Shown here: positions 1 through 64,000 of the stretch, in pieces
Numbering within the stretch: the first letter of the stretch is position 1
Layout: every line of letters begins with the position of its first letter
Source of the DNA: an uncultured Gammaproteobacteria bacterium
GTDB lineage: Bacteria > Patescibacteriota > Patescibacteriia > Patescibacteriales > UBA12465
Reading direction: 5' to 3'
DNA: 64,000 nt
NCBI GenBank assembly: GCA_964587195.1
Contig: CAZPKN010000001.1
Location: 341 to 64,340, forward strand
The notes under the pieces: model-generated
Database searches by the model: none
What the model was told of the DNA's origin: nothing
The model's input: only the letters and a program-made list of their open reading frames with translations
Translations under genes and position numbers: made by a program

Positions 1-306
1 TTTGATCTAGAAGGGAGTCTCTTAGCTAAAATCGATCAAACCTTGAGATTATCAACCGATGTCTTGCGCCATCAAATTGTCGTTAAAGCAGTTAAGTCGG
101 AAGAACAAATTAAGAAAGCCGAAAAAATTCGCGCTAAAATCGATTCTAAAAAAGCTGAGACAGAAAAAATCCAGCCAGCTAAAGAACAAAAATCTTCTGC
201 CTCTAAACCGGCTGAAAAAGCGACTCGTACTAAAGACAGCCGCGTTGAGCTAAAAGATTTAGATGAAAAGTTGGAGGGCATTTTAAATGCCAACGATTTA
301 ATTTAA
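1..306 (+). CDS. rpsF: 30S ribosomal protein S6, 5'-truncated at window edge (reading frame open from position 1)
   Basis: Frame is open from nt 1. Contains an S6-like 'VLRHQIVV' segment and a Lys/Glu-rich tail. Lies directly upstream of ssb-rpsR, the conserved rpsF-ssb-rpsR order. Confidence 0.55.
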   Translation, partial: FDLEGSLLAKIDQTLRLSTDVLRHQIVVKAVKSEEQIKKAEKIRAKIDSKKAETEKIQPAKEQKSSASKPAEKATRTKDSRVELKDLDEKLEGILNANDLI

Positions 307-346
307 TTAATCGCCTTCCGATTAATATCGGAATAAATCCAAACAT

Positions 347-790
347 ATGAATTTAAACAAAGCCATGATTATCGGAAACATCACCCGTGATCCAGAACTG
401 CGCAATACGCCATCCGGCCAAAGCGTCGCTTCTTTTTCCGTCGCGACTAATTTAGTCTGGACAGACCAAAGCGGACAACAGCAGAAAAAAACTGAGTTCC
501 ATAACGTTATCGCCTGGAGAAAATTAGCTGAAGTTTGTTCTAAGTATCTTCATAAAGGCTCAAAAGTCTTTATCGAAGGAAGATTGCAAACTACTGACTG
601 GACCGGGCAAGATGGAGTTAAGCGCTACCGGACAGAAATCGTCGCTGAAAATATGATCATGCTCGATTCTAAAGGCGGTGCACCGATGGGAGGAGCTACT
701 CCAAACTCCGGCCAAGCCGAAGCAACTATCGAAATACCGGAAGATAATATCGATGACGAAGAAATCCGCGTCGAAAATATTCCTTTCTAA
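347..790 (+). CDS. ssb: single-stranded DNA-binding protein
   Basis: OB-fold SSB N-terminus (MNLNKAMIIGNITRDPELRNTPSG...), Gly-rich linker, acidic C-terminal tail ending DDEEIRVENIPF. Sits between rpsF and rpsR. Confidence 0.85.
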   Translation: MNLNKAMIIGNITRDPELRNTPSGQSVASFSVATNLVWTDQSGQQQKKTEFHNVIAWRKLAEVCSKYLHKGSKVFIEGRLQTTDWTGQDGVKRYRTEIVAENMIMLDSKGGAPMGGATPNSGQAEATIEIPEDNIDDEEIRVENIPF

Positions 791-805
791 TAACTAATTA
801 AAACT

Positions 806-1015
806 ATGCCTAAAAAAATCAAAGAGTGCTATTTTTGCGCGAACAATCTGGAAGTCGATTACAAAGATACCAGAACTTTAAGAAAGTTTGTGAACTTTTT
901 TATGAAAATATTACCTGGTGATAGAACCGGCGTCTGTGCTTGGCACCAAAGAAAACTAGCGATGGCTATTAAACGCTCCCGCGTTATGGCTCTACTTGCC
1001 CCGACCCATAAATAA
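806..1015 (+). CDS. rpsR: 30S ribosomal protein S18
   Basis: 69 aa. YFCANNLEVDYKD...RTGVCAWHQRKLAMAIKRSRVMALLAPT matches the S18 consensus. Confidence 0.85.
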   Translation: MPKKIKECYFCANNLEVDYKDTRTLRKFVNFFMKILPGDRTGVCAWHQRKLAMAIKRSRVMALLAPTHK

Positions 1016-1040
1016 TCGTCAATTAATTGCCTGAAACTTT

Positions 1041-1601
1041 ATGTTGAATTTTAACGAAATCAAAACCGGCAAGGTTATTAAAGTTAACGCCGAGCCATAT
1101 ATCATCATTAAAACCGACCACCATAAAATGGGCCGCGGCGGCGCTGTCTTAAAAATTAAATGTCGTAATTTAATTAACGGCAATGTTCTAGAAAGAACCT
1201 ATCAAGGCTCAGAAAAGGCTGAAGAAGCAGAAACTGAAACCAAGAAGGCTAATTTCATGTATAAAGATAAGGACGAAGCTTACTTCATGGATAACACTAA
1301 CTACGAGCAATTTAATTTACATCTTGAGGAAATCGGCGAGTCAGCTAAATTCTTAAAAGACGGCACTGATGTTGATGTTCTATATTTTGAAAATAAGCCC
1401 GTTTCTATCAGTCTGCCGGTTAAAATGGATTTTAAAGTCGTTAGTGCTCCTCCGGGCGTTAAGGGCAACTCCGCCGGAAACGTCAACAAACAAGTGGAAA
1501 TCGAAACTGGCGCGGTCTTAAACGTCCCAATGTTCATTAACGAAGGCGATGTTATCCGCATTAATACTGATACCGGCGAATACGTTGAAAGAGCTAGTTA
1601 A
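1041..1601 (+). CDS. efp: elongation factor P
   Basis: 186 aa with KPATLETGAV-type C-terminus (VEIETGAVLNVPMFINEGDVIRINTDTGEYVER) and an N-terminal KOW-like domain. Confidence 0.9.
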   Translation: MLNFNEIKTGKVIKVNAEPYIIIKTDHHKMGRGGAVLKIKCRNLINGNVLERTYQGSEKAEEAETETKKANFMYKDKDEAYFMDNTNYEQFNLHLEEIGESAKFLKDGTDVDVLYFENKPVSISLPVKMDFKVVSAPPGVKGNSAGNVNKQVEIETGAVLNVPMFINEGDVIRINTDTGEYVERAS

Positions 1602-1610
1602 AAATTTAAA

Positions 1611-1640
1611 ATCGCCCCTGCGGGGGCGGTTTTTGTTTGT
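1611..1640 (+). terminator. rho-independent terminator after efp
   Basis: GC hairpin cgcccctgcgggggcg followed by a T-tract. Confidence 0.6.
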
Positions 1641-1683
1641 TTATTTTCCTAAAATGGTATAATAAAGAAATAAAAATAAAATC

Positions 1684-3084
1684 ATGAACGCTTTTATTAT
1701 CATTTTTTCAGTGGCCTACTTAATCCTCGCTATAAAGCGTCTGGATATTGCTTTATTTATCTTAATCGCCGCGCTGCCTGCCTATCTCGTGCGTTTTAAT
1801 TTTCTCGGCCTTCCGTCAACACTGCTAGAAATAATGATTTTAATTTCCTTTGCGGTTTGGTTTATAAAAAAATATTGCCCGAACTTAAAAGTCCTATTCA
1901 AAAGGCCAAATATGGCAAGGCCTTATCCCTTCTCTCGGGAAATAATGGCTTTAGTTATTCTTGCTTTTATCGCCGCCGGCATAGCTAGTTTTAATGCGAG
2001 CACTCTGGGCGCCTGGAAAGCTTATTTCTTTGAACCAATCCTGGTCTTTATTCTAATCATGAATATTTTCCAGGACAAAAAACAGCGTGAAAAAATCTAT
2101 TGGGCATTTTTAATTTCATCTTTAACAATTGCCCTGTTCGCTATTTATCAAAAAATAACCGGCGCTTTTATCCCTAATGATTTTTGGGCAGCGGCCGAAA
2201 CAAGACGGGTCATTTCTTTTTTTGAATATCCTAATGCCGTTGGCCTATACCTTGCCCCCTTGATAATGATTTTAAGCGGCTGGTTATTTTCAATTTATAA
2301 AAACAATTCCCCACTCTTTAAAAAATTATTAATCATCATAGCCATTGTCTCCTCTATTTTAGCTATTTATTTTGCTAAATCAGAGGGAGCTTTAATCGGG
2401 CTACTGGCCGGATTTATTATTTTCGGATTACTAGCTAATCGTCGTTTAAGAATAATCACCATCGCTTCCGGACTGTTAATTGCTCTTAGTGTGCTTATCT
2501 ATGCTCCGGCGCGGGAAAAAATTATTGATAAAGTAAGCTTTCAAGATTTATCAGGCCAAATTAGATTACAACAATGGCGAGAAACTGGCAAAGTTTTACG
2601 TGGCCTTAATATTATTACTGGCACCGGTCTGGCTAACTATCAAATGGCGGTCGCTCCATACCATCAAGAAGGCATCTTCTTTAACCGCGACAAGATTGAA
2701 AATTTTCATGCTGTTACTTGGGCTAGCTCAACTCTCCAAAAAAAGTATTGGCAGCCAGTTGAAATCTATCTCTATCCTCATAATATCTTTTTAAATTTTT
2801 GGACAGAGATTGGGCTTTTAGGAATGTTGCTTTTTATCTGGATTATAGCAAAAACAATCTTTATATCTTTACAAACCGCTAACAGAAATAAAAAAAATAG
2901 TGACAACAAATACCTTTCTTTGGGAATCATCGGTGCCATAACTGTTATCTGTATTCATGGGCTAGTTGACGTTCCCTATTTTAAAAATGATTTATCAGTT
3001 ATGTTCTTCGTTATCCTCGCCCTTGCCGGCCTATACTATTACGATCATCCTTACGGCGAGACGCTAAATACTGCAAAAAAATAA
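1684..3084 (+). CDS. O-antigen ligase (Wzy_C) family polytopic membrane protein
   Basis: About 12 predicted TM helices. Conserved 'YPHNIFLNFWTEIGLLG' block typical of the O-antigen ligase/polymerase family. Confidence 0.5.
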   Translation: MNAFIIIFSVAYLILAIKRLDIALFILIAALPAYLVRFNFLGLPSTLLEIMILISFAVWFIKKYCPNLKVLFKRPNMARPYPFSREIMALVILAFIAAGIASFNASTLGAWKAYFFEPILVFILIMNIFQDKKQREKIYWAFLISSLTIALFAIYQKITGAFIPNDFWAAAETRRVISFFEYPNAVGLYLAPLIMILSGWLFSIYKNNSPLFKKLLIIIAIVSSILAIYFAKSEGALIGLLAGFIIFGLLANRRLRIITIASGLLIALSVLIYAPAREKIIDKVSFQDLSGQIRLQQWRETGKVLRGLNIITGTGLANYQMAVAPYHQEGIFFNRDKIENFHAVTWASSTLQKKYWQPVEIYLYPHNIFLNFWTEIGLLGMLLFIWIIAKTIFISLQTANRNKKNSDNKYLSLGIIGAITVICIHGLVDVPYFKNDLSVMFFVILALAGLYYYDHPYGETLNTAKK

Positions 3085-3086
3085 TT

Positions 3087-3800
3087 ATGAAAATAATCCT
3101 CCAAAAAATTATTGCTTCAAGCGGCTACTCTTCAAGACGTGAAGCTGAAAGACTAATCAGAGGCGGTAGTGTCAAAGTTAACGGCCAAATAGCAGAAGTC
3201 GGCCAGCAAGCCGATCCTGAAAAAGATAGAATAACTGTTAAGGGAAAATTAATCGGACAAGCCGAAAAACTAGTCTATTTAATTTTCAATAAACCGGTCG
3301 GCTACACCTGCACTAATCGCCAATTTTCCGGAGAAAGAAATATTTTTGAGCTAGTTAGAAGACCGGAAAGATTGTTTGCAGTCGGTCGGTTAGATAAAGA
3401 TAGCCGCGGTTTAGTTTTACTAACCAACGATGGCGACCTGACCCTAAAACTTTCCCACCCGCGCTTTGCTCACGAAAAAGTTTACGAGGTTAAAGTAAAA
3501 GATGAGGTTATTAATCCAAAATTAGTTATTAAAGAGTTACTTAAAGGCGTTGATATAGATGACGAAGACGAACCATTAAAGGCAATAAAGGCAGAATATT
3601 TACAAAACGGTTTATTTATAATAACCTTAAACGAGGGCAAGAAAAGGCAGATTAGACGCATGTTTGAGGCGCTCGGCACTAAAGTCGCTGACCTTAAAAG
3701 AATACGTCTAGGTAGTCTTCATTTAGGAGATTTACCCGAAGGAAAATATCGCGAATTAACAACCGAGGAATTAACCGAGCTAAAGAAAGACATTGAATAA
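3087..3800 (+). CDS. rRNA pseudouridine synthase (RsuA/RluB family)
   Basis: N-terminal S4 domain (SSRREAERLIRGGSVKVNG) and catalytic motif VGRLDKDSRGLVLLTNDGDL. Confidence 0.8.
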   Translation: MKIILQKIIASSGYSSRREAERLIRGGSVKVNGQIAEVGQQADPEKDRITVKGKLIGQAEKLVYLIFNKPVGYTCTNRQFSGERNIFELVRRPERLFAVGRLDKDSRGLVLLTNDGDLTLKLSHPRFAHEKVYEVKVKDEVINPKLVIKELLKGVDIDDEDEPLKAIKAEYLQNGLFIITLNEGKKRQIRRMFEALGTKVADLKRIRLGSLHLGDLPEGKYRELTTEELTELKKDIE

Positions 3801-3826
3801 AATAATCATTGTAACTAAATAATATT

Positions 3827-3913
3827 GGAGACGTGGCTGAGTGGTTGAAAGCACCGCACTCGAAATGCGGCATACTCGAAAGAGTATCAGGGGTTCAAAT
3901 CCTCTCGTCTCCG
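3827..3913 (+). tRNA. tRNA-Ser (anticodon CGA)
   Basis: Cloverleaf drawn by hand. Acceptor GGAGACG/CGTCTCC, anticodon loop CTCGAAA, long variable arm, T-loop TTCAAAT. CCA is not encoded. Confidence 0.8.
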
Positions 3914-4094
3914 CAGGTAAATTTCAGAACGGATTTATCCGTTCTGAAATTTAGCTTTTGGACAGACAGGAGGATGAGAACCCGAAGGGTTCACACTGCC
4001 GAGGATAGCGAGAGAAATGATAGCTTGCTAGCATTTCCGAGCGACGCAGGCAGAAAGGGCGACAAAGTCGCCCTGCAATCCTCTCGTCTCCGCC
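3914..4094 (+). repeat. tRNA-linked GC-rich module: hairpin, ~140-bp GC-rich segment and a 17-nt duplicate of the tRNA-Ser 3' end (4077-4093)
   Basis: aatcctctcgtctccgc at 4077-4093 is identical to tRNA 3' end 3898-3914. Perfect inverted repeat aaatttcagaacggatttatccgttctgaaattt precedes it. Segment contains gcaggcag, a fragment of the palindrome family seen at other tRNAs. Confidence 0.5.
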
Positions 4095-4167
4095 TTCGCC
4101 ACGCCATAGCCACCTAAAAGGTGGCGGCGGCGGGCAATGTTTATACTGTTTTAAAAACTTATTTTTA

Positions 4168-4207
4168 AAACCCCCGCTCTTTTACTTAAAAGCGGGGGTT
4201 TTGTTAT
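4168..4207 (+). terminator. rho-independent terminator
   Basis: aaaacccccgctcttttacttaaaagcgggggtttt. Confidence 0.6.
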
Positions 4208-4275
4208 ATTAAGACAAGCTCTAGCGAGGTTCTTTTTTTTTATTAAAAAAGCCATTTGACAATTTTTGTCATTTT

Positions 4276-4304
4276 TTGACACGACACTTTAGCTGTGTTA
4301 AAAT
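4276..4304 (+). promoter_or_regulatory. sigma70-like promoter (TTGACA-17-TAAAAT) upstream of HTH gene and hsdM
   Basis: TTGACA at 4276-4281, 17-nt spacer, TAAAAT at 4299-4304. A second TTGACA lies at 4256-4261. Confidence 0.45.
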
Positions 4305-4339
4305 GTAAGTAAAGAAAAGCTATACGAATTATAAATTTT

Positions 4340-4519
4340 ATGACTAAATCGGATAAACTCTTAACGATTGAAGAAGTGGCCGGAATATTGCGGGTCAGTA
4401 CGCGAACTATCGTTAGATATATAGAATCAGGAAAACTAAAAGCCTCGAAAATAGGCGTCTGGAGGATTAAAGAATCAGACGTCCATTTATTTTTAGAAGA
4501 AACTAGCAATAAAAAATAG
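4340..4519 (+). CDS. small helix-turn-helix DNA-binding protein (excisionase/MerR-like HTH_17 family), 59 aa
   Basis: Absent from the ORF track because it is under 60 aa. Translation MTKSDKLLTIEEVAGILRVSTRTIVRYIESGKLKASKIGVWRIKESDVHLFLEE. 'LTIEEVAxxLxVSxxTIxRxIxxGKLxAxKIG' is the classic Xis-type HTH. Confidence 0.55.
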   Translation: MTKSDKLLTIEEVAGILRVSTRTIVRYIESGKLKASKIGVWRIKESDVHLFLEETSNKK

Positions 4520-4532
4520 GTTTATAAATATT

Positions 4533-6110
4533 ATGACAAAATCCACCCATCAAAATAATACTAAAGAACAAGAACGAGCCGAGCTACATCGCGCGATTTG
4601 GCAAATTGCCAATGATTTGCGAGGCGCAGTCGACGGCTGGGATTTTAAACAATATGTTCTCGGCATTCTTTTCTACCGCTTCATCAGTGAAAATTTAACA
4701 AAACATGTTAATAACGAAAAAAATGAAGGCGTCGGCTTTGACTATACAAAATTAGATGACAAAACAGCGGAATTCGGTCGGAAGGAAACGGTTATTGAGA
4801 AAGGTTTTTTTATTCTACCAAGCGAACTGTTTGTAAATGTTTGTAAAAATGCGAGACATAATCCGAATTTAAACGAAACGCTTTCAAAAATTTTCAGCAA
4901 CATTGAAAACTCGGCTAAGGGTTTTGAAAGCGAGGGCGATTTAAAGGGCTTATTCGCTGATTTGGATGTTAATTCTCCGAAATTGGGTAATACGGTTGAT
5001 AAAAGAAATCAGAAATTGGTTAAACTACTTGAAGCTATCGGTGCTCTTCGCTTAGGAAATTACCAAGACAATACCATTGATACTTTCGGCGACGCTTATG
5101 AATATTTAATGAGTATGTATGCTTCAAGCGCCGGAAAATCCGGCGGTGAATTCTACACGCCTCAGGAAGTAAGCGAGCTTTTAGCGGAAATTACCACCGT
5201 CGGGAAAACTGAGGTTAATAAAGTTTATGATCCTTGTTGCGGTTCGGGCTCGCTCTTGCTTAAATTCGCTAAAGTTCTCGGCAAAGATAAGGTTAGGCAG
5301 GGTTTTTACGGCCAAGAAATAAATCTCACGACTTATAATCTCTGCCGTATTAATATGTTCTTACATGACATAAATTATAATCATTTTGATATTGAACACG
5401 GCGATACTTTAACCGACGCGAAACATTGGGATGATGAGCCGTTTGACGCCATAGTTTCTAATCCGCCTTATTCGATAAGATGGGAGGGCGACAGCAATCC
5501 TTTACTGATAAATGATGCTCGTTTTTCGCCGGCCGGCGTTTTAGCTCCGAAAAGTAAGGCTGATTTAGCATTTACTATGCATATGCTTTCCTGGCTATCT
5601 ACGGGCGGAACGGCGGCGATTGTTGAATTTCCGGGTGTTCTCTATCGCGGCGGCGCCGAACAAAAAATTAGGCAATATTTAGTTGAGAATAATTATATTG
5701 ATACAGTTATCCAGCTCCCGCCCGATCTTTTTTTCGGAACTAGTATTGCAACTTGTATTTTGGTTCTTAAAAAGAGTAAAACGGATAATAAAATTTTATT
5801 TATTGATGCTTCGGCGGAGTTTGTTAGGGGCGGAAATAAAAATAAATTAAGCGAAGAAAATCGCCAGAAAATTTTAAAAGCTTTTATAGACAGAAAAAAT
5901 ATAGAATATTTCGCAAAAACGGCTGAGAACCAAAAAGTCGCCGCTAATGATTATAATATTGCTGTTTCAAGTTATGTTGAGCAGGAAGATACTAGAGAAG
6001 TTATTAACATAAAAGAACTGAACCAAGAAATCGTTAAAATTGTTAAAAGACAGAGCGAGTTAAGAAAAGCGATTGATGAGATTGTCGGGGAGATTGAGGG
6101 GAGTAAATAA
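4533..6110 (+). CDS. hsdM: type I restriction-modification system methyltransferase subunit
   Basis: HsdM N-terminal domain (LHRAIWQIANDLRG...YVLGILFYRFISE). SAM motif DPCCGSGSLL. Catalytic NPPY (IVSNPPYSIRW). Confidence 0.9.
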   Translation: MTKSTHQNNTKEQERAELHRAIWQIANDLRGAVDGWDFKQYVLGILFYRFISENLTKHVNNEKNEGVGFDYTKLDDKTAEFGRKETVIEKGFFILPSELFVNVCKNARHNPNLNETLSKIFSNIENSAKGFESEGDLKGLFADLDVNSPKLGNTVDKRNQKLVKLLEAIGALRLGNYQDNTIDTFGDAYEYLMSMYASSAGKSGGEFYTPQEVSELLAEITTVGKTEVNKVYDPCCGSGSLLLKFAKVLGKDKVRQGFYGQEINLTTYNLCRINMFLHDINYNHFDIEHGDTLTDAKHWDDEPFDAIVSNPPYSIRWEGDSNPLLINDARFSPAGVLAPKSKADLAFTMHMLSWLSTGGTAAIVEFPGVLYRGGAEQKIRQYLVENNYIDTVIQLPPDLFFGTSIATCILVLKKSKTDNKILFIDASAEFVRGGNKNKLSEENRQKILKAFIDRKNIEYFAKTAENQKVAANDYNIAVSSYVEQEDTREVINIKELNQEIVKIVKRQSELRKAIDEIVGEIEGSK

Positions 6111-6242
6111 ATTTTATAAATAAAAAGTTGAGACAAAACATTATAAATTTATGAAGGCGACGGCGGAGCGTATTTGGAAAGTATAAAGGTTTTGGAAAAG
6201 AGGGTTGGGGGGGGATAAGAATAAATTTTAAATGAATGAGAT

Positions 6243-7643
6243 ATGAAAATAAAAAAAATTGAATTCTATAACCATAAAATACTAGGAGATTTTGCAATAG
6301 ACTTTTCCGTCGATAATGTTATAAAAAATATTTCATTACTGGTGTCGGAAAATGGATGCGGTAAAACAACTTTATTAGAAGAAATTTATAAAATCTTGAC
6401 AGAGAGTTTTGCTGCCTGGGAGAATGGGCCTAATAAAAAAATAACATTTGAATTTACAGAAGATGAAAAAAATAAATTTAGCTTATCAACACACATATTA
6501 ACCATTGAATACGACAAATCAAAGAGTGAAAATAATATGTGGGGCAGATTTTTTGTTTTTGATGAAAACGGCAATGATATTAGTGCTAGCGCTCGTTCAT
6601 TGTTATATAATAATCCTTTAACTAGTGCTTTTAAATGCGCCTTTTCTACTGTTGAGATAAATTTCGAAAAGAGGTCTATAGAATCAATTAAGGCAACCTC
6701 GATTGACTCTGATGAATTTGTCAAAAATAAATCTACAAACAATATAGCAACAGAAATCTCTCAGTTATTAGTAGATATAAAGAATCAAGATAATGCCGAA
6801 AAGGCTAATCTTTTTGATAGTGGGGCCATAAGCACAGAACAACCGTATGCTGGAAAATTTGATCGTTTTAAGGCGGCTTATTCAAAGATGTTTAATGGAA
6901 AAGAATTGAAAGATGTAATTACCGAAAATAATAATTATAAAATTATTTTTAAAGACTTAAAAAAGAATGTTGAATTTGACATATCCGATCTCAGCTCAGG
7001 GGAAAAACAAATTGTTTATAGGGCTGGTTATTTACTTAAAAACTTACGAGGCATTACTAGCGGAGTAGTTCTTATAGATGAGCCTGAATTAAGTTTGCAC
7101 CCCATATGGCAAGAAAAATATCTTCAATTTATCAGAGAAGTATTCCTTTTAGAAAATAAAAATGATATTCAGTTTGTTATAGCGACTCACTCATTTTTAC
7201 TATTAAAAGATGCTCTAAAAGATGGTATCGTGATTAATATTTTCAGAAAAGATAGCCTAGGTCAAATTTCAGTAATAAATGCAAGAGACAAAGGTTTTGG
7301 TTTATTAAAATGGAGTCCTTCGTGGGGGGAAATATGTCATTTTGCATATGGATTACCAACTATTGAGTTTCACAATGATTTATATTCTGCAATTGAGGAT
7401 AAGTTAAAAAATGATCCATCAGATCGAATCGCCCAAGCTGTATTTGAAAAATATATAAAAGATAACGCCCCAAATACTCCAATAATAAAGTGGAAAACTT
7501 CAAGCGGACACCAAAAAGAAGAGACAATAATGACATTTGTAAGAAACAACATTCATCACCCAGATAACATTGAGAGGCCTAAGGCAGAGCCAGATCAATT
7601 AACAAAGTCTATCCACTATATGCTGAAATTAATTACTAGTTAA
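6243..7643 (+). CDS. ABC-type/AAA_21-like ATPase with uncharacterised ~130-aa C-terminal domain
   Basis: Walker A SENGCGKTTLLEEI, ABC signature-like LSSGEKQ, Walker B VVLIDEPELSLHP, H-loop IATHS. Inserted between hsdM and hsdS. Confidence 0.6.
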   Translation: MKIKKIEFYNHKILGDFAIDFSVDNVIKNISLLVSENGCGKTTLLEEIYKILTESFAAWENGPNKKITFEFTEDEKNKFSLSTHILTIEYDKSKSENNMWGRFFVFDENGNDISASARSLLYNNPLTSAFKCAFSTVEINFEKRSIESIKATSIDSDEFVKNKSTNNIATEISQLLVDIKNQDNAEKANLFDSGAISTEQPYAGKFDRFKAAYSKMFNGKELKDVITENNNYKIIFKDLKKNVEFDISDLSSGEKQIVYRAGYLLKNLRGITSGVVLIDEPELSLHPIWQEKYLQFIREVFLLENKNDIQFVIATHSFLLLKDALKDGIVINIFRKDSLGQISVINARDKGFGLLKWSPSWGEICHFAYGLPTIEFHNDLYSAIEDKLKNDPSDRIAQAVFEKYIKDNAPNTPIIKWKTSSGHQKEETIMTFVRNNIHHPDNIERPKAEPDQLTKSIHYMLKLITS

Positions 7644-7662
7644 TTTTTAAAATAAAATTTTT

Positions 7663-8055
7663 ATGGAAATTATTGAACTCATCTTTTCAAATATTAAAAA
7701 TATTTTCTGGTTAATTTTTGCATTAGCACTTTTAATAGTTGCGATTAAAATAACCTTTACTTTTAATATTAATGAATATTTAAAAATTAGGAAAGGCAAC
7801 ATTGATAATAAAATTAGAAATTGCTGTCCACATGCTCATATTTCTATTGTTGACAACAAGGTAATAGCAGAATCTTCTTTTGTTTCTCCCGTCGGCACAA
7901 CTAATTATATTTGCGAAAGATGTCGGTCAGTTATTTATGTCATGGATAAAGAGAGCGAAAAACAAAGAATAGAGAAATTAGTTAAAAATTTTGACGGATA
8001 TATAAAGCAAGAAAAAAAATTTAAAAAACTTTTAAGGAAAGGTGGATATATTTAA
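7663..8055 (+). CDS. small membrane-anchored protein with CxxH...CxxC zinc-ribbon-like motif
   Basis: N-terminal TM helix (IFWLIFALALLIVAI), then CCPHAH...CERCRS. No recognisable family. Confidence 0.4.
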   Translation: MEIIELIFSNIKNIFWLIFALALLIVAIKITFTFNINEYLKIRKGNIDNKIRNCCPHAHISIVDNKVIAESSFVSPVGTTNYICERCRSVIYVMDKESEKQRIEKLVKNFDGYIKQEKKFKKLLRKGGYI

Positions 8056-8085
8056 TATTTATAAGGTAGGGGCAAATGCAATAGT

Positions 8086-9114
8086 TTGATTAATATGAAA
8101 ATTGAATCAACTAACAACGAAGTGGGAATTGAACTTCATTATAGTTTTAACGATATTGATATTCATTCAATAAACTTTTATATTAGGAATTCTTGCTCAT
8201 TAGCTCAAGCGGAAATTATATCTTACCTAATAAATACTTTATACCCGGATGAGCATTTTGAGATTTTAACATTACCTCCGCAAAAAGGGTCTTTTAACGA
8301 TATAACTATCATAAAATTTTTAAACAAAAATCCCGGGATTATTCTTTCAGTTATTTCTTTAATATTGCCCGCATTACTGTATAATAGCCAGCTTAAAGCA
8401 AATGAAACAACAACAGATTATAATATTTTACAAGTTATTGAAAAATGTAAAGATTTAGATTCCAATTTCCCCGATGAAGTTTTGCAAAAAATAAATAGCA
8501 TTTGCGATTCGTATTATCCCAGAAAACAAAAAAATATTTTTTACGAATCTATAATATCCGATAAAAACATAGTTAGCATTGAGCCGAAGATATTTGCAAA
8601 TGATAAGAATGTTTTCAACGCACAAATAAAGCAAGAAGAGTTTGGAGATTATATAGAAGACATTCCAAAAGAAAAAGAGTTCCTAAAAGTTGAAATGACT
8701 GGCAACATACAATTGTCGCAACCTGTTATTGATAGGCAGCAACAATATGGCAGGGGTTTAGCGTGGAGGGGCGTATACTACGGGAATGATATCTCAGATG
8801 AAAACAATAATCTTATTGTTGAGGATGGTGAAAACATATTTTTTTATATGCAGGATGATGAATATAAAAAACAAATATTAAATCAGGAAATATCGTTTAC
8901 TAGTGGTGATAATATAGGTGTTATTTTTGATGTCAGTCGTTACTATGATTATGTAAATGATAAATTTGGCAAACCTAGATTATACGTGAAAAGAGTAGTC
9001 TCTCACAATGACAACCTCGTACAACACAAAAAGGACCTGGCTTTAAAACAAGAATTAAAAAAATTTGAAGAAAAGAATAAAAACCAGTCATCGCTTTTTG
9101 ATATTATAAAGTAA
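8086..9114 (+). CDS. hypothetical protein (342 aa) with one internal hydrophobic segment
   Basis: Long ORF with no recognisable motif. Hydrophobic stretch PGIILSVISLILPALLY. Very AT-rich. Ends 4 nt before the hsdS start. Confidence 0.4.
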   Translation: MINMKIESTNNEVGIELHYSFNDIDIHSINFYIRNSCSLAQAEIISYLINTLYPDEHFEILTLPPQKGSFNDITIIKFLNKNPGIILSVISLILPALLYNSQLKANETTTDYNILQVIEKCKDLDSNFPDEVLQKINSICDSYYPRKQKNIFYESIISDKNIVSIEPKIFANDKNVFNAQIKQEEFGDYIEDIPKEKEFLKVEMTGNIQLSQPVIDRQQQYGRGLAWRGVYYGNDISDENNNLIVEDGENIFFYMQDDEYKKQILNQEISFTSGDNIGVIFDVSRYYDYVNDKFGKPRLYVKRVVSHNDNLVQHKKDLALKQELKKFEEKNKNQSSLFDIIK

Positions 9115-9118
9115 TGCT

Positions 9119-10300
9119 ATGAAAACTAACCAGCCCAAAATCGAAAAGCTAATTTCAGAACTATGCCCGAATGGTGTGGAGTTTTTGGAAATTGATAGTT
9201 TGTGGATTAGGGCACCAAAATCAAAGCTCGGCGTCGCCCAAGTCAAAGAGCTTGGTGATGGTGAAAACATTTGCTTTACTTCTGGTAAAAATATTTTTTA
9301 TGTCGATAAATATCTTGTTGACGGTGAGTATATTTTTATGAATGATGGTGGAAGCGCTGATACAAAATATAATAAAGGTAAGGCGTATTATACGGATCAC
9401 ACTTTTACATTTACATGTGACAAAATAAAAATATTGCCAAAATTTCTTTATTTTTTCTTAAAAGAAAATGAAAAACATATAAATGATGTTTTATTTAAAG
9501 GAACGGGGTTAAAAAATTTAAATAAAAAAGCATTTGCAAACTTTCAAATCCCCATCCCACCCCTTGAAATACAAGAAGAAATCGTAAAAATTCTTGATAA
9601 TTTTACGGAGCTAGAAGCGGAGCTAGAAGCGGAGCTAGAAGCGGAGCTAGAAGCGAGAAAGAAGCAATATGAGCATTATCGCACTAGTCTTTTCCTAAAG
9701 AATAAAAATAATGAAATTAAGACGCTTGGCGAAGTTTGTTGTATTGGTTCTGGCGGGACACCATCAAAATCAAAGAAAGGATATTGGGAAAATGGAGACA
9801 TCCCCTGGATTAAGTCTGAGTCATGTAAAAATGAATCGGTACGTGTAGCAAATAGTTTTATTACAAGTATTGGTCTTAAAAATTCAAGTGCAAAATTATT
9901 AGATAAAAACACAACATTAATTGCTCTTGTCGGAGCTACTATTTTTAAAACTGCGTTTTTAGAGTTTGAGGCTAGTACAAATCAAAACATAGCAAGTATT
10001 AAATCTAATGACCAATCGATGTTGAGTGATAAGTTTATTTTTTATTATTTAACTAGTCTTTATTCAAGCTTAAAGAATAATATGAAAGATTATGGGATGC
10101 TCAACTTAACAACACTTAGGTCTTTCAAAATCCCCGTCCCACCCATCGCTGAACAAGAACGCATCGTTTCAATCCTTGATAAATTCGATGCCCTTGTTAA
10201 TGATATTTCAATCGGTTTACCCGCTGAACTTAAGGCTCGTCGTAAGCAATATGAATATTACCGAAACAAGCTTTTGATGTTTAAAGAATTAACAAAATAG
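9119..10300 (+). CDS. hsdS: type I restriction-modification system specificity subunit
   Basis: Two target-recognition domains, each followed by a conserved helix (IPIPPLEIQEEIVKILD / FKIPVPPIAEQERIVSILD). Central and C-terminal ...RKKQYEHYR / RRKQYEYYR conserved regions. Confidence 0.8.
   Translation: MKTNQPKIEKLISELCPNGVEFLEIDSLWIRAPKSKLGVAQVKELGDGENICFTSGKNIFYVDKYLVDGEYIFMNDGGSADTKYNKGKAYYTDHTFTFTCDKIKILPKFLYFFLKENEKHINDVLFKGTGLKNLNKKAFANFQIPIPPLEIQEEIVKILDNFTELEAELEAELEAELEARKKQYEHYRTSLFLKNKNNEIKTLGEVCCIGSGGTPSKSKKGYWENGDIPWIKSESCKNESVRVANSFITSIGLKNSSAKLLDKNTTLIALVGATIFKTAFLEFEASTNQNIASIKSNDQSMLSDKFIFYYLTSLYSSLKNNMKDYGMLNLTTLRSFKIPVPPIAEQERIVSILDKFDALVNDISIGLPAELKARRKQYEYYRNKLLMFKELTK
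9608..9655 (+). repeat. perfect 12-bp tandem repeat x4 (gagctagaagcg) encoding (ELEA)4 in the central conserved region of hsdS
   Basis: Four identical in-frame units counted directly. The position corresponds to the spacer-length-determining repeats of type I S subunits. Confidence 0.9.
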
Positions 10301-10301
10301 T

Positions 10302-11390
10302 ATGGAAAAGTTTGATTCCATCGAAAATCTTGCTAAAGAAATAAAAAAGAAATTAAAGGTCACTAAGAAAAAGAAGATAGGAGCTCTTTATGCATTTAAT
10401 TCTACCGGAAAAACAAGATTATCAACGATATTAAATGAATCAAATAGAGAAGATGAGGAAAGCGACGGTAAAATAAAAGTTCTTTGTTATAACGCTTTCT
10501 TAGAAGACATGTTTATATGGGACAATGAGAATTATGTTCTTTCTTTTAATACAAATTCATGGATTGTAAAATTAGTAATTGATCAAGGTTTGGATGGAGA
10601 TATTATTGACAATTTCAAAGATATTATAAACTCAAATATCGAGCCCTCATTTGACTTTACTAATGGGGAAATTGCTTTTAATGTAGTTTCAGGAGATGAC
10701 AACAGTAAAAATAATATTAAAATTTCAAAGGGAGAGGAAAGTATTTTCATATGGTCATTTTTTTATACTATCCTAAAATCCGCAATTGAGACTCTAAACA
10801 TTGAGGAGTCAAATAGGCCTACGCCTGTTTTTAATGACCTAGGGCGCATAGTCATTGACGATCCAGTATCCTCTCTAGATGATACCAAGATAATAACAAT
10901 GACAATTAAGCTTGTGGAAACCATAGAATCATTTGAAGGTGACTCTCTATCGTTCTTTATTGCCACGCATCACGCTTTATTCTACAATATTTTAGTTAAT
11001 TCTTTTAAAAGAAATAGTGGTTGTAATTTTAAATCATACAACCTTATAAAAGATAACTATACCTTTCAACTTTTAAAACAAGGGGACACTCCTTTCTCTT
11101 ATCACCTATCAATAAAAAAAATTATTCAGGAAGCTATAATAGGTAATCATATTGAAAGATATCACTTCAATCTTTTTAGAAGCCTACTTGAGAAAACATC
11201 TACCTTCTTGGGATACGACGATTGGAGAAAATGCGTGCCGAGCGGAAGAAAGGCGGAATTTATAAGACTTCTTAATTTGTATAGCCATGGCAAATTATCA
11301 GATATTGAGAGCAGACAGATGTCTGGAGAGGATAAAATTATTTTTGAAGAAACATTCACTAATTTTGTCTCAGATTTTAAATGGGGTTAA
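10302..11390 (+). CDS. PrrC-like anticodon nuclease (ABC-ATPase N-domain + C-terminal ACNase-like domain)
   Basis: Walker A AFNSTGKTRL, signature-like ISKGEES, Walker B/D-loop IVIDDPVSSLDD. C-terminal R-x3-E (FRSLLEK) and downstream YSHGK, as in the PrrC catalytic triad. Sits between hsdS and hsdR, the canonical prrC position. Confidence 0.55.
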   Translation: MEKFDSIENLAKEIKKKLKVTKKKKIGALYAFNSTGKTRLSTILNESNREDEESDGKIKVLCYNAFLEDMFIWDNENYVLSFNTNSWIVKLVIDQGLDGDIIDNFKDIINSNIEPSFDFTNGEIAFNVVSGDDNSKNNIKISKGEESIFIWSFFYTILKSAIETLNIEESNRPTPVFNDLGRIVIDDPVSSLDDTKIITMTIKLVETIESFEGDSLSFFIATHHALFYNILVNSFKRNSGCNFKSYNLIKDNYTFQLLKQGDTPFSYHLSIKKIIQEAIIGNHIERYHFNLFRSLLEKTSTFLGYDDWRKCVPSGRKAEFIRLLNLYSHGKLSDIESRQMSGEDKIIFEETFTNFVSDFKWG

Positions 11391-11435
11391 TAATATACGA
11401 ATATTACCGAAACAAGCTTTTAACTTTTAAAGAAT

Positions 11436-12311
11436 ATGAATCATAAAATTTCCATCCGTTTTTTTAACGACCGAGAAGTTCGGGCTGTTTGGGATGAAAA
11501 AAATAATAAATGGTTATTTAGTGTATTAGATATTATTGCCGTTCTTACAGATCAAAATAATTACACTAAGACCCGTAACTATTGGAAATACCTCAAGGCC
11601 AAGCTTAAGAAAGAAAAAAGTCAGGTGGTTAGTTCTACTACCCAACTGAAAATTTTGGCAAATGATGGAAAACGGTATTTAACCGATATGCTGGACTATG
11701 ACGGTATTATCGCTTTGGGTAAAAATTTCCCCGGAACAAAGGCTAACCGATTTATTAATTGGTTTACTTTTAGCGACGAGGGTATAGACGGGAAAAGCAA
11801 AACCAAGGCTTATGCTTTGTTCGAAAGTTCGCTAATTAACAACATAGAAATAGGGACCACGAAAGGACTAAAGCAGATTCACGCCTACTTATTCGGCGGT
11901 CTTTATAATTTTGCCGGACAAATTAGAAAAAAGAATATTTCTAAAGGCGGTTTTCAGTTTGCTATGGCGCAGTATTTAGAAAACACACTTCAGCAGATTG
12001 AAAAAATGCCGGAGAAAACTTTTGAAGAAATTGTTGATAAATATGTAGAAATGAATATCGCTCATCCATTTATGGAAGGAAATGGCCGAACGACTCGCAT
12101 CTGGCTCGATTTAATTCTTAAAAAACGCTTAAAAAAATGCGTGGACTGGAGCAAGATAAGTAAGAAGGACTACATCGGTGCGATGATACGAAGCCCTAAA
12201 AACAGTCTAAAACTAAAAAATTTACTAAAAAAATCCTTAACTAACAAAATCAACAATCGTGAAATGTTTATGAAAGGAATAGATTATTCATATTATTACG
12301 AAGAGGATTAA
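11436..12311 (+). CDS. Bro-N domain - Fic/Doc family protein
   Basis: N-terminal Bro-N-like segment ([33 protein letters not shown]). Fic motif [12 protein letters not shown]. Confidence 0.7.
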
Positions 12312-12317
12312 AAAACT

Positions 12318-15300
12318 ATGCCAAACCAAGAACACAGCTCCGCTGAAAATTCGGCGGGAAGTTATAATCTAGTCGCTTCAAGTACTCAAAGCACCGTCGT
12401 GGCTGAGTATGTTTCTGATAAAAAAAGAGCGTTTAAGTATCAAAGCGAAGCCGAACTTGAAAAAGCTTTCATTAAGCAGTTAGAAGCCCAGGCTTATGAA
12501 TATTTAAAAATCGCCTCAGAAGATGATTTGCTTTTGAATTTACGAAAACAGCTCGAAAAGCTAAATGATTATAATTTTAGCGATTTAGAATGGAATCGAT
12601 TTTTTAAAGCCGAAATTGCTAACCAAAGCCAGGGTATTGAAGAAAAAACCGCTACCATTCAGGAAGATTATAAAAAAAATCTAATTCTTGATGACGGCTC
12701 AACTAGAAATATTTATCTCATTAAAAAAGACAGTATCCACGATAATAGTTTACAAGTTATTAACCAATATTCAAGCGAAGATGGCGAACGATTAAACCGC
12801 TATGATGTAACGATTTTAGTAAACGGCCTACCGCTTATCCATATCGAGCTAAAAAGACGAGGAGTAGCCATACAAGAAGCATTTAATCAGATAAATAGAT
12901 ACCAAAGAGAAAGCTTTTGGGCCGCTTCCGGTCTGTTTGAATATGTCCAGTTATTTATTATCTCAAACGGAACCCATACTAAATACTATAGCAATACTAC
13001 CAGATCACAGCACATCAAAGAGTCCGGCGAAGGAAAACAGAAAAAGGGCAGGCGGACAAGTAATAGCTTTGAGTTTACGAGCTGGTGGGCAGACGCCGCT
13101 AATCGGCCGATTACCGACTTAATTGATTTTACTAAAACATTTTTCGCCAAGCATGCCGTTTTAAATATTTTAACAAAATATTGCGTCTTTACCTCGGACA
13201 AATTACTGTTAGTAATGCGCCCCTACCAAATCGTCGCCACGGAAAGAATTTTAAATCGCATCGAAATAAGTACAAACTACAAAAAATTCGGAACCGTTGA
13301 GGCGGGCGGCTATGTTTGGCATACGACCGGGTCCGGAAAAACCCTAACTAGTTTTAAAACCGCTCAGCTTGCTAGCAAATTATCTTATGTTGATAAGGTT
13401 TTGTTTGTTGTTGATAGAAAAGATCTCGATTATCAAACCATGCAGGAATATGACAAGTTTGAAAAAGGGGCCGCAAGCAGTAATGTCAGTACCGCTATTT
13501 TAAAAAGACAACTAGAAGACAGTAGCTCAAGAATTATCGTCACAACTATTCAAAAACTCGATCGCTTTATCGCTAAAAACTCCGGACATACCGTTTTTGA
13601 CGGACATATTGTTATTATCTTTGACGAGTGCCACCGCTCACAATTCGGCGAAATGCACGCCGGCATAGTTAAGGCCTTTAAAAAATATCATCTATTCGGT
13701 TTTACCGGAACGCCGATTTTTGCCGCTAACGCTTCAACCGGCGGTCGTCCCGATTTTAAAACAACCGAGCAGGCTTTCGGTTCAAAACTTCATACCTATA
13801 CCATAGTTGACGCTATTTCCGATAAAAATGTTCTACCTTTTAAAGTCGATTATGTTTCAACTGTCCGCGAAGCCGAAGACATTGAAGATAAAAAAGTTAG
13901 CGATATTGATAGAGAGGCCGTTTTAGCCGCCCCGGAAAGACTCGAGAATATCGTTAAATATATTATTGAACATTTCGACCAAAAAACTAAACGAAATAGC
14001 TTTTATAAACTAAAAGAACGGAGGCTAGCCGGTTTTAATTCAATTTTTGCCGTTAGTTCAATTGAAGTTGCTAAAAAATATTATTTAGAATTTAAAAAAC
14101 AATTAGCCGAAGTTCCGAGCGATAAAAAATTAAAAATAGGAACTATTTTTAGTTTCGGGGTTAACGATGAAGACGGAGACGGAATGATGGATGAAAATTC
14201 CGAGGACACTAGCGGGCTTGATACTAGCTCTAGAGATTTTTTAGAAAGCGCTATTTCCGATTATAATGAAATGTTCGGAACATCTTACGATACCTCCTCC
14301 GATAAATTCCAAAATTACTATAAAGATGTCAGCGAAAAAGTAAAGAAAAGAGAGCTTGATGTCTTAATTGTCGTTAATATGTTTTTGACCGGGTTTGATG
14401 CGACTACTCTTAATACCCTTTGGGTTGATAAAAATCTGCGCTCGCACGGACTGCTCCAAGCTTATTCTAGGACTAACCGCATCTTAAACAGCATCAAAAC
14501 TTTCGGTAATATCGTTTGTTTTAGAAATTTAGAAAAAGCGACTAACGAAGCGATTGCCCTATTCGGCGATAAAGAAGCGGGCGGGATTGTTTTGCTTAGA
14601 TCTTATCAAGACTATTACCACGGCTATAAAGATGGCGATAAAGAATTTCGAGGTTATGTTAGCTTAGTCGACGAGCTAATGGCAAAATTCCCGGTCGGGA
14701 TAAGAATTGATAGCGAGCAAGCGCAAAAAGAATTCATTAATCTCTACGGCGGAATTTTAAGACTAAGAAACATTTTAACAACTTTCGACGAGTTTATCGG
14801 CGATGAAATATTTACCCAATACGATATTCAGGACTATCATAGCATGTACATTGATTTGTATAATGAACTTCGCAAAGTTAAAGAGAGCGAGAAAGAAAAT
14901 ATTAATGATGATATTGTTTTCGAAATGGAACTTATTAAACAAGTTGATATCAATATTGATTATATTTTAAGTCTTATTAAAATCTACCATGAAGATAATA
15001 CAAAAAATAAAGACAGCTTGATGGATATTAATAAAGCGATTGACGCGAGCGTTGAGCTTAGAAATAAAAAAGATTTAATTAACCAGTTTATCAGCTCGCT
15101 TGATATTAATTCAAAGATTGATGAAGATTGGCGGAAATTTGTTGCTGAAAAAAAGATTGAAGAACTGGAAAAAATTATCGCTAACGAAAATTTAGACAAA
15201 GAAGCGACTTATGCGCTTATTGATAACGCCTTTAAAGACGGCTATGTCCCGACTACTGGAACGACTATTACCAAAATTTTACCACCCGTATCAAGATTTT

Positions 15301-15392
15301 CTCCCGACGGAAAAATGACTATTAAGCGCGAAACTGTTCTTAGAAAACTAGCTAGCTTCTTCGACAGATTCTTTGATATTTCTGAGAGGTAG
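12318..15392 (+). CDS. hsdR: type I restriction-modification system restriction subunit (SF2 helicase/endonuclease)
   Basis: 1024 aa. HsdR N-terminal nuclease region, helicase motif I TGSGKT, DEAD-box-like IIFDECHRSQFG, motif VI-like QAYSRTNR. Confidence 0.9.
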   Translation: MPNQEHSSAENSAGSYNLVASSTQSTVVAEYVSDKKRAFKYQSEAELEKAFIKQLEAQAYEYLKIASEDDLLLNLRKQLEKLNDYNFSDLEWNRFFKAEIANQSQGIEEKTATIQEDYKKNLILDDGSTRNIYLIKKDSIHDNSLQVINQYSSEDGERLNRYDVTILVNGLPLIHIELKRRGVAIQEAFNQINRYQRESFWAASGLFEYVQLFIISNGTHTKYYSNTTRSQHIKESGEGKQKKGRRTSNSFEFTSWWADAANRPITDLIDFTKTFFAKHAVLNILTKYCVFTSDKLLLVMRPYQIVATERILNRIEISTNYKKFGTVEAGGYVWHTTGSGKTLTSFKTAQLASKLSYVDKVLFVVDRKDLDYQTMQEYDKFEKGAASSNVSTAILKRQLEDSSSRIIVTTIQKLDRFIAKNSGHTVFDGHIVIIFDECHRSQFGEMHAGIVKAFKKYHLFGFTGTPIFAANASTGGRPDFKTTEQAFGSKLHTYTIVDAISDKNVLPFKVDYVSTVREAEDIEDKKVSDIDREAVLAAPERLENIVKYIIEHFDQKTKRNSFYKLKERRLAGFNSIFAVSSIEVAKKYYLEFKKQLAEVPSDKKLKIGTIFSFGVNDEDGDGMMDENSEDTSGLDTSSRDFLESAISDYNEMFGTSYDTSSDKFQNYYKDVSEKVKKRELDVLIVVNMFLTGFDATTLNTLWVDKNLRSHGLLQAYSRTNRILNSIKTFGNIVCFRNLEKATNEAIALFGDKEAGGIVLLRSYQDYYHGYKDGDKEFRGYVSLVDELMAKFPVGIRIDSEQAQKEFINLYGGILRLRNILTTFDEFIGDEIFTQYDIQDYHSMYIDLYNELRKVKESEKENINDDIVFEMELIKQVDINIDYILSLIKIYHEDNTKNKDSLMDINKAIDASVELRNKKDLINQFISSLDINSKIDEDWRKFVAEKKIEELEKIIANENLDKEATYALIDNAFKDGYVPTTGTTITKILPPVSRFSPDGKMTIKRETVLRKLASFFDRFFDISER

Positions 15393-15467
15393 ATATATTT
15401 TGAGATAATTAATTTTAAATTATACCTTTGAAAATGACCATCAGTCAGCGTTAAATAAAAAATAATT

Positions 15468-15881
15468 ATGAATGGCTTTCAATATAAAAAAGATTATAAT
15501 TTTTTCTTAAATAAGTTAGCTAAAGGCGATAAAATTTTATTTGCTAAAAAATATCTGAAGTTATTTGATTTTAGAGATCCTAGTATAAAAAGAAAGGAAT
15601 TTAATAAAATTAGGAATAAATTATATAAAAAATTAGTTTTAAAATTTGGCGAACAATGTCAGTTAAAAATTCACCCTGATTGTTTCAAGGAGAAATCTTT
15701 TGATGTTGATCATTTCATTCCTCTCTCAACAAATAAGCTAAATAAGGAACTCAGAAATATAAAAGCAGCAAAAGGGAGAAAGGTTGCGAGTCAAAGTTTT
15801 GGGTCGAATGACATTGCTAATCTAAAAATAGCTTGTAAGAAATGTAATAGCTATAAAAAACATAAACTTTTGTTTAAATAA
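15468..15881 (+). CDS. HNH endonuclease
   Basis: CQLKIHPDC...DVDHFIPLS...IACKKCNSYKKH: two Cys pairs with a His-containing core, typical of HNH. Confidence 0.6.
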   Translation: MNGFQYKKDYNFFLNKLAKGDKILFAKKYLKLFDFRDPSIKRKEFNKIRNKLYKKLVLKFGEQCQLKIHPDCFKEKSFDVDHFIPLSTNKLNKELRNIKAAKGRKVASQSFGSNDIANLKIACKKCNSYKKHKLLFK

Positions 15882-16022
15882 TTAACGACAAAAAGAACTT
15901 AAACACCCCCGACCTAATCAATAAAATTATCACTGAAGTAGAAAGAACGTATAAAAGATATTAAAATTATAATAAATGCAAAAATAAGATAAAATCTACT
16001 TGAATACTATCAATCATCCCCC

Positions 16023-17519
16023 ATGCCACACATAAGCAAAACACAATACCTTGAATACCTCGCCTGCCCTAAGAACGCCTGGCTTAAACAACATAAGCCG
16101 GAGTTGGCTGGCTCTTTTGAGTTATCAGCTTTTGAAAAAAGTTTAGTCGCTAATGGAAATTTAGTTGAAGAGTGGGCCAGAAAACTTTTTCCAAGCGGCG
16201 TTTTAATAGAATCATCTGGCAAAACAGCCGCCTTAGAAACTATTAAATATTTAGAGGTTAAACAGTCGGCTATTTTTCAAGCTACTTTTATCACCGATAA
16301 ATTTCTAGCGCGAGCCGATGTTTTAGAATATGATAGTGAAACCGACTCTTGGAATCTCTATGAAATAAAAGGTACTAATTCCTTGAAAGAAAAAACCGAT
16401 GACAGAGATCATATTGATGATGCCGCTTTCCAATATATAACCCTTGGCGACTGCGGCCTAAAAATTGGAACTATAAATATTATCCACCTCAACAAAGACT
16501 ATATCCGGGGCGATGAAATAAACGTTCAAGAATTATTTGCGATTGATGATATCACTGATAAGATTCTCGAGCGAGAAGAGGCCACTAGAGAAAAAATGTC
16601 GGAAGCCGCTCAGGCTCTTTTTCAAAAAGACGAACGGGCAGTTAATTGCAATTGCATTTACAAAGGACGGAGCAATCATTGCTCAACTTTTAGCTATGCT
16701 CATCCTGAAGTCCCTGAATATGCTATTCATGATTTATACCGCATCGGCCTGAGCCCAAAAAAATTAGCCTCCCTGGTTGATGACAATATTTTTGATCTTG
16801 CCGACGTTCCCTCCGACTTTAAATTATCAGAAGCTCAGCAGAATCAAATTAACGTCTATAAAAGCCAAATGCCGATGATAGATTTAATATCTATTAAAGC
16901 CGAGCTTGAAGCGCTAAAATACCCGCTCTATTTCTTTGATTACGAAACATACCCACCGGCCATTCCCCTTTTTAAAGGCTTTAAACCCTATCAGCATATC
17001 CCCTTTCAATTTTCTCTACACGTCCTAAGCAGCCCGGACAGCGAGCCTGAGCATTACGGATATCTTCATATAGATAATACTAATCCGACCGCAGACATTA
17101 TTAATGCCCTACAAAAATATATCGGCCCCGAGGGAAGTATTATTGTCTGGTATAAGCCGTTTGAACAAACCAGAAATTTGGAATTAGCGCTTTTAAGTCC
17201 TGACAATAGTGAGTTTTTAGCGGATATCAACAACCGCATCTACGATTTAATGGATATCTTTTCCAAACAGCTATACGTCCACCCAAAATTTAAAGGGAGC
17301 ACTTCGATTAAAAAAGTATTACCAGTTTTAGTTCCATCTCTTAATTACCAAGAGTTAGAGATAAAAGAAGGGGGATCGGCCATGGAAGCTTGGTTTGAAA
17401 AAATATTTAATGCCAGTTCAGAAGCAGAGAAAGAAGAAACTGCTAAAAATCTTCTAAAATATTGCGAACTAGACACCTATGCCATGTACGCTATTTGGAA
17501 GGAATTGATGAAAATATAG
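16023..17519 (+). CDS. DUF2779-family protein (RecB/Cas4-like PD-(D/E)xK nuclease N-domain plus C-terminal domain)
   Basis: N-terminus ISKTQYLEYLACPKNAWL matches the DUF2779 'SKSxYxxxxxCPKxxWL' signature. D...EIK motif (ADVLEYDSETDSWNLYEIKG). Confidence 0.55.
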   Translation: MPHISKTQYLEYLACPKNAWLKQHKPELAGSFELSAFEKSLVANGNLVEEWARKLFPSGVLIESSGKTAALETIKYLEVKQSAIFQATFITDKFLARADVLEYDSETDSWNLYEIKGTNSLKEKTDDRDHIDDAAFQYITLGDCGLKIGTINIIHLNKDYIRGDEINVQELFAIDDITDKILEREEATREKMSEAAQALFQKDERAVNCNCIYKGRSNHCSTFSYAHPEVPEYAIHDLYRIGLSPKKLASLVDDNIFDLADVPSDFKLSEAQQNQINVYKSQMPMIDLISIKAELEALKYPLYFFDYETYPPAIPLFKGFKPYQHIPFQFSLHVLSSPDSEPEHYGYLHIDNTNPTADIINALQKYIGPEGSIIVWYKPFEQTRNLELALLSPDNSEFLADINNRIYDLMDIFSKQLYVHPKFKGSTSIKKVLPVLVPSLNYQELEIKEGGSAMEAWFEKIFNASSEAEKEETAKNLLKYCELDTYAMYAIWKELMKI

Positions 17520-17647
17520 AGAAATTGATAAGTTTGTGGATACTAGAACCGTCACTTGATTTTTATAAAGATACATATTATAATAATCCGTTACCTTAGT
17601 TCATTAACTTCAAAAAAAACAATGCCTTCAAAGGAGGGGGGATATAT

Positions 17648-18148
17648 ATGGAAACAAATAATATTAAACTTTTTAGCGGAGAATTCTTCCTCCCTGTCGA
17701 TTATGATGAAGACTTTGACGACTTGCTCGAAAAAGGAAACTACGACCACGTTTCAGATGACATCAATGAAGAAAATTTTCAATCAGTTGTACAAGCCGAA
17801 CAAAGCGGGAACATTATTCAAGTTGCAAGGTTTATAGGGAGTAGAAAAGGAGGAATTTGCGATCTTATAGGTTTCCCATACAGACAAGCGACTTTAAGAG
17901 AGTTCGCGTCTTATGCATTAATCAAGCCTTCCGGGCCATTATTTGGGGTAGCCTATGGTTCAGTCTATAAAATAGCCCCGGGTAAAATGGAAGTTCCTTA
18001 TTTTAGCGATGAAAATGGCCGAAGGCGATTACATGGTATTTTGTCAGAATTAGATTATGAAAAAGAGCCGTACGGTAGATTGCTAGTTATCAGGATGTGT
18101 TTCGATTTAAACGAATATTACCGATCTCAAATTGAATTCTTTAGCTAG
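17648..18148 (+). CDS. hypothetical protein
   Basis: 166-aa ORF followed by a terminator. No family recognised. Confidence 0.35.
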   Translation: METNNIKLFSGEFFLPVDYDEDFDDLLEKGNYDHVSDDINEENFQSVVQAEQSGNIIQVARFIGSRKGGICDLIGFPYRQATLREFASYALIKPSGPLFGVAYGSVYKIAPGKMEVPYFSDENGRRRLHGILSELDYEKEPYGRLLVIRMCFDLNEYYRSQIEFFS

Positions 18149-18164
18149 AAGCCCCTCTTCAAAA

Positions 18165-18205
18165 GTCCCCGTTTCATTTATGAAGTGGGGATTTTCTTTT
18201 TTATG
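18165..18205 (+). terminator. rho-independent terminator
   Basis: gtccccgtttcatttatgaagtgggga hairpin followed by a T-tract. Confidence 0.55.
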
Positions 18206-18220
18206 CTATAATCCATATAT

Positions 18221-18955
18221 ATGAAACTAATATCATTAAATGCCTGGGGTGGACAGGTTCCGGAAATAATAGACTTTTTTAAAAAATACCAAGACGTTGA
18301 TATTTTTTTATTACAAGAAGTTTTTAATGATGGGACTGAAAGAACGGTTTTTCATGAAAACGAAAAAACTCAATTATTTAAAGAGTTGGATGAAAAGCTC
18401 CCCAGCCATCAAGGCTATTTTGCCCCCTCAGTTTTTCAAGAGTGGGGATTAGCCATTTTTATTAAAAAATCTATTTCTATTTTAACAAGCGGGGATCATT
18501 TTGTTTATTTACATAGAGAATCCTTACGTGGCCAAGAATTCAAAACCGTCGGTCGAAACTTACAATTTATAAACATTATCCATAATGGTAAAAATTTAAA
18601 TATTATTAACTTTCACGGACTTCATACTGGAGAAGGCAAGGATGATTGTCCTGAAAGAATAGACCAGTCAAAAAAAATAATTGATTTTATAAAAAAACTA
18701 GAAGGAGAAATAATTCTAGCTGGCGATTTTAATCTCAAGCCAGACACGGAAAGCTTAATAATGATTGAAAAAGGGCTTAAATTAAAAAATCTTATAAAAG
18801 ACTACGAGATAAAATCAACACGCACTTCATATTATAGTAAACCGGAAAAATTCGCCGATTATATTCTATGCTCAGAGGGAGTAAAGGTTGAAGAATTCTC
18901 TACTCTACCTGAGGAGGTATCCGATCATAAAGCGCTGTTGATGAAATTTATATAA
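18221..18955 (+). CDS. endonuclease/exonuclease/phosphatase (EEP) family protein
   Basis: N-terminus LISLNAWGG...DIFLLQEV and C-terminal SDHKAL motif, typical of the EEP fold. Confidence 0.6.
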   Translation: MKLISLNAWGGQVPEIIDFFKKYQDVDIFLLQEVFNDGTERTVFHENEKTQLFKELDEKLPSHQGYFAPSVFQEWGLAIFIKKSISILTSGDHFVYLHRESLRGQEFKTVGRNLQFINIIHNGKNLNIINFHGLHTGEGKDDCPERIDQSKKIIDFIKKLEGEIILAGDFNLKPDTESLIMIEKGLKLKNLIKDYEIKSTRTSYYSKPEKFADYILCSEGVKVEEFSTLPEEVSDHKALLMKFI

Positions 18956-18959
18956 ATTT

Positions 18960-19409
18960 ATGAAAATAACTATCTGCGCTAGTGTTGATTTCGCCCCAAA
19001 GATAAAAGAAGTAAAAGAGAGTCTTGAAAAAAGAGGCTGGGAAGTTAATATTCCTTATGTTTCTGAAATGATTATAAACGGCAAATTATTCTTAGAAGAT
19101 TTTTTAAGAGAAAAAGGGCTAAGTGGAGATATAGAGATTAGACGGGCGCAGAAAGTTGATATGATAAGACGTTATTGGGAATTTATTAAAAATTCTGATG
19201 CCATTTTAATTGTTAATGAAAGTAAAAAAGGAATTGATGGTTATATTGGTGGCAGCGTTTTAATAGAAATGGGCTTTGCTTATGGGCATAATAAAAAAAT
19301 ATATTTATACAACGATCTCCCAATTAGAAGCGAACGAATCCACTATTTAGATGAAATAATCGACATGAAGCCAATAGTGATAAATGGGGATTTAAACAAA
19401 ATTAATTAA
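18960..19409 (+). CDS. nucleoside 2-deoxyribosyltransferase-like Rossmann protein (tentative)
   Basis: ICASVDF...ILIV...GGSVLIEMGFAYGHNKKIY resembles the NDT/DUF4406 fold. Weak assignment. Confidence 0.3.
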   Translation: MKITICASVDFAPKIKEVKESLEKRGWEVNIPYVSEMIINGKLFLEDFLREKGLSGDIEIRRAQKVDMIRRYWEFIKNSDAILIVNESKKGIDGYIGGSVLIEMGFAYGHNKKIYLYNDLPIRSERIHYLDEIIDMKPIVINGDLNKIN

Positions 19410-19433
19410 TTTAAAAAATATAAAATCTTATAT

Positions 19434-19826
19434 ATGCCTAAATTAAGCAGTAATTTATATCGCCGCTGGATGTTTATCCTCGGTATTCTAGCAACCGTCG
19501 CCTACCGCATTATCGTTGTTTTAAACCATTATAGCCCCGTATTGGTCCAAATTGCCTGGTACGCCGGAACCATTGGTTTTGTTTGGTATTTTAGTCATCG
19601 TTTTAAAGTTGAAAATCGGCGCGATAAAATAATTACCGATAATGAGTTAGTTAGAAAAATAGAACAAGTCGAACCGCTTAGCCCTCAGGACCGCGAATCA
19701 CTCGCCTATGTTCTAAGAGGTTTACAAACCAGTCTTTCAAAATGGAATTATATCGCCATTTTCATTCTGTCGGCGCTCGCTCTAGCTTATGGCGTCTATC
19801 AAGACTTATTAGGGTTTCTAAAATAA
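19434..19826 (+). CDS. small integral membrane protein
   Basis: 130 aa with 3 predicted TM helices. Confidence 0.4.
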   Translation: MPKLSSNLYRRWMFILGILATVAYRIIVVLNHYSPVLVQIAWYAGTIGFVWYFSHRFKVENRRDKIITDNELVRKIEQVEPLSPQDRESLAYVLRGLQTSLSKWNYIAIFILSALALAYGVYQDLLGFLK

Positions 19827-19867
19827 CGCTCTTGACATAAATGTTAGAATAATATAACATAGAAGTA

Positions 19868-20269
19868 TTGTTAATTAATTCTAACATTATGACTCTTAAA
19901 ACTTATCAAAAAATTAAATTGGTCTTTGTGGTCTGCTTGTCCATGTTTTTTAGCTGGGCAATCTTTCTCGACAATTTCCTTATTCCGGTCGCCGTTATGA
20001 TCGCTAGCTCCTTAGTTCTCATGCTCCTACGTCGACAAGTAAAAGAAATAATCGCCGATGAAAGAGATTGGCAACTGGCCGGTAAGGCCGCCCTAATTGC
20101 CGTTCAGGCTTATAGCTGGGTCGCAGCCATTTTAATGTTTGTTCTCTATTCCTTGCGTTTACAAAACAACCTCTATGAGCCAATTGCCCTAACGCTCGCT
20201 TTTTCAACTTGCGCTCTCATGCTGATTTACGCCTTTACTTTCCGTTTTCTCGCTAAATATGGAAAATAA
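19868..20269 (+). CDS. small integral membrane protein
   Basis: 133 aa with 3-4 TM helices. Its stop overlaps the start of the downstream HTH-NUDIX gene. Confidence 0.4.
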
Positions 20270-20888
20270 TATTAAAAAACTGCGCCAAGAACTTGGCCTG
20301 ACCCAGGAAGACTTAGCCAGAAAAACTGGCGTCCGGCGAGAAACAATCGTCTTTTTAGAACAAGGAAAATATAATCCTTCTTTAAAATTAGCCAGCGATG
20401 TTGCCAATGTTCTTAATAAAAAAATTGATGATGTTTTTAAAACATTAACCAGCGGTAATGATAATCATTTTCATGTCGGAGTCTATGGAATTCTGGTTAT
20501 AGACAGGAAGGTTTTAATGATTAAAAAATCTCGCGGCGCTTATAAGGGTAAATACGATCTGCCGGGCGGAAAAATTGAATTTGGAGAAGAGACTGAAGAG
20601 GCTTTGAGGAGGGAGTTTATAGAAGAAACCGGAATAACTATAGATAGTTATAAATTCCTCGGCTACCAAGAACATTTCCAAGACTACAAAAACGACAAAG
20701 GCCAAGCTAGGCACCTGCACCACTTAGGGCTATATTTTCGGGTGTCCGCGCAAAAACAAGAAATAAAATCCGGTCCAGACGGTCACGATTCTCTAGGAGC
20801 GGAATTTATTGACACTAAAAAAATTAAAGACTTAAAAGTTGCCCCCATTGCTAATTTAGCCCTCAAAAATTTCTCTAAAAATATATAG
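20259..20888 (+). CDS. XRE-family HTH regulator fused to NUDIX hydrolase domain
   Basis: HTH_3 ([30 protein letters not shown]). Nudix box [24 protein letters not shown]. Confidence 0.7.
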
Positions 20889-21133
20889 CATAATACGTAA
20901 TATATATTTTAGCTAAAAATATATTAAATTTAAGACTTTTTTCGTTTTTCAGATATAGCACATTGCGTACTATATCTTTTATTTAATATAAGGGAAAATA
21001 AATGTAAAATCACCCTTTTTTTGTATATAGTAAAATATTTACACCATTTCCTTGAAAAATATCCTTTTCCATGTTAAACTATTATCCTCGTATCTGCTGC
21101 TGCCATAACTAATCATTAATCATTGATTTTACT

Positions 21134-21715
21134 ATGGGTAGATATTTAGGGCCAAAACTAAGGAAGCGGCAGCGCTTCGGACTAATCGGCGAAGAAGCCA
21201 GTATACGCCGTCGGGGCGTTCAACGCCCGAGAAAAACAGGCTACGGCCTGATTCTGGAAGAAAAGCAAAAGCTTAAATTCATTTATGGATTAATGGAAAA
21301 GCAATTGCGCCGTTACGTGAGCGAAGTTTTAAAGGGCAAAAACGACCCGCAAGTCGCCCTGCTCCAAAAACTGGAATCACGTTTGGATAATGTTGTTTAT
21401 CGCTTAGGTCTGGCAAAAACCCGGGAACAAGCGCGTCAAATAGTTAACCACGGACACGTTCTGGTTGATAACCAGCGAGTCGACATCCCTTCTTATATTT
21501 TAAGAGAAGGACAGGAAATTCGCTTGAAAGACAAATCTGCTAAAAAAGTTTTCTTTAAGGAATTATCAGTGGCTAGTCGTAAAGAAAATGAACCGGCTGG
21601 ATTCTTATCTTATAACGAGTTAGGAGGAAGGTTTCTCCATACTCCGACTGAAGCAGATTTACCGAAAAACGTTGATATGGCTAAAGCATTAGAGTTTTAT
21701 CACAATATACTCTAA
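21134..21715 (+). CDS. rpsD: 30S ribosomal protein S4
   Basis: MGRYLGPKLRKRQRFG... S4 N-terminus and S4 RNA-binding domain. Confidence 0.9.
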   Translation: MGRYLGPKLRKRQRFGLIGEEASIRRRGVQRPRKTGYGLILEEKQKLKFIYGLMEKQLRRYVSEVLKGKNDPQVALLQKLESRLDNVVYRLGLAKTREQARQIVNHGHVLVDNQRVDIPSYILREGQEIRLKDKSAKKVFFKELSVASRKENEPAGFLSYNELGGRFLHTPTEADLPKNVDMAKALEFYHNIL

Positions 21716-21732
21716 CTAACTACAGTCAACTT

Positions 21733-21768
21733 AAAAACACCTCTTTATTGCAAGAGGTGTTTTTATTT
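21733..21768 (+). terminator. rho-independent terminator after rpsD
   Basis: aaaaacacctctttattgcaagaggtgtttttat. Confidence 0.65.
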
Positions 21769-21826
21769 CACGCTGACGCTCAAATTAATTAATGTTTATT
21801 GTGTAAAAAAATAGAAAGAAAAACTG

Positions 21827-22534
21827 CTAATTATTTTCCTCTTTTTCCACTTCTTGAATCACTGCCTTAGAAGATTTATAAAAACCAAGCACTAAGAATA
21901 TTACCAAGCTACCAATAATAATTCCTGACACATTAAGACCGTAAACAGCCAGAGCATCTTTAAAGACATCAGGCTCACGACTAGCCAAAGCTAACCCCAT
22001 GGCTGCCAATGGTGGCATTAAGGTTACAGTAATGGCAACCCCAGAAAGAGATCCTGTTAGGTCTTTTTTTGCCCAAGTAAAACTAGCCGCCGCTCCAGCC
22101 GCCACCGGAATTAAAAAGGTGCTCCAACTAAAATTTGCCATTAAAGTTACTACACCTAAATCTGATAAACTGAAATCTATTCCTAGCCCAATTACAGCCG
22201 CAACAACTAAGGTCACGAAAGCTGACACAATAAAAACGAACACCGAACGACTAATAACTTTGAAATTTAAAATAGTAATTCCTAAAGAAATTGATAAAAT
22301 CGGAGACAGAAGAGGCGCAACCAACATCCCTCCTATTAACAAGACTAAATTATCTTTAACTAAGCCAATTACAACAATAAAGGTAGCTAACACTAGGAGA
22401 AGATAGAACCCTGAGCTAGGCGCTGAAGAACTAATGATGGATGATGAAAAATCTTCCCTCTCCTCCCTGGTTGTTTTTAAAGAATACTTCTGCAGTCCAT
22501 TTTGAGACTTAAAAATTCTTGAAAAGATATTCAT
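21827..22534 (-). CDS. DUF389-family membrane protein
   Basis: Polytopic membrane protein with LIGGMLVAPLLSPI motif characteristic of DUF389/TIGR00341. Confidence 0.5.
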   Translation of the reverse strand: MNIFSRIFKSQNGLQKYSLKTTREEREDFSSSIISSSAPSSGFYLLLVLATFIVVIGLVKDNLVLLIGGMLVAPLLSPILSISLGITILNFKVISRSVFVFIVSAFVTLVVAAVIGLGIDFSLSDLGVVTLMANFSWSTFLIPVAAGAAASFTWAKKDLTGSLSGVAITVTLMPPLAAMGLALASREPDVFKDALAVYGLNVSGIIIGSLVIFLVLGFYKSSKAVIQEVEKEENN

Positions 22535-22756
22535 AAAAATGTTTATTACATTGTTATAGTTTAATAGTATATGAAAAATAGCCCATACTCAAGGCTATTT
22601 AAAACTTAACAATTTTTCTTTCCTCCGCTCGCCCGCTTCGTTGGAGCTTAGCGAGGCGAGCCGGCTGCTAATTTGAATCATCTATTCATATAAACCCGAC
22701 CACAGGGGTCGGGCTTATTTTTGGCGGAGGGGAATCAACGGTATTAGAAATAAAAA

Positions 22757-23887
22757 TTAATTGAAACAATTAAAATATTCCCAGAGAATGAAAACTCGGT
22801 TTCTCGAAAATCCTGTTTTTTCCTTTAATATATCTATATTCATTAATTCTTTGGTTAAAGCATTGGCCGTAGGAGTGGTTATTTTTAAAGCTTTCTCAAT
22901 ATCTTTAGTATCAACAACCGGATCAGTAAATAAATACATTAATAAATCTTTAGCTAATTTACTTCTTTTTCCCATTTTTTCAATAATGGCACATTCGTAT
23001 TTTTGTCTTAGCTTAATTATTTTTTCAAAAGTATTAATACCGTCTTTCGATGTAGTAATAACACCTGCTAGGAAAAATTTTATCCATTGTTCTATTTCGT
23101 TTGATTTTCGGACCATGGTTAAAGAGTCGTAATATGAAGCTCTGTTTTTTTCAAAAAAATGAGAGAGATATAAAGTTGGCTTTTTTAGTATTCCCAAGCT
23201 AACTAAATGAAGAGTTATTAAAAGTCTGCCAATTCTTCCGTTTCCATCTAAGAACGGGTGTATGGTTTCAAATTGATAATGACTTAAAGCTATCTTGATT
23301 AAATTTGGAATATCTAAATTTTCATTATGCCAAAATTTTTCAAGATCACTTAATAAATCCATTACCTGTGAGTCATGCGGAGGAATAAAAAAAGCGTCTG
23401 ACAAGCTAGATCCCCCAATCCAATTTTGGCTCTTTCTTATTTCTCCTGTTTTTTTGTGTTTGCCTCTGGTGTTGGATAGAAGAATTTTGTGGGTATTTTT
23501 TACAAGCCGCATCGACAGAGGGAGTTGCTTTAATTCGGCTATGGCGGAATTAATCGCCTTTACATAATTTTGAACTTCTTGCCAGTCATCTCTTTTTTCG
23601 GGATCAATGTCTTCTTCGGAAAGCAGAGCTTCATCCATTTCAGTTTTTGTGCCTTCAATTTTACTGGATAAAACAGCTTCTTTATACACATGCATTTGAA
23701 TAAAAAAATCCACATCAGGCACTAAAAAAGAATAGGCGTTGAGTTCGCCTAAATATCTAGTGGCTTCCTCTAAAAGCATATTTATTTTTTTATCTTCCCA
23801 AACAAAATCTTTGTTTATAGGGTTAGGGAGGAAGCTTTTATATTGATATTGTTGTTCAAAAACACCTGCTTTAAAATTATTATTCAT
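22757..23887 (-). CDS. Fic family protein, class II (N-terminal inhibitory motif SxxxEG present)
   Basis: Fic motif [15 protein letters not shown]. Upstream SSKIEGT fits the [ST]xxxE[GN] autoinhibitory helix. Flanked by tRNA-Asp-linked repeat modules. Confidence 0.75.
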
Positions 23888-24006
23888 AGCTTTAACTATA
23901 TTATTTTATAATTAAAGTTTAGCACTTAACTTTAATTAAGTCAAAACATAATAAAAGTTGAAAAAAGTAAAACAAAAAATCATCTAACATTAGATAATTT
24001 TTTTGA

Positions 24007-24310
24007 TGGCGGAATGGACGGGACTCACTACCCGGTCCTCCCGGTCCGCCCAGGGCGGACATCGCTCAGACTTTCTCGTCCCGACGCGAGCCAAACTATT
24101 GGCTCACTTCCATTCCGTATTCAAAAATAAACCCGACCACAAGGGTCGGGCTTATTTTTGGCGGAATGGACGGGACTCACTACCCGGTCCTCCCGGTCCG
24201 CCCAGGGCGGACATCGCTCAGACTTTCTCGTCCCGACGCGAGCCAAACTATTGGCTCACTTCCATTCCGTATTCAAAAATAAACCCGACCACAAGGGTCG
24301 GGCTTATTTT
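24007..24310 (-). repeat. tandem direct repeat, 2 x 152 bp; each unit has 20 nt of the tRNA-Asp 3' end, ~95 bp GC-rich sequence and a copy of the tRNA terminator hairpin
   Basis: Units 24007-24158 and 24159-24310 are essentially identical. tggcggaatggacgggactc equals the tRNA-Asp 3' end. Hairpin aaacccgaccacaagggtcgggcttattttt is repeated, and a diverged third copy is at ~22690-22745. Confidence 0.85.
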
Positions 24311-24387
24311 TGGCGGAATGGACGGGACTCGAACCCGCGACCTCCTGCGTGACAGGCAGGCGTTCTAACCAACTGAACTACCACTCC
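24311..24387 (-). tRNA. tRNA-Asp (anticodon GTC), CCA encoded
   Basis: Reverse complement GGAGTGGTAGTTCAGTTGGTTAGAACGCCTGCCTGTCACGCAGGAGGTCGCGGGTTCGAGTCCCGTCCATTCCGCCA. Near-identical architecture to E. coli tRNA-Asp. Confidence 0.85.
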
Positions 24388-24549
24388 AAAACAACAGGAA
24401 AATCATAGCAAAAAGTTTTCAGCTTGTCAAAGTTTTTACGGCTCCTAAAATAGCCGAAACCCCTAGAAAAACTTGCCAAAATAGGAATAATAGTATATAC
24501 TTTAATTACAAAAACTACGAGCTTTCTAGTTTTTTTAATTTACACTCAT

Positions 24550-24933
24550 ATGGAACACTTACTAAAAGAAACAACTCTGTCCGAAATTGAAAAGAATCTC
24601 TTAGACCAGAAAACCCGCCTAGTTAGCGACTTGGCTGATTTGGCGCGTCCTGATAGCCACGAAAGTGATAATACTGGCGCTAAGTTCCCTGAATACGGCG
24701 ACAAGCCAGATGAAAACGCCCAAGAAATAGCCGACTACTCGACTAATCTCGCGACGGAAAAAGTTTTAGAAAAAAGCTTAGCGGATATCGAAGCGGCCTT
24801 AGGAAGAATTCAAAAAGGAACTTATGGCGTCTGTAAATATTGCGGAAATCCTATTCCTGAAAAACGCTTAATTGCTAGACCGACTGCTAGTTCTTGTGTT
24901 GCTTGTAAAACTGAGCTCCAAGAAAATGAATAA
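24550..24933 (+). CDS. DksA/TraR-family C4 zinc-finger protein
   Basis: C-terminal CKYCGNPIPEKRLIARPTASSCVACK (CxxC-17-CxxC) with an N-terminal coiled coil. Confidence 0.65.
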   Translation: MEHLLKETTLSEIEKNLLDQKTRLVSDLADLARPDSHESDNTGAKFPEYGDKPDENAQEIADYSTNLATEKVLEKSLADIEAALGRIQKGTYGVCKYCGNPIPEKRLIARPTASSCVACKTELQENE

Positions 24934-25396
24934 ATTATTGTTAAAAAATATTCGATTTAATATAGCTACGGTTTTACTAGTAGCTATATTTTTTATTGCC
25001 GACCGCTATTTAAAAATCTTAGCTCTACAAAATTTCTCTGAAAAATCACACAATCTAATCGGCGATTTTCTAGCTTTTACTTTTACTCCTAATTATTATA
25101 TCGCCTTTTCCCTGCCCTTATCGGGATTATTTCTCAATATCCTGCTAATAATCATTATTACCGGCCTCATGCTTTGGCTTTTTAAAGTAATTAAAAAACC
25201 AGAAAATAATTACTTAATTTTCGGTCTTTTCTTAATTTTACTCGGCGCCCTAAGCAATCTTTTAGATCGCCTTGCTTATGGCTATGTAATTGATTATTTT
25301 TATTTACAATATTTTAGCGTCTTTAATCTTGCTGATATCGGAATAAGCATAGGGGCCCTTCTCGCTCTTATCGGCCTAAACAAAAAACCGAGCTAA
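24926..25396 (+). CDS. lspA: lipoprotein signal peptidase (signal peptidase II)
   Basis: 4 TM helices. Conserved SNLLDRL and FNLADIGISIG motifs. Start chosen at MNKLLLKN, overlapping the DksA-like stop by 8 nt. The longer ORF-track start at 24872 is rejected. Confidence 0.8.
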   Translation: MNKLLLKNIRFNIATVLLVAIFFIADRYLKILALQNFSEKSHNLIGDFLAFTFTPNYYIAFSLPLSGLFLNILLIIIITGLMLWLFKVIKKPENNYLIFGLFLILLGALSNLLDRLAYGYVIDYFYLQYFSVFNLADIGISIGALLALIGLNKKPS

Positions 25397-25420
25397 CTAG
25401 CTCGGTTTTTTTATAAATTA

Positions 25421-25600
25421 TTATTTTCTATATTCTGGATCTTGCATGCGCACTTTTGCGTCGGCCGCTTCTTCTGGCGTATCATACGTCTCAACTAAAC
25501 CAGTTACCGGGTCAACTACCGCATATTTTTGTTCATTTCTAGCTTCTTTATCCTTATCAACTGAAGGATTTTGTCCCCACATTTGTTCTGGACTGCTCAT
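25421..25600 (-). CDS. possible small protein (59 aa, MSSPEQMWGQNPSVDKDKEARNEQKYAVVDPVTG...)
   Basis: Minus-strand sub-60-aa ORF in an otherwise empty gap. Codon usage looks compatible with the genome. No homology assignable. Confidence 0.2.
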   Translation of the reverse strand: MSSPEQMWGQNPSVDKDKEARNEQKYAVVDPVTGLVETYDTPEEAADAKVRMQDPEYRK

Positions 25601-25804
25601 AATTTTTGCTAAAATGACTATAAATTACTTAAAATAGCTTTATAGACACTTAAATTAATTAATAATTATTTACTATTGACAAAAGTTAATTACTTTGCTA
25701 TTATACCTCAACTGGCTAAAATTGTCAAGTCAGTTATTCACAAGAGGAATAAAAAAATAGAATATAAACCATTTAATTTGAGGGCGCTAGGAGGGGCCCG
25801 AAAA

Positions 25805-26341
25805 ATGAAAACAGTTCTTTTAAATCCGTCGCGTAGCCTGCATCTCGGTAGATCTTTATCGGAAAGAGACGCAGACACGTTAATTGCCGAGCTCTTTCAG
25901 TTAAACAAAACTGAAGGGCCAATTTATCTGCAGATTAACAGTCCCGGCGGCAGTGCTCCCGGAGCTAATAAGCTCTATGACAATATTGTCAACAGCCCCA
26001 ATCCGGTTATTGGTGTTGTCGTTGGCGATTGCTTCTCAATGGCCGCCACTATTCTGCAAGCTTGCGACAGGAGATATGCCAGCAAGCATTCCCGCCTGCA
26101 CATCCATCACGTAACTCATCCTGGTTTTATCTTGCGTCATAACGACACAGTAAAAAGCTTGAGGAAAAAATTACTGGAAGGGATTGAGTTGGCGCAGAAA
26201 GACGACAAAATCTTAATTGATATTCTTGAAAAAAGAATGAAAATATCAAGAAAAGAAATTATCGCTATCATGGATAAAGATGAGGCAATAACGCCGGAAA
26301 GAGCGCTCGAAATCGGACTTATCGATGTAATTATTGATTAG
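25805..26341 (+). CDS. ClpP/S14-family serine peptidase-like protein
   Basis: INSPGG motif, Ser-containing GDCFSMAAT block, LHIHH histidine block. Start moved to the internal ATG preceded by aggagg, so the ORF-track N-terminal 43 aa are rejected. Confidence 0.55.
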   Translation: MKTVLLNPSRSLHLGRSLSERDADTLIAELFQLNKTEGPIYLQINSPGGSAPGANKLYDNIVNSPNPVIGVVVGDCFSMAATILQACDRRYASKHSRLHIHHVTHPGFILRHNDTVKSLRKKLLEGIELAQKDDKILIDILEKRMKISRKEIIAIMDKDEAITPERALEIGLIDVIID

Positions 26342-26388
26342 AAAAAGCGCCTTGGGCGCCTTAATAAATACCAGCTTTAGTTATTTTA

Positions 26389-26841
26389 CTAAAGCTGTTT
26401 TTTTATAGTCAATGCTCTTTTATTTTCCATTAAAGCTTTTAACTCAATCTTTAAAGTATTTTTCGGCCAAATATTTTTTATCTTCTCCGCCCATTCTATC
26501 GCGACAACTGTATCAGTGTCGGATAAAAATTCTTCTATCCCTAACGTTAATAAATCTTTTTCGGAGTTAAGACGATAAGCATCGATATGACAAAACTGTT
26601 TAATGTTTTTATTACTTTTAACGGAATATACTTTTAGAATATTAAAAGTCGGGCTATTAACAATTTCTTTAACGCCTAAGCCCTTCGCTAGCCCTTGCAG
26701 AAACTTAGTTTTACCAGCGCCAAGATTACCATAAAGCGCCAAAGTTACGCCGCTTTCTAAGTTTTTTCCAAAATCAAAACCCACCTGCCAGGTTTCTTGT
26801 TCACTTAAGGTAATAGTTTTTTTAATATTTTCTTTTTTCAT
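26389..26841 (-). CDS. tsaE: tRNA threonylcarbamoyladenosine biosynthesis protein TsaE
   Basis: LYGNLGAGKTKFLQGLAKGLG (P-loop), VNSPTFNIL, HIDAYRL: YjeE/TsaE hallmarks. Confidence 0.75.
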   Translation of the reverse strand: MKKENIKKTITLSEQETWQVGFDFGKNLESGVTLALYGNLGAGKTKFLQGLAKGLGVKEIVNSPTFNILKVYSVKSNKNIKQFCHIDAYRLNSEKDLLTLGIEEFLSDTDTVVAIEWAEKIKNIWPKNTLKIELKALMENKRALTIKKQL

Positions 26842-26856
26842 ATTCCTTAAATTAAT

Positions 26857-28101
26857 TTACGCATTTATTTCCTCCTGTCTTAAAAGCGACATCGCTAAAG
26901 AAGCTAAAGCGGCTAATAAGAAAATATAACGAAGCGATAAATAGGGGAGCAGGATGAGAATAAAAATCGCCATAATTACTTTACCAATTAAAATAGCCAT
27001 TTCCCTAACAACTGTATACTCATCAACGTAATGGCCTTGATCGGCGGCAATATCATAATTTAAAACGTCAAAAGATGTTCGAGAAAATACTCGGCTTAAA
27101 TTATGATAAGTTGAAAATAAGAAAACCTGAAAAGCACTATCAATTAACGCTTTTAAAATCCAACCAAGTGCATATAAAAAAGTCCCGTACCTAAGCAAAC
27201 GTCGACGATTAGAAAATTTATCTAAAATGCCTCCGAAAACCATTTGTAAAATTATCGTCGCTAAGATAATAACTGATGATAAAGCGCCGATTTGAAAATA
27301 ATCTCCTTTTAGAAGCTGCCAAATAAAAATCGGCCAGATTATCGAACCGGCGACACTTTCCGCCCCATCACCAGCGTAAGCGATTATGCTCGGGCGCATT
27401 TTTTTAGAAAAGAATTTACGCCAAGTCTTGCGCCAGCTCCAAACAAATTTTTCTTCAACCGCCGGTAAAAAACTAAAGGGGATAAGAGAAATTAGATAAA
27501 TAGCAATCGCTGTTAAAAATAAAACCTCATAGCCTAAATAATCAAGGACTAGTCCAGCGACAATCGGCATAATAGCGCCAATTGCCATCATGGTCGCTTC
27601 CATTAAGCTAAGCTGGCTAGCGCGCACTGTTTTTTCGGTTAATTTGGCGACGTTAGTATGAAAAGGAATCCAATGGCTTAGGCGAAATAGTAGCGTAAAA
27701 ATCATCGCCGGTATTACCCATATCCAAGCCGAAATATTTTCAAGTAAATCGCCGGCAATAACAAAGCGATTAATTAAAAAGAAAACTACATAATAAGCCG
27801 CCCCGAATAAAACACTAAGTTGTAAGGATTTTTTAATGCCTATTTTATTCATAATTCCCTTGCATCCGAAAATAACCAGCCCGGCGTAAAGAGCGTCAAT
27901 TATTAAGTAATAAAAAATTACCGACCACAGGCTTAAGTCAAAAAACTGGTATAAAAAAATAGGCAAAAACAAGCCCATTAACTGCGTCGCGGAGTTTATA
28001 GTTATACGACTAAAAAAAATCATCCGAAAATTCTGAGTCAGATTGCGGCCAATTATTTCGGCTTGAAGATTATAAAAAAAGCGGCGTATTATTCTTAGCA
28101 T
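26857..28101 (-). CDS. MFS transporter
   Basis: About 12 TM helices, MFS-like topology. Confidence 0.55.
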   Translation of the reverse strand: MLRIIRRFFYNLQAEIIGRNLTQNFRMIFFSRITINSATQLMGLFLPIFLYQFFDLSLWSVIFYYLIIDALYAGLVIFGCKGIMNKIGIKKSLQLSVLFGAAYYVVFFLINRFVIAGDLLENISAWIWVIPAMIFTLLFRLSHWIPFHTNVAKLTEKTVRASQLSLMEATMMAIGAIMPIVAGLVLDYLGYEVLFLTAIAIYLISLIPFSFLPAVEEKFVWSWRKTWRKFFSKKMRPSIIAYAGDGAESVAGSIIWPIFIWQLLKGDYFQIGALSSVIILATIILQMVFGGILDKFSNRRRLLRYGTFLYALGWILKALIDSAFQVFLFSTYHNLSRVFSRTSFDVLNYDIAADQGHYVDEYTVVREMAILIGKVIMAIFILILLPYLSLRYIFLLAALASLAMSLLRQEEINA

Positions 28102-28205
28102 AAATATTAGAAGATACTAGGATAATCATAGGGTTAATTTAGGAAAAAATCAATCATAATTTAGTTTTTTTTCGTAAACAAAAACACAGAATTTTATCCT
28201 GTGTT

Positions 28206-28473
28206 TTTGTTATGGGTGGGCGCACAAGCCTGCCTGCCGGCAGGCAGGGATTTCCGCCCTCGCTTTTCGCCGGAAATGCGAAAAGCTCACTTGTCCAGAC
28301 CGGCCGCTAAACGCTCGCCAACTCGCGTTTATCGTCGCTCCCCTTTTCGCTCGAGCCCTGCCTGCCGGCAGGCAGGTTCCGCTCTCGCTCAAGACTCGCT
28401 CGCCGCTAGTTCGACTACTATGCCGTTCCGGCATTAAACAAAAAAGAAGCCATTGGCTTCTTTTTTGTTTATG
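28206..28473 (-). repeat. tRNA-Val-linked GC-rich module with two copies of the 20-bp palindrome CCTGCCTGCCGGCAGGCAGG (28229-28248, 28357-28376) and a 12-nt copy of the tRNA-Val 3' end (28217-28228)
   Basis: tgggcgcacaag at 28217 equals the tRNA-Val 3' end at 28474. Region is about 60% GC in an AT-rich genome. Homologous to the modules at tRNA-Gly and tRNA-Ala. ORF-track ORFs here are artefacts. Confidence 0.6.
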
Positions 28474-28547
28474 TGGGCGCACAAGGATTCGAACCCTGGA
28501 CCCCTTCGGTGTAAACGAAGTGCTCTAACCAGCTGAGCTATGCGCCC
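28474..28547 (-). tRNA. tRNA-Val (anticodon TAC)
   Basis: Reverse complement GGGCGCATAGCTCAGCTGGTTAGAGCACTTCGTTTACACCGAAGGGGTCCAGGGTTCGAATCCTTGTGCGCCCA. Anticodon loop TTTACAC. Confidence 0.8.
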
Positions 28548-28560
28548 TTATTCGGGACAG

Positions 28561-28644
28561 TGGGCGAAAGAGGATTTGAACCTCCACGGCCTCGCGGCCA
28601 CAAGCCCCTCAAGCTTGCGTGTCTACCAATTTCACCATCCGCCC
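28561..28644 (-). tRNA. tRNA-Leu (anticodon GAG), long variable arm
   Basis: Reverse complement GGGCGGATGGTGAAATTGGTAGACACGCAAGCTTGAGGGGCTTGTGGCCGCGAGGCCGTGGAGGTTCAAATCCTCTTTCGCCCA. Confidence 0.75.
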
Positions 28645-28661
28645 TAAAACGAAAAAGCCGT

Positions 28662-28988
28662 TTATTTAACGACCTTTTCCTTTAGCTTCTTCTTATAGCC
28701 GTCACGCAAGAAATATAATTTAGCCCGTTTCACTTTTGCCTCTTTCTTAATTTCAATCTTAGTAATTGTCGGCAAATTTAAAGGAAAAATCTTTTCAACA
28801 CCGATTCCTTCAGAAACCTTGCGAACAGTAATAGTCGCGCCGGTTTCTTTATTATGCTTGCGCGCGATAATCATTCCCTCAAAATACTGGACTCTTTCTT
28901 TTTCTTCTCCTTTAGAGTTCAATTCTTTGATTTTCTGATAAACCCTGACGGTTAATCCTGGTTTTAATTCCATTTTTGTTTCGACCAT
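28662..28988 (-). CDS. rplS: 50S ribosomal protein L19
   Basis: [13 protein letters not shown]...FEGMIIARK...[21 protein letters not shown]...KRAKLYFLR matches the L19 consensus. Confidence 0.85.
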
Positions 28989-29072
28989 ATGGTTAAAAAT
29001 TACACGAACGAGCCTGGCTCGTTCAACTTGAAAACACTTATTTAATAAGCAAAATCTTGTCTAATATTATAA

Positions 29073-29642
29073 TTAATTTTTCCTATTGTCAAGCTCTTTC
29101 TGTACCGCCCCCCAAACAGCCGAAAAAACCTCATTTGGAGCCAATTTCGTTGTATCTAGATAGAAATCATAGTTTTCAGGCTGATAAATGTCTATATTAT
29201 AGTACTTTTGATAGCGAGTTGTATCGCTAAGCACACGGCTACGATTACTGTCTAAAACTTTTTCCCAACTATCAAGCCCTTTATCCTCATTCCTATCATT
29301 TTTAGACTGCAAGCTTTTAAAAATCCTTTTTGCCCCTTCCTCCTCATGAACATCCAGATATATCTTAAAAGAATGAGGAATAAAATACCAAGATGTCCGG
29401 CCCTCGATAACAAAATTGTCTTCTTTTTCCCCTAATTCTTTCTGATAAAGATCAACTTCTTGATCAGTTTGAATATCATTTTCGCCCAATTTATTATATT
29501 CAGCCAGCGTCATCCCGCGTTCTTTAGCCTTATCGCGCCGTAAACCGCCGATATAATACCGGGGATAATTTAATTTATCAGCTAACATTTGCGCAATAGT
29601 ACTTTTCCCTGAACCGGGGGCACCGCTTAAAGAAATTATCAT
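29073..29642 (-). CDS. cytidylate kinase-like / (d)NMP kinase family P-loop protein
   Basis: N-terminal IISLSGAPGSGKST P-loop. Size and layout resemble archaeal-type CMP kinase. Confidence 0.45.
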   Translation of the reverse strand: MIISLSGAPGSGKSTIAQMLADKLNYPRYYIGGLRRDKAKERGMTLAEYNKLGENDIQTDQEVDLYQKELGEKEDNFVIEGRTSWYFIPHSFKIYLDVHEEEGAKRIFKSLQSKNDRNEDKGLDSWEKVLDSNRSRVLSDTTRYQKYYNIDIYQPENYDFYLDTTKLAPNEVFSAVWGAVQKELDNRKN

Positions 29643-29727
29643 AAATTATTTGTCATTTTAATCTTTATCCTTTATCATTATTATATAGAAAAATTATCAA
29701 ATCTCCAAAAAGCTTATTTTAAGACTT

Positions 29728-32700
29728 ATGTATTTAGAAAGATTAGAAATCCAAGGCTTTAAATCCTTCGCCAACAAAAACAAGTTGGTTTTTTCGGGCC
29801 TAATCGGCGATGAAAAGCGTGGCTTAACTGCTATTGTCGGACCGAACGGTTCTGGGAAGTCTAATGTCGCCGATGCTATCCGCTGGGCTCTCGGCGAACA
29901 GAGCATGAAAACTATTCGCGGTAAAAAAAGTGAAGATGTTATTTTCTCCGGTTCCGATAAAAAAGGCCAGCTCGGTATGGCCGAAGTCTCTCTTTGTTTA
30001 AATAATTCCGAAGTCGCTAAAAATAAATTAACCGCTCCTGAAAAAATCGAAAAAGAAGAAGACTTAAACCAAATTATTTTAAGCTGCCCGGAAATCGTTA
30101 TTACTAGAAGAATTTATAGAAGCGGAGAAAGCGAATACTTACTAAATAATAGCCGCGTCCGTTTATCTGATATCCAGATGCTACTGGCTAAGGCAAACTT
30201 TGGCCAAAAGACTTACAGCGTTATCGGCCAAGGCATGGTTGAGAATTTTTTAAACACTTCCGCCGCTGAACGCAAAGATTTTTTTGATGAAGCGACCGGC
30301 GTTAAGCAATTCCAAATCAAACGCGATTCGGCTTTAAATAAACTTGAATCAAGTTACGAAAATCTCCAGCAAGTCGAAATGCTCTTAACTGAAATTAGGC
30401 CGCGTCTTAAAAGTTTAACTCGCCAAGTTGAAAAACTAAAAAAACGTGATGAAATATCTTCGCGCTTAAAAGCCTCTCAACTCGACTATTACGGCTACCT
30501 CTGGCAAGACATTAATAATAAATTGAATAAAGCGAACCTTGGCTTTTTGGACTTGGAAAAAGATAAAATTGAACAAGAAAAAAAATTAACTAAGATAAAC
30601 GACGAGTTAAATAAAATTCGCGCGACTAATAATTTCCAAGAAATAAATGAACTACAAGCGAGCTTAAAAATCCTAGAAGGCCAAAAGGGCCAGTTCCAAA
30701 AACAACTAGCGAAACTGCAGGCCGAACTAGAACTTCAATTAGAGGCGCAGGGCCAGTTTGATGTTTCTTGGCTTAACAATAAACAAAGTGAACTAGAGGC
30801 TGAAAGACAAAATACCGCTAGCGAGCTAGCTCGCCTTCAAGCCGGCAACAATACTAATGAAGAAGCGGCTCTTCAAGATGAGCTCCGCCAAGTTAATAAT
30901 GAAATCCAAAAAATTAAAAATACCCAAGCAGAAATTGCCGGATTAGAAACTGAAAAATCTTTCTACTTCAAACAAGTTTCAAAGTTAGAGGCGGTTTTAG
31001 AGGCTAATCTGGAAGCGCAGGGCCAATTTGATATTTCTTGGCTTAATAATAAACAGGAAGAACTATCTGGAGATTTAAGTCGTTTAAAAGAAGAGCTAAT
31101 AAAGCTGCGCCGTGAAAATAATAGAGACCAGGAAAATGCTCAGCGTGAGAAATTGTCGGCTATCCAAGAAGAATTGAATACTTTAAATCGTGATTTATCA
31201 AATCTTAACAATGAGCTCCGAAGTTCGAAAAAGTCCGCTGGCCAAAATGAAGAAATTAGCCGCCTCATCGACGATTTCTTAAAACAACTAGAAAACATCG
31301 AAAAAGAAAATGACTTAAATCGCGTTAAAATTTTACTAGCGGATGCTAAAAAAGATTTCCAAAAAAACATCTCCCAAGCCATTAGCGGCCTTGATGATGA
31401 GAAGTTAAACCGCATTAAAGAAATTCAAACGACTATCATTAATTTAAATGAAGAGAAGCAGCTAGTTCAAGAAAATTTAAACAACGAACGCCTCAGACTA
31501 TCAAGCGTTAGCGAACGCTTGCGCTTACTTGAAGAAAAAGAATCACAAATCAACCGAGAATTAATTGATATCCGCGCTAAACTAGAGAAGGCGCAAGTTA
31601 AATTCGATGCCGGAAAAATAGAGGCTGATAAAGAAAATTTACTTAAAAAAATCGCCTTACTAGAAAAAGATCAGGCTAATCTGCGCCTAAACTCCGACCT
31701 TGATCCTTCCCTGGAAAAGCGTCAGGCCATTCAAGACAAATTAAATGACTGTCGTTTAAAGGCCTCCGCTCTATCTGAAAGAAAACGCTTGCTGGAACAC
31801 GAACAAGCCGATTTAGATAGAGAAATAGCAGATATTAAAAATAAACTCACCAAAAGCCAAATGAAGTTCGATGCGAGCGGACTAGAAAAAGAAAAAACAG
31901 AAATAAATGAACGGATAAATTCAATTAACGAGGAGATAAAAAATCTAGAAGAAAAGCTCGCCTTGCTTTCAGCCGCTCAAGAACAGGAAAAAAGTCGTAT
32001 GTTCTCTTATCAACAATCTGCTCAAGAGATCCAGCAAAGCCTTAACTATTTACTCGAAGAATTAAACAGCTTGAAAGTTGAAGCGGCCCGCCAAGAAACT
32101 AAACTGGAAGATTTAGAAAATAATATCAGGAATGACGAACTAGAAATCGGCGAAGTTAAAAGCTATCAGACTGCTATTAATGAAGAGTCTCTCGGCCATC
32201 TGCAAAAAGCCATTCTAGGCGACAAAAATCAACTTGATCAAATCGGTGGCATCGATCCAGAAACTGAAAAAGAATTTGCAGAAACCAAAGAGCGTTATGA
32301 TTTCTTGAGCGGCCAAACCGAAGATCTTGATAAAACTATTAAATCCTTAGAAGAAGTTATTTACGAATTAGACACGACGATTAAAGAGCGCTTTGATAAA
32401 GAATTTAAATTAATCGCTGAAAAATTTGATGAGTATTTTAAGATACTCTTTAACGGCGGTTCAGCAAAAATTTCTAAAGTCATGTTAGAGGACTTAGAAA
32501 AAGACGATAATAAAAATAATGGAGCTGATGCGCAAGCCAACCAAACAACCGAAACTAATCTTAGCCCATCAGAAGTAGCGGCAAAAAATGCTAGTGAAGA
32601 AAAATTAAAACGCTTAAGATTCCTTAAAAAACATAACGCTGTCGGATTGGCCGGCATTGAAATACAGGCAATTCCTCCTGGCAAAAAAATTCAAGCAGTT

Positions 32701-33006
32701 TCAATGCTGTCTGGTGGCGAGCGTGCTTTAACGGCGATTGCCCTAATAAGTGCTATTATTAGCGCTAACCCCTCGCCATTTGTCGTTCTTGATGAAGTCG
32801 ACGCCGCTTTAGACGAAGCTAATTCCGAGCGTTTAGCGAAAATTCTCGACGATTTATCAAATAAAACTCAGTTTATCGTCATTACTCACAACCGCGCCTC
32901 CATGCGCCGCGCCAGTATTCTTTACGGCGTCACGATGGAAGAAAACGGCGTTAGTAAATTATTAAGCGTTAAGCTTGATGAAACCTTGGCTAATGCCAAA
33001 AGATAA
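29728..33006 (+). CDS. smc: SMC-family chromosome segregation ATPase (no obvious hinge recognisable)
   Basis: N-terminus FKSF...GPNGSGKSNVADAIRWALGEQS. C-terminus LSGGERALTAIAL...VLDEVDAALDEAN. About 900 aa of coiled coil between. Contains an internal duplication (LEAQGQFD[VI]SWLNNKQ). Confidence 0.7.
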   Translation: MYLERLEIQGFKSFANKNKLVFSGLIGDEKRGLTAIVGPNGSGKSNVADAIRWALGEQSMKTIRGKKSEDVIFSGSDKKGQLGMAEVSLCLNNSEVAKNKLTAPEKIEKEEDLNQIILSCPEIVITRRIYRSGESEYLLNNSRVRLSDIQMLLAKANFGQKTYSVIGQGMVENFLNTSAAERKDFFDEATGVKQFQIKRDSALNKLESSYENLQQVEMLLTEIRPRLKSLTRQVEKLKKRDEISSRLKASQLDYYGYLWQDINNKLNKANLGFLDLEKDKIEQEKKLTKINDELNKIRATNNFQEINELQASLKILEGQKGQFQKQLAKLQAELELQLEAQGQFDVSWLNNKQSELEAERQNTASELARLQAGNNTNEEAALQDELRQVNNEIQKIKNTQAEIAGLETEKSFYFKQVSKLEAVLEANLEAQGQFDISWLNNKQEELSGDLSRLKEELIKLRRENNRDQENAQREKLSAIQEELNTLNRDLSNLNNELRSSKKSAGQNEEISRLIDDFLKQLENIEKENDLNRVKILLADAKKDFQKNISQAISGLDDEKLNRIKEIQTTIINLNEEKQLVQENLNNERLRLSSVSERLRLLEEKESQINRELIDIRAKLEKAQVKFDAGKIEADKENLLKKIALLEKDQANLRLNSDLDPSLEKRQAIQDKLNDCRLKASALSERKRLLEHEQADLDREIADIKNKLTKSQMKFDASGLEKEKTEINERINSINEEIKNLEEKLALLSAAQEQEKSRMFSYQQSAQEIQQSLNYLLEELNSLKVEAARQETKLEDLENNIRNDELEIGEVKSYQTAINEESLGHLQKAILGDKNQLDQIGGIDPETEKEFAETKERYDFLSGQTEDLDKTIKSLEEVIYELDTTIKERFDKEFKLIAEKFDEYFKILFNGGSAKISKVMLEDLEKDDNKNNGADAQANQTTETNLSPSEVAAKNASEEKLKRLRFLKKHNAVGLAGIEIQAIPPGKKIQAVSMLSGGERALTAIALISAIISANPSPFVVLDEVDAALDEANSERLAKILDDLSNKTQFIVITHNRASMRRASILYGVTMEENGVSKLLSVKLDETLANAKR

Positions 33007-33099
33007 ATTATTGTTTATTTTTCGTTTATCTAAAATTTAAAGCCGGCTTGTTAAAATAAAATCACCTTAACTTCAGGTGATTTTATTTTTAATAATTTT

Positions 33100-34632
33100 A
33101 TGGCGATTAAAATTTTAGCGGCCGCTATTATCGGCCTAGAAGCGTCAATTATCGAAGTCGAAGCTGATTCGGGCGGCGGCGATTTCGGACAGATAAGCAT
33201 CGTTGGTTTACCGGACGCCTCCGTCTCGGAAGCGAAAGAGCGCGTTAAAAGCGCTCTAAGAAATTCCGGCTATGAATTCCCGCGGCGGAAAATAACAGTT
33301 AATCTCGCTCCCGCTAATATTAGAAAGCATGGCCCCGGTTATGATTTAGCAATCGCCATCAGCATTCTGGCTTTGAAAAACAATTTTAGCTGGGATTTTG
33401 AAAAATCTCTTTTAGCGGGCGAATTATCTTTAAGCGGCGAACTGAGACCGCTTAACGGTGTTTTAGCCATCGCTATCAAAATGAAAAAAGCCGGCTTAAA
33501 AGATTTATTTATTCCCCGCGGTAATATCCGAGAAGCGTCTTTAGTCGGCGGGTTAAATATTTTTCCGGTTGATAATTTAACCGAACTGGCTCGCCACTTT
33601 TCTGGCAAGGAACTCTTAAACCCTGTCTGTGAAAAATTAACTTTTCCGCCGTCTGTAAAAAATAATGATTTAAATGAATCTGATTTTGCTTTTATCAAGG
33701 GTCAAGAAAAAGCCAAGCGAGCTTTAGAAATCGCCATTGCTGGCGGCCACAATATTTTAATGGCCGGACCGCCTGGATCGGGTAAAACTTTATTAGCCCA
33801 AGCGGCCGCCGGCATACTGCCTGATTTATCCGAAGAAGAGACGTTAGAAATAACTAATATCTATAGTATCGCCGGTGAATTAAAGCCTGAAGCTCGTTTA
33901 ATAACTGAACGCCCCTTTCGCATGCCGCATCATAGCGCTTCAAATACTGCTTTAGTCGGCGGCGGCTCGTGGCCTAGACCAGGGGAAATATCCTTAGCCC
34001 ATCATGGTGTTTTATTTCTTGATGAATTTCCGGAATTTAGCCGCTTAGCTTTAGAAAACTTACGCCAACCGCTTGAAAACGGCCATATTACCATTAATCG
34101 CTCGGCCGGTTCCTTAAAATTTCCTTGCCGGTTTATTTTAATCGCCGCCATGAATCCCTGCCCTTGCGGTTATTATGGTGATAAAAAAGTCGCCTGCACC
34201 TGCCGAAGTAAACAAATCGCTGATTATCGCCGGAAAATTTCCGGCCCGATTATGGACAGAATCGATATCCATATTTCCGTTCCCCGCTTAGATTTTGATG
34301 CCCTGAGTAGTAATATCATCGGTGAAAATTCACAAATCGTAAAAGCCCGCTTAAGCGCCGCCAGACAGCGCCAATTAGAGCGTTTAAAAACGCCTGGGAA
34401 AATATTAAATAGCCGTTTATCAAGCCGTCTAATTGAAAAATATTGTTTTTTAGACGAAGAGTCAAAAAACATCCTAAAAGTAGCCTCTAGCCGCTTAAAT
34501 TTATCATCGCGCTCCTATTTTAAAGTTTTAAAAGTCGCCAGAACTATCGCTGATTTATCCGGCCAAGATCATGTTTCCGTCGAGCATATCGCCGAAGCTC
34601 TCCAATACCGACCACAATTACTAGACAGTTGA
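33100..34632 (+). CDS. comM: YifB/ComM-family Mg-chelatase-like AAA+ ATPase
   Basis: N-terminal Lon-like domain, Walker A MAGPPGSGKT, sensor motifs, C-terminal ChlI domain. Confidence 0.85.
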   Translation: MAIKILAAAIIGLEASIIEVEADSGGGDFGQISIVGLPDASVSEAKERVKSALRNSGYEFPRRKITVNLAPANIRKHGPGYDLAIAISILALKNNFSWDFEKSLLAGELSLSGELRPLNGVLAIAIKMKKAGLKDLFIPRGNIREASLVGGLNIFPVDNLTELARHFSGKELLNPVCEKLTFPPSVKNNDLNESDFAFIKGQEKAKRALEIAIAGGHNILMAGPPGSGKTLLAQAAAGILPDLSEEETLEITNIYSIAGELKPEARLITERPFRMPHHSASNTALVGGGSWPRPGEISLAHHGVLFLDEFPEFSRLALENLRQPLENGHITINRSAGSLKFPCRFILIAAMNPCPCGYYGDKKVACTCRSKQIADYRRKISGPIMDRIDIHISVPRLDFDALSSNIIGENSQIVKARLSAARQRQLERLKTPGKILNSRLSSRLIEKYCFLDEESKNILKVASSRLNLSSRSYFKVLKVARTIADLSGQDHVSVEHIAEALQYRPQLLDS

Positions 34633-34693
34633 TTTTAAGTTGGAAAAGGTCTGGCTTTTTGCTATAATAAAAGAAATGATAACCACTAAAAAT

Positions 34694-36061
34694 ATGACTA
34701 AAAAAGCTATTACTTTATTTTTGCTCGCGACTTTTATCCTGGGCTCCGGTTTCGGCTGCAAGACGGGCGACAAAAAAACTCAAGAAGCTTTAAAGCCGGT
34801 TACTCTGACTTACTGGCGAGTCTTTGACGGCCCAGACGCTTTTTCAGAAATTATCCAAAAGTATAACGCTCTTCATCCTAATATTACTATTAACTACCGC
34901 AAGCTTCGTTATGAAGAATACGAAAGCGAGCTTTTAAATGCTTTAGCTGAAGACAGAGGGCCGGATATTTTTTCTATTCATAATACTTGGATGAAAAAAT
35001 ATGAATCAAAATTAGCCCCTCTGCCTAAAACTATTACCCTTGCCTACCAAGTTACCCAGGGAACGATTAAAAAAGAAGTTGTTCAGAAACTACAAACAAC
35101 GAATAGCTTGACTACTAGAGAGCTGCGCGATAACTTCGTCGATGTAGTTAGCTCTGATGTTATCTTAAGCGACGGCCAGATTTACGGCTTGCCTCTCTCG
35201 GTTGATACTTTAGCAATGTATTATAATAAAGATTTATTTAATCAAGCCGGCATCAGTGATATCCCTAGCTACTGGAATAATGACTTTGTTCAAACTGTGA
35301 AAAAAATAACTCTCCAGAATGCCCAGAAAGAATTAGTCCAATCGGGCGTCGCTTTAGGCGGCGGCAAAAACATCAACCGCGCCAGCGACATATTATCAGT
35401 TTTAATGCTGCAGAGCGGAGCGACTATAATGAATGAGCGGGGACAAGTTCTCTTTAATGTTCCTAATAATAACGCCTATACCCCCGGGCTTGACGCCTTG
35501 CGTTTTTATGCCGATTTTTCCGACCCAGCAAAAGAATCATATTCTTGGAACAATACTCTGCCCAATTCTTTAGAGATGTTTATGAACGGTACCTTAGGAA
35601 TCATGTTTAGCTATTCTTATGACTTGCCGACTATCAAGGCTCAAGCCCCAAAGCTTAATTTTTCCGTCGCTAAGCTCCCTCAAATCGAAGGCAATCCGCC
35701 GACCAATATTAATTTTGCTAATTATTGGATAGAGGTTGTTTCTAAAAAAAGCGCCTATACTAATGAGGCTTGGGACTTCGTCCAATTTATGACAAAAGCT
35801 GAGAACGTCCAAAGCTACTTAAACAAAAGCAAAAAGCCGACTGCTTTACGGGCCTTAGTTGCTGAACAAAAAAAGCATGAAGAAATCGGAGTCTTTGCTG
35901 ATCAAGTGCTAACTGCTAAAAGCTGGTATCGCGGCAAAAATTCTTTGGCCGCTGAAGAAGCGATGATAGAGATGATTTCTGCGGCTAATTCCGTCCCGAC
36001 TGATAAATTGAAGGATGTCGCTGGTATCGGGGCTGCTAAAATTCAACAAACGGTCTACTAA
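34694..36061 (+). CDS. extracellular solute-binding lipoprotein (ABC transporter SBP family 1-like)
   Basis: Lipoprotein signal LLATFILGSGFGC. SBP_bac_1-like length and composition. Start set at MTKKAIT. No permease genes adjacent. Confidence 0.55.
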   Translation: MTKKAITLFLLATFILGSGFGCKTGDKKTQEALKPVTLTYWRVFDGPDAFSEIIQKYNALHPNITINYRKLRYEEYESELLNALAEDRGPDIFSIHNTWMKKYESKLAPLPKTITLAYQVTQGTIKKEVVQKLQTTNSLTTRELRDNFVDVVSSDVILSDGQIYGLPLSVDTLAMYYNKDLFNQAGISDIPSYWNNDFVQTVKKITLQNAQKELVQSGVALGGGKNINRASDILSVLMLQSGATIMNERGQVLFNVPNNNAYTPGLDALRFYADFSDPAKESYSWNNTLPNSLEMFMNGTLGIMFSYSYDLPTIKAQAPKLNFSVAKLPQIEGNPPTNINFANYWIEVVSKKSAYTNEAWDFVQFMTKAENVQSYLNKSKKPTALRALVAEQKKHEEIGVFADQVLTAKSWYRGKNSLAAEEAMIEMISAANSVPTDKLKDVAGIGAAKIQQTVY

Positions 36062-36072
36062 TAATTATTTAT

Positions 36073-36753
36073 ATGAGAAAAAAAATCTTTGCTTTTAGCC
36101 TTTGTTTAATTATCTTTTTAGCAGTTCTAATCATCCCGACCATATCAAGCGCCCAAAGCTCAATCATTGCTTCTTCTAGCGAAAAATATGAATACGGGCA
36201 ATACGGCCTTAATGACATGTTAAGTATAGCGACTTGGGCGGCCAAATGGATACTGGGAATAGTCGGCTCGCTAACTCTTTTAATGTTTGTCTATGGCGGC
36301 TTTATCTTATTAACTTCGGCTGGTAGTAATGAAAAGGTCGGAGAAGCAAAAAAAATAATTACCGCGGCGGTAATCGGTTTAATTATTGTTTTCAGTAGCG
36401 CCATGATAATTAGGTTTGTTTCTACTTCGCTCGGATTAAGTTGGTCCGGAGAAAAATTAGAAACGGCCTCTAGCCAAAATACAGGAGGAGTAATAAAAGC
36501 AACTGACTCAACTTGCGCAAATTATAAATTATCTAGCGGAGAAACAGCGGGATCATCAGGATTTAGTTGCGTTGAATCAAGCAGTGCTGGCTATTGTCTT
36601 AACGGGCTCTGCCCAAGTTATGGCAGCAGCATAAAATGCTGCGCGCCAAAATGTGAGACCAAGCATCCTGGATGGACATGTACTACCGATACCGACGGAA
36701 AAACTTGTGTCGATTATCTATGTAAAGGGGCGGGGAAATGTTGCAAAAAATAA
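36073..36753 (+). CDS. TrbC/VirB2-like pilin-family protein with Cys-rich C-terminal extension
   Basis: Signal peptide, then a conserved two-helix core (GSLTLLMFVYGGFILLTSAGSNEKVGEAKKIITAAVIGLIIVF) shared with the 40.5-43.1 kb paralogs. C-terminal ~90 aa contain about 16 Cys. Confidence 0.5.
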   Translation: MRKKIFAFSLCLIIFLAVLIIPTISSAQSSIIASSSEKYEYGQYGLNDMLSIATWAAKWILGIVGSLTLLMFVYGGFILLTSAGSNEKVGEAKKIITAAVIGLIIVFSSAMIIRFVSTSLGLSWSGEKLETASSQNTGGVIKATDSTCANYKLSSGETAGSSGFSCVESSSAGYCLNGLCPSYGSSIKCCAPKCETKHPGWTCTTDTDGKTCVDYLCKGAGKCCKK

Positions 36754-36756
36754 ATT

Positions 36757-37413
36757 ATGGCGGCCTTTATTCCTAAAAAAATTATCAATGAGATAAGTTG
36801 TGGAGAGAAACTGCGAGCGGCTCGTCTGGCAAAAAACTGGGAATTAGCCGATATCGCTAAACATTTATCTATCAAAGAAGAATACTTAACTGCCCTTGAA
36901 GAGAACCGCTTTGAACGTTTGCCGGCGGGATTATACGGAAAAAATTTTATCAAGAAATATGCGCGCCTACTGCGGTTAGATTGTCGAGAACTCTTAACTG
37001 ACTGGGAGAATCAACTAGGCAACGAAATTGACGACCCGTTCTCTCGAAAAATTATCAATCGCCGCCAATTTATCGTCTTCCCTAAATTAGTGAGAAATAC
37101 TTTGATAATTTTAGCCGTCGCTGTTTGTTTTCTTTATCTGATTTTCTATTTCCGCAACATTATTCTGCCCCCGGAAATGACAATTCATTATCCAGAAACT
37201 AATTTGTCTTTAAACGCTACTAAGCTAACTATCTCCGGAACAACCGAGGCCGAAGCGGAAGTACGCATTAATGGCGAGATTGTTTTAAATAACGACCAGG
37301 GAAACTTTGAGCAGACTGTTAATTTAAAAAAGGGCCTAAATAATATTATTATCCGGGCGAAAAAAAAATATAGCCAAGAACAAATTATCACCCGCCAAAT
37401 TTTAGTCGAATAA
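36757..37413 (+). CDS. RodZ-like helix-turn-helix membrane protein
   Basis: N-terminal HTH (GEKLRAARLAKNWELADIAKHLSIKEEYLTALEEN), one TM helix, C-terminal beta-rich domain. Confidence 0.5.
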   Translation: MAAFIPKKIINEISCGEKLRAARLAKNWELADIAKHLSIKEEYLTALEENRFERLPAGLYGKNFIKKYARLLRLDCRELLTDWENQLGNEIDDPFSRKIINRRQFIVFPKLVRNTLIILAVAVCFLYLIFYFRNIILPPEMTIHYPETNLSLNATKLTISGTTEAEAEVRINGEIVLNNDQGNFEQTVNLKKGLNNIIIRAKKKYSQEQIITRQILVE

Positions 37414-37423
37414 TCTAAAAAAT

Positions 37424-37975
37424 ATGCCTACTATTAAAAATTCCTTCTTATTTGACATTGAGAAAATTATCGGTAAAATGAAAATATCCGAGGGCCAGGT
37501 AGTAGCCGAACTGGGTTGTGGCAACTTTGGCTTCTTTGTTTGGCCGCTAGCTAAATTCGCTGGCAGGCGTGGGACGGTCTATGCCGTCGATATCTTAAAA
37601 AATAGCCTAGATGAAATAAAGCGCAAGGCCTTAAAAGATAACTTTCCGCAAGTTAAACCTGTTTGGAGTAATTTAGAGATTTTTAAAGGAACAAAGATCG
37701 AAACTAATAGTTTAGACGCCGCCTTACTCATTAATGTCTTACATCAATCCGAAAAAAAAGCTGATATTTTAAGAGAGGCGCTAAGGATGTTAAAGCGCGG
37801 CGGACAACTGATGATTGTCGAGTGGGGAAATAGCGACTCGCCGCTCGGACCAGAACCAGCCAAACGCGTTCGTCTAGAATCCTTAAAACGCGCCGCTGAA
37901 AAATTAGGGCTTGATTTAAAAGAAGAATTTTTAGCCGGACCCTATCATTACGGAATTATTTTAATTAAATTATAA
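37424..37975 (+). CDS. class I SAM-dependent methyltransferase
   Basis: Motif I VAELGCGNFGF and a methyltransferase-fold spacing. Confidence 0.6.
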   Translation: MPTIKNSFLFDIEKIIGKMKISEGQVVAELGCGNFGFFVWPLAKFAGRRGTVYAVDILKNSLDEIKRKALKDNFPQVKPVWSNLEIFKGTKIETNSLDAALLINVLHQSEKKADILREALRMLKRGGQLMIVEWGNSDSPLGPEPAKRVRLESLKRAAEKLGLDLKEEFLAGPYHYGIILIKL

Positions 37976-37979
37976 AACT

Positions 37980-38363
37980 ATGCGACACCTTTTAGACTTG
38001 AACTACTGGTTCAATCTGCGCCCGGAAACGCTCAGTAGCGTCGGACAAGCCCTGTTTATTATTTTACTGGCCATCTTTTTAGTGACCATTATTGTAATCT
38101 TTATCGCCAAGAAAAAAATGGGGATATACCGAGGATTTTTTAAGAGAATATCTGACTTCTGTGTCGGCAACTTAATCATCGGCGGGACGCTCCTCTTTTT
38201 TAACTATGAGATTATCCCCTTCTTCTCGGCTCGTTTCTGGCTAGCGATTTGGGCCATCGTTATGATTGTCTGGAAATATTTTATTTTAAAGACGCTCAAG
38301 AAAATAAAGTTAGATAGAAACGATAAAGGAAAAGAAGACCAGTTTAAAAAATATCTTCCCTAA
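37980..38363 (+). CDS. small membrane protein
   Basis: 3 TM helices. Terminator follows at 38386-38416. Confidence 0.35.
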   Translation: MRHLLDLNYWFNLRPETLSSVGQALFIILLAIFLVTIIVIFIAKKKMGIYRGFFKRISDFCVGNLIIGGTLLFFNYEIIPFFSARFWLAIWAIVMIVWKYFILKTLKKIKLDRNDKGKEDQFKKYLP

Positions 38364-38385
38364 ACATTTTTAAAATATTTTTAAC

Positions 38386-38416
38386 AAAAAAACCTCTCGG
38401 CTCGAGAGGTTTTTAT
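38386..38416 (+). terminator. rho-independent terminator
   Basis: aaaaaacctctcggctcgagaggttttt. Confidence 0.6.
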
Positions 38417-38422
38417 AAAAAT

Positions 38423-38782
38423 ATGAATTACCGAAAATCACTTGGCGCACGAGGAGAAAATTTAGTCAAAGCATATCTACTAAAAAATGGCCAAACTTTC
38501 ATTACTCAAAACTACCGCTGCGGCCGGCAAGAAATCGACCTAATTTTTAAAGACGGCCCCTGGTTAGTTTTTATAGAAGTTAAAACCCGTCAAAAAACCG
38601 GGGTAGTCGAAACCGAGGGGACTCTAAAACCTAGACAAGCCCAGCAGCTCGGCCGTGCCCTAACGGCTTACTGTTTAAAAGTCGGACACAATCTGGAAAA
38701 GGCTCGGCTTGATTTAGTTATCGTATCTGTTGATAAGAAAAAAGTGACCGCTGACTTAGTTTTCTATAAAAATGTTTTATAA
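38423..38782 (+). CDS. YraN-family (UPF0102) endonuclease
   Basis: ARGENLVKAYL...QNYRCGRQEIDLIF...LVFIEVKTR: the YraN motif set. Confidence 0.7.
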   Translation: MNYRKSLGARGENLVKAYLLKNGQTFITQNYRCGRQEIDLIFKDGPWLVFIEVKTRQKTGVVETEGTLKPRQAQQLGRALTAYCLKVGHNLEKARLDLVIVSVDKKKVTADLVFYKNVL

Positions 38783-38789
38783 TATTTAT

Positions 38790-40382
38790 TTAATTTTTAA
38801 AATAAATTAATGCCGTGCCGTCCTCATAAATTTTTTCCCAATCCGCAGCGCTATTTAAATAATCGCGCAAATAATTATTGACTTTTAAATCCTCGTCACT
38901 AATCCTAAAAAATATTTTTTCCCATTTCTTGATATTTAAAGGCTTATCTTTGGCCGGTAAAAGCGCGAGACGGATGTCATATTGGGCAAACTTAGCCGCC
39001 TTATCAACGTCTTTCTTAAAAAACTCTTTATATTCCTCGATAAAGGTTTTCCCGGCGAAAGGCGCTTGAGGCAAACGTCCGTCAATAAATAATTGCCTTT
39101 CCGGATAGACCCAAATCAAATAGCCGCCCCAATTATAATCATTAAATATTTTATAATCATCATACTCTCTATTGTCGTGTAAAAATTTAACAGCCTGACA
39201 AGGAAACTGGCCGCAAAAACCTATAAATGGCTGCTTCTGATAAGGAACAGAAATGGCTAGGCTAATAATAGACAAGCTTAAACAAAGAACCAGTAAGCCT
39301 CTAATTTTTATGTTTGAACCGGCTTTTTTAATCGCTTCCCAATTAAATAGATTAACCAAAATATGAATAAAAAACGGGAAAGTTGCTGCTAGCGCTAAGG
39401 GGAAGTTGCGCTCAGACTTAAAAGCGAGAATTAAAAAAAGGATAAACAAAGAGAATTGCCACCAATTTAACTTGATCTCTTTGCGCCTTACTACTTCATA
39501 TAGATATAGCAGCCAAGCCGCGCTCAAGAGTCCTAAATAAATTAGTTTTAGATATCCGATCGGAAAAGCGTAAAGCGGCAGCCATTCGGCAATTAAACCT
39601 AAATAAGCCGTATTTTTGTATTCACCTAAAAAAGCGTACAAGCTAGCTCCGTAAGGGTTAACAAGAGTTGCGCCTACGGCTAAAATTAAAAACCAAGAAG
39701 CGATTAGTAAATCTTTGCTTAATAATTTGCTCGACTCTAAATAACCGTTAATTTTTCTTATCCTGCTTAATAACTTTTGGGACAATTCAATTAATATCCA
39801 AAAAAATAAAATGCTCAGTCCAAATAAAAAACTGCCGTGTATATTAACCCAAACCAGAAAAAGCGGGATTAGCCAGACTAGTACTCGCTTGTCAGCCCGA
39901 CTACGAAAATCATTAATAATTATTAATTCTAAAAATAGAAAAAGCACACTAAGCTCTTGCATTCTAACCCCAAAATGCGGCAAACAGGCGTAGAGTCCGA
40001 GTAGTTGGAAAATTGCTATAGGTAAACTCGCCGCCGCTCCGACTAACCGGCGCGTATAGATATTAAGAAAAATAAGAAATACAACAATTACTAAAGCAAA
40101 TAAAATACTAAGGACTAAATAATTTAAATTAGTATAAATTTCAAAAGATAGCCAATCTATCAACCATTCATGATTAACCCAATCGCCAGAAAAAGTATAA
40201 TTATAAAAGTTCTCGCGAGACACTTCTCCGGTCAAGGAGATATGCTCACCGGCTTTTAGATGCCAGCCTAAATCTGGGTCTAGATAAGAATAAGAATTCT
40301 TAAATAAAATAACAAAAACCAATAAATAGAAGAAAAACCAAATAATCCTGGAAAATTTTATTTTTTTACCGAATATTAACAT
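38790..40382 (-). CDS. large polytopic membrane protein (possible glycosyltransferase-like / envelope biogenesis)
   Basis: 530 aa with more than 12 TM helices and a C-terminal soluble domain. No firm family. Confidence 0.4.
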   Translation of the reverse strand: MLIFGKKIKFSRIIWFFFYLLVFVILFKNSYSYLDPDLGWHLKAGEHISLTGEVSRENFYNYTFSGDWVNHEWLIDWLSFEIYTNLNYLVLSILFALVIVVFLIFLNIYTRRLVGAAASLPIAIFQLLGLYACLPHFGVRMQELSVLFLFLELIIINDFRSRADKRVLVWLIPLFLVWVNIHGSFLFGLSILFFWILIELSQKLLSRIRKINGYLESSKLLSKDLLIASWFLILAVGATLVNPYGASLYAFLGEYKNTAYLGLIAEWLPLYAFPIGYLKLIYLGLLSAAWLLYLYEVVRRKEIKLNWWQFSLFILFLILAFKSERNFPLALAATFPFFIHILVNLFNWEAIKKAGSNIKIRGLLVLCLSLSIISLAISVPYQKQPFIGFCGQFPCQAVKFLHDNREYDDYKIFNDYNWGGYLIWVYPERQLFIDGRLPQAPFAGKTFIEEYKEFFKKDVDKAAKFAQYDIRLALLPAKDKPLNIKKWEKIFFRISDEDLKVNNYLRDYLNSAADWEKIYEDGTALIYFKN

Positions 40383-40514
40383 AACTACTCCTAAAAACTA
40401 GTCTTATTATTATATTTTAACATGTTGTTTTTTATTTGTCTTGTTTTGAATTTTATGCTAAACTTATTAGTATAAAATGAATAAATCATTAATCTTAGAG
40501 AAGGGGGGTGAAAT

Positions 40515-40910
40515 ATGAAAAAAATATCAAAACACTTACTATCTTTAGCCATAGTTTCTTTATTGGTTTTACCAGTATTCGCCTTAAATGTTCACGCTCA
40601 AGATGACAACCCAATTACCAATGGCATAACAGCTGTCGAAAGTAAATTCAATGGCGTTTTAGGATCTACTAATACCGACCCCCGAGAAGTAATCGCTAGT
40701 ATTATCAATATTGCCCTAGGATTTCTTGGGATAATCGCGGTAGGAATCGTTTTAATCGGCGGTTTTAAATGGATGACGGCGGCTGGAAACGAAGATAAAG
40801 TCGAAGAAGCTAAGAAAATTCTTGGCGCTGGCGTTATCGGTTTAGTTATCGTTTTATCCGCTTGGGCTCTAGCATCATACGTCATTAACACTATCCAAAA
40901 CGAAATATAG
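40515..40910 (+). CDS. TrbC/VirB2-like pilin-family small secreted membrane protein (paralog 1 of 6)
   Basis: Signal peptide plus conserved core IINIALGFLGIIAVGIVLIGGFKWMTAAGNEDKVEEAKKILGAGVIGLVIVLSAWALASYV. Confidence 0.55.
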   Translation: MKKISKHLLSLAIVSLLVLPVFALNVHAQDDNPITNGITAVESKFNGVLGSTNTDPREVIASIINIALGFLGIIAVGIVLIGGFKWMTAAGNEDKVEEAKKILGAGVIGLVIVLSAWALASYVINTIQNEI

Positions 40911-41013
40911 CTCTACAAAATAAGTAGTCCTCATTATCTAATGGGGATTGCTATTTTGGGCTCTAAACAACTTTACTTATTTTGAGCCCAAAGTAGTGAT
41001 TAATCTTATTTTT

Positions 41014-41433
41014 ATGTTAAAAAAAATTGTTTTAACGGTTTTTTTAAGCTTCCTATTAGGCGGTCTTTTACTTGGTTTTTGTACAAATCCGGCTAGTGCT
41101 CAAGAAGAAAATTATGGCCTTAATGCTACCGCCGGCCAAATAGACGCTTTCAAAGAACAAGTAAATAATTCAACTCTTCCTGAAAATTTTATCCAAACTC
41201 GCGCCGGAGAAGTTATCGGCTTCGTACTCTCGCTGGTCGGTATTCTTTTTCTAGGCTTAATGATTTACGCTGGATTGCTCTGGATGACTGCTCAAGGCAA
41301 TGAACAAAAGGTAGAAAAAGCTAAAGACTTATTAATTAATGCGGTAGTCGGTTTAATTATTGTCTTCGCCGCTTACGCTATAACTGCCTTTGTCGGTGAG
41401 TTTGTTAGTAAAGAGTTATTAGCTTCTAAATAG
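41014..41433 (+). CDS. TrbC/VirB2-like pilin-family protein (paralog 2)
   Basis: Same core (LWMTAQGNEQKVEKAKDLLINAVVGLIIVFAAYAIT). Start set at MLKKIVL, so the ORF-track upstream extension is rejected. Confidence 0.55.
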   Translation: MLKKIVLTVFLSFLLGGLLLGFCTNPASAQEENYGLNATAGQIDAFKEQVNNSTLPENFIQTRAGEVIGFVLSLVGILFLGLMIYAGLLWMTAQGNEQKVEKAKDLLINAVVGLIIVFAAYAITAFVGEFVSKELLASK

Positions 41434-41441
41434 CAAAAACA

Positions 41442-41876
41442 TTGACCTTCATGTCTAGACTTTCTATTCATTATTCAAAACTAACTTATTTAAAAAAGGC
41501 TTTTTTAGTTGGTTTTTGCTTACTCGGATTATCTTTATTGAGCTTAACGGCGTCGGCCTATGAATTTAAAAGTGACAGCGGACTCTCAACTACTGGGAAA
41601 GCAGCGGGATATAACGAAGGCGCAACGCCTGATCCGGCCGTAATAGCCGGACAAGTTGTTCAGGCAGTTTTAAGTGTTTTAGGGATAGTTTTTCTCGCTT
41701 TTATGATTTACGCCGGGATAACTTGGATGACTGCTCAGGGCGATGACCAAAAATCCATGAAAGCCAAAAGAGTCATTGAAGGCGCTATAACCGGCCTTAT
41801 TATTGTTATCGCCGCTTACGCTATTTCCTACTTTATTATTGGTTATTTTGCCGCTACCGGGACAATAAAAAACTAG
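41442..41876 (+). CDS. TrbC/VirB2-like pilin-family protein (paralog 3)
   Basis: Core ITWMTAQGDDQKSMKAKRVIEGAITGLIIVIAAYAIS. Confidence 0.55.
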   Translation: MTFMSRLSIHYSKLTYLKKAFLVGFCLLGLSLLSLTASAYEFKSDSGLSTTGKAAGYNEGATPDPAVIAGQVVQAVLSVLGIVFLAFMIYAGITWMTAQGDDQKSMKAKRVIEGAITGLIIVIAAYAISYFIIGYFAATGTIKN

Positions 41877-41883
41877 ATAATAT

Positions 41884-42267
41884 ATGAAGTCTTTATCAAA
41901 AAAAATAATTACCGCTTTATTTTTCATATTTGTTATGTCCGCTTCTTCGGCTCTAGCTCAAGGAGGCATAGAGTCAGCTTTTGATAACGCAAAAACAGTC
42001 GCCAGCAGCTCTGGTTATGTCGAGCAATCGGTTAATACCTTAGCTGGGGATATTATTCGCCTGGCCTTAACAATTCTCGGGACTTTATTTGTAGTTTTTA
42101 TAATTTATGCCGGATTTCTCTGGTTAACCGCTGCCGGCAACGAACAAAGAGTTGATAAGGCTAAAAAAATAATTTTTGAATCAACTATCGGCCTAATTAT
42201 CGTTATCGCCGCCTACGCTATAACTTACTTTATTGTTTCCGCCTTCAAAGGGCAGATTAACCTTTAA
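41884..42267 (+). CDS. TrbC/VirB2-like pilin-family protein (paralog 4)
   Basis: Core LWLTAAGNEQRVDKAKKIIFESTIGLIIVIAAYAIT. Confidence 0.55.
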   Translation: MKSLSKKIITALFFIFVMSASSALAQGGIESAFDNAKTVASSSGYVEQSVNTLAGDIIRLALTILGTLFVVFIIYAGFLWLTAAGNEQRVDKAKKIIFESTIGLIIVIAAYAITYFIVSAFKGQINL

Positions 42268-42272
42268 ATATT

Positions 42273-42665
42273 ATGAAAAAACATTTTAAAACTGTATCAT
42301 CCCTGCTAATAATGATAGTTATATTAGTTTTACCTTATTTTGTATTTGGACAGAGCGCTGGGACGGAAGACGGTATGCTAGGCAGATTAAATACCGTCGC
42401 TAAAACTGGCGGATATGTAACTGGTGGTGAGAGCGAGCTAGCTTATACAATTGGCTTAATCATTCAGGTTGTTCTCGGACTTTTAGGCGCCATCTTCATT
42501 ATTCTTATGGTTTATGCCGGCTATACCTGGATGACAGCCGCTGGAAACGAACCAAAAATAGACAAAGCTAAAGACATGATACAAACGGCGATTATCGGCT
42601 TAGTTATAGTTTTATCATCTTGGGCAATTTGGACATTTATTTTCACTAATTTCATTAGTAAATAA
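42273..42665 (+). CDS. TrbC/VirB2-like pilin-family protein (paralog 5)
   Basis: Core TWMTAAGNEPKIDKAKDMIQTAIIGLVIVLSSWAIW. Confidence 0.55.
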   Translation: MKKHFKTVSSLLIMIVILVLPYFVFGQSAGTEDGMLGRLNTVAKTGGYVTGGESELAYTIGLIIQVVLGLLGAIFIILMVYAGYTWMTAAGNEPKIDKAKDMIQTAIIGLVIVLSSWAIWTFIFTNFISK

Positions 42666-42691
42666 AAGCCCATTTTTTAATACAGATATAT

Positions 42692-43123
42692 ATGAAAAAA
42701 ATTATTAGCTTCTTAATTCTTCTCGGACTAGCGATTGTGATTATTCCTAGTGCTTCGGCTCAACTTATAGATGAAAAAACGCTAGGATACATGAATGATA
42801 TTTCTGGGAGCGTCCAGGAAACCGCCGGTTTCGGAGATGCTTCGGTCGGCAGTATTATTGCCGCTATTATAAGAGCTATTCTCGGACTACTAGCCGCTAT
42901 TTTTATGGTTCTAATGATTCTATCGGGCTTTAGATGGATGACGGCGGCTGGTAATGAAAGTCAGGTAGAAAAAGCTCAGGAAACGATTAAAGCGGCTTTA
43001 ATCGGATTAATAGTTGTTCTAGCTGCCTACGCCATAACCTACTACGTGTTTACCTATCTTCCCTTCAGCGCTGGACAGGCCGGCAGCGAAACGGGCAGCG
43101 GGCTAATAACATCTGGCTCATAG
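42692..43123 (+). CDS. TrbC/VirB2-like pilin-family protein (paralog 6)
   Basis: Core RWMTAAGNESQVEKAQETIKAALIGLIVVLAAYAIT. Confidence 0.55.
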   Translation: MKKIISFLILLGLAIVIIPSASAQLIDEKTLGYMNDISGSVQETAGFGDASVGSIIAAIIRAILGLLAAIFMVLMILSGFRWMTAAGNESQVEKAQETIKAALIGLIVVLAAYAITYYVFTYLPFSAGQAGSETGSGLITSGS

Positions 43124-43190
43124 GGGCCCACGAATAATTCAAATATAAATTTAAAAGGCGGTCTCAAAAGAGATCGCCTTTTTTAACTTT

Positions 43191-43712
43191 TTATCTTCCC
43201 CTGTCCCAAACAGCGTACCAATGCATTTGTTCTCCAAATACATCAGTCAACTCTGAGGATACCCTTAGGATGCTTTCTCCTTCCTTGCGGCCCCTCACAT
43301 AAACGATGCAGAGATATTCTCCTGGCAACAGATACTTTGTAATTTGCTGCCCGGGAGCGACTATAGAAGAAATGGGGCGGGTTGATGTAACTTTGCCGGT
43401 TCTATCCAGTCGATAGACCTGAAACTGGACATTTTCCCAGCGAGAGAGATTGAGAAGCTTCCCCTCGTACCCCTTCACTGAGTCGGCCATTACCGGCTGG
43501 TTTTCCAGTCTTTTAAAATTTAACTCGGTATACTTGGCCTCGGTCGATTCAACCCTCTGCGTTCTCTGTGCGGCGACGTAATTAGTCACCCGGTGTCTCT
43601 GCAAATCAGTCAGCTTGCCACTAACTTCGGCATAGCTTGCTTTAGTTGAAGCACAAGAGCCCAAGACTCCGACAATAACCGCCAGGACCACAAAAATAAA
43701 ATACTTTTTCAT
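43191..43712 (-). CDS. lipoprotein (hypothetical)
   Basis: Lipobox VLGSCAS. GC-richer than its surroundings. Preceded (in gene orientation) by the conserved ~115-bp promoter/operator element. Confidence 0.45.
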   Translation of the reverse strand: MKKYFIFVVLAVIVGVLGSCASTKASYAEVSGKLTDLQRHRVTNYVAAQRTQRVESTEAKYTELNFKRLENQPVMADSVKGYEGKLLNLSRWENVQFQVYRLDRTGKVTSTRPISSIVAPGQQITKYLLPGEYLCIVYVRGRKEGESILRVSSELTDVFGEQMHWYAVWDRGR

Positions 43713-43790
43713 GATTATTCCCCGCCTTTACCCCGATTATTACTTAATTTATTAAGTTTTCATCGATCTCCGGCGAGGCTCCTTTTTAAA

Positions 43791-43908
43791 GTTAAACATA
43801 TAATAATTACCAGTTTGGCTAATATTAGTAAAACTAGTAATTATTACATGCCAACTTCTTTGTCAAAGATCAATTTGTTAATAAATAATTATATCACAAA
43901 TAAACTAA
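43791..43908 (-). promoter_or_regulatory. conserved ~115-bp upstream element (copy 1), about 85% identical to 58046-58160, with -35/-10 and an inverted-repeat operator-like site
   Basis: The two copies were aligned directly. In gene orientation it contains TTGACA, an ATAATT-like -10, and inverted repeat CAGTTTggctaatattagtAAACTAG. Confidence 0.55.
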
Positions 43909-44047
43909 AAAGTCAAATCTTTTCCCCAGCCTCGGATTGACATTTAATTCTCCCTATGCTATAGTATTCAGTCGAGAAAATCCCTGCTAGATATTATCGA
44001 TATGATAAGGTAGGGATTTTTTATTTGACGCCAACAGCCAAAAATTT

Positions 44048-44713
44048 ATGAAAAAATTAATGCAACTCATTCGCGAGGAGATAGTTCCTCTCAGTAGACG
44101 GCAAAATATAGTCTTATTAACTATTATTGCCTGTATTTTTCAATTTGTTCTTTTCTACGCCCCGGCTTTAGCTGATCAAGCTGTTCAAGAAGCGAGCGCT
44201 CAGGCCATAGAGGAAGAAATGATAGTTGGCGGCGGACTAACTAAAGAATCGGCTATGGATTCTGAAGCCGCTAAACTAAGACCGACGAACGGAATAAATA
44301 CTCCCGAGGCTATGGCAGCTGAAATAGAAATCACTCCGCTCATCGGGCCGGAAAATAAATCATTCGGGCCAGATGTTAAGCCAAGCGATCCTTACCGTGT
44401 CGTTCGAAGTAGTACGCATACTATGACGGCCTATAATTCCGAAGCTGCTCAAACTGATAGTACTCCTTGTATAACCGCTAATGGTTTCGATGTTTGCAAA
44501 CATGGGATTGAAGATACTGTGGCGGCTAATTTTCTACCGATGGGAACGAAGATTAGAATTCCTGATTTATTCGGCGACCGCGTCTTTACCGTTCGCGACC
44601 GCATGAACAAGCGTTATTCGGACAGAGTTGATATTTGGATGATACATAAAACTGATGCTTTAAAATTTGGAGTTAGAAAAGCACGGATTGAAGTTTTAGA
44701 AGAAATAAAATAA
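44048..44713 (+). CDS. 3D-domain protein (MltA/RlpA-like lytic transglycosylase fold)
   Basis: C-terminal 3D-like block ITANGFDVCKHGIEDTVAANFLPMGTKIRIPDLFGDRVFTVRDRMNKRYSDRVDIWM with the conserved Asp residues. N-terminal TM helix. Confidence 0.5.
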   Translation: MKKLMQLIREEIVPLSRRQNIVLLTIIACIFQFVLFYAPALADQAVQEASAQAIEEEMIVGGGLTKESAMDSEAAKLRPTNGINTPEAMAAEIEITPLIGPENKSFGPDVKPSDPYRVVRSSTHTMTAYNSEAAQTDSTPCITANGFDVCKHGIEDTVAANFLPMGTKIRIPDLFGDRVFTVRDRMNKRYSDRVDIWMIHKTDALKFGVRKARIEVLEEIK

Positions 44714-44745
44714 GATAATTTTTAAGTTACATAAACAAAAACACC

Positions 44746-44781
44746 GTCAGCCTAGCGCTAACGGTGTTTTTGTTATCCGGA
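44746..44781. terminator. bidirectional rho-independent terminator between convergent genes
   Basis: aaaaacaccgtcagcctagcgctaacggtgtttttg. Confidence 0.6.
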
Positions 44782-44800
44782 AATATACTAAACTCACGCT

Positions 44801-47212
44801 TTAAACAAATAGACCTAAAATACCGCGACTCCAGCGCAATTTCTTTTCCTTTTTAGAAATAGCCATAGTCGTGGAAATAACCGTATCAGGATTTAACGAT
44901 AAGCTATCAATTCCGGCTTCGACTAAAAACTCAGCGAAATCCGGGAAATCGCTCGGCCCCTGGCCACAAATCCCAACTTTACGTTTATTTTTTTTAGCAA
45001 CTTTAATTAAAGATTTAATTAGCTCTTTGACTGCTTCATTTTTTTCATTAGAGACACCTTCGACTTTTAAGCTTCCGCCTGAATCTCTGTCTATGCCTAA
45101 AGTCAGCTGAGTTAAATCATTAGAGCCAATCGAAAAACCATCAAAAATCTTACAGAATTTCTCCGCTAGAATTATGTTAGCCGGGATTTCTGCCATGACA
45201 TAGATTTCTAAACCCTTTTCGCCGCGCTTTAAACCATTTTGTGCCATAATTTCCTGAACCTTTGTTCCTTCTTCAATGGTTCGACAAAATGGAACCATAA
45301 CTTTTAAATTAGTTAGGCCCATTTTTTCCCTAACTTTTTTAATCGCTTTGCATTCTAATTTAAAAGCTGGTAAAAATTGCGACGAATAGTAGCGGGAAGC
45401 GCCGCGAAAACCAATCATGGGGTTAGATTCAATCGGCTCATATTCCTGTCCGCCAATTAAATTCGCGTATTCGTTAGTCTTGAAATCGCTTAAACGAACA
45501 ATGACATCTTTCGGATAAAAAGCGGCCGCGATTCTCGCCATTCCTTGCGCTAACCGGTCGACAAAATATTCTGATTTATCTTGATAAGTAAAGGTTAGCT
45601 CGTCAATGGCTTTTTTAACGGCGGAGTTTTTTATTTTTTTATAGTTAACTAAAGCCAACGGATGAATTTTAATGTAGTTATTAATAATAAATTCCAGTCT
45701 GGCTAAACCGACCCCGCTATTTGGAACCATGGAGTTAGAGAAGGCCAACTCCGGCTCACCAATATTCATCATTATTTTGGTTTTGGTTTTACCCAAATCT
45801 TTAATGTTATTTTTTTCAATTCGATAAGGCAAGATTCCTTCATAAACAAAACCGTCTTCTCCGGAAGCGCAATCAATGGTTATTTTCTGATTTTTCTTTA
45901 ATAGCGCTGACGCTTTTCCTGTCCCAACAACACACGGAATACCAAGCTCACGAGAAACAATCGCCGCATGGCAGGTTCGTCCGCCCTTATCGGTAACAAT
46001 GGCCGCCGCAATTTTCATAATCGGCTCCCAATCTGGGTCAGTCATATCCGTAACTAGCACCTGACCAGGCTTAAACGAACTAATTTCCTTAACATCCATA
46101 ATACGGTTAACCTGCCCAGCGCCAATCTTATTACCAACGCTCTGGCCCTGAATAATTAACTTTGATTTTTTCTCTAATTTATAAGTTTCTATCAGTTGCC
46201 AGTCTTTTTGACTTTGAACAGTTTCTGGTCTAGCCTGAGTAATAAACGACTCCCCAGTTCGACCATCAACAGCAAATTCAATATCCATGGGGCGCTTATA
46301 ATGTTCTTCAATAATCATTCCCCATTTAGCCAGCTCAATAACCTGCTTATCATTTAAAGATGGTTTATACTGCTCACTAACGGGAATTTTAACGTCTTTA
46401 ACAGGTTTTTTCCCTTTCTGATTATAGACCATTTTAATGTCCTTGCGGCCCAAAATTTTAGAAATTATTGCTCCGGTTGGCTTAAAAACATAGAATTCAT
46501 CGGGGGTAACTTTCCCCTGAACAATATTTTCCCCCAAACCGAAGATGGAGTTAATTAAAACAGCATTAGAAAATCCCGATTCAGTATCAATAGTAAACAT
46601 CACCCCGGAAGAACCTAAATCGGCGCGGACCATTTTCTGGACGCCGACTGACAGCGCGATGGAAAAGTGATCAAACTTCTTATCAACGCGATAAGAAATC
46701 GCTCGATTAGTGAATAAAGAAGCGATACATTTTTTAACGGCCAAGAGAATCGCTTTCTCGCCACTGACGTTTAAGAATGTTTCCTGCTGACCAGCGAAAG
46801 AAGCGTCAGGCAAGTCTTCAGCAGTTGCGCTAGAACGAACCGCAACGTCGACATTTTTCATTTTATATTTAGCCGATAATTTTTTGTAAGCCAACACTAC
46901 TTCTCGAGAAAAATCGGCCGGCATTTTTGAACTAATAATCAGCTTTCTAATGGCGGCGCCGCGCTTCATTAAATCATTAACATTTTTAGTGTCCAGCCCT
47001 TTTAAAATTTCTTTAATTTTCTTCTTTAAGCCGGTTGATTCAAGAAAATAATTATAGGCTTCGGCAGTCGTGGCAAAACCATCGGGGATCCTTAAGCCCT
47101 TCTTAGTTAAATTAACATACATTTCTCCTAAAGAAGCATTCTTTCCGCCGACTTGGGGGACGTCTTTAATGCCTAATTCTGAAAAAAACTTAATGAATTT
47201 TAATTGGGACAT
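44801..47212 (-). CDS. ppsA: phosphoenolpyruvate synthase (PEP-utilising enzyme)
   Basis: 803 aa. N-terminal ATP-grasp domain (DVPQVGGKNASLGEM), phospho-His domain (GGRTCHAAIVSRELGIPCVVG), C-terminal PEP-binding TIM barrel. Confidence 0.8.
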   Translation of the reverse strand: MSQLKFIKFFSELGIKDVPQVGGKNASLGEMYVNLTKKGLRIPDGFATTAEAYNYFLESTGLKKKIKEILKGLDTKNVNDLMKRGAAIRKLIISSKMPADFSREVVLAYKKLSAKYKMKNVDVAVRSSATAEDLPDASFAGQQETFLNVSGEKAILLAVKKCIASLFTNRAISYRVDKKFDHFSIALSVGVQKMVRADLGSSGVMFTIDTESGFSNAVLINSIFGLGENIVQGKVTPDEFYVFKPTGAIISKILGRKDIKMVYNQKGKKPVKDVKIPVSEQYKPSLNDKQVIELAKWGMIIEEHYKRPMDIEFAVDGRTGESFITQARPETVQSQKDWQLIETYKLEKKSKLIIQGQSVGNKIGAGQVNRIMDVKEISSFKPGQVLVTDMTDPDWEPIMKIAAAIVTDKGGRTCHAAIVSRELGIPCVVGTGKASALLKKNQKITIDCASGEDGFVYEGILPYRIEKNNIKDLGKTKTKIMMNIGEPELAFSNSMVPNSGVGLARLEFIINNYIKIHPLALVNYKKIKNSAVKKAIDELTFTYQDKSEYFVDRLAQGMARIAAAFYPKDVIVRLSDFKTNEYANLIGGQEYEPIESNPMIGFRGASRYYSSQFLPAFKLECKAIKKVREKMGLTNLKVMVPFCRTIEEGTKVQEIMAQNGLKRGEKGLEIYVMAEIPANIILAEKFCKIFDGFSIGSNDLTQLTLGIDRDSGGSLKVEGVSNEKNEAVKELIKSLIKVAKKNKRKVGICGQGPSDFPDFAEFLVEAGIDSLSLNPDTVISTTMAISKKEKKLRWSRGILGLFV

Positions 47213-47305
47213 AAAATAGTTAAAATTATAATTTTATGTTCTCATTATAACACAATCTTTACATTATTATAATAATCGTTTATGATATTGATGTTCGAAG
47301 AATAC

Positions 47306-47387
47306 GCGGACGTGGCGAAATTGGTAGACGCACTTGGCTTAGGACCAAGCGGGGCAACTCTTGAGAGTTCGAGTCTCTCCGTCCGCA
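47306..47387 (+). tRNA. tRNA-Leu (anticodon TAG), long variable arm
   Basis: GCGGACGTGGCGAAATTGGTAGACGCACTTGGCTTAGGACCAAGCGGGGCAACTCTTGAGAGTTCGAGTCTCTCCGTCCGCA. Terminator hairpin follows. No GC-rich module at this tRNA. Confidence 0.8.
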
Positions 47388-47494
47388 CCCATAAAAAGCG
47401 ATTGCTATTAAGTAACCGCTTTTTTGTAAAAACTTTCTTTCTTAACATTTCTCCGGACATTGCGGATGAGTTATAAAACTGCTAAAATTCAAGT

Positions 47495-48313
47495 ATGATT
47501 ACCTGGCTACATACCTTCTACCCACAAGCGATTATGTTAAATTTAGGGCCTATCACTATCTATTGGTATGGCCTCTTCATTGTTCTGGGAATAAGCGCCG
47601 CTTTATTGGTAACTCTAAAAATCGCCCGATATTACCAGCTAAACCGGGACATAGTTTTTGATATTTCTTTTTGGTTGATTATCAACGGCCTAATCGGCGC
47701 CCGTTTATACGAAGTTCTTTTAGAGTTCCCCTATTACCTTTCAAATCCTCTTAGTGTTTTCAAGGTTTGGGAAGGCGGACTAGCAATCCACGGCGCTATG
47801 CTGGCCGGGATATTAACCATTATTTATTTTGCTCGTAAAGAAAAAATTTCTTTCTGGACATTAAGCGCCTTGTTTGTTCCTGGTCTGGCGATTGGCCAAG
47901 CTATCGGCCGCTGGGGAAACTACTTTAACCAAGAACTATTCGGCAGGCCGACTAGACTTCCCTGGGGAATTCCGATTAACATTTTGAATCGCCCCGAAGC
48001 TTATAAGAGTTTTACATTCTTTCATCCAACTTTCTTATATGAAAGCCTAGGACTCATAATTATTTTTATCATCCTTTTAGCCTTAACCTTTATCTTGTTA
48101 AAAGATAAAAAAAATATTTCAAAAGAGCCGTTAATCATTACCTCAACTTATTTAATTCTGGCTTCCGTTTTGCGCTTTTCTTTAGAATACATAAAAGTTG
48201 ATCAGACTCCGCTATTTTTTTCCTGGCGCTGGCCGCAATTTTTTAGCTTGATTATTATTTTATCTGCCATCCTATCATTAATTTTTAATTTCCATGCCAA
48301 CAAAAAAAGATAA
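47495..48313 (+). CDS. lgt: prolipoprotein diacylglyceryl transferase
   Basis: Lgt signature GRWGNYFNQELFGRPTRLPWGI plus multiple TM helices. Confidence 0.85.
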   Translation: MITWLHTFYPQAIMLNLGPITIYWYGLFIVLGISAALLVTLKIARYYQLNRDIVFDISFWLIINGLIGARLYEVLLEFPYYLSNPLSVFKVWEGGLAIHGAMLAGILTIIYFARKEKISFWTLSALFVPGLAIGQAIGRWGNYFNQELFGRPTRLPWGIPINILNRPEAYKSFTFFHPTFLYESLGLIIIFIILLALTFILLKDKKNISKEPLIITSTYLILASVLRFSLEYIKVDQTPLFFSWRWPQFFSLIIILSAILSLIFNFHANKKR

Positions 48314-49502
48314 GGCCATTTCGTTAAAAAAGAAAGGCCCAAAAATAATAAAGCACTCTAATCTTCCTCTCCTATATGTTTTGGGGTTAGTGTTAGCGGT
48401 ATCAGCTGCTTTACCTGCCTACGTTCAATCAAACTTCTTAAATAAATTTATCAGTTTAGGGACTTTAAGCTTATTCTTTATTATCGCCAACGCTTTAACC
48501 GTTCTATGCATTATCATCTTTCCGCGAGCCATAAAATCTCTCAGTAACTTTGTCACTACTAAAATAACCGTCGGTTTGTTCGGCGCATCTTTATTGTCTC
48601 TTTCTTTGGTCGATGGCCCGACATCGGCTCTTTGGGCTATTATATTTTTTACGATCGCCAGTAATCTTCTTTGGATAAACATGGACATTCTCGTTGAAAC
48701 GTTTTCTAAAAACGCTTCAACCGGAACTATTCGCACCGTCTATTTCACCTTCATCAACCTAGGCTGGATCATTTCACCAACATTATCAAGTTGGTTGATT
48801 AATTTCAGCGGCTACCAATTAATTTTTGTAATAGCTGCTTTTCTAACCGTACCGGTTTTCTTTGTGCTGTCTCGCCAGAAGGACAATTTAAAAAAAGAGG
48901 CAAAATATCACCATGAAAAACTTAGGATTGTTTTAAAAAACACCTGGCGTAATAAGAACTTGCGAGGTATATTCTTCATCGCCCTTCTTCTGCAGATTTT
49001 CTATAATACCGCTGTTGTTTATCTCCCCATCTACCTCCATCAAAATTTAGGCATCGCCTGGAGTGAGCTCGGCTTAATCTTCTCTATCATGTTAATCCCC
49101 TTTTTAGTCTTTGAAATTCCCGCCGGGATAATCGCCGATAAATACTTAGGGGAAAAGGAATTTTTGTTCACTGGCTTCGCGATTTTAGTTATTTCTTTGT
49201 TATTATTTTTCTTCGTTAAAACGACCAATTTTTGGATTTGGGCCAGTATTTTATTCTTCAGCCGTATTGGCGCAGCCTTAATAGAAGCAATGCGCGAAAG
49301 CTATTTCTTTAAGTTAGTTGATGCTAAAGATATTAGCTATATTAATTTCTTTAGAGCGTCGGCTCCGCTTGGCTATGTAATCGGGCCGATTTTGGCAATT
49401 ATAATCTTGACCTTCTTGCCTATTAATTATATTTTTATGAGCATTGCGATCCTAACCATGTCGGCCTTCTACTTTATCTATTCCCTCAAAGACACCAAAT
49501 AG
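48294..49502 (+). CDS. MFS transporter
   Basis: 12-TM topology. Start overlaps the lgt end. Confidence 0.5.
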   Translation: MPTKKDKAISLKKKGPKIIKHSNLPLLYVLGLVLAVSAALPAYVQSNFLNKFISLGTLSLFFIIANALTVLCIIIFPRAIKSLSNFVTTKITVGLFGASLLSLSLVDGPTSALWAIIFFTIASNLLWINMDILVETFSKNASTGTIRTVYFTFINLGWIISPTLSSWLINFSGYQLIFVIAAFLTVPVFFVLSRQKDNLKKEAKYHHEKLRIVLKNTWRNKNLRGIFFIALLLQIFYNTAVVYLPIYLHQNLGIAWSELGLIFSIMLIPFLVFEIPAGIIADKYLGEKEFLFTGFAILVISLLLFFFVKTTNFWIWASILFFSRIGAALIEAMRESYFFKLVDAKDISYINFFRASAPLGYVIGPILAIIILTFLPINYIFMSIAILTMSAFYFIYSLKDTK

Positions 49503-49653
49503 TCCAAGAGTTGACTTTAGGGACACTTTTTTATAGAATAATTATCAGTTACTAAAGATAGTTGAAGGGCTAATTATAATATTAATAGGCGGGGTAATCC
49601 CCGCTGAAGTGTGAAATTAATAGGCAGGCTTGCCTCGCTGAAGCGAAGCGAAA

Positions 49654-49725
49654 GCGGGTATCGTATAGTGGTTATTACCTAAGGTTTCCAACCTTATGAG
49701 AGGGGTCCGATTCCCCTTACCCGCT
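49654..49725 (+). tRNA. tRNA-Gly (anticodon TCC)
   Basis: GCGGGTATCGTATAGTGGTTATTACCTAAGGTTTCCAACCTTATGAGAGGGGTCCGATTCCCCTTACCCGCT. Close to E. coli tRNA-Gly(UCC). Confidence 0.85.
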
Positions 49726-50184
49726 CAATTAAAAACAACATCCGACAGGGTGTTGTTTTTAATTGTATGGAATGAATGGGAATCGGACTGGTTGAAAGTG
49801 AGCGAGGACTGAGGTCGGAAGACCGAGGGACGAAGCGAACGTCGGACGGCTTGCCTTGAATGGCAAGCCGAACGCCAACCCCGGACAAGTGAACGAGGCG
49901 CTTTCCGGCGCCGAGTGAGCGCGGAACCTGCCTGCCGGCAGGCAGGTTCCCCTTACCCGCTCAATTAAAAACAACATCCGACAGGGTGTTGTTTTTAATT
50001 GTATGGAATGAATGGGAATCGGACTGGTTGAAAGTGAGCGAGGACTGAGGTCGGAAGACCGAGGGACGAAGCGAACGTCGGACGGCTTGCCTTGAATGGC
50101 AAGCCGAACGCCAACCCCGGACAAGTGAACGAGGCGCTTTCCGGCGCCGAGTGAGCGCGGAACCTGCCTGCCGGTAGGCAGCTA
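49711..50184 (+). repeat. tandem direct repeat 2 x 237 bp downstream of tRNA-Gly; each unit has the tRNA 3' 15 nt, a terminator hairpin, and a GC-rich segment ending in CCTGCCTGCCGGCAGGCAGG
   Basis: Units 49711-49947 and 49948-50184 are near-identical. Palindrome at 49927-49946 and a variant at 50163-50181. The first unit begins inside the genuine tRNA. ORF-track ORFs here are artefacts. Confidence 0.85.
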
Positions 50185-50601
50185 TACTACCTTGTCTTTT
50201 TTTATTGCTTTCAATAAAAAAACCGCTAGCCCTAAAAAGATGATATGCAAAAAGAAGTCCGTTGGTGTTAAATTAAAAACAAATAACTCACCAAGCAATG
50301 AGATTATCCCCGCCCCAGAAATTATCAGCGCCCAAATAAGGGCAAGTGATAAAAAAATAATTAAGCTAAGATAAACTTGCTTAATATATTTATTAATAAT
50401 CAATAATAATCCGGCGGAAATTTCGACCGCAACAATAAACCAAGATAAAACTGGCGGTAAGTCTAAATTAATTAATTCCTGCGATGCTGACGCTGGGAAA
50501 ATAATTCTAAAGATTCCGGCGGATAAAAAAACTAGCGCCAGAAAATAGCGCCCAAAAAAGCTTGGAATATTAGTTTTTTCTTTAATAGCGCCCGAATTCA
50601 T
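50182..50601 (-). CDS. small membrane protein (DoxX-like, tentative)
   Basis: 4 TM helices. Weak resemblance to the DoxX family. Confidence 0.3.
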   Translation of the reverse strand: MNSGAIKEKTNIPSFFGRYFLALVFLSAGIFRIIFPASASQELINLDLPPVLSWFIVAVEISAGLLLIINKYIKQVYLSLIIFLSLALIWALIISGAGIISLLGELFVFNLTPTDFFLHIIFLGLAVFLLKAIKKDKVV

Positions 50602-51286
50602 ATTTAATCTTATTTTGTTTTATTTTCCGTCTAAAAATCGTGAACATTGCCATCCGTGTCCAGGACCAGGCGGTCGGCCACCAACCGTCTTTTTGCAAAC
50701 GGCGTGAAGAATATAATAATTTTTCTGATTTAATCATGCGAAATTTCCCTTGCCTAGCCAGGCGATCGCAATAATCATAGTCTTCCGCTAATAAAACCTC
50801 AACATCAAAGCCATTAATGGCCTCATGGGCGGTTCGAAGCGCTAAAATCCCTGCTCCGACCGAAGCCGGGGAAAAATATTGACGGAAAAAACAGAATAAA
50901 TTTGCTAAACCAGAAAAGATATTATAGGAGAAAGAATTAGGATTAAAAATAAAATAAAAACCAGCGCCGATTAATTTTCGTCTGGTAAATTCTGAGAAAG
51001 CTTTGCTTAAAAAATCTGGCTGTAAAACTGAATCCGCGTCCAGAAAAAGCAAAATCTCTCCCCGAGCGACTTTAGCGCCATTATTTCTTTGCCAAGACGG
51101 ATGATGATGTTCTTTATCTTCAATAAATATACAGCCGTTATCTTCGGCTACTTGTTTCGTTTTATCAGAAGAGCCGCCGTCAGAAACAATGATTTCATAG
51201 TCATTAAAATCTTGCTTCTTTATGGACTCTAAAAGGCGTGGCAGAAATTTTTCCTCATTTAAAGTTGGTATAATTATTGAAACCAT
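50582..51286 (-). CDS. family 2 glycosyltransferase
   Basis: VSIIIPTLNEEKFLPRLLESI...YEIIVSDGGSSDKT...LFLDADS: GT2 DxD-type motifs. Confidence 0.7.
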   Translation of the reverse strand: MVSIIIPTLNEEKFLPRLLESIKKQDFNDYEIIVSDGGSSDKTKQVAEDNGCIFIEDKEHHHPSWQRNNGAKVARGEILLFLDADSVLQPDFLSKAFSEFTRRKLIGAGFYFIFNPNSFSYNIFSGLANLFCFFRQYFSPASVGAGILALRTAHEAINGFDVEVLLAEDYDYCDRLARQGKFRMIKSEKLLYSSRRLQKDGWWPTAWSWTRMAMFTIFRRKIKQNKIKYEFGRY

Positions 51287-51289
51287 ATT

Positions 51290-52315
51290 CTAGAAAATAG
51301 TCCGCGCTAATTCCCAATAACTCTTATCACCATACTTATACTGATAATACCACCACTCTACGCCCCAAAGATAACTTTTTTCAAAATCTATATTAATAGC
51401 ATACTGCAAGTTGGCCTTGAACTGCTCTAGATTAAAAGATTTTCGAGCCTCTTTTTCTGGTAGATAAATCATATTCCCATTAGGAACCCAGGGCTCGGCT
51501 TGTAACTCAACGATATAGCGATTTTCTGGCTCAATTCCATTTATAAAAGCCTTAAGACGATAAAACCAGGCAGGGATGGGATAACGAATATATCCAGTCT
51601 GTTTTCCCCAGACAACTCGGTAAACAGTGCTGCCAAAGATATCAGCATACTTAGCCTCTTTATTCCAAAAACTTAATTCGCCAGTTGCCGAAACCATAAT
51701 CGGCCGGCTGTCTTTTGATTTTACTAACGCTAATTCTTGCCGAAAAAAATTCTCATCACTAGGAGGACAGACTCCAAAAGCATCAAAAAACGGTTCGTTT
51801 TCAAGCTGCCAAATAATAATTGCCTGATTGTCTTGATAGTGTTCAACAACTGCCGCTAACATATTTAAAGCAGCCGCTTGAGTGGCCGCTAAGCTCTTTT
51901 TCCCGGCCCAATCAGGCGCATGGCACTCCGGCCAGCGCGGTAAACGCCAGCCGATATTAGCAACAAATTTAACACCGCGTTTTTCTCCTTCAGAAATAAT
52001 ATAATCATAATCAGAAAAATCATAAACGCCGCGTTCTTTCTCAATCTGATCCCAATAAATCGGTAAGCGGATTTCTTTAACCTGCAAATCGTCCAGAGCG
52101 GCTAAATAAACTTCGCGCCAATCAAGCCCTAGTTCTTCGGAAAACTTTGTTGAAAAAGTTATTCCAAAAAAATTTGGTTCATGCTTTAAATCCCGGCGTA
52201 AAGGAAAATTACTAGCGAACTTAAAAAAATAAATCAGCAGTAAAATGATTATTAAGATTAACCAAGGCCAGCATTTTTTCCATTGATATTTTTTATGCCA
52301 ACAAAACATTGTCAT
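51290..52315 (-). CDS. GH-A clan TIM-barrel glycoside hydrolase-like protein
   Basis: N-terminal TM anchor. Conserved WQLENEP (catalytic acid/base NEP motif) typical of GH5-like enzymes. Confidence 0.4.
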   Translation of the reverse strand: MTMFCWHKKYQWKKCWPWLILIIILLLIYFFKFASNFPLRRDLKHEPNFFGITFSTKFSEELGLDWREVYLAALDDLQVKEIRLPIYWDQIEKERGVYDFSDYDYIISEGEKRGVKFVANIGWRLPRWPECHAPDWAGKKSLAATQAAALNMLAAVVEHYQDNQAIIIWQLENEPFFDAFGVCPPSDENFFRQELALVKSKDSRPIMVSATGELSFWNKEAKYADIFGSTVYRVVWGKQTGYIRYPIPAWFYRLKAFINGIEPENRYIVELQAEPWVPNGNMIYLPEKEARKSFNLEQFKANLQYAINIDFEKSYLWGVEWWYYQYKYGDKSYWELARTIF

Positions 52316-52316
52316 A

Positions 52317-53252
52317 TTAAGCTAAAATAAAATATAAACCAAGAGCGATTATTAAAACCGCGACTGATTTTTGTAAAAAAATCCGCCAAGAAAAAGTTTC
52401 TTTTAAGAGGCGCGGGGAAAGTAAAGCTAAGCCCGTACTTAATACTAATAAAAAAGCATACTGAACGCCTTGCAAGGCGTTTACTAAAGCGACGGAGCCG
52501 AGAGAAATCGCGTAATTTTGTAAAATAAACCCAGCCGAGCCGATAATTTGATTAATAACAACTAGTCCGCCCTTTTTAGTTTTCTTTTTCTTATTAAAAA
52601 TTTGTAAAACATCTTCCCTGTCTTGGCGACGTATTAAAAATAATAGAACAAAAATAGCCGCCCCGAGCCGAGTCCAAATAAAAGCACTAGCAAAAGGCTG
52701 AGATGAATAGGCGTACTTAGTCAAAATAAAATAAGAAGCATAGGCAAAAGCGGAAACAGCCGCAAAAATTAAATAACCGCTTTTAACATCTTGAGTTAAG
52801 CGTAATTTTTTCATTAGTCTCGCTAAGAAACTTCTCTGCTGAGGAAGGAGGGCGACAACCGCAATGCCGATTAGTAAAGTAAAAATTCCTAACCATTCAG
52901 AAAAAGAAAATTGTTCTTTAAAAAACAGAATTGAAAAAATGATTGAGAAAACCGGTGTTAAACCGCCAATAAAAACTAAGGTTCGAGCAGCTTCGCCACG
53001 GCGCAAAGCTTCATATAAGGTCCAAAGGGCAATCGCAAAAATAAAGCCAGCCACAATATTAATCATGAGCCAATAAACTCCCGGCCACTCTAAAAACCAA
53101 GGAGCGGCTAAAAACAAAAGCCCGCCGAATAAGCAGACAACAAAAGCATAAGCCTTGCTACTCGGCAAGACATTATCAACTAAAAATTTATCGAATAAGT
53201 TTGCAACCGCTAAAAAGAAATACGCCGATAAAGCCGTTAATATCCAAGACAT
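52317..53252 (-). CDS. EamA/DMT-family transporter
   Basis: 10 TM helices in two EamA-like halves. Confidence 0.55.
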   Translation of the reverse strand: MSWILTALSAYFFLAVANLFDKFLVDNVLPSSKAYAFVVCLFGGLLFLAAPWFLEWPGVYWLMINIVAGFIFAIALWTLYEALRRGEAARTLVFIGGLTPVFSIIFSILFFKEQFSFSEWLGIFTLLIGIAVVALLPQQRSFLARLMKKLRLTQDVKSGYLIFAAVSAFAYASYFILTKYAYSSQPFASAFIWTRLGAAIFVLLFLIRRQDREDVLQIFNKKKKTKKGGLVVINQIIGSAGFILQNYAISLGSVALVNALQGVQYAFLLVLSTGLALLSPRLLKETFSWRIFLQKSVAVLIIALGLYFILA

Positions 53253-53271
53253 AAATATCTAAAAATAAATA

Positions 53272-54555
53272 TTATTTTCCTGATTCCGAAATAATTTTCT
53301 CTATATTATAAGTTCCCATCGCCTCTCCATTTAAAAATCCGTCCATGGCGGCGCGCGCTAAGCGACCCGATGATAATAAATCAAATAACCATTCATCAAC
53401 ATATTTAGGGTCATAACTATCAATACCCGCGCCAGTACTAATTAACCATTGGCGATTAAAATCTTCCTGCGAGCCGACCGGTTCCGACATAATAATCGGC
53501 AAACCTAAAGAAGAATAAAAAGATAATTCAGACGGCTTAGTCCATAAAATATCCGTTTCATGCAAACAATCATTAAACATCTTAAAATATTCCGTTTTAT
53601 CTTCAGCAAAAATTATACCGACCCCATTTCCCTCTTTTACGCCATGCCTCTCTAATTGATGGTGAAAATAATCTCTTACTTCAGGTCTAACCCCGGCTAC
53701 CAAATTAAGTTTTATCTCACCATTTTTTATTTTCGGAACTAATTTATCTAAAATAAGGGCGCCAATTTCTTTTTGCGCTCCCGCACCGCCAACGGCAAAC
53801 GTAATGGTTAAAATTCCAGGGGCTGACTGCTCATAATCTGGCAAATGTCGAGCTATTAAATCATGATAAGAATCATTGTATCTACTGTGTATATCTAAAG
53901 TCTTTAACCGTCTCGCCAAATCTGCTTTTAATATTTCTTGATGATGGCCGACATTTTCTTTCGGCAAAGGAAAGCCGGTCACAAAAAGATTTTCTGGTTT
54001 TACTCCATACATTAAAAATCTTTTTTTGACTCTTTCACTAGGTAAGAAAAATTTTATCCGACTATCTTTCGGATAAAACGGGCCCCAGGCTCGAGAAGCG
54101 TCCGCATCGCAAATAATTGAATAAACTTCTCCTGGAAAATTAAAGTATTCAGCCATATAAGCGGCCACAAAAAAAGTCGTCACGAGCGGCAAGTTATCAG
54201 CCGATAATTTATCGATTAAATCCTTCCCTAACCCCTTCTGTAAAGACTGACGATAAAATTTTTGTTGGATTATCATCTTGGATAAGTCCCGAAAAGGATA
54301 AAACGGATCTATTTCTTGAAGCTCGTCCATGGCCTTAAAAACCAATCCACCGACCAAGGGGATTTTTTTAAAGCGAGAAATCGCTTCATATGATTTGCGG
54401 CTGCTCAGCCAGTACTTCTTTTCCCAATCGGGAATACCAGGATAGTTATTAGTACTAATCGCTTCTCCGCCCGCTAAATCAAGTAGAGGATAGGCGGCGC
54501 GCTGATGGCCGTAGCCCATGTCAGCGACAACTAAATTAATTTTTTTATCAGCCAT
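53272..54555 (-). CDS. GT-B fold glycosyltransferase (MGDG-synthase/MurG-like, tentative)
   Basis: C-terminal ILWTKPSELSFYSSLGLPIIMSEPVGSQEDFNRQWLISTGAGI resembles the GT28 C-terminal nucleotide-sugar binding region. Confidence 0.4.
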   Translation of the reverse strand: MADKKINLVVADMGYGHQRAAYPLLDLAGGEAISTNNYPGIPDWEKKYWLSSRKSYEAISRFKKIPLVGGLVFKAMDELQEIDPFYPFRDLSKMIIQQKFYRQSLQKGLGKDLIDKLSADNLPLVTTFFVAAYMAEYFNFPGEVYSIICDADASRAWGPFYPKDSRIKFFLPSERVKKRFLMYGVKPENLFVTGFPLPKENVGHHQEILKADLARRLKTLDIHSRYNDSYHDLIARHLPDYEQSAPGILTITFAVGGAGAQKEIGALILDKLVPKIKNGEIKLNLVAGVRPEVRDYFHHQLERHGVKEGNGVGIIFAEDKTEYFKMFNDCLHETDILWTKPSELSFYSSLGLPIIMSEPVGSQEDFNRQWLISTGAGIDSYDPKYVDEWLFDLLSSGRLARAAMDGFLNGEAMGTYNIEKIISESGK

Positions 54556-54576
54556 ATACTATTATTATAGCAAAGA

Positions 54577-55515
54577 TTAATAATCTCTGGCTATTGCGTC
54601 TTTACCGGCCTTAAGCTGTAAATATTGATAGGCGCTTAAAGCGGCAACCGTCGCTTGCCCGGTCGCAATCGTAATTTGCTTAAATTCGCCAGCGACAACA
54701 TCTCCAGCGACGAAAAGGCCCGGTGTCTTAGTTTCCATTTTCTCGCCGGCGATAATTTGGTTACTACTATTTCTGTCAACAAAATCAGCAACTAAGTCAG
54801 TACTAGCGATACGGCCGACTTCGATAAAGACGCCGTCGACTGGGATTTCTCTAGTAGTGCCACTTTTGGTATCAAGAATTAAAACTTGTTCAACCTTATT
54901 TTCTCCAGAAATTTTTTTTAATTCTGAATTAAGAATTATCTCAATATTATCTTTTTCCTTAACTTCGGCAACTAAGGCATCGAAGGCTCTAAACTTATCA
55001 TTGCGATGAATAAGATAAACTTGTTTAGCAATTTTTGATAAAACCTCAGCTGCATCAAGAGCCGAATTCCCGCCGCCGACTACAACTACGTCCTTATTCT
55101 TAAAAAATGGTCCGTCGCAATTAGCACAATAAGAAACTCCTCGGCCGCTCAGTTCCAACTCCCCATCAACCGCCAAGCGGCGCGGCGATAAACCCATGGA
55201 AACAATAACAGTTTTCGCCTCAAACTTATCTTTATTGGTATACAAAATAAAAGATCCATCGGATGCCGTCTCAATTTTTTTAACTTCATCGTTTTTAATT
55301 TCGACTCCAGCTTTAATAGCTTGATTATTCATTTTAGAAATCAATTCAAAAGCGCCGATATTTTCAAAGCCCGGATAGTTCTCAATTTCTCCTGCCCAAA
55401 CTAACTGGCCACCCAATTCTTTCCCGATAACCATAACCTTCATTTCCCGACGAACCGCATAAAGACCAGCAGTTAAGCCAGCTGGACCAGAGCCAATAAT
55501 TATTACATCATACAT
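54577..55515 (-). CDS. trxB: thioredoxin-disulfide reductase
   Basis: FAD motif IIGSGPAGLTAG, redox-active CANCDG, NADPH motif VVVGGGNSALD. Confidence 0.85.
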   Translation of the reverse strand: MYDVIIIGSGPAGLTAGLYAVRREMKVMVIGKELGGQLVWAGEIENYPGFENIGAFELISKMNNQAIKAGVEIKNDEVKKIETASDGSFILYTNKDKFEAKTVIVSMGLSPRRLAVDGELELSGRGVSYCANCDGPFFKNKDVVVVGGGNSALDAAEVLSKIAKQVYLIHRNDKFRAFDALVAEVKEKDNIEIILNSELKKISGENKVEQVLILDTKSGTTREIPVDGVFIEVGRIASTDLVADFVDRNSSNQIIAGEKMETKTPGLFVAGDVVAGEFKQITIATGQATVAALSAYQYLQLKAGKDAIARDY

Positions 55516-55839
55516 AATCTTTAAACAAAATTAATTTTATAAACTTAACAAGTATAATTATAAGGTTTTTGAGGGCGAAAAGCAAACAAAAATGTTATTA
55601 TTTTTTAAAATTAATTTTTACGTTTTTTATTAAATTTTAGTGACAAAAGTCACGATTTATAACATTTTTTCCACAGCTTATCCAAAATCATTATTTAGCT
55701 AATATTAGATAATATAAAGATTTAAGTCCAGAATTACGTGGACTTATCCCTCTTCCCTGTTGATTACTTCGCTATTTTTGTGTTAATAAGAAAAAGATGA
55801 GCGCCAACTCATCTTTTTTAAACAGCTATTAAAAAATAA

Positions 55840-56226
55840 TTAATCGATATTTTTATCCAAAAATTCTTTTAACTTGCCGAGATCTTTTGACTCATAATCA
55901 TAAACGTAGCTTCTTATTCCTACTGATCGAGCGCTATTAACAGCGTCTATGTTATGTTCAAAATACAATACTTCGTCTGCGCCCAGACTATAAATATTTA
56001 AAAAAGTTTTAAAGTAATCAGAAGAGGTTTTTTCAGGATTATGTTTTAATGTAAATAACTCATACGGCAACTTATCCAAACCAAATAATTTAACCTGTTC
56101 ATCGTTGGCATTAGTTAATACAATTTTTCTATTTGGATACCTCTCTAATAGATTGTACATTTCTTTAAAAATACCGCCTTCTTTAATTACAAAAGTATTA
56201 ACAGCGTCAACTAAGATTGTTTTCAT
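55840..56226 (-). CDS. HAD-superfamily hydrolase-like small protein (tentative)
   Basis: C-terminal YFEHNIDAVNSARSVGI resembles HAD motif III/IV. N-terminal Asp motif is not clear. Confidence 0.3.
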   Translation of the reverse strand: MKTILVDAVNTFVIKEGGIFKEMYNLLERYPNRKIVLTNANDEQVKLFGLDKLPYELFTLKHNPEKTSSDYFKTFLNIYSLGADEVLYFEHNIDAVNSARSVGIRSYVYDYESKDLGKLKEFLDKNID

Positions 56227-56263
56227 AATTTTATAACCTATTAGTATAGTTTATTTTATTAAA

Positions 56264-56281
56264 ATGTTCCTCAAGGAACAT
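56264..56281. repeat. 18-bp near-palindrome ATGTTCCTCAAGGAACAT (copy 1 of 3 of the TTGTTCCTTAAGGAACAA family)
   Basis: Read directly. Two more copies at 56943-56960 (perfect) and 57419-57436. Confidence 0.7.
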
Positions 56282-56288
56282 TTTGGTT

Positions 56289-56870
56289 TTATTTAGCCAT
56301 TTTTAATATAGAATCAAACACGACATGGAGTTCGTTTATTCCATCACTTCCTGAAAAATGCCCCTTATCTCCGTCAATAATTATTTCTGATCCCAGCCTC
56401 TCTCTAAAATCATCTTGATTATCCAATGGAACAGATTCATCGTTACTAGAAAAAATTGCAAAGCTTTTGATAAGCTTGTTTTTAATATTATCAAAATCAA
56501 TAGGAGCCTCCAGCCATTCTTTATCAACCCCCGAAGAAATCTCTTCTTCTTCTAAATTAGTCAGTCTTTTAAAAAACCCCGCTACAAAAACTGCTCCGCC
56601 AATTTTTACTCCCTCGGGAAGCTTTTCAATAAATCGAGCAATCGCCTGACATCCTATGCTGTGGCCAACTAAATAAGTATCTTGATCGGGATTATTAATT
56701 ATTTCTCGCAGAAAGGGAATCCATACATTAATTCTCGGCTCATCAGAATTTGGCATTTCTGGAACTTCTACCAAAAATCCATTTTTCTCTAATTCTGCTT
56801 TTAACCACGGAAACCATCCCTCAGACGGATATCCGCCCCAACCGTGAATAATAAAGACTTTTTTTGACAT
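56289..56870 (-). CDS. alpha/beta hydrolase (YdeN/RBBP9-like serine hydrolase family)
   Basis: VFIIHGWGG...LVGHSIGCQA (GHSxG nucleophile elbow) and C-terminal His. Family size about 190 aa. Confidence 0.55.
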   Translation of the reverse strand: MSKKVFIIHGWGGYPSEGWFPWLKAELEKNGFLVEVPEMPNSDEPRINVWIPFLREIINNPDQDTYLVGHSIGCQAIARFIEKLPEGVKIGGAVFVAGFFKRLTNLEEEEISSGVDKEWLEAPIDFDNIKNKLIKSFAIFSSNDESVPLDNQDDFRERLGSEIIIDGDKGHFSGSDGINELHVVFDSILKMAK

Positions 56871-56942
56871 ACTTTTTACTAAATAATACTTATACTATTA
56901 CAATTATAGTATATTTTTGAGTTAAACGATAGCCGCCACTAA

Positions 56943-56960
56943 TTGTTCCTTAAGGAACAA
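56943..56960. repeat. 18-bp perfect palindrome TTGTTCCTTAAGGAACAA (copy 2)
   Basis: Read directly. Upstream of the alpha/beta hydrolase start. Confidence 0.7.
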
Positions 56961-57083
56961 TTGAACATTAGATTGCCGAATTTGTGATGATGCAAACAAA
57001 TAAAAAAGGACATTATATCTCGCCTTCAACTTTATCTGCCTTTCGCGTCTCACTTCCAACTAGTTCAAGTCCTTTATTCCGAA

Positions 57084-57334
57084 TCAAACAAAACAAAAGA
57101 GCCTCACGCAGGTGAGGCTCTTTTGTTTGTGGACCATAAGGGACTTGGTCACCGTCGCTAAGTCTCGCTCGCCCGCTCTAGGTGGGCTTCGCTCACTAAG
57201 CGCCCCGACCCGGCCTCGGCGGCGCACAAGCCCGCCTACCGGCAGGCAGGTGCGCATCGCCTCCGGCATTCAAGTCCCTTTTTGCGAATCAGACATAACA
57301 AAAGAAGCTCACGCAGGTGAGCTTCTTTTGTTTG
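57084..57334 (-). repeat. tRNA-Ala-linked GC-rich module: terminator copy, palindrome variant CCCGCCTACCGGCAGGCAGG (57235-57254) and 17-nt copy of the tRNA-Ala 3' end (57130-57146)
   Basis: tggaccataagggactt is duplicated. Hairpin aaaagagcctcacgcaggtgaggctctttt is duplicated as aaaagaagctcacgcaggtgagcttctttt. Contains gcgcacaag, a Val-3'-like sequence, adjacent to the palindrome, as in the tRNA-Val module. Confidence 0.6.
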
Positions 57335-57408
57335 TGGACCATAAGGGACTTGAACCCTTGACCTCTTCCATGCCATGGAAGCGCTCTAGCCAACTGAGCT
57401 AATGGCCC
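57335..57408 (-). tRNA. tRNA-Ala (anticodon GGC)
   Basis: Reverse complement GGGCCATTAGCTCAGTTGGCTAGAGCGCTTCCATGGCATGGAAGAGGTCAAGGGTTCAAGTCCCTTATGGTCCA. Anticodon loop ATGGCAT. Confidence 0.8.
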
Positions 57409-57418
57409 ATATCTTAAT

Positions 57419-57436
57419 TGTTCCTTGAGGAACAAT
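57419..57436. repeat. 18-bp near-palindrome TTGTTCCTTGAGGAACAA (copy 3)
   Basis: Read directly. Immediately upstream of the tRNA-Ala 5' end. Confidence 0.7.
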
Positions 57437-57620
57437 TTAGCAAATCACTAATATTACCCTAGAATTATAGCAAAAAGGGAAGAGCTGTCAATAGTCAATA
57501 AGAATGGGGTTTTTTATAGTTATTTTATTTGATATTAGGTAAGATATTAACAAATTTAAAAATAAAAGAGCCCCGACTTATGTGTATGCGGGGCTAAAAT
57601 ATTTTTCTTTAGGATCATTG

Positions 57621-58010
57621 CTATAACAACAAAATTATATTTGCCGTTATAGCAGCATAAAAAATTATTACTGCCAATACTCTGGCTCTTGGCCTTTGGG
57701 CCCAGGCAGCGGCAGCAACAAAAGCCGCAGCACTAGCCGATATTACGGCAGTCATTGCCGCTAAAGTATCAGCTGCGAAGACTCCCATAAGAGAGCTCGC
57801 CACTAAAGCAGCGAAAGCTGCCATTGCTACGATGGCGGCAGCATCAGATTGGTTTTTTTTATAAAGCCAGCCTGACGCTAGCATACTTATCACTGCAGCC
57901 ATGCTGCAGAATGCTGAAGCGGGCGCTCCTGTCGATAATATGATAGATTGCGCACTAACATAACCCGCAGCCCAAAAAGCTGCCAATAAAATAAAAATAA
58001 TCTTTTTCAT
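57621..58010 (-). CDS. Ala-rich small membrane protein (hypothetical)
   Basis: Signal/TM N-terminus, then 3-4 hydrophobic Ala-rich helices. Preceded by copy 2 of the conserved ~115-bp upstream element. Confidence 0.4.
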   Translation of the reverse strand: MKKIIFILLAAFWAAGYVSAQSIILSTGAPASAFCSMAAVISMLASGWLYKKNQSDAAAIVAMAAFAALVASSLMGVFAADTLAAMTAVISASAAAFVAAAAWAQRPRARVLAVIIFYAAITANIILLL

Positions 58011-58045
58011 TTTTCTTTACCGCTCCTAACGGCTTTTTTAATTTA

Positions 58046-58160
58046 GTTAAACATAGAATAATTACTAGTTTGGCTAATATTAGTAAAACTAGTACTTATT
58101 CCATGCTAACCGTCTTGTCAAAGAACGCTATTATTTACATAACAAATAATTATATCATAT
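58046..58160 (-). promoter_or_regulatory. conserved ~115-bp upstream element (copy 2), about 85% identical to 43791-43908
   Basis: Direct alignment with copy 1. Carries the same TTGACA / inverted-repeat arrangement. Confidence 0.55.
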
Positions 58161-58257
58161 TTATAGCTTAATGTCAATAGTTTTGCGCATCAAGAAAAAG
58201 CGTTGATTATAAAAAAACAACCAATCTACTAATAGGAAGATAATGGCTGTTTTCTAG

Positions 58258-58329
58258 TGTCCCCGCCGGGAGTCGAACCTGGATCTAGAACTTAGGAGGT
58301 TCTTGTTCTATCCATTGAACTACGAGGAC
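58258..58329 (-). tRNA. tRNA-Arg (anticodon CCT)
   Basis: Reverse complement GTCCTCGTAGTTCAATGGATAGAACAAGAACCTCCTAAGTTCTAGATCCAGGTTCGACTCCCGGCGGGGACA. One A·C mismatch in the T-stem as drawn. Confidence 0.7.
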
Positions 58330-58479
58330 GTTTTGACGTGTCTCCTTTATTCTACCTTAAGGAATCCATTATTTCAATCATCTTTTACTTAACTATTTTA
58401 ACTTGTTTTTACTTTGACAATTGCCTCATCTTAACCTAAAATAACAGTATAAAATTAACTTAAATTTTATTACAACCAT

Positions 58480-58884
58480 ATGTTCAGCAAAGAAACTAGG
58501 CTGGAAAAATTCAAAGATGCCGAAACCATCATCGGGGCTTCCATTAAGGTCAAAGGAAATTTCCAGGGACAGGGTAACATTATTATCGAAGGAACCTTAG
58601 AGGGTTCGCTAAAAACTAATGCCAATCTTTTCATCGGAGAAAAAGCGAAAGTAATTGCCAACGTTGAAGCAAAAGATGCTATCGTCAATGGAGAACTACG
58701 CGGCAACCTGAAGACTAAAGGTTATTTAGCTTTAGGTGGAAGCGCTAAAATATTCGGCGACATCCAATATGGAGAATTATCTGTCGAAAGGGGCGCTTCT
58801 ATCAACGGACAATTATTAGCTAACGGCGAGAACAACCACCGAGAAGCTAAGCGGGAAGAAAAGGCTGAAGAAGTCATCAAATAA
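58480..58884 (+). CDS. bactofilin-family cytoskeletal protein
   Basis: Repetitive beta-helical DUF583 pattern (KGNFQGQGNIIIEGTLEGSLKTNANLFIGEKAKVIANVEAKDAIVNGELRGNL...). Confidence 0.75.
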   Translation: MFSKETRLEKFKDAETIIGASIKVKGNFQGQGNIIIEGTLEGSLKTNANLFIGEKAKVIANVEAKDAIVNGELRGNLKTKGYLALGGSAKIFGDIQYGELSVERGASINGQLLANGENNHREAKREEKAEEVIK

Positions 58885-58896
58885 AACGGAGCTTTT

Positions 58897-59634
58897 ATGC
58901 ACGTCTATATTTACGACGATTATTTGAATAAGTCCAAATATAACCGAGCTATTAACAAATTGGAAATTCGTCTAACCGATCTTGGCTTAAATGGAAAGAT
59001 TATCAGACTAGGGGGAATAAAAAACATTCGAGGAACTATCCAGCATGAGATAAAATTAGGAGCGAAAACTATTGTCGCTGTCGGCAATAACCAAACTGTT
59101 AACAAAATCATCGGAGCGATTATTGATACGGAAATATATAGTGATTTTCAGAAAAAAACCTTATTAGGGCTTATTCCTATCGGCGATGACAATTCTATCG
59201 CCGCTTCTTTTGGAATAAAAAATGTTGATGAGGCCTGCAATATTTTACTAGCGAGAAGGATAGAAAAAATCGATCTCGGCCTGGTCGGGCAATATTATTT
59301 TCTCAATCATGCGTCCATCCAGAGCTTAGGCACTCAAATCGCGATTGATGATTATACTCTAGAAATAAGCGAGAGAGGGGAAGTTAAAATAATTAATCTT
59401 TTAAGCGATACTAAAGAAAAAATAAAATCGAATCCGCATGATGGAAAATTAGATGTCCTAATTAAAACGCGTAAAAAAGATGAGTCGATTATTACTGTGA
59501 AAAAATTAACGATTACTAATCCTCAAGAAAAACTAATAGTCGACGATGTCGTCGAAATTAATACTCCGGTTGAAGTTGGTATTATGAAAGATAAGGTAAG
59601 CGTGATTGTCGGTAAAAATCGCTTGTTTGAATAA
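58897..59634 (+). CDS. diacylglycerol-kinase catalytic-domain-like protein (YegS/BmrU-like; GGDG motif degenerate)
   Basis: AVGNNQTVNKIIGAI...LGLIPIGDDNSIAASFGI parallels DAGK_cat AVGGDGTVNEV...LGxIPxGTGNDFAR but with GNNQT replacing GGDGT. Confidence 0.45.
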   Translation: MHVYIYDDYLNKSKYNRAINKLEIRLTDLGLNGKIIRLGGIKNIRGTIQHEIKLGAKTIVAVGNNQTVNKIIGAIIDTEIYSDFQKKTLLGLIPIGDDNSIAASFGIKNVDEACNILLARRIEKIDLGLVGQYYFLNHASIQSLGTQIAIDDYTLEISERGEVKIINLLSDTKEKIKSNPHDGKLDVLIKTRKKDESIITVKKLTITNPQEKLIVDDVVEINTPVEVGIMKDKVSVIVGKNRLFE

Positions 59635-59687
59635 TCTCTCGCTTTAAAATATTTCTTGAAATTACTATTTTTCATTCTAATAAAAAA

Positions 59688-59810
59688 GACCGACTTAAAC
59701 GGGTAGGCAAGAAAATTTCTTCTAGGCACCTTCGAGCACAATGCCGGAAAAATCCTAACAAGAAAATCCCCATGCTTGTCGTGCCTGACCCGTTTAAAGC
59801 GGTCTTTTAT
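59688..59810. ncRNA. candidate structured RNA / complex bidirectional terminator (~117-nt long-range hairpin plus T-tract)
   Basis: 5' gaccgacttaaacgggt...acccgtttaaagcggtc 3' closing stem with inner gaggcac/gtgcct pairing. Lies between convergent genes. No family identifiable by eye. Confidence 0.3.
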
Positions 59811-60013
59811 ATTTACTGTCATTCTTAAACAACTGATTACTATATCATAAGTTATTACTGTTGTCAATAGTTTTATCCACAGATTAGTAACAAAGAGCAC
59901 GGTCTATAAAACCTCGGATTCACCCGAGGTTTTATTGTTTAATATTAGGAAATTTTTATGAAAAGTGGTAATCTTTTCTAAAGCTTATCTTAATGAAGCC
60001 ATCGCTACTTGTT

Positions 60014-62059
60014 TTAAACCTTAATAACTACCGGCAAAACCATTGGGCGCCTCTTAGTCGTTTTAAATAAGAATTGACCGATATCGTTCCTGATTTTATT
60101 TTTAATATAATCATCATCAGCGGCTGTCATCGGATTCTTATCTTTGACAATTGTTTTGACCTTAGCACGAGTTTTTTCAATTAAATCGCGGCTCTCTTTC
60201 ATATAGATAAATCCGCGCGAAATAATATCGGGGTTGCCGATTATTGATCCGGTTTTAGAATCAATGGTCGCAATAATAACAATCATGCCGTCATCAGACA
60301 TTAAACGTCTGTCGCGCAAAACAACTTCTGAGACATCGCCTACTCCAAGGCCATCAACCATCACATAGTCTGTATTGGCTTTTTCTTTAAGAACAAGCGG
60401 CTTTTGATTTTTTTGAAAACGGAGAATCTGTCCATTATCAAGAACAAAAACCTGTTCATCTTTAAAGCCTTGCCGAAGCGCTAATTTTTTAGCTTCAACC
60501 AACATATAATGATTGGCGTAAACTGGTAAAAAATAATCCGGCTTAACCTGGCTTAAAATATTTTTAATGTCCTCCGCATTAGCATGGCCGCCGGAATGGA
60601 CATCCATGATACTGCTATGGATAACATGATCGCTTAAGCGGTATAGCTGATCTTTTATTTTTTGGATAGAGCGTTCGTTGCCGGGAATAATCGAAGAGGA
60701 AAAAACGACCGTATCTGACTTTTTAATATTAATATAACGATGATTGCCGTTAACTATTCTAGAAAAAACGGCGTTTGGTTCGCCCTGCGCGCCTGTACAA
60801 ATGACGACAATCTTATTTTCTGGATAATCATGGACTTGTTCGACTGGGATAAGAGTATTCTTATGAGCGGCGATATAGCCTAATTCTTGGGCAATTTTAA
60901 CATTAATCTTCATGCCGTATCCATCCAGGGCTACTTTTTTACCGATTTTTTCAGCATAAGCAATTAAACTAGAAACTCTTTCTAGCTGGGAAGCAAATGT
61001 GCCGATAATCACCCGTCCTTGAGCCTCTCTAATAATCATTTCTAAGTTCGCTAAAGTTGTTTTCGTTGAAACTCGTTCCTTAGAATAGGCGACTCCTAGA
61101 CTTTCTAGCATCAAAATACGCGGCGCCGGCAGGGAAGCGAGGTGTTTGTAATCAACTACGCCAGACCCATTATCATCATATTCTATCATCCAGTCGCCAG
61201 GATGGATAACGGTTCCATGCGGAGTCTTAATAATTACGCCGACGGCATCAACAATAGAATGCTCGACTTGAAAAAAACTAATTTTAAACTTACCAAGCGC
61301 TATTTCTTGATTAAGGGAGTTTATCGTAATGGTTTTTAAATTCTTAGTTGTGCCTTTTTTATAATCTTCTTGTCGATGTTTAATCATCGCTAAAGTAAGC
61401 TTGCGTCCGACAATAGGCGGATTACCTAATTGCTCCAGTAATATCGGGGCTGCCCCGATATGATCAAGATGACCATGACTAAAAATAACCCCGCGGATAT
61501 TTTTTTTCTTATTTTTTAAATAATCAACGTTAGGTACTATATAATCGACTCCCGGCATATCTTCATCGGCAAACTGCATCCCCATATCAAGAATGATTAT
61601 ATCGTCTTCATATTCAAAAATGGTGCAGTTGCGTCCGACCTCCTCTTGCCCGCCCAGAGGAATAATCCTTAAAGATGCTTCTGAAATATTTTTACCGCCG
61701 GAAAAAGATGGCTTAGAAACAGTTTTTACAGGAGCTAAATTTCTCTTATTAATAAACGTCGGCTTGTCTCCAAGCTTCGAACGATTAGAGGTCGAAAAAT
61801 TTTTTTTACCGGTTTGATAGTTTTTTTTATCTCCCGAATAACGGTTATTCTGGCGGTTCACATTAACCGGGGATGATTTAATAATCGATGGACGCTTTCC
61901 GCCGCCGACTATCATATCGGAAGCTAAAAAAGCCTCCAGTCCGCGACTGGATGCCGGTACCGACCCTTGAGGGGCGGCTTTCTTTTGAGTGGCGTTGAAA
62001 TTTTTTGTTCCAACAAACCTTTTCCGAGCATTATTCGGATTTGATTGCTTAACTAGCAT
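60014..62059 (-). CDS. rnj: ribonuclease J (metallo-beta-lactamase/beta-CASP RNase) with basic N-terminal extension
   Basis: HGHLDHIGAAP motif (GVIFSHGHLDHIGA), beta-CASP region, about 560-aa core, preceded by a ~120-aa Lys/Arg/Asn-rich extension. Confidence 0.8.
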   Translation of the reverse strand: MLVKQSNPNNARKRFVGTKNFNATQKKAAPQGSVPASSRGLEAFLASDMIVGGGKRPSIIKSSPVNVNRQNNRYSGDKKNYQTGKKNFSTSNRSKLGDKPTFINKRNLAPVKTVSKPSFSGGKNISEASLRIIPLGGQEEVGRNCTIFEYEDDIIILDMGMQFADEDMPGVDYIVPNVDYLKNKKKNIRGVIFSHGHLDHIGAAPILLEQLGNPPIVGRKLTLAMIKHRQEDYKKGTTKNLKTITINSLNQEIALGKFKISFFQVEHSIVDAVGVIIKTPHGTVIHPGDWMIEYDDNGSGVVDYKHLASLPAPRILMLESLGVAYSKERVSTKTTLANLEMIIREAQGRVIIGTFASQLERVSSLIAYAEKIGKKVALDGYGMKINVKIAQELGYIAAHKNTLIPVEQVHDYPENKIVVICTGAQGEPNAVFSRIVNGNHRYINIKKSDTVVFSSSIIPGNERSIQKIKDQLYRLSDHVIHSSIMDVHSGGHANAEDIKNILSQVKPDYFLPVYANHYMLVEAKKLALRQGFKDEQVFVLDNGQILRFQKNQKPLVLKEKANTDYVMVDGLGVGDVSEVVLRDRRLMSDDGMIVIIATIDSKTGSIIGNPDIISRGFIYMKESRDLIEKTRAKVKTIVKDKNPMTAADDDYIKNKIRNDIGQFLFKTTKRRPMVLPVVIKV

Positions 62060-62180
62060 AGTTTTTTATCCGCCAGCGTTTCGATATTTCCTAATATGCT
62101 AAGCAAAAGGCTAATAGGCGATAGGGCGGACTGATTTAATTTTATGAGTTTATCACCTGGAGATAGCTGAAAATAGCTAA

Positions 62181-63971
62181 CTACCAGATTAATTTAGTTT
62201 TGGTTTTCAAGTACCAATCAGCGACAGTCGCAAAGCGATCCGATGGCTCTACAAGCGTGGTTGCCTGGAAACCATGAACCTTTTTACTTTGTACGTAAGT
62301 ATAGGTAGGTGAATAAAGGAAAATGGCCGGTAAATTGCTAGCGATATTTTCCTGAAATTTTTTGTATTTTGTTATCCTCTCTGTCAGGTTGGCAGTCTCC
62401 CGCCCTTCAGTTAAAAGCGTGTCCGCTTCAGCATTGTTATAACTCGCGATATTTAAACCGCCCGCCTTGGCTTGGCTGGAATGCCAAAAAGCATAAACAT
62501 CTGGATCAGCCCCAACTGCTTGACCATAAAAAATTATTTCAAAATCGCGACCCTTAACAACTTCCGCGGCTTTTTCACTAGCAATAATTTTTAATTCAAC
62601 CGCGACGCCGATGCTTTCCCAATATTGTTTAATCTTTTCGGCAACAGCAACATTACGTCCTGAGTCAACAACAGTCAGGCTAGTAGAGGCTAATTTATTT
62701 TTAATATTATTAGCCGCTTCTTCCGGATTATAGCCATATCGGATTATCTCGTTGTTGTATGCATAATTATTTTTCAAGATAGGTCCGTCTTCTGAACGAT
62801 AGGCCCCATCAAAAATATCTTTGATAAGCTGTTCTTTATCGATTGCCTGGGCTAAAGAAATTCGAGCGGTTTTGTCGCCGAGCGCCTTATCTTTTTCAAA
62901 ATTAAAGAAGAGGCCAAAGACCTGCGGGCGAGCCAGCTCATGAAAAAAGAGCGAGTCCTTAGCAATTAATTCCTGCCTTTCATTAAGAGGCAAATAGCCC
63001 AATCCATCTATCTGGTTATCATTCAAAGCTTTAATGGCTTCTGTATAATTAACAAAGAATTTAAACTTAATATTTTTTATATAAGGCTTCTGGCTATAAT
63101 ATTCATCATTAACCGCTAAATTATATTCTTTAATTTCGCCATCTTTATTCTTAACTAAAGACTTAAATTTATACAAACCTGATCCAATTGGCTTAAGATT
63201 TAGCTCTGACAAAATAGCCGAACCAGGGACAACTTTTTCCCAAACGTTTTTTGGCAATATGCCAAAAGTTAAATTGCTCAAAAAAGGAGCATACGGAGAG
63301 CTTAGAGAAATTTTAAGAGTAAAGTCGTCGACTCTTTCTAGCTCGGCGCCACTAAAAATATTTTTTAAAGGGGAGCGGTATTCCTCATTCTTGATAGCGC
63401 TAATAGTAAAAATAACATCATCAATGGTTAAGCTCTCGCCATTATGCCATTTAACGCCTTCTTTTATTTTAAAAATATATTCCGTATTTCCATTAATAGA
63501 ATATTCGGCAACCAAATCATTGACTAGTTCTCCTTCGCCGTTATAGCGGAATAAGCTCGAATAAATTAAACGACTTAAATCACTATCAATGTCCCGATTA
63601 ACGGCATAAAGCGGGTTAATTGCCTTCGGATAAGCAATAACGCCTTCAATGTATTCCCCTCCTACGAGCGGGGAGTAGCTTAAATGCTTTTTAAAAAAAG
63701 CGACGCCCAAATAAGCAGCGTTAACAATAATGAGCAAAAGACAGATTTTGATTATTAAATATTCCCTAGGATTCAAGAAACGGTGTAAATGTTTAAGTTG
63801 CTGTCCGCTAGGAATCTTTTTAGGAGACAAATCATAAACTAGCTTTTGATCAACATTAATATGGTTAAAATTTTTTCTTTTAGAAAAATGTTTCCCAAAT
63901 ATGCCAAAAAACGACCAAAGATAATTGGTAATTTTTTTAAAAAAGTTTGTTTTGCGCTTGAATAAGTTCAC
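62181..63971 (-). CDS. ABC transporter substrate-binding protein, family 5 (peptide/nickel-type)
   Basis: N-terminal TM anchor. About 550-aa SBP_bac_5-like domain. Confidence 0.55.
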   Translation of the reverse strand: MNLFKRKTNFFKKITNYLWSFFGIFGKHFSKRKNFNHINVDQKLVYDLSPKKIPSGQQLKHLHRFLNPREYLIIKICLLLIIVNAAYLGVAFFKKHLSYSPLVGGEYIEGVIAYPKAINPLYAVNRDIDSDLSRLIYSSLFRYNGEGELVNDLVAEYSINGNTEYIFKIKEGVKWHNGESLTIDDVIFTISAIKNEEYRSPLKNIFSGAELERVDDFTLKISLSSPYAPFLSNLTFGILPKNVWEKVVPGSAILSELNLKPIGSGLYKFKSLVKNKDGEIKEYNLAVNDEYYSQKPYIKNIKFKFFVNYTEAIKALNDNQIDGLGYLPLNERQELIAKDSLFFHELARPQVFGLFFNFEKDKALGDKTARISLAQAIDKEQLIKDIFDGAYRSEDGPILKNNYAYNNEIIRYGYNPEEAANNIKNKLASTSLTVVDSGRNVAVAEKIKQYWESIGVAVELKIIASEKAAEVVKGRDFEIIFYGQAVGADPDVYAFWHSSQAKAGGLNIASYNNAEADTLLTEGRETANLTERITKYKKFQENIASNLPAIFLYSPTYTYVQSKKVHGFQATTLVEPSDRFATVADWYLKTKTKLIW

Positions 63972-64000
63972 AGATCTTTTAGTTGCCCTTGTTTTCGCTT

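Follow-up and report, generated by a model that had tools for sequence, protein, structure and literature searches.

Our analysis of a 64,000-nt stretch of DNA (the window) from an uncultured Patescibacteria (CPR) bacterium indicates that the chromosome very probably carries a defence cluster whose backbone is a complete restriction-modification (R-M) operon of type IC (EcoR124 family), with a PrrC anticodon nuclease as backup and further modules embedded among the R-M genes. The locus is essentially a well-formed, ordinary instance of the known nesting of defence genes within restriction loci, and besides PrrC three or four more genes in the operon are candidate anti-phage genes. A literature search found no prior report of such embedding in the host's phylum. 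As the host is a Patescibacteria/CPR metagenome-assembled genome of tiny size, the label "streamlined", applied in an earlier sequence-only reading, is reasonable. Coordinates are window positions on the forward strand unless indicated.

The R-M core consists of the type I N6-adenine methyltransferase HsdM (4533–6110; N6_Mtase 6e-116, HsdM_N 1e-19, PADLOC MTase_I 1e-128), which has NPPY in its translation and is 81% identical to HsdM of a related locus, L026; of HsdS (9119–10300), whose two target-recognition domains (TRDs) appear as two Methylase_S stretches (2e-53; PADLOC Specificity_I 4e-102); and of the restriction/translocase subunit HsdR (12318–15392), with a DECH box, HSDR_N, SWI2_SNF2 and T1R_D3 domains, EcoR124_C (1e-64) and a PADLOC REase_I score of 1166 bits. 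HsdR matches the EcoR124I/II HsdR in PDB at 3e-255 over residues 18–840, which places the system in type IC. A complete type I system (NPPY HsdM, two-TRD HsdS, DECH HsdR) had been read from motifs, with failure of these calls in HMM searches named as grounds against it; searches of Pfam, PADLOC and NCBIfam reproduced the system and every call held. PADLOC in particular returned matches to type I M, S and R, PrrC, PDC-S04, PDC-S42 and PtuA/AriA-like ATPases. The central spacer between the TRDs of HsdS reads (LEAE)x4; its coding sequence is a perfect tandem array of a 12-bp unit, present 4.2 times (9606–9655; TRF 100% matches, score 100), a candidate site of specificity change via gain or loss of repeats. 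No variation in repeat length was seen in the metagenomic copies covering the complete hsdS (L001, L002).

The prrC gene (10302–11390; PADLOC PrrC 3.8e-97) begins 1 nt past hsdS and encodes an N-terminal ABC-ATPase and a C-terminal anticodon nuclease domain, with 38% identity to the E. coli enzyme (EcoPrrC). Compared with the defining features of EcoPrrC (PMC2610378), Walker A, signature, Walker B/D-loop and His switch are retained, and the catalytic triad R293/E297/H329 corresponds to R320/E324/H356 with identical Arg-X3-Glu-X31-His spacing. In contrast, our PrrC is shorter (362 versus 396 aa) and has a shortened tRNA-recognition loop (KQGDT--PFSY versus KYGDSNKSFSY), so that its substrate may differ. 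The order hsdS-prrC-hsdR was found in all 67 informative metagenomic loci. The interval between hsdS and hsdR had been likened to the E. coli prr locus, which applies to PrrC but not to the Fic gene, as Fic is no component of that locus.

Consensus scans of positions 3800–18300 identified as the top sigma-70-like site (11/12) a TTGACA-17-TAAAAT promoter with an extended −10 TG (4276–4304), with a G+C hairpin terminator a short way upstream (4167–4202). The first gene encodes a 59-aa HTH_17/excisionase-family DNA-binding protein (4340–4519; Pfam HTH_17 3e-16; TIGR01764 44 bits, exceeding the cut-off; PADLOC mad1 4e-8), with its stop codon 13 nt ahead of hsdM. Both elements had been noticed before, but of the two TTGACA copies, at 4256 and 4276, it is the latter that forms the −35 box of this site. 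The HTH protein is probably the transcriptional controller of the operon, and a perfect palindrome adjoining the −35 box (TGACAA-TTT-TTGTCA, 4257–4271, read from the sequence) is its candidate operator. The palindrome occurs only once in the window; it is weak on its own, because, when up to one mismatch is allowed, one or more matches turn up in 12% of shuffles. Downstream, gaps between genes range from −11 to 141 nt; the scans yielded one best promoter, and a strong internal terminator is absent.

An unnamed insert that the sequence-only reading had placed between hsdM and hsdS exists and resolves into three genes (6243–7643, 7663–8055 and 8086/8095–9114). The first encodes an ABC ATPase of 466 aa that belongs to the OLD/PtuA/AriA/GajA clade (AAA_21, AAA_15; PADLOC PtuA 1e-31, AriA 1e-22), for which no recognisable effector partner was found. 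Compared with PDB, its family profile matches in the ATPase part alone (OLD 2e-31, PtuA, AriA, GajA). The C-terminal domain of ∼125 aa has no Pfam or PDB match; it carries a conserved R434 and H438-H439 (consensus RNxIHHPEN) and occurs in 217 cluster representatives, nearly always at the C-terminus of 450–500-aa ATPases. The second gene encodes p130, a 130-aa protein with an N-terminal transmembrane helix, a CxH...CxxC zinc-ribbon-like motif and a basic C-terminus, which matches no family in Pfam, PADLOC, NCBIfam or PHROGs. Among 5.8 billion proteins it has only seven homologues, with C55, H57, C84 and C87 invariant. The third encodes a PDC-S42-like protein (PADLOC PDC-S42 8e-22) of 339 aa from position 8095, or of 342 aa from a TTG at 8086 (p342). 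Its AF2 model (pLDDT 65) gave no Foldseek match. The few of its 49 homologues that carry a source name all derive from CPR lineages, and the family never stands alongside the ATPase in other contexts; from its distribution, the gene appears to be an independent single-gene module restricted to CPR.

Between prrC and hsdR lies a gene (11436–12311) for a class III (NmFic-type) Fic AMP-transferase with a Bro-N-like N-terminus (Bro-Fic). It matches PDC-S04 over its full length (PADLOC, 4e-161), scores 279.8 bits against the NCBIfam NmFic equivalog (cut-off 230) and matches NmFic in PDB at 2e-71, while its N-terminus matches Bro-N (5e-5), PDC-S13 (4e-29) and phrog_15286 (4e-21). Like NmFic of Neisseria meningitidis, it has the catalytic motif HPFxEGNGRxTR (H210 in HPFMEGNGR) and a C-terminal inhibitory helix, SYYYE, with equivalents of Y183 and E186. 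Unlike NmFic, it has the additional Bro-N-like domain of ∼115 aa, ends the inhibitory motif in E rather than G/N, lacks a Y188 equivalent and is nested inside an R-M operon. A SoFic-type protein (Fic_N + Fic + HTH; 22757–23887, reverse strand; PADLOC SoFic 5.7e-119; Pfam Fic_N, Fic) is a second defence gene of the variable interval described below, beyond the coordinates originally noted.

Both Fic proteins could instead be housekeeping or toxin-antitoxin-like growth regulators, a role proposed for NmFic in Neisseria, in which case the label "abortive infection" would be wrong for both. In line with this, the Fic domain of Bro-Fic can be aligned at nearly every residue with NmFic, an auto-inhibited, self-regulating growth regulator that targets GyrB (PMC12894286), and PDC-S04 gave no phage protection in the only native-host knockout test found (bioRxiv 10.1101/2024.12.20.629700). 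We nevertheless consider this unlikely, given that the full Bro-N + Fic architecture matches a PADLOC model derived from defence-embedded genes, that Bro-N domains are characteristic of phage and anti-phage proteins, and that adjacency to hsdS recurs in another phylum, on the Treponema plasmid pTS1 (hsdS-BroFic-hyp-HNH).

Beyond hsdR, the same strand carries genes for a 137-aa HNH endonuclease (15468–15881; 25% GC), a 498-aa DUF2779 protein with an N-terminal Cas4/PD-(D/E)xK-like region (16023–17519; DUF2779 1e-40; host-like GC) and p166 (166 aa; 17648–18148), which matches nothing in Pfam, PADLOC, NCBIfam or PHROGs. The Pfam matches of the HNH protein (HNH 29 bits, HNH_5 28 bits) are accompanied by phrog HNH families; the Pfam score exceeds the cut-off and the match is confined to the C-terminal ∼25 residues. 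p166 is the last gene ahead of the strongest terminator-like hairpin of the region (15-bp stem and T-run; 18162–18195), which is probably the 3′ end of the transcription unit, and the HNH and DUF2779 genes are predicted to lie on the same transcript as the R-M genes. While strand and families were thus confirmed, the membership in a defence island proposed for these two was not, as neither matches a defence model beyond Cas4 at 2e-4 (DUF2779) and PtuB at 6e-3 (HNH). A search for phage matches to DUF2779 gave none; on plasmids of other phyla its neighbours encode WYL regulators as well as nucleases or ATPases. None of the 80 other PrrC loci contains HNH, DUF2779 or p166, so that a share of the HNH and DUF2779 proteins in a defence function is unproven.

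The variable interval runs from tRNA-Ser(CGA) (3827–3914; ARAGORN; Rfam 60 bits), the final conserved feature of the left flank and syntenic with tRNA-Ser of relatives L005–L009, to tRNA-Asp(GTC) (24311–24387, reverse strand), where synteny with L006 and L007 starts again. It measures 20.4 kb here versus 3.7 and 6 kb in relatives, where it is filled with unrelated genes. A comparison of flanks had been proposed: L006 and L007, the nearest available relatives, retain them (60–68% aa identity of flanking genes) and have none of the island genes at the corresponding locus. The defence island is supported, but its variable region exceeds the 4256–17519 first proposed, spanning 3914–24311 and including SoFic.

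Downstream of tRNA-Ser, a structured spacer (3956–4140; 57% GC; fold z = −5.8), with no Rfam family and no conservation in relatives, contains a 17-nt exact copy of the tRNA 3′ end (AATCCTCTCGTCTCCGC, 4077–4093), probably an att-type scar; a second match to this end arose in 0/100 shuffles. This duplicate, an excisionase-family HTH as first gene, the absence of an integrase and an hsdR frameshift in one population variant could point to a decaying, non-functional remnant of a mobile element integrated at tRNA-Ser. Such a remnant is very improbable: all twelve ORFs are full-length on the forward strand with catalytic motifs intact, the island is 100% identical in three other assemblies, the att-like duplication encloses just ∼160 bp and leaves the island outside, and the frameshift, caused by one indel in one metagenomic copy on a contig of ∼6x coverage, may be an assembly error. 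No flanking att pair bounding a mobile island was found.

A check for GC shifts set the embedded genes (25–33%; Bro-Fic 35%) apart from hsdM, hsdR and the genome (37–39%). Two slots are recurrent, hsdM|hsdS and prrC|hsdR, and other loci fill them with RhuM, ClpP-like and T5orf172 genes: L026 reads hsdM-p130-ATPase-hsdS-prrC-RhuM-hsdR, L111 has RhuM and p130, and L113 a ClpP-like gene, p130 and PrrC. Thus, the locus resembles a scaffold accumulating independently mobile, AT-richer defence modules. It is quite conceivable that the ATPase, p130, the PDC-S42-like protein and Bro-Fic are selfish or independent cargo uncoupled from R-M, with only PrrC tied to it. Their lower GC fits this, as do the differing slot contents of close relatives, the p342 family standing alone or within unrelated islands, and the absence of Bro-Fic from all 80 other PrrC loci examined; moreover, linked horizontal transfer is one listed explanation of why type I R-M loci harbour embedded defence genes, of which PrrC is the extreme case (bioRxiv 10.1101/2024.01.29.577857). 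Arguing for coupling instead, p130 is confined to hsdM–hsdS intervals of type IC loci in 5/5 independent contexts (L026, L111/112, L113, L115), Bro-Fic adjoins hsdS on the Treponema plasmid too, and anti-restriction proteins trigger ABC ATPases of the OLD/PtuA/AriA clade, according to work cited in the same preprint.

For the defence cluster that we favour, we propose that the promoter, probably autoregulated by the HTH protein via the adjacent palindrome, would drive the packed array HTH, hsdM, ATPase, p130, PDC-S42-like, hsdS, prrC, Bro-N-Fic and hsdR, with transcripts possibly extending through HNH, DUF2779 and p166 to the terminator. Following the established function of the family, M2S1 would methylate host DNA and R2M2S1 would translocate on and cut unmodified phage DNA. 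By orthology with E. coli PrrC, the R-M complex would keep PrrC latent until a phage anti-restriction factor disables the complex, whereupon PrrC would cut a tRNA anticodon loop and shut off translation. Family membership further suggests that Fic, which its C-terminal SxxxE helix would normally keep inactive, might AMPylate GyrB/ParE-type targets and arrest growth, that Bro-N might provide DNA or phage sensing for it, and that the ATPase might sense phage proteins or DNA ends.

With the type IC prototype EcoR124I/II, the locus shares the HsdR match including EcoR124_C and an HsdS in which a short amino-acid motif is repeated in tandem between the TRDs. In EcoR124I/II, a TAEL repeat present twice or three times determines spacer length, whereas here the unit is LEAE x4 and repeat number is constant among the few available copies. 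Like the E. coli prr locus (EcoprrI hsdM-hsdS-prrC-hsdR), ours has a type IC backbone with prrC directly after hsdS and hsdR downstream; unlike it, Fic separates prrC from hsdR, three genes separate hsdM from hsdS, an HTH regulator lies upstream and the host is a CPR bacterium. A small co-oriented HTH gene directly upstream of a type I-like methyltransferase, with a palindrome overlapping the promoter region, recalls MAD1 of MADS and R-M controller (C) proteins, but our protein scores 26.7 bits, far under the MAD1 equivalog cut-off of 80, and is of the excisionase/MerR-type HTH_17 rather than the Xre type of C proteins.

With a family profile, the ATPase core (GxxGxGKT as Walker A, an LGSG-like signature, DEPE as Walker B and a THS H-loop) matches PtuA, AriA, OLD and GajA at 1e-17 to 1e-31. 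In contrast to Septu, PARIS, OLD and Gabija, it has no adjacent PtuB HNH, AriB or TOPRIM domain and carries its own conserved C-terminal domain. The Campylobacter jejuni "rlo" restriction-linked ORFs are earlier examples of embedding. As in the embedded genes of type I R-M, BREX and DISARM loci (PADLOC HEC/PDC), same-strand genes are nested between R-M subunits, ABC ATPases being a dominant embedded class, and known candidates recur, with PDC-S04 (Bro-Fic) and PDC-S42 here and PDC-S05 (RhuM) in L026. What distinguishes our locus from known embedding is that p130 and the C-terminal domain of the ATPase are missing from PADLOC, and that four embedded units are stacked within one operon.

The interval 4340-18148 holds twelve tightly packed ORFs, all on the + strand, with 1 to 141 nt between neighbors. 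HMM searches reproduced every motif-based gene call of the sequence-only reading, and the gene identities, motifs and arrangement described here are direct observations. The first ORF (4340-4519) encodes a 59-aa protein of the HTH_17/excisionase family (Pfam 3e-16; TIGR01764 above cut-off; weak similarity to MAD1). Upstream of it lies the top-scoring sigma-70-like promoter of the 14.5-kb region, a TG-extended TTGACA(4276)-17-TAAAAT(4304). This promoter had been proposed before and is indeed the best of the region, but the coordinate 4256 belongs to another TTGACA further upstream. The latter forms part of a perfect palindrome, TGACAATTTTTGTCA (TGACAA-TTT-TTGTCA, 4257-4271), which is unique within the window and through which, judging from its family, the HTH protein might autoregulate. 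As the strongest terminator-like hairpin of the region is found at 18162-18195, one long transcription unit spanning the gene array is plausible.

The backbone of the array is a complete type I restriction-modification (R-M) system, as the NPPY methylase, two-TRD S subunit and DECH-box R subunit had indicated. HsdM (4533-6110) matches N6_Mtase (6e-116) and HsdM_N and carries NPPY in its translation, while HsdS (9119-10300) matches Methylase_S (2e-53) in two stretches, corresponding to two TRDs. HsdR (12318-15392), with DECH in the translation, matches HsdR of EcoR124I (PDB 2w00) at 3e-255 and the Pfam domains EcoR124_C (1e-64), HSDR_N, SWI2_SNF2 and T1R_D3. Between the two TRDs, a perfect tandem array of 4.2 copies of a 12-bp unit (9606-9655, +) encodes (LEAE)x4. 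With its EcoR124-type HsdR, NPPY-containing HsdM and two-TRD HsdS with a tandem peptide repeat, the backbone is predicted to be of type IC. In EcoR124I/II, the copy number of the TAEL repeat sets the length of the HsdS spacer. The (LEAE)x4 stretch is the counterpart of this repeat, and by analogy the 12-bp array could potentially switch R-M specificity by slipped-strand change. L001 and L002, the metagenomic contigs spanning the full hsdS, agree in its copy number. In L002 (ENA ERZ724084 NODE_2894), which is otherwise 99.985% identical to the window locus, one indel splits hsdR (4685-7758, equivalent to window 12318-15392) into ORFs of 564 and 402 aa; this could be a naturally occurring restriction-minus variant or, given the ~6x coverage, an error.

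The gene following hsdS after 1 nt (10302-11390) encodes a 362-aa PrrC protein (PADLOC 3.8e-97; Pfam detects AAA_13 alone). As a reference we used the 396-aa "anticodon nuclease" of the E. coli P1-like plasmid CP057689, where the gene order is hsdM-hsdS-anticodon nuclease-hsdR. This protein carries R320, E324, H356 and 284-KYGDSNKSFSY-294, in agreement with the published numbering of EcoPrrC (PMC2610378), from which the defining features of PrrC were also taken. The two proteins share 38% identity. The catalytic triad R293/E297/H329 aligns with R320/E324/H356 of the E. coli protein with identical Arg-X3-Glu-X31-His spacing, and the ATPase motifs YAFNSTGKT (30-38, Walker A), KISKGEES, IDDPVSSLDD (Walker B) and T222-H223 are invariant, and the YNAFxEDxFxWDN box is conserved. 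In the region of tRNA-Lys recognition, KQGDT--PFSY replaces KYGDSNKSFSY, so that G, D and FSY are kept and two residues are deleted. An RloC-type coiled-coil insert is absent from this alignment, and a PDB sequence search returned nothing informative. Judged by these residues, the window protein is a true orthologue of E. coli PrrC.

The PrrC family is large, with over 6,500 members at E <= 1e-5. Among 80 metagenomic PrrC loci, HsdS was found in 67, HsdR in 67 and HsdM in 57; hsdR lies directly 3' of prrC in all informative cases (67/67), and hsdS upstream wherever the contig extends so far. This matches the literature, according to which prrC always accompanies type IC R-M (PMC2610378) and lies almost without exception inside type I systems (bioRxiv 10.1101/2024.01.29.577857). 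The likeness to the E. coli prr locus claimed for the S-R interval holds for the position of prrC between hsdS and hsdR, but does not extend to the Fic gene. Bro/Fic occurs in none of the 80 other loci.

In the window, hsdR follows prrC only after this 876-bp gene (11436-12311), which encodes a Bro-N-like domain fused to Fic and matches the PADLOC candidate PDC-S04 (PDLC04841) at 4e-161 over residues 1-290 of 292. The Fic motif HPFx[D/E]GN[G/K]R is present and aligns with HPFLEGNGRSTR of NmFic. The domain follows NmFic almost residue for residue, with HPFxEGNGRxTR as well as the SYYYE stretch of a putative inhibitory helix, and scores 279.8 bits against the NmFic equivalog NF046029 of NCBIfam (cut-off 230). 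Compared with the consensus (S/T)xxxE(G/N), the C-terminal S285-YYY-E289 is kept; the following residue is E instead of G/N, and the protein ends two residues on. NmFic is auto-inhibited and AMPylates GyrB (PMC12894286). PDC-S04 itself is a candidate, one deletion of which in a native host was without effect (bioRxiv 10.1101/2024.12.20.629700). On Treponema saccharophilum pTS1 (NZ_AP025289.1, 306-12784), a type I locus encodes a Bro-Fic protein of 61% identity after hsdS, near genes for an HNH protein and a P-loop NTPase, indicating that the association of Bro-Fic with type I systems recurs across phyla. The full order on this spirochaete plasmid, a parallel composite arrangement, is hsdR, ATPase, hsdM, wHTH, ORF6N, hsdS, Bro-Fic, hypothetical, HNH and P-loop NTPase. 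A search of viral contigs yielded short Bro-N fragments alone.

The extra genes sit in two recurrent slots, between hsdM and hsdS and between prrC and hsdR. The closest related locus (L026, JACCDV010455510.1, 5449-16094; identities of 81% for HsdM, 80% for HsdR and 62% for PrrC) reads hsdM, p130 homologue, 453-aa ATPase, hsdS, prrC, RhuM (PDC-S05), hsdR and GIY-YIG/DUF4357 (PDC-S14), and thus shares the backbone with the window and differs in the cargo of both slots. Its flanks carry NYN, DUF2726 and ParB genes.

In the window, the first slot contains three genes. The first encodes a 466-aa ABC ATPase (AAA_21/AAA_15; 6243-7643) matching PtuA (1e-31) and AriA (1e-22) in PADLOC, and its family profile finds OLD (2e-31) and PtuA (7e-28) in PDB, indicative of membership in the OLD/PtuA/AriA/GajA clade. 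The PDB matches extend only to around position 366 of 481. The remaining C-terminal domain of ~125 aa, with invariant R434, H438 and H439, has no match in Pfam or PDB and is present in 217 cluster representatives of nearly always the same architecture. An assignment to Septu was rejected: PtuB is absent beside the gene, whose neighbors are p130 and p342, the score against NCBIfam PtuA is 57.8 bits (cut-off 500), and the nearest and only HNH gene is 8 kb away with a PtuB score of 6e-3. Likewise, there is no AriB partner, and a TOPRIM domain (DUF4435) is missing from both the protein and its neighbors. Lacking these partners and TOPRIM, the ATPase fits none of Septu, PARIS, Gabija and OLD. A single-sequence AF2 model reached a pLDDT of 38.6 and was not used.

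The third gene of the slot, p342 (342 or 339 aa, starting at 8086 or 8095 and ending at 9114), has as its sole match PDC-S42 (PDLC05016; 8e-22, protein 7-338, model 5-317 of 320), a moderate similarity by which it is assigned as a distant PDC-S42 member. Structure prediction and a PDB sequence search were uninformative. Its 49 homologues, of which the few with a source name all come from CPR lineages, stand alone or in other defence islands (HpaII R-M with Mrr-nSTAND3; GmrSD with a methylase), and distant relatives (25% identity) come after hsdR in two PrrC loci. These varied contexts argue for an independent single-gene module.

The protein between them, p130 (130 aa, 7663-8055), is without a family match and has only seven homologues among 5.8 billion proteins. 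Every one examined is encoded between hsdM and hsdS of a type IC locus, with varying companions: RhuM in L111, ClpP-like and PrrC in L113, and T5orf172 in L115. This membrane-anchored, zinc-ribbon-like protein combines a transmembrane helix with the invariant residues C55, H57, C84 and C87 and ends in a basic tail. ATPase, p130 and p342 do not form one three-gene system, since p342 homologues never occur alongside the ATPase and p130 occurs without it in L111, L113 and L115. The ATPase/p130 pairing is repeated in L026 only, in reversed order and with an ATPase of 30% identity over the C-terminal half of the window protein.

The main alternative to a joint role in defence is that the embedded genes are mere hitch-hikers in slots that tolerate them; the exchange of cargo around a common backbone speaks for this view, and the fixed position of p130 against it. 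A more far-reaching reading, which we regard as improbable, is that p130 would be an as yet overlooked accessory subunit, specific to its lineage, of the type IC R-M systems of CPR and related uncultured bacteria. It could, for instance, anchor the R-M complex at the membrane, the site of phage DNA entry, or control it there. Along with PrrC, the orphan ATPase and Bro-Fic, it would then make the operon one integrated "guarded restriction" machine rather than a set of independent modules. For a defence locus of stacked genes, family knowledge suggests that the type IC enzyme would restrict incoming DNA, that PrrC would stay latent until released by anti-restriction factors, that the ATPase may act as a sensor and that Fic could mediate growth arrest.

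Downstream of hsdR follow genes for a small HNH protein (15468-15881; 29 bits) and a DUF2779 protein (16023-17519; 1e-40, N-terminus weakly Cas4-like) and the 166-aa ORF p166 (17648-18148; no match), on the same strand and probably on a common transcript. The sequence-only reading counted the first two as island members; their families are supported by HMM, but none of the three shows a convincing match to a defence model or occurs at the 80 other PrrC loci, so that we include them in the "defence island" only provisionally. Plasmids of other phyla carry DUF2779 genes next to those for WYL regulators and nucleases or ATPases, which hints at a conflict-related role. In the Aliarcobacter (L122) and Diaphorobacter (L123) plasmids, the gene directly after DUF2779 encodes a WYL-domain regulator and the one before it a PD-(D/E)XK nuclease or a large ATP-binding protein, suggesting an uncharacterised DUF2779-WYL module. 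A phage search gave no DUF2779 matches, and a PDB sequence search was uninformative.

Comparison of the flanks placed the boundaries of the variable interval at tRNA-Ser and tRNA-Asp. The nearest genomic relatives of the flanking pseudouridine synthase are Patescibacteria-group MAGs (60-68% identity), in which the left flank S6-SSB-S18-EF-P-Wzy_C-pseudouridine synthase-tRNA-Ser(CGA) is kept and synteny resumes at tRNA-Asp(GTC), tRNA-Val and tRNA-Leu. The interval spans 20.4 kb in the window versus 3.7 and 6.0 kb in the relatives L006 and L007, where it holds unrelated non-defence genes. Thus, the cluster occupies a hotspot of variable content, and none of the available relatives has it. The anticipated GC shift was also borne out: ATPase, p130, p342, hsdS, prrC and HNH genes have 25-33% GC and Bro-Fic 35%, amid hsdM, hsdR and DUF2779 at the genomic 37-39%. 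This uneven composition indicates a mosaic origin. The identical locus sequence is present in four independent metagenome contigs.

A tRNA-targeted integrative island was rejected: the 3' end of tRNA-Ser recurs exactly over 17 nt at 4077-4093, 163 bp downstream of the tRNA, as a single extra repeat that does not bracket the island, and no integrase is encoded among the ORFs of 4340-24300. The spacer between tRNA-Ser and the island promoter (3956-4140, +; 185 nt) has 57% GC in a 38% GC genome. Its fold is multibranched and resembles a cloverleaf (-83.7 kcal/mol, z = -5.8), with the 17-nt copy forming part of the closing stem. Rfam gave nothing at E <= 1 beyond noise, ARAGORN found no tRNA or tmRNA even with intron settings, and the spacer is not conserved in the relatives. 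Possible explanations are an att scar, a tRNA copy that has degenerated, and an unknown small RNA.

Further genes of the interval include a second Fic-family gene beyond the previously described cluster, a SoFic-type defence gene adjoining tRNA-Asp (22757-23887, -; PADLOC 5.7e-119; Fic_N, Fic and HTH), and an HTH_3-NUDIX fusion (20259-20888, +), whose NUDIX part matches PDC-S07 (7e-14) and which is preceded, with an 11-nt overlap, by a DUF2178 membrane protein gene. Ribosomal protein S4 (21134-21715, +) is encoded alone within the interval; in the CPR contigs L107 and L108 its gene belongs to an S13-S11-S4-RpoA-L17 cluster.

Patescibacteria/CPR are uncultured bacteria of ultra-small size. Their anti-phage repertoire is poorly known, and for the most part they are not known to carry CRISPR. 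Our analysis does not overturn current understanding; its use lies mainly in annotation and in the candidates that it supplies, among which the linkage of p130 to type IC systems is strict enough to merit testing. Embedded defence genes, the prr locus, PrrC, PDC-S04, PDC-S42 and SoFic have all been described before. New are the phylum of the host, the presence of four embedded units stacked in a single operon, the uncharacterised C-terminal domain of the ATPase and the strict p130-type IC linkage. The locus represents a compact natural case of several embedded defence candidates stacked in a type IC operon, namely PDC-S04, a gene resembling PDC-S42 and an ATPase of the OLD/PtuA clade whose C-terminal domain is novel, and it carries the classical prr paradigm, R-M guarded by a latent anticodon nuclease, into Patescibacteria/CPR.

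Follow-up and report, generated by a model that had tools for sequence, protein, structure and literature searches.

On the forward strand of the 64,000-nucleotide stretch of DNA analysed here (the window), an open reading frame follows directly upon the specificity-subunit gene, hsdS, of a type I restriction-modification (R-M) system. Its position raises the question of whether its product is a tRNA-cleaving companion of that system, of the kind encoded by prrC in the prr locus of E. coli, or a different protein that happens to carry an ABC-type NTPase domain. The frame (10302..11390, +) runs from an ATG start to a TAA stop and encodes 362 residues, which divide into an N-terminal ABC-type NTPase domain (~residues 1-255) and a C-terminal nuclease domain (~residues 258-362). 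Judged from its sequence, the product is a PrrC-family anticodon nuclease, as an earlier note on this DNA had proposed, and very probably a latent one that acts as “guardian” of the surrounding type IC R-M enzyme. What is new here is a wider range of known hosts for the PrrC family; the mechanism holds nothing new, and the current understanding of PrrC is unchanged.

Assignment to the PrrC family

The PADLOC profile for PrrC (PDLC02360) matches the product at E 3.8e-97, aligning residues 10-361 with profile positions 20-346 of 372, and no other PADLOC model comes within ~90 orders of magnitude of it. BLASTP with E. coli PrrC (EcoPrrC) gives 38% identity over 357 aa at E 9e-76, with the nuclease domain covered to residue 334. 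Similarity at these levels is far above chance. The reference used was an E. coli “anticodon nuclease” of 396 aa, which we accept as a valid EcoPrrC because all 40 of 40 literature-numbered residues are present in it, together with the lysine-anticodon recognising peptide (LARP) at 284-294. The product also matches Pfam AAA_13 (E 6.3e-13), while NCBIfam holds no model that matches it. The PrrC family as such is already recognised by automated tools.

The AlphaFold2 (AF2) model of the product (mean pLDDT 83.2, pTM 0.70) has an N-domain resembling Rad50/SMC heads and an all-helical C-domain, so that sequence and model together predict the complete PrrC architecture, namely a Rad50/SMC-like ABC NTPase joined to a helical nuclease domain. 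One might nevertheless read the structural searches as pointing to a generic ABC/SMC-type ATPase without nuclease function. A whole-chain Foldseek search of the PDB returns only Rad50, SMC, cohesin and ABC heads and is uninformative on the nuclease domain; a fold search with the C-domain by itself finds no significant solved relative, and sequence searches of the PDB, run both with the protein itself and with a profile built from 34 sequences, give no match at E values up to 1. A missing PDB match is to be expected, however, because the PDB seems to contain no structure of PrrC or RloC, none having been found in these searches. The earlier note had held that its proposal would fall if profile comparison returned generic ABC similarity with no match to the nuclease domain. 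What is found instead is a PrrC profile match that spans the whole nuclease domain, an EcoPrrC alignment that continues through that domain, and catalytic residues at identical spacing. Profile, alignment and residue mapping effectively refute the generic ATPase, to which we assign a negligible probability.

The nuclease domain of PrrC has been assigned to the HEPN superfamily (PMC3710099), whose mark is a helical bundle with an R-x(4-6)-H motif. The window PrrC has an R-x6-H motif (R322-H329) in a C-domain that AF2 models as all-helical. Since the fold search with the C-domain found no significant solved relative, placing the window protein in HEPN is tentative and draws on published work and on this motif.

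Another candidate is RloC, a wobble-nucleotide-excising anticodon nuclease, which likewise combines an ABC-ATPase with a homologous nuclease domain and has the Arg-Glu-His residues in common with PrrC (PMC3025547, PMC3458546). An RloC-like protein would be a self-regulated anticodon nuclease, independent of the R-M enzyme. Such a reading can draw on the fact that Pfam AAA_13 spans RloC-type proteins, that some sources give relatives the name “wobble nucleotide-excising tRNase”, and that in a related assembly (L002) a frameshifted hsdR stands beside an intact prrC. The frameshift falls at the equivalent of window position ~13989, where coverage is about 6x (ERZ724084); if it is genuine and not an assembly error, PrrC may do without strict silencing by an intact HsdR. 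RloC is defined, however, by a long coiled-coil/zinc-hook insert; it is about twice the size, and its gene is rarely linked to R-M genes (PMC3458546). A scan of the window protein for CxxC finds none, only ~100 residues separate its Walker A and signature motifs, and 362 aa is too short to accommodate the coiled-coil insert. PADLOC's wide preference for PrrC and the tight, conserved linkage to hsdS and hsdR point the same way. We consider an RloC-like nuclease highly improbable and have rejected it.

Conserved residues and the choice of tRNA

The sequence motifs on which the earlier note had relied are all present: NSTGKT (residues 33-38), ISKGEES (141-147), IVIDDPVSSLDD (183-194), FRSLLEK (292-298) and SHG (328-330). 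Aligned with EcoPrrC, the N-domain begins with a Walker A/P-loop, AFNSTGKTR (10392..10418, +), whose K37, T38 and R39 correspond to EcoPrrC K46, T47 and R48 and which is invariant in 73/73 family members examined. The PrrC box, an acidic/aromatic motif described as unique to the PrrC family and located at residues 68-94 of EcoPrrC (PMC1484252), follows as YNAFLEDMFIWDNE (10488..10529, +; residues 63-76), where E68, W73, D74 and N75 match the essential E88, W93, D94 and N95 of EcoPrrC. The ABC signature region, IKISKGEES (10716..10742, +), contributes K140 and K143 (EcoPrrC K168 and K171). In the Walker B and D-loop segment, IVIDDPVSSLDDTK (10848..10889, +), D186, D187, S190, S191, D193 and D194 are kept, identical to D215/D216 and S219/S220/D222/D223 of EcoPrrC; the D-loop ends in T195 and K196, as opposed to N224 and H225 in EcoPrrC, both positions being variable family-wide. 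The switch region with the linchpin His, ATHHALFYN (10962..10988, +), places T222, H223 and N229 at EcoPrrC T250, H251 and N257.

In the C-domain, the LARP-equivalent stretch and the essential His that follows it, QGDTPFSYH (11079..11105, +), align D262 with D287 and Y267/H268 with EcoPrrC Y294/H295. The putative nuclease active-site helix, HFNLFRSLLEK (11163..11195, +), for whose EcoPrrC counterpart mutational data are available (PMC1484252, PMC3025547), brings H288, R293, E297 and K298 into register with EcoPrrC H315, R320, E324 and K325, with S294 where EcoPrrC has N321. The HEPN-type R-x6-H motif, RLLNLYSHG (11265..11291, +), equates R322, N325, S328 and H329 with R349, N352, S355 and H356. 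The earlier note's suggestion of a PrrC-type Arg-Glu-His arrangement, with SHG about 30 residues beyond an R-x3-E motif, is borne out on alignment: E297 and S328 are 31 residues apart, and the candidate triad R293/E297/H329 maps exactly, at identical spacing, onto EcoPrrC R320/E324/H356. A constant offset of -27 relative to EcoPrrC in fact applies to R293, E297, H329, H268, H288, R322 and N325 alike. The two proteins thus have in common the triad and the likewise essential H295, H315, R349 and N352 at equal spacing, the PrrC box, the two-domain architecture and a gap of 1 nt after hsdS. The window PrrC is 34 residues shorter, its N-terminus, the acidic insert after Walker A and the C-terminal tail all being reduced.

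Of the 33 residues that experiment has shown to be essential in EcoPrrC, a set taken from PMC3025547, 26 are identical in the window PrrC, the Arg-Glu-His triad included. The seven that differ are N224T, H225K, K245S, E262S, D276 (read as N or as Y, according to how the sequences are aligned), H297S and N321S. These losses, among them the change of K245 to a Ser rare in the family (89% of PrrC members have Lys here), together with the signs of rearrangement at the locus left by an hsdS-tail remnant (see below), could be taken to mark a relic of PrrC, decayed or without catalytic activity, that rides on a horizontally acquired R-M cassette. The frame is intact and of full length, however, and identical PrrC products occur in several independent samples. 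All seven altered residues fall at positions that vary within the family; the PrrC of S. mutans, whose expression is toxic in yeast, has Met at the position of H297 (PMC3025547). Where conservation reaches at least 95% among 74 family members, 51 of the 52 columns are kept, including every catalytic candidate. A relic seems improbable on this evidence, and we rejected the pseudogene reading along with the RloC-like one.

For a PrrC-family nuclease that is still competent, homology with the E. coli protein (PMC3458546, PMC1484252) suggests the following course of events. PrrC would be made together with HsdS and kept inactive by binding to the HsdMSR complex. A phage anti-restriction factor that disables HsdMSR would then permit NTP hydrolysis by head-to-tail dimerised N-domains, which would switch on the C-domains; the tRNA would be cut in its anticodon loop, translation would stop and the infection would be aborted. 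Activation in the PrrC family involves GTP hydrolysis and dTTP. T4 Stp, the trigger in E. coli, presumably plays no part in a Patescibacteria host.

By analogy, the likely substrate is tRNA-Lys or else a different tRNA. A nuclease working by this same mechanism but directed at a tRNA other than tRNA-Lys, or at a broader set of tRNAs, is quite conceivable, though we lean away from it. The LARP peptide marks a tRNA-Lys-specific subset of PrrCs rather than the whole family (PMC3025547); tRNA-Lys recognition residues are kept in some PrrCs only, and diverse substrate specificities have been proposed (PMC1484252). The LARP stretch of the window PrrC, Q-GDT--PFSY, is shorter than KYGDSNKSFSY of EcoPrrC and identical to it at 5 of 11 positions. 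Against a different target speak the retention of the key Asp (D287, here D262) and the conservative exchange of Ser288 for Thr. The shorter form is moreover common to most family members, among them streptococcal, Saccharibacteria and archaeal homologues, and S. mutans PrrC, with its poorly conserved LARP, shows the same toxicity in yeast as EcoPrrC does (PMC3025547). The PrrC homologues of Neisseria and Xanthomonas were not toxic in yeast (PMC3025547), so that a member of the family need not behave alike in all assays.

The predicted type IC-like operon and its Fic gene

The prr locus of E. coli has the order hsdM(prrA)-hsdS(prrB)-prrC-hsdR(prrD) and encodes the type IC enzyme EcoprrI. In the window the corresponding genes all lie on the forward strand, and from the short intergenic gaps on that strand we infer a single operon. 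The best promoter-like site in our scan (4276..4304, +; 11/12 positions matched, with a TG extension) precedes a 59-aa HTH_17 gene at the operon head (4340..4519, +; Pfam HTH_17, E 3.1e-16). The methylase subunit gene, hsdM (4533..6110, +; Pfam HsdM_N and N6_Mtase), has a product 57% identical to the HsdM of the E. coli prr locus. Three defence-like cargo genes (6243..9114, +), which have no counterpart at this place in E. coli prr, then separate hsdM from hsdS: a PtuA/AAA_21-like ATPase gene (6243..7643, +; PADLOC PtuA, E 1.2e-31; Pfam AAA_21 and AAA_15), a gene for a 130-aa protein (7663..8055, +) and a PDC-S42 candidate (8086..9114, +; PADLOC PDC-S42, E 7.8e-22).

The specificity gene hsdS (9119..10300, +; Pfam Methylase_S, E 1.6e-53) encodes a product 33% identical to E. 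coli prr-type HsdS, with conserved regions in common. Short tandem repeats in the central conserved region are a trait of type IC HsdS. The window gene has four tandem copies of a 12-nt unit, (ELEA)4, at 9606-9653, and E. coli HsdS has (TAEL)2 at the same place. Tandem repeats of this kind in HsdS set the spacer length in EcoR124I/II. The restriction subunit gene, hsdR (12318..15392, +; 1024 aa), shows Pfam HSDR_N, ResIII, T1R_D3-like and EcoR124_C domains, and its product is 43% identical over its full length to the HsdR of the E. coli prr locus. From the EcoR124_C domain, the HsdS repeats and the HsdM and HsdR identities, the R-M system is classed as type IC-like. We sought the boundaries of the R-M island by way of a tRNA-Ser 3' end; its sole second copy lies only 163 nt downstream and therefore does not bound the island.

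The earlier note placed prrC, translationally coupled to hsdS, in the canonical position between hsdS and hsdR. The junction is as described, the hsdS stop TAG (10298-10300) being followed, after one base, by the prrC ATG at 10302. E. coli has the same arrangement, as do 41 of the 73 relatives in which an upstream ORF could be identified. The canonical order holds in that hsdS lies upstream and hsdR downstream on the same strand; it departs from E. coli prr in that 928 nt separate prrC from hsdR, and a further gene (11436..12311, +) occupies the gap. Given this separation, the stoichiometry of the operon and the coupling of its genes may not be those of E. coli.

The intervening gene encodes a 291-aa fusion of Bro-N with Fic, an AMP-transferase-type toxin domain (Pfam Fic, E 2.4e-14; Bro-N, E 5.2e-5). 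The product scores 279.8 bits with the NmFic-type model of NCBIfam, against a cut-off of 230 bits, and matches PADLOC PDC-S04 at E 4.4e-161. Repeat search and alignment reveal a 41-nt direct repeat on either side of prrC: the first copy (10249..10289, +) is part of the genuine hsdS 3' end, and the second (11395..11435, +), 90% identical to it, is an hsdS C-terminal remnant that encodes 16 residues and whose stop overlaps the fic start.

R-M operons in which Fic/Doc or RhuM toxins accompany ABC-HEPN proteins were described by Anantharaman et al. 2013 (PMC3710099), and the window conforms to that pattern in uniting a PrrC-type gene and a Fic-family toxin in one R-M operon; it differs in that its Fic is an NmFic-type Bro-N fusion preceded by an hsdS-tail remnant. 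RhuM fills the same prrC-hsdR gap in two other loci (L049, L084). A bold proposal can be built on these observations: the type IC enzyme may guard two latent toxins in tandem, the PrrC tRNase and Bro-N/Fic, the latter having come in with the final 16 codons of a different hsdS still joined to it; the slot after the hsdS stop would then be a modular, recombination-prone docking site that couples interchangeable effectors (PrrC, Fic, RhuM) translationally to R-M, and Fic would be regulated by the status of the restriction enzyme as PrrC is. We regard this as speculative and rather unlikely. The hsdS-tail remnant is in itself a concrete trace of effector-gene shuffling between type I loci.

Two wider possibilities were tested and rejected. 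Duplication of the hsdS tail is no general feature of prrC loci, since 80 related loci contain no comparable repeat, only two chance-level matches of 12-13 nt. Nor are close relatives of the Fic gene usually found in type I loci or accompanied by a remnant: among the Fic loci, type I context is confined to L095, with the order hsdS, IS200-like gene, fic, hsdR, and L147, where the hsdS upstream is an unrelated one, and the hsdS-tail remnant is absent from every Fic locus other than that of the window. With so few type I contexts and no remnant among these loci, a donor order of hsdS followed directly by fic is one that we continue to infer.

Host and relatives

The host belongs to the Patescibacteria (CPR), judged from RNase J, in agreement with the CPR-like organism suspected earlier and as opposed to the Enterobacteriaceae that host EcoPrrC. 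The earlier note expected a prrC in such a host to be notable, and our search of the literature for papers on PrrC in Patescibacteria yielded nothing relevant. It is less so than supposed, and only a modest interest remains, as our genome scan found homologues in hsdS-prrC-hsdR context in three Saccharibacteria (L020, L024, L026) and one Peribacteria genome (L012), and a relative in Parcubacteria LiPW_41 (P0012) has that context too. These CPR homologues and others from diverse hosts, including archaeal metagenome-assembled genomes (L007, L009), are 39-62% identical to the window PrrC and have the same gene order and the short LARP form. In several of their loci, too, cargo genes separate hsdM from hsdS, as does a HATPase_c_3 gene in Parcubacteria. 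These loci differ from the window in that prrC directly abuts hsdR, and none of the 80 homologous loci has Fic in the gap. In nearly all of these 80 loci, from named genomes, hsdS immediately precedes prrC and hsdR immediately follows it, all on one strand. The wide scatter of the nearest prrC relatives over phyla of bacteria and archaea points to horizontal transfer.

A bacterium whose genome is very small and which probably lives as an episymbiont keeps a costly, multi-layered defence operon of ~11 kb that would combine type IC restriction, an abortive-infection tRNase, a Fic toxin and candidate defence genes. This is relevant to phage defence in CPR bacteria, which are largely without CRISPR. 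A PrrC as compact (362 aa) and divergent as this one could also serve structural work on a family for which, as with RloC, our PDB searches found no structure.

Identity and conserved residues of the anticodon nuclease

The gene at 10302–11390 (+ strand), read in an earlier note as a PrrC-like anticodon nuclease, encodes 362 aa between an ATG start and a TAA stop, and the motifs quoted in that note all recur in the order and spacing given there: NSTGKT at residues 33–38, ISKGEES at 141–147, IVIDDPVSSLDD at 183–194, FRSLLEK at 292–298 and SHG at 328–330. At a GC content of 0.31, as against 0.37 for the whole window, prrC is the more AT-rich. The PrrC identity is borne out by a near-full-length match to the PADLOC PrrC profile (E 3.8e-97, residues 10–361 on profile positions 20–346 of 372; the second-ranked PADLOC model reaches E 2e-7) and by an alignment with E. 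coli PrrC (EcoPrrC) that extends through the nuclease domain (357 residues, 38% identity, E 9e-76). The reference employed here is the E. coli gene labelled "anticodon nuclease", flanked by "restriction endonuclease subunit S" and "HsdR"; its 396-aa product is a valid EcoPrrC reference because all 40 checked residues stand at their literature-numbered positions and KYGDSNKSFSY is in place at 284–294. In Pfam the match is to AAA_13, a family taking in PrrC/RloC-type proteins, while no NCBIfam model matches the window protein. The observation is confirmed, and its interpretation as a further member of the well-known PrrC family is supported. An RloC identity was considered and ruled out, as the protein has no CxxC motif and no space for a coiled-coil insert.

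The toxicity of EcoPrrC needs 33 essential residues (Meineke et al., PMC3025547); Arg320, Glu324 and His356 are implicated in catalysis, and a family-specific "PrrC box" has been described (Blanga-Kanfi et al., PMC1484252). An alignment of 36 sequences shows that the window protein shares 26 of these 33 with EcoPrrC. Those kept in the NTPase domain are K37/T38/R39 (Walker A), K140/K143 (signature), D186/D187 (Walker B), S190/S191/D193/D194 (D-loop), T222/H223 (linchpin) and N229, together with E68/W73/D74/N75 of the PrrC box. Those kept in the nuclease domain are H268, K272, H288, R293, E297, R322, N325 and H329, each numbered 27 lower than its E. coli counterpart, and the proposed Arg-Glu-His arrangement holds, with R293, E297 and H329 aligning with Arg320, Glu324 and His356. 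The remaining seven positions differ from EcoPrrC (N224T, H225K, K245S, E262S, D276N/Y, H297S and N321S). A broader alignment, comprising the E. coli protein and 73 full-length homologues taken from named genomes, shows all seven to vary across the family, the E. coli residue occurring there at frequencies of 0.22–0.89; of its 52 columns that are at least 95% conserved, the window protein keeps 51. The stretch of the window protein that corresponds to the lysine-anticodon recognizing peptide of E. coli (KYGDSNKSFSY) is shorter (Q-GDT--PFSY); the short form is common to streptococcal, Saccharibacteria and archaeal homologues, and the long E. coli form is therefore the minority one.

A confident AF2 model (mean pLDDT 83.2, pTM 0.70), based on the family alignment, predicts an α/β N-domain and an all-helical C-domain. 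Its whole-chain PDB matches are the ATPase heads of Rad50, SMC and cohesin, and the PrrC N-domain has indeed been described as SbcC/Rad50-like (PMC3710099). The assignment of the nuclease domain as HEPN rests on the R322-x6-H329 motif and the literature; a sequence search of the PDB found no PrrC or RloC structure. What can be said beyond sequence, context and predicted fold would follow by homology with described systems (PMC3458546, PMC12707154): PrrC and the R-M subunits would be synthesized together, and its binding to the type IC complex would keep PrrC latent; the block would be lifted once that complex is disabled by an anti-restriction factor of a phage; and the dimerized N-domains would hydrolyze NTP, so activating the C-domains.

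A probable type IC-like operon and its distribution

The gene directly upstream is hsdS (Pfam Methylase_S, E 1.6e-53), and its stop and the prrC start do lie 1 nt apart, as had been noted: TAG at 10298–10300, one base, then ATG. In a scan taking one genome per species, at least 596 genomes encode a relative, and the best 80 were compared; nearly all of these 80 loci have, on the same strand, the end of an HsdS match just before the gene and the start of an HsdR match just after it. Of the 73 loci having an identifiable upstream ORF, 41 likewise have a single nucleotide between its stop and the prrC ATG, as does E. coli (TGA-C-ATG); the junction is thus a conserved family trait. Such a junction is compatible with translational coupling, which we infer.

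The hsd genes are, by sequence, type IC-like: HsdR carries an EcoR124_C domain, HsdM and HsdR share 57% and 43% identity with their counterparts at the E. coli prr locus, and the part of hsdS specifying the conserved central region contains a tandem repeat (9606–9653, +) of four exact 12-nt copies, translated as (ELEA)4, where the E. coli prr-type HsdS has (TAEL)2. In type IC enzymes the repeat copy number alters the spacer of the recognized sequence, and the window repeat is possibly a phase-variable specificity switch. The best promoter-like site (4276–4304) lies upstream of a small HTH_17 gene and hsdM, and terminator-like sites do not exceed their frequency in shuffled sequence, a pattern that fits one long operon, as the locus probably is. 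Between hsdM and hsdS lies an AT-rich cargo of three genes (6243–9114, +); their products are a PtuA/AAA_21-like ATPase of 466 aa, a protein of 130 aa containing Cys/His pairs, and one of 342 aa that matches the PADLOC candidate PDC-S42. Cargo in this gap is also seen in other CPR prrC loci, such as a HATPase_c_3 gene in a Parcubacteria locus (L166).

The suggestion that a CPR host would make this PrrC notable stands in part. The host guess is correct, the closest named relatives of the window's housekeeping RNase J at 60014–62059 (−), at 75–81% identity, being "Patescibacteria group bacterium", with one labelled Falkowbacteria and one only "bacterium"; but PrrC is not unique to this lineage, with homologues in Saccharibacteria, Peribacteria and Parcubacteria. 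Among the best 80 of at least 596 genomes, the hsdS-prrC-hsdR context occurs in three Saccharibacteria genomes, one Peribacteria genome and archaeal MAGs, and a Parcubacteria protein 62% identical to the window PrrC shares it. A literature search found no paper on PrrC in Patescibacteria; this is a host group in which the family is undiscussed, but the window occurrence is not unique there. The best genome matches, again among these 80, are spread among Pseudomonadota, Verrucomicrobiota, Methanosarcinales, Flavobacteriaceae and Peribacteria (49–55% identity), and HsdM and HsdR are 70–79% identical in those genomes, which indicates horizontal transfer of the whole hsd-prrC module.

The Fic gene and the hsdS-tail repeat

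The placement of prrC between hsdS and hsdR needs one amendment: hsdS is upstream and hsdR (12318–15392) downstream, but hsdR is not the next gene. A 291-aa protein intervenes (11436–12311, +), in which Bro-N is fused to an NmFic-type Fic domain (NCBIfam 279.8 bits, cut-off 230; PADLOC PDC-S04, E 4.4e-161). It has the Fic motif HPFMEGNGR and a C-terminal SYYYEE, the latter at the place of the inhibitory helix of class III Fic proteins.

Flanking prrC is a 41-nt direct repeat, 90% identical and the longest of the 12-kb region, whose first copy (10249–10289) is the hsdS 3' end and whose second (11395–11435) is an hsdS C-terminal remnant with 16 residues still readable and a stop overlapping the Fic ATG at 11436. 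The arrangement resembles a scar left where two type IC loci, each bearing cargo, were joined by recombination. In the two closest relatives examined, one being Parcubacteria LiPW_41, prrC directly adjoins hsdR, and one locus of a close Fic relative (L095) reads hsdM-hsdS-(IS200-like)-fic-hsdR without prrC, its HsdM and HsdR 81% and 78% identical to the window's. The scar was found in none of 80 related prrC loci and none of 80 Fic loci. On the simplest reading, the ancestral order would be the canonical hsdS-prrC-hsdR, and recombination with another type IC locus would later have brought in a segment made up of an hsdS tail plus fic. A more novel idea, which strikes us as improbable, is that the hsdS-coupled slot serves as a modular dock for various toxins guarded by the R-M system, in this case PrrC together with Fic in tandem.

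Relatives of the Fic protein occur in at least 589 metagenomic loci, the best 80 of which show 76–85% identity, a degree of conservation uncommon among mobile toxin genes, and lie mostly outside type I loci. Separately, in two prrC loci, proteobacterial and verrucomicrobial (L049, 9130–10215; L084, 4155–5195), the prrC-hsdR gap, which in the window holds Fic, is filled by a RhuM-family gene (Pfam Virulence_RhuM, E 3.8e-100 in L049).

Neighboring features

A short way ahead of the R-M operon, the final 17 nt of tRNA-Ser(CGA) (3827–3914) have an exact second copy 163 nt downstream (4077–4093; 0 matches expected by chance), which looks like an att-type scar of integration at the tRNA; no third copy bounding an island lies within the window. 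Downstream of hsdR on the same strand (15468–17519, +), genes for two proteins, a small one with an HNH motif (137 aa) and one with DUF2779 (498 aa; Pfam), may belong to the same island as the hsd genes.

A near-identical assembly (L002, ENA ERZ724084) differs in hsdR by one SNP and the loss of 1 nt (AAA to AA), at window positions ~13927 and ~13989; hsdR is split there into 564-aa and 402-aa ORFs, and prrC is intact. Either the frameshift is an assembly error (coverage ~6x) or the variant is natural and hsdR-null; the second case, if true, would be of interest because silencing of PrrC is ascribed to the R-M complex.

Follow-up and report, generated by a model that had tools for sequence, protein, structure and literature searches.

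A strain-specific islet at a tRNA-Asp gene of a Patescibacteria genome, with a SoFic-type Fic cassette and modules that repeat the tRNA 3′ end

The locus analyzed here is a 2.5-kb, strain-specific islet at the 3′ end of the tRNA-Asp gene of a Patescibacteria genome, within a 64,000-nt stretch of DNA that we call the window. The closest described systems are tRNA islands with tandem accretion and the cis-mobilisable elements (CIMEs, defined in PMC5704250). The locus has in common with them the insertion at a tRNA 3′ end, repeats of the 3′ part of the tRNA (exact over 20 nt for the modules only), tandem stacking, integrase-less units with att-like ends and relatives in which the site is empty. 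In contrast to these islands, its units are tiny, consisting of single-gene cassettes of about 1.3 kb that carry a promoter and of gene-less modules of 152–236 bp, and neither a parental ICE or IME nor an integrase was seen near them. A second related system is that of the Tycheposons of Prochlorococcus, islands beside a few tRNA genes where successive integrations push older units outward (bioRxiv 10.1101/2020.12.28.424599). The two also resemble each other in their scatter of partial tRNAs and decayed remnants and in a cargo of adaptive or defensive type; however, Tycheposons encode a tyrosine or serine recombinase of their own and, in many cases, replication genes, whereas the Fic cassette and the modules have neither.

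Integron arrays provide a third comparison. Like them, one of the loci described below (L006) combines one gene with one short conserved repeat, in small recombinase-less cassettes of which many are of defence or toxin type, and the Fic cassette of the window behaves as one unit of this kind. Unlike integrons, the locus has no intI among the scanned ORFs and no attI, and its cassettes carry their own promoters and terminators. Their 25- to 27-nt ends are non-palindromic and lack the RYYYAAC and GTTRRRY cores of attC sites, and the repeat imitates a tRNA from the T-loop to the 3′ end. To our knowledge, no such tRNA-3′ cassette array has been described for Patescibacteria.

Layout of the islet and state of the site in relatives

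The tRNA-Asp gene, two tandem modules and a minus-strand class II Fic gene (376 aa) were all found in the order and at the places given in an earlier note on this DNA, and a third copy of the module terminator follows. From the tRNA promoter outward, the features are:

24402–24430: predicted tRNA-Asp promoter, TTGACA-17-TATGAT
24311–24387, minus strand: tRNA-Asp(GTC), detected by ARAGORN and Rfam (72 bits)
24159–24310, minus strand: module 1, 152 nt
24007–24158, minus strand: module 2, 152 nt, 98% identical to module 1
22729–24006, minus strand: SoFic-type Fic cassette, about 1.28 kb
23974–24004, minus strand: bidirectional hairpin at the 5′ side of the Fic cassette
23916–23944, minus strand: predicted Fic cassette promoter, TTGACT-17-TAAACT
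about 23909–23938, minus strand: palindrome TAATTAAAGTT-N7-AACTTTAATTA, a putative operator
22757–23887, minus strand: Fic ORF, 376 aa
22729–22746, minus strand: 3′ end motif of the Fic cassette, TAATACCGTTGATTCCCC
22722–22728, minus strand: TCCGCCA, right junction of the Fic cassette, direct repeat of 24007–24013
22690–22721, minus strand: third copy of the module terminator
22626–22664, minus strand: GC-rich hairpin cgctcgcccgcttcgttggagcttagcgaggcgagccgg (GCTCGCC...GGCGAGC)
21827–22534, minus strand: DUF389 membrane protein gene (Pfam), inside the inserted stretch
21733–21768, minus strand: ancestral bidirectional terminator common to tRNA-Asp and rpsD, the distal boundary of the islet

An empty site in related genomes, which the earlier note had named as a check on its proposal of an island, is present in L091 and L094, whose DksA proteins are 91% and 79% identical to that of the window: in both, tRNA-Asp runs straight into the rpsD terminator. 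By alignment, the extra DNA of the window extends from 24304–24310 down to 21769, and homology to the empty site of L091 picks up again at 21768. The first base of the islet adjoins the last base of tRNA-Asp (24311); this position at the 3′ end of a tRNA gene and the existence of empty sites are features by which tRNA genomic islands and CIMEs are recognized. The proposed island is a true insertion, and it is larger than had been proposed: since the inserted stretch comprises 21769–24310, the DUF389 gene belongs to the islet as well. This gene is absent from the tRNA-Asp site in all five relatives, and no recognisable tRNA-Asp copy was found at the distal end of the whole islet.

The other relatives differ in what they carry at this place. 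A sigma-70 operon occupies the tRNA-Asp site in L092 and L093, the latter being collinear with the window apart from the cargo at this site. L090 has a different element within its tRNA-Asp, where a foreign, non-pairing tRNA-Asp 3′ end is followed by tRNA-Lys, tRNA-Glu, tRNA-Val and a new tRNA-Asp. Relatives are empty or hold other cargo, rather than all having an orthologous Fic gene at the same position, the outcome that the earlier note had set down as speaking against an island. The tRNA-Asp gene ends in ...CCGCCA in the window and in CCGCA or CCGCCC in relatives. A scan of the GTDB species representatives with RpsD was useless for the empty-site test, because the nearest relative that it returned was 62% identical and without synteny; no tRNA-Asp lay nearby. 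At another site, beside tRNA-Ser, L093 retains a 70-nt remnant of a window gene, that is, a deletion, and variability near tRNA genes in this lineage comes in part from deletion, not insertion.

For 152-nt repeats at 98% identity, chance is ruled out. The third terminator copy, together with the GAATA that follows it, aligns to modules 1 and 2 with 38 matches in 39 positions and a single 2-nt gap, and this copy is resident sequence downstream of the insertion point. A decayed module had been proposed at about 22620–22745. It holds for the terminator part alone, because the alignment of the GC-rich remnant to the Asp module body scores no better than that of many shuffles (local alignment score 17, against 14.1 ± 2.4 for shuffles, 74 of 500 being at least as good). 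With the tRNA-Ala module, the remnant has only a 12-mer in common. The GC-rich hairpin has the style of the module family, yet its origin as a decayed module is unproven.

The Fic cassette and its boundaries in other contexts

SoFic is described as an abortive-infection AMPylase (PMC12249575). The Fic ORF contains the Pfam domains Fic_N (E = 2.7e-25) and Fic (E = 2.3e-18), and its translation harbors the core motif HxFx(D/E)GNGRxxR and, about 120 residues N-terminal to it in the same chain, the inhibitory motif SSKIEG, which fits (S/T)xxxE(G/N). The PADLOC SoFic profile matches the protein over its full length (395.7 bits, E = 5.7e-119, profile positions 5–358 of 361), and in the PDB it comes closest to SoFic structures (E about 1e-31). 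Because the NCBIfam equivalog profile gives 177 bits against a cut-off of 550, we regard the protein as a member of the SoFic family and not as a strict equivalog. Like described SoFic defence (PADLOC model PDLC03963; PMC12249575), it combines the full-length profile match with a class II architecture, namely an N-terminal SxxxEG helix, an HPFxDGNGRxxR core and a C-terminal winged-helix region; unlike there, the cassette leaves no room downstream for a small AS1-like antitoxin ORF. Judging from its translation, the gene encodes a SoFic-type class II Fic protein, a putative AMP-transferase that would act as a single-gene anti-phage defence in this host. The earlier label of a toxin-like gene is, given the PADLOC match, better replaced by that of a SoFic-type abortive-infection defence gene. 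An anomalous composition of the gene was considered and rejected (GC 31.7%, versus an ORF mean of 37.6 ± 4.3; z = −1.35).

We found the same Fic cassette in at least seven other contexts. The orthologues are 77–96% identical and lie in unrelated neighbourhoods, with sharply conserved cassette boundaries, which bears out the view of the Fic gene as mobile cargo. In a MAFFT alignment of five loci, homology begins right after “...CCGCCA” and runs to about 50 nt beyond the stop codon. At every locus that retains the upstream flank, L132 being the exception, the start of the cassette exactly follows a tRNA-type end, “...CCGC(C)A”. The left junctions, marked by a slash, read:

window and L003: ccgcca/tcaaaaa
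L004: ccgcca/atataaa
L006: ccgcta/ctaaaaa
L008: ctccaca/cttgatc
L221: ctccgca/tcaaaca
L222: ctccgca/tagcggg

At the other side, L008 and L222 have a common 3′ end, ...CACACACCGC(C)A, and diverge immediately beyond it. Single parts of the cassette can be missing, as L221 is without the 3′ end motif and L132 without the 5′ hairpin. In the window, the left junction is formed by the tRNA-3′ copy of module 2 (24007–24026), and the cassette ends in its own 25-nt tRNA-3′-like sequence, ...GATACCGTTGATTCCCC-TCCGCCA; the distal “cccctccgcca” adjoins this conserved 25-nt end. The exact repeat around the cassette amounts to 7 nt, the direct repeat TCCGCCA (24007–24013 and 22722–22728), the distal tRNA-like piece being degenerate. 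We regard TCCGCCA at 22722–22728 as the putative crossover core.

The succession of a tRNA, a GC-rich module with a tRNA-3′ copy and the Fic gene was found in four genomes, at Asp in the window and L221 and at Ser-TGA in L222 and L008 (in L008 with one intervening cassette), and this recurrence supports the link that the earlier note had drawn between the repeat family and the Fic gene. For more distant Fic homologues, a tRNA on the same strand lies 100–220 nt upstream at 3 of 49 loci. The most extended array is that of L006 and L007, where nine copies of a 27-nt repeat, GTTCCAACATCGTCCCACCCTCYCCGC, are spread over 9.1 kb. Each copy lies 10–20 nt past a stop codon, a hairpin follows all of them but the one at 4318, and the last 16 nt of the repeat are those of the tRNA-Ser(TGA) 3′ end. 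In this array the Fic gene, whose flanking repeat in L006 is CTCCCCGCTA, stands among Bro-N, KilA-N, NUDIX, RhuM and other cassettes. L004 contains three copies of ATACGRKTGATAACTCYCCG; the 235-aa neighbour of its Fic gene was considered as a DUF389 orthologue and rejected.

GC-rich modules behind tRNA genes

Module 1 is made of a terminator hairpin (24279–24310), GAATAC, a GC-rich body, a T-arm-like hairpin and a copy of the tRNA-Asp 3′ end, and its body starts with CGGAATGGA, an inverted copy of the 3′ strand of the tRNA acceptor. Each of the two modules carries the exact 20-mer GAGTCCCGTCCATTCCGCCA (24007–24026 and 24159–24178), which is the last 20 nt of tRNA-Asp, the tRNA's own copy being at 24311–24330. 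The direct repeats of the modules are therefore exact over 20 nt, compared with 7 exact nt and a degenerate tRNA-like end for the Fic cassette. The module hairpin AAAATAAGCCCGACCCTTGTGGTCGGGTTTAT (24127–24158 and 24279–24310) scored as terminator-like on both strands in a scan. Modules follow five of the eight tRNAs in the window and occur in at least four other assemblies. Behind tRNA-Val, tRNA-Gly and tRNA-Ala they stand alone; at tRNA-Ser, another variable region comes after the module. The earlier note had taken the modules for the two att-like ends of one Fic element, a view that we abandon: they are independent gene-less units with their own tRNA-3′ copies, and they also occur on their own.

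Several properties suggest that the modules might instead be structured non-coding elements trailing tRNA genes, either tRNA-sense RNAs or structured DNA sites, and not att scars, which we hold to be a possible but minority explanation. Each would then carry sequences that correspond to its own tRNA, and the Fic cassette would either share the preference for tRNA 3′ flanks or land on the tRNA copy of a module. Besides the occurrence of the modules behind so many tRNAs and in other assemblies, this explanation draws on their folding (three modules gave z-scores of −4.1 to −4.3, and the tRNA-sense strand was more stable than the antisense strand in six of six modules) and on an orientation bias, the 10-mers common to modules being in the same orientation in 66 cases and in the opposite one in 9. 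An identical 21-nt hairpin, GAGCCAATAGTTTGGCTCGCG, is kept in the Asp module of the window and in the Ser(CGA) module of L222, with compensatory changes in L092. One body type is common to the tRNA-Gly module of the window and the tRNA-Asp module of L221, and despite this common body the 5′ inverted segment differs by tRNA (GGGAATCGGAC versus GGGACTCGAAC). Inverted 9- to 12-nt copies of the cognate tRNA lie downstream of three of the eight window tRNAs, where a rough estimate gives an expectation of about 0.01 per tRNA. In L222, finally, the module comes directly after tRNA-Ser(CGA), with no intervening terminator.

Database searches and predictions argue against a non-coding element. Rfam, both at the gathering threshold and at E ≤ 5, returned only the eight tRNAs, the modules being at chance level; ARAGORN, with relaxed (80%) thresholds and in introns or tmRNA mode, gave no credible tRNA or tmRNA in the modules; and no promoter was evident inside the tandem modules. 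An acceptor-like closing stem, considered as a property of every module, was weakened by comparison with shuffles, in which it was significant only for Asp (P = 0.04) and Ala (P = 0.02). When the spurious ORFs of the modules were used as protein queries, that of the Asp module matched only itself among 5.8 billion proteins and that of the Gly module gave one 84-aa match among 1.8 billion; since these queries gave 0–1 homologues, the modules are very rare in public data, or rarely assembled. We also considered the module bodies as mosaics of tRNA fragments and rejected this, other tRNA matches being 8–10 nt long and at chance level, with the exceptions of the inverted cognate piece and of one tRNA-Val piece in the Ala module.

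Mode of insertion and meaning for Patescibacteria

We consider that 21769–24310 is probably an islet that arose by serial insertion at the tRNA-Asp 3′ end, in which the SoFic cassette is an integrase-less, att-flanked unit. Its layers outward from the tRNA are the two modules, the SoFic cassette, the module-terminator copy with the GC hairpin, and the DUF389 gene. The cassette starts exactly past a tRNA 3′ end (...TCCGCCA) and closes in its own 25-nt tRNA-3′-like end, the hairpin at its 5′ side presumably serving as an insulator ahead of its own predicted promoter and putative palindromic operator. Its insertion would most likely proceed by conservative site-specific recombination between the att-like end of the cassette, as a circular intermediate, and a tRNA-3′ sequence of the chromosome. 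The partner here would be the tRNA-3′ copy of module 2 or, had the modules not yet arrived, the tRNA itself. The predicted junction of the circle is ...GATTCCCC-TCCGCCA-TCAAAAAAATT... (also given as ...CCGTTGATTCCCC-TCCGCCA-TCAAAAAAATTATC...). Catalysis would fall to a tyrosine integrase encoded elsewhere, with specificity for the T-loop or 3′ end of the tRNA, and the cassette would be of the cis-mobilisable (CIME) or cargo-only type, within a tandem-accretion array.

Fic and DUF389 are the only protein genes in 21769–24310, which lacks the integrase or recombinase of its own that would mark an autonomous element such as a prophage, ICE, IME or Tycheposon. Using tblastn with an integrase fragment of L093 and Pfam on ten unassigned ORFs of the window (of about 70), we found no recombinase in the cassette, in the 64-kb window or in the 10 kb beyond. 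As the cassette contains none and the window yielded none in these searches, we infer mobilisation in trans; of the mobilisation that the earlier note had proposed for the Fic gene, the mobile cargo stands, whereas the mechanism, with no integrase found, stays conjectural. A decayed tyrosine integrase element, with a 27-nt repeat on its flanks, is present at tRNA-Val in L093, and we count it as a sign of active integrases in the lineage. The 10 kb past the end of the window hold housekeeping genes and a 16S rRNA gene. In IMG/VR, searches with the palindrome CTGCCTGCCGGCAGGCAG, two module hairpin motifs and the 27-nt repeat of L006 returned almost only high-GC phage contigs, or none; as these matches look unrelated, no viral origin is indicated.

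It is unlikely, in our view, that the site is a hot spot without dedicated cassette mobility, at which the Fic unit and its neighbours would have come and gone through homologous or illegitimate recombination following the uptake of DNA. The substrates would be the terminator repeats and the tRNA-like fragments that earlier integrative elements had left behind, and the boundaries of the cassettes would be the conserved limits of expression units, from promoter to 3′ UTR. Such a process would agree with the failure to find a recombinase and with a flanking repeat of only 7 nt; the three near-identical terminators and three identical 20-mers could be substrates of unequal crossing-over, whose products the near-identical tandem modules (98–100%) resemble, and the deletion at the tRNA-Ser site of L093 is of a piece with it. 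Homologous recombination does not, however, predict base-precise, sequence-specific junctions, and in seven independent contexts, with three different tRNA sequences, the left boundary coincides with the final base of a tRNA-type end. Moreover, the nine near-identical 27-nt repeats of L006 come one per cassette, and the right boundary in L008 and L222 ends at ...CCGC(C)A. An assembly artefact, in which the tandem modules or the module-to-Fic junction would be a repeat mis-join in a low-coverage metagenome, is highly improbable: the contig coverage in ENA is about 7x, many contigs of close relatives end in the vicinity of tRNA-Asp and L002 begins within module 2, but the locus is 100% identical in three assemblies (the window, L001, which spans the entire array, and L002, which spans the module-to-Fic junction in a different sequencing run), and the order tRNA, module, Fic recurs in three further genomes that come from other studies.

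The genomes of Patescibacteria are tiny, and their gene exchange and phage defence are poorly understood. The serial insertion that we favour makes the locus a concrete route for both, in which minimal, self-expressed, recombinase-less defence cassettes stack at copies of tRNA 3′ ends. What the modules are is the more novel part of the locus. They are structured, oriented, tRNA-matched and lineage-restricted, may represent a new small mobile or RNA element, and account for assembly breaks at tRNA genes in these organisms. More speculatively, and at rather less than even chance, the modules and the 25- to 29-nt tRNA-3′-like cassette ends could form an undescribed cassette-capture system of Patescibacteria, or else the modules could be tRNA-mimicking RNAs with a role of their own. 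In such a capture system, gene-less structured elements would settle behind tRNA genes, each starting with an inverted copy of the T-arm or acceptor of its own tRNA and finishing with a direct copy of its 3′ end, and one body type could be re-targeted to different tRNAs, as the Gly module of the window and the Asp module of L221 suggest. The direct copy would be a sacrificial landing site that spares the tRNA, at which recombinase-less defence cassettes (SoFic, toxin-antitoxin pairs, Bro-N) would pile up. If the cassette ends and modules are recombination substrates, they would constitute a compact gene-capture platform, integron-like in use and based on tRNA mimicry, and would also be a guide to new defence genes in Patescibacteria genomes.

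The tRNA-Asp locus and its counterparts in relatives

The window is part of a Patescibacteria genome (GC ~36%), and the closest named relatives of its Fic protein belong to Candidatus Magasanikbacteria. All the sequence features that the earlier note had observed at tRNA-Asp were located and are supported by two assemblies (L001 and L002) with 100% identity to the window, L002 coming from a separate run and covering the module-to-Fic junction. In the direction of the tRNA, the parts are:

24311-24387, minus: tRNA-Asp(GTC), with a strong promoter
24159-24310, minus: module 1, 152 nt, directly after tRNA-Asp and in tandem with module 2
24007-24158, minus: module 2, 152 nt, 98% identical to module 1
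22729-24006, minus: Fic cassette, with TCCGCCA on both sides (24007-24013 and 22722-22728)
22757-23887, minus: Fic ORF, 376 aa
22690-22721, minus: third copy of the module terminator
22626-22664, minus: GC-rich hairpin
21827-22534, minus: DUF389 gene

Each Asp module begins with a terminator hairpin, continues with GAATAC and a ~90-nt body (61% GC), and closes by repeating the last 20 nt of tRNA-Asp exactly. The decayed module proposed beyond the Fic gene held up for its terminator copy (38/39 positions match, including the next GAATA) but not for the GC-rich hairpin, which shows no significant similarity to the Asp module body.

A GTDB scan returned distant relatives only, and syntenic ones were found via the DksA-like neighbour gene, including L093 (DksA 80% identical), an 83-kb contig collinear with the window across tens of kilobases. 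The proposed integration at this tRNA is borne out by empty sites in L091 (DksA 91%) and L094 (79%), which lack the insert and in which tRNA-Asp is followed directly by the terminator common to convergent rpsD; alignment with L091 places the extra DNA of the window from 24304-24310 to 21769. In L092 and L093, a sigma-70 operon occupies the site. In L090 (1-440), a close relative, the 3′ end of tRNA-Asp is swapped for a foreign one unable to pair with the 5′ end, and tRNA-Lys, tRNA-Glu, tRNA-Val and a new tRNA-Asp come after it, an arrangement that we read as the mark of another element, with a tRNA array, integrated into the same gene. The varied contents in L090-L094 thus make the site a hot spot, and the comparison identifies the 2.54-kb content of the window, DUF389 included, as strain-specific. 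Composition was of no help here (Fic GC 31.7% vs an ORF mean of 37.6 +/- 4.3). Moreover, tRNA-Asp and all its copies in the window end in CCGCCA, whereas tRNA-Asp of the relatives ends in CCGCA or CCGCCC, suggesting that the current 3′ end was brought in by an element.

The Fic cassette

Pfam assigns Fic_N and Fic domains to the window protein, and its Fic core motif and SSKIEG sequence place it in class II, with the predicted inhibitory helix within its own chain. It matches the PADLOC SoFic model over its full length (E = 5.7e-119), and its nearest solved structures are SoFic (E ~1e-31), while it falls below the NCBIfam equivalog cut-off. SoFic reportedly protects against phages via AMPylation, by abortive infection, and has a small downstream antitoxin in some hosts (PMC12249575); no such ORF fits in the window cassette. 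Homologues at 66-69% identity span several phyla, indicating wide horizontal spread.

Fic orthologues (77-96% identity) were found in unrelated neighbourhoods. In a five-way alignment, homology starts right after a ‘...CCGCCA’-type end, runs through a hairpin, a palindrome-overlapped sigma-70 promoter and the ORF, and ends ~50 nt past the stop codon, within GATACCGTTGATT...CCG; on this alignment we regard the Fic gene as a discrete cassette. At seven loci (the window, L003, L004, L006, L008, L221 and L222), the left junction coincides with the final base of a tRNA-type 3′ end, and the right end, ...CACACACCGC(C)A, is common to L008 and L222, with divergence beginning just past it. The L006 cassette has CTCCCCGCTA on both flanks. 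Past the right junction in the window lies the resident terminator, which fits entry of the cassette into a tRNA-3′ copy located ahead of that terminator. At L132, the cassette 3′ end runs directly into the hairpin that elsewhere precedes Fic, the arrangement to be expected of an unbroken att region or of an adjoining cassette from this family. The palindrome TAATTAAAGTT-N7-AACTTTAATTA (23909-23938) is conserved in L008, where its changes are symmetric; it probably serves as the operator to which the winged helix at the Fic C terminus binds.

The best-supported reading of the Fic unit is a recombinase-less, att-flanked cassette, and no recombinase was found in the window by tblastn with the L093 integrase fragment or by Pfam scans of ten of its about 70 ORFs. 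The cassette would join a tandem-accretion array through conservative site-specific recombination with a tRNA-3′ sequence there, catalysed by an integrase acting in trans; we infer a circular intermediate, the enzyme and the order of arrival. The attL product would be resident gagtcccgtccat + TCCGCCA + the cassette hairpin, and the attR product, cassette ...ccgttgattcccc + TCCGCCA + the resident terminator, to which the junction anatomy appears to conform. The same logic is seen in cis-mobilisable elements (CIMEs), which are att-flanked and mobilised in trans (PMC5704250), and the proposed accretion resembles that of tycheposon-shaped islands.

GC-rich modules behind tRNAs

The modules had been taken for the att-like ends of the Fic element; they are not simply that, as they also lie behind four further tRNAs, hence five of the eight in the window. 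Each has a GC-rich body followed by a copy of the last 13-20 nt of its own tRNA, within 164-288 nt of it. Besides Asp, these are:

3915-4095: tRNA-Ser(CGA) module
28219-28460: tRNA-Val module
49727-50181: tRNA-Gly module, two 236-nt units, 100% identical
57064-57333: tRNA-Ala module

The Val, Gly and Ala modules have the palindrome CCTGCCTGCCGGYAGGCRGG in common, and part of the 3′ end of tRNA-Val also occurs in the Ala module. Modules were also found in L008/L009, L221 and L222, with a half unit in L092 and none in syntenic L093. Shared 10-mers lie predominantly in the same orientation relative to the tRNA (66 vs 9 opposite), arguing that the modules are one oriented family. The Asp module of the window and the Ser(CGA) module of L222 contain exactly the same hairpin, GAGCCAATAGTTTGGCTCGCG, which in L092 shows compensatory changes. 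The window Gly and L221 Asp modules have a common body, with GCCAACCCYGGACAAGT and GAGCGCGGAA immediately before the tRNA copy, and their 5′ inverted segments (GGGAATCGGAC vs GGGACTCGAAC) differ exactly as the T-arms of their tRNAs do; these correspondences point to re-targeting of module bodies between tRNAs. For Asp, Gly and Ala in the window, and in L221 and L222, a 9-12-nt piece of the cognate tRNA recurs in exact inverted form 28-64 nt downstream of that tRNA.

Folding against shuffles gave z-scores of -4.1 to -4.3 in the three modules tested, and the tRNA-sense strand folds more stably than the antisense in 6/6; a general closing stem has statistical support for Asp and Ala only. No Rfam family matches the modules, tRNA/tmRNA detection did not call them, and protein-level databases hold almost no counterparts. 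They may be mini integrative elements without genes, landing pads or RNAs. Just upstream of tRNA-Asp in L221 (9560-9640), a copy of the tRNA 5′ end (GGAGCGGTAGTT) precedes a GC-rich hairpin (TCCGCCAAAGGCGGA), and the same arrangement lies ahead of tRNA-Ser in L222 (9570-9670; GGAGAGGTGGCCGAGTGGTTT, then CCCGCCAAAGGCGGG), so that module-like elements may exist on the 5′ side too.

Cassette arrays and other variable regions

The 27-nt repeat GTTCCAACATCGTCCCACCCTCYCCGC occurs nine times across 9.1 kb in L006 (3247-12389) and in L007, each copy 10-20 nt past a stop codon and all except that at 4318 followed by a hairpin. They separate, singly or in pairs, genes for Bro-N, NUDIX, KilA-N, RhuM-Fic, SoFic-type Fic, RhuM and peptidase S51, forming an array in which tRNA-Ser(GGA) is followed by about ten small cassettes of the defence type, one repeat behind each. 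The layout is like that of an integron, although its repeat mimics the 3′ end of a tRNA-Ser: the last 16 nt of the repeat equal that of tRNA-Ser(TGA) in L008, where the same repeat type lies behind a two-gene cassette. L004 has three ATACGRKTGATAACTCYCCG copies, each followed by a hairpin, with Fic between two of them. Among more distant Fic homologues, a same-strand tRNA lies 100-220 nt upstream in 3/49 loci (expected ~0.5%, a rough estimate).

Classical tRNA-targeting tyrosine integrases are present in the lineage, since L093 carries a decayed example at tRNA-Val (12146-13689; 121-aa PF00589 fragment), flanked by a 27-nt attL/attR repeat that duplicates the T-arm and 3′ end of this tRNA. This element also holds GAATACGATTGATAAC, a motif of Fic-cassette 3′ ends.

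A second tRNA-linked variable region (3915-18955) follows tRNA-Ser(CGA) in the window:

4340-4519: excisionase-like HTH ORF
4533-6110: hsdM, type I restriction-modification
9119-10300: hsdS
11436-12311: Bro-N+Fic protein, PADLOC PDC-S04 match
12318-15392: hsdR

It further holds genes for AAA ATPases, HNH, DUF2779 and endonuclease/exonuclease/phosphatase proteins. L093 lacks it except ~70 nt of its last gene, a remnant indicating that the deletion happened in L093. Downstream of tRNA-Ser(CGA) in L008 (Magasanikbacteria CG10, 12549-17052), inovirus-like genes (Zot, rolling-circle Rep, a 556-aa protein) possibly represent an integrated filamentous phage. Elsewhere in the window, seven paralogous small secreted/membrane proteins (36073-36753 and 40515-43123; six in tandem), with the motif W(M/L)TAAGNE-KV--AK...IGL(I/V)IV, look like a pilin-like gene family, and an 80-nt intergenic repeat (89% identical) occurs at 43790-43869 and 58045-58124.

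Taken together, the earlier note describes a real strain-specific tRNA-Asp islet carrying a mobile SoFic-type defence cassette. An island at a tRNA is of a known kind; this one stands apart through its cassette format, in which a single gene travels between ends that mimic a tRNA and encodes no recombinase, through the repeated coupling of the Fic cassette to GC-rich tRNA-matched modules, and through Patescibacteria as the host. The modules are potentially its most novel part.
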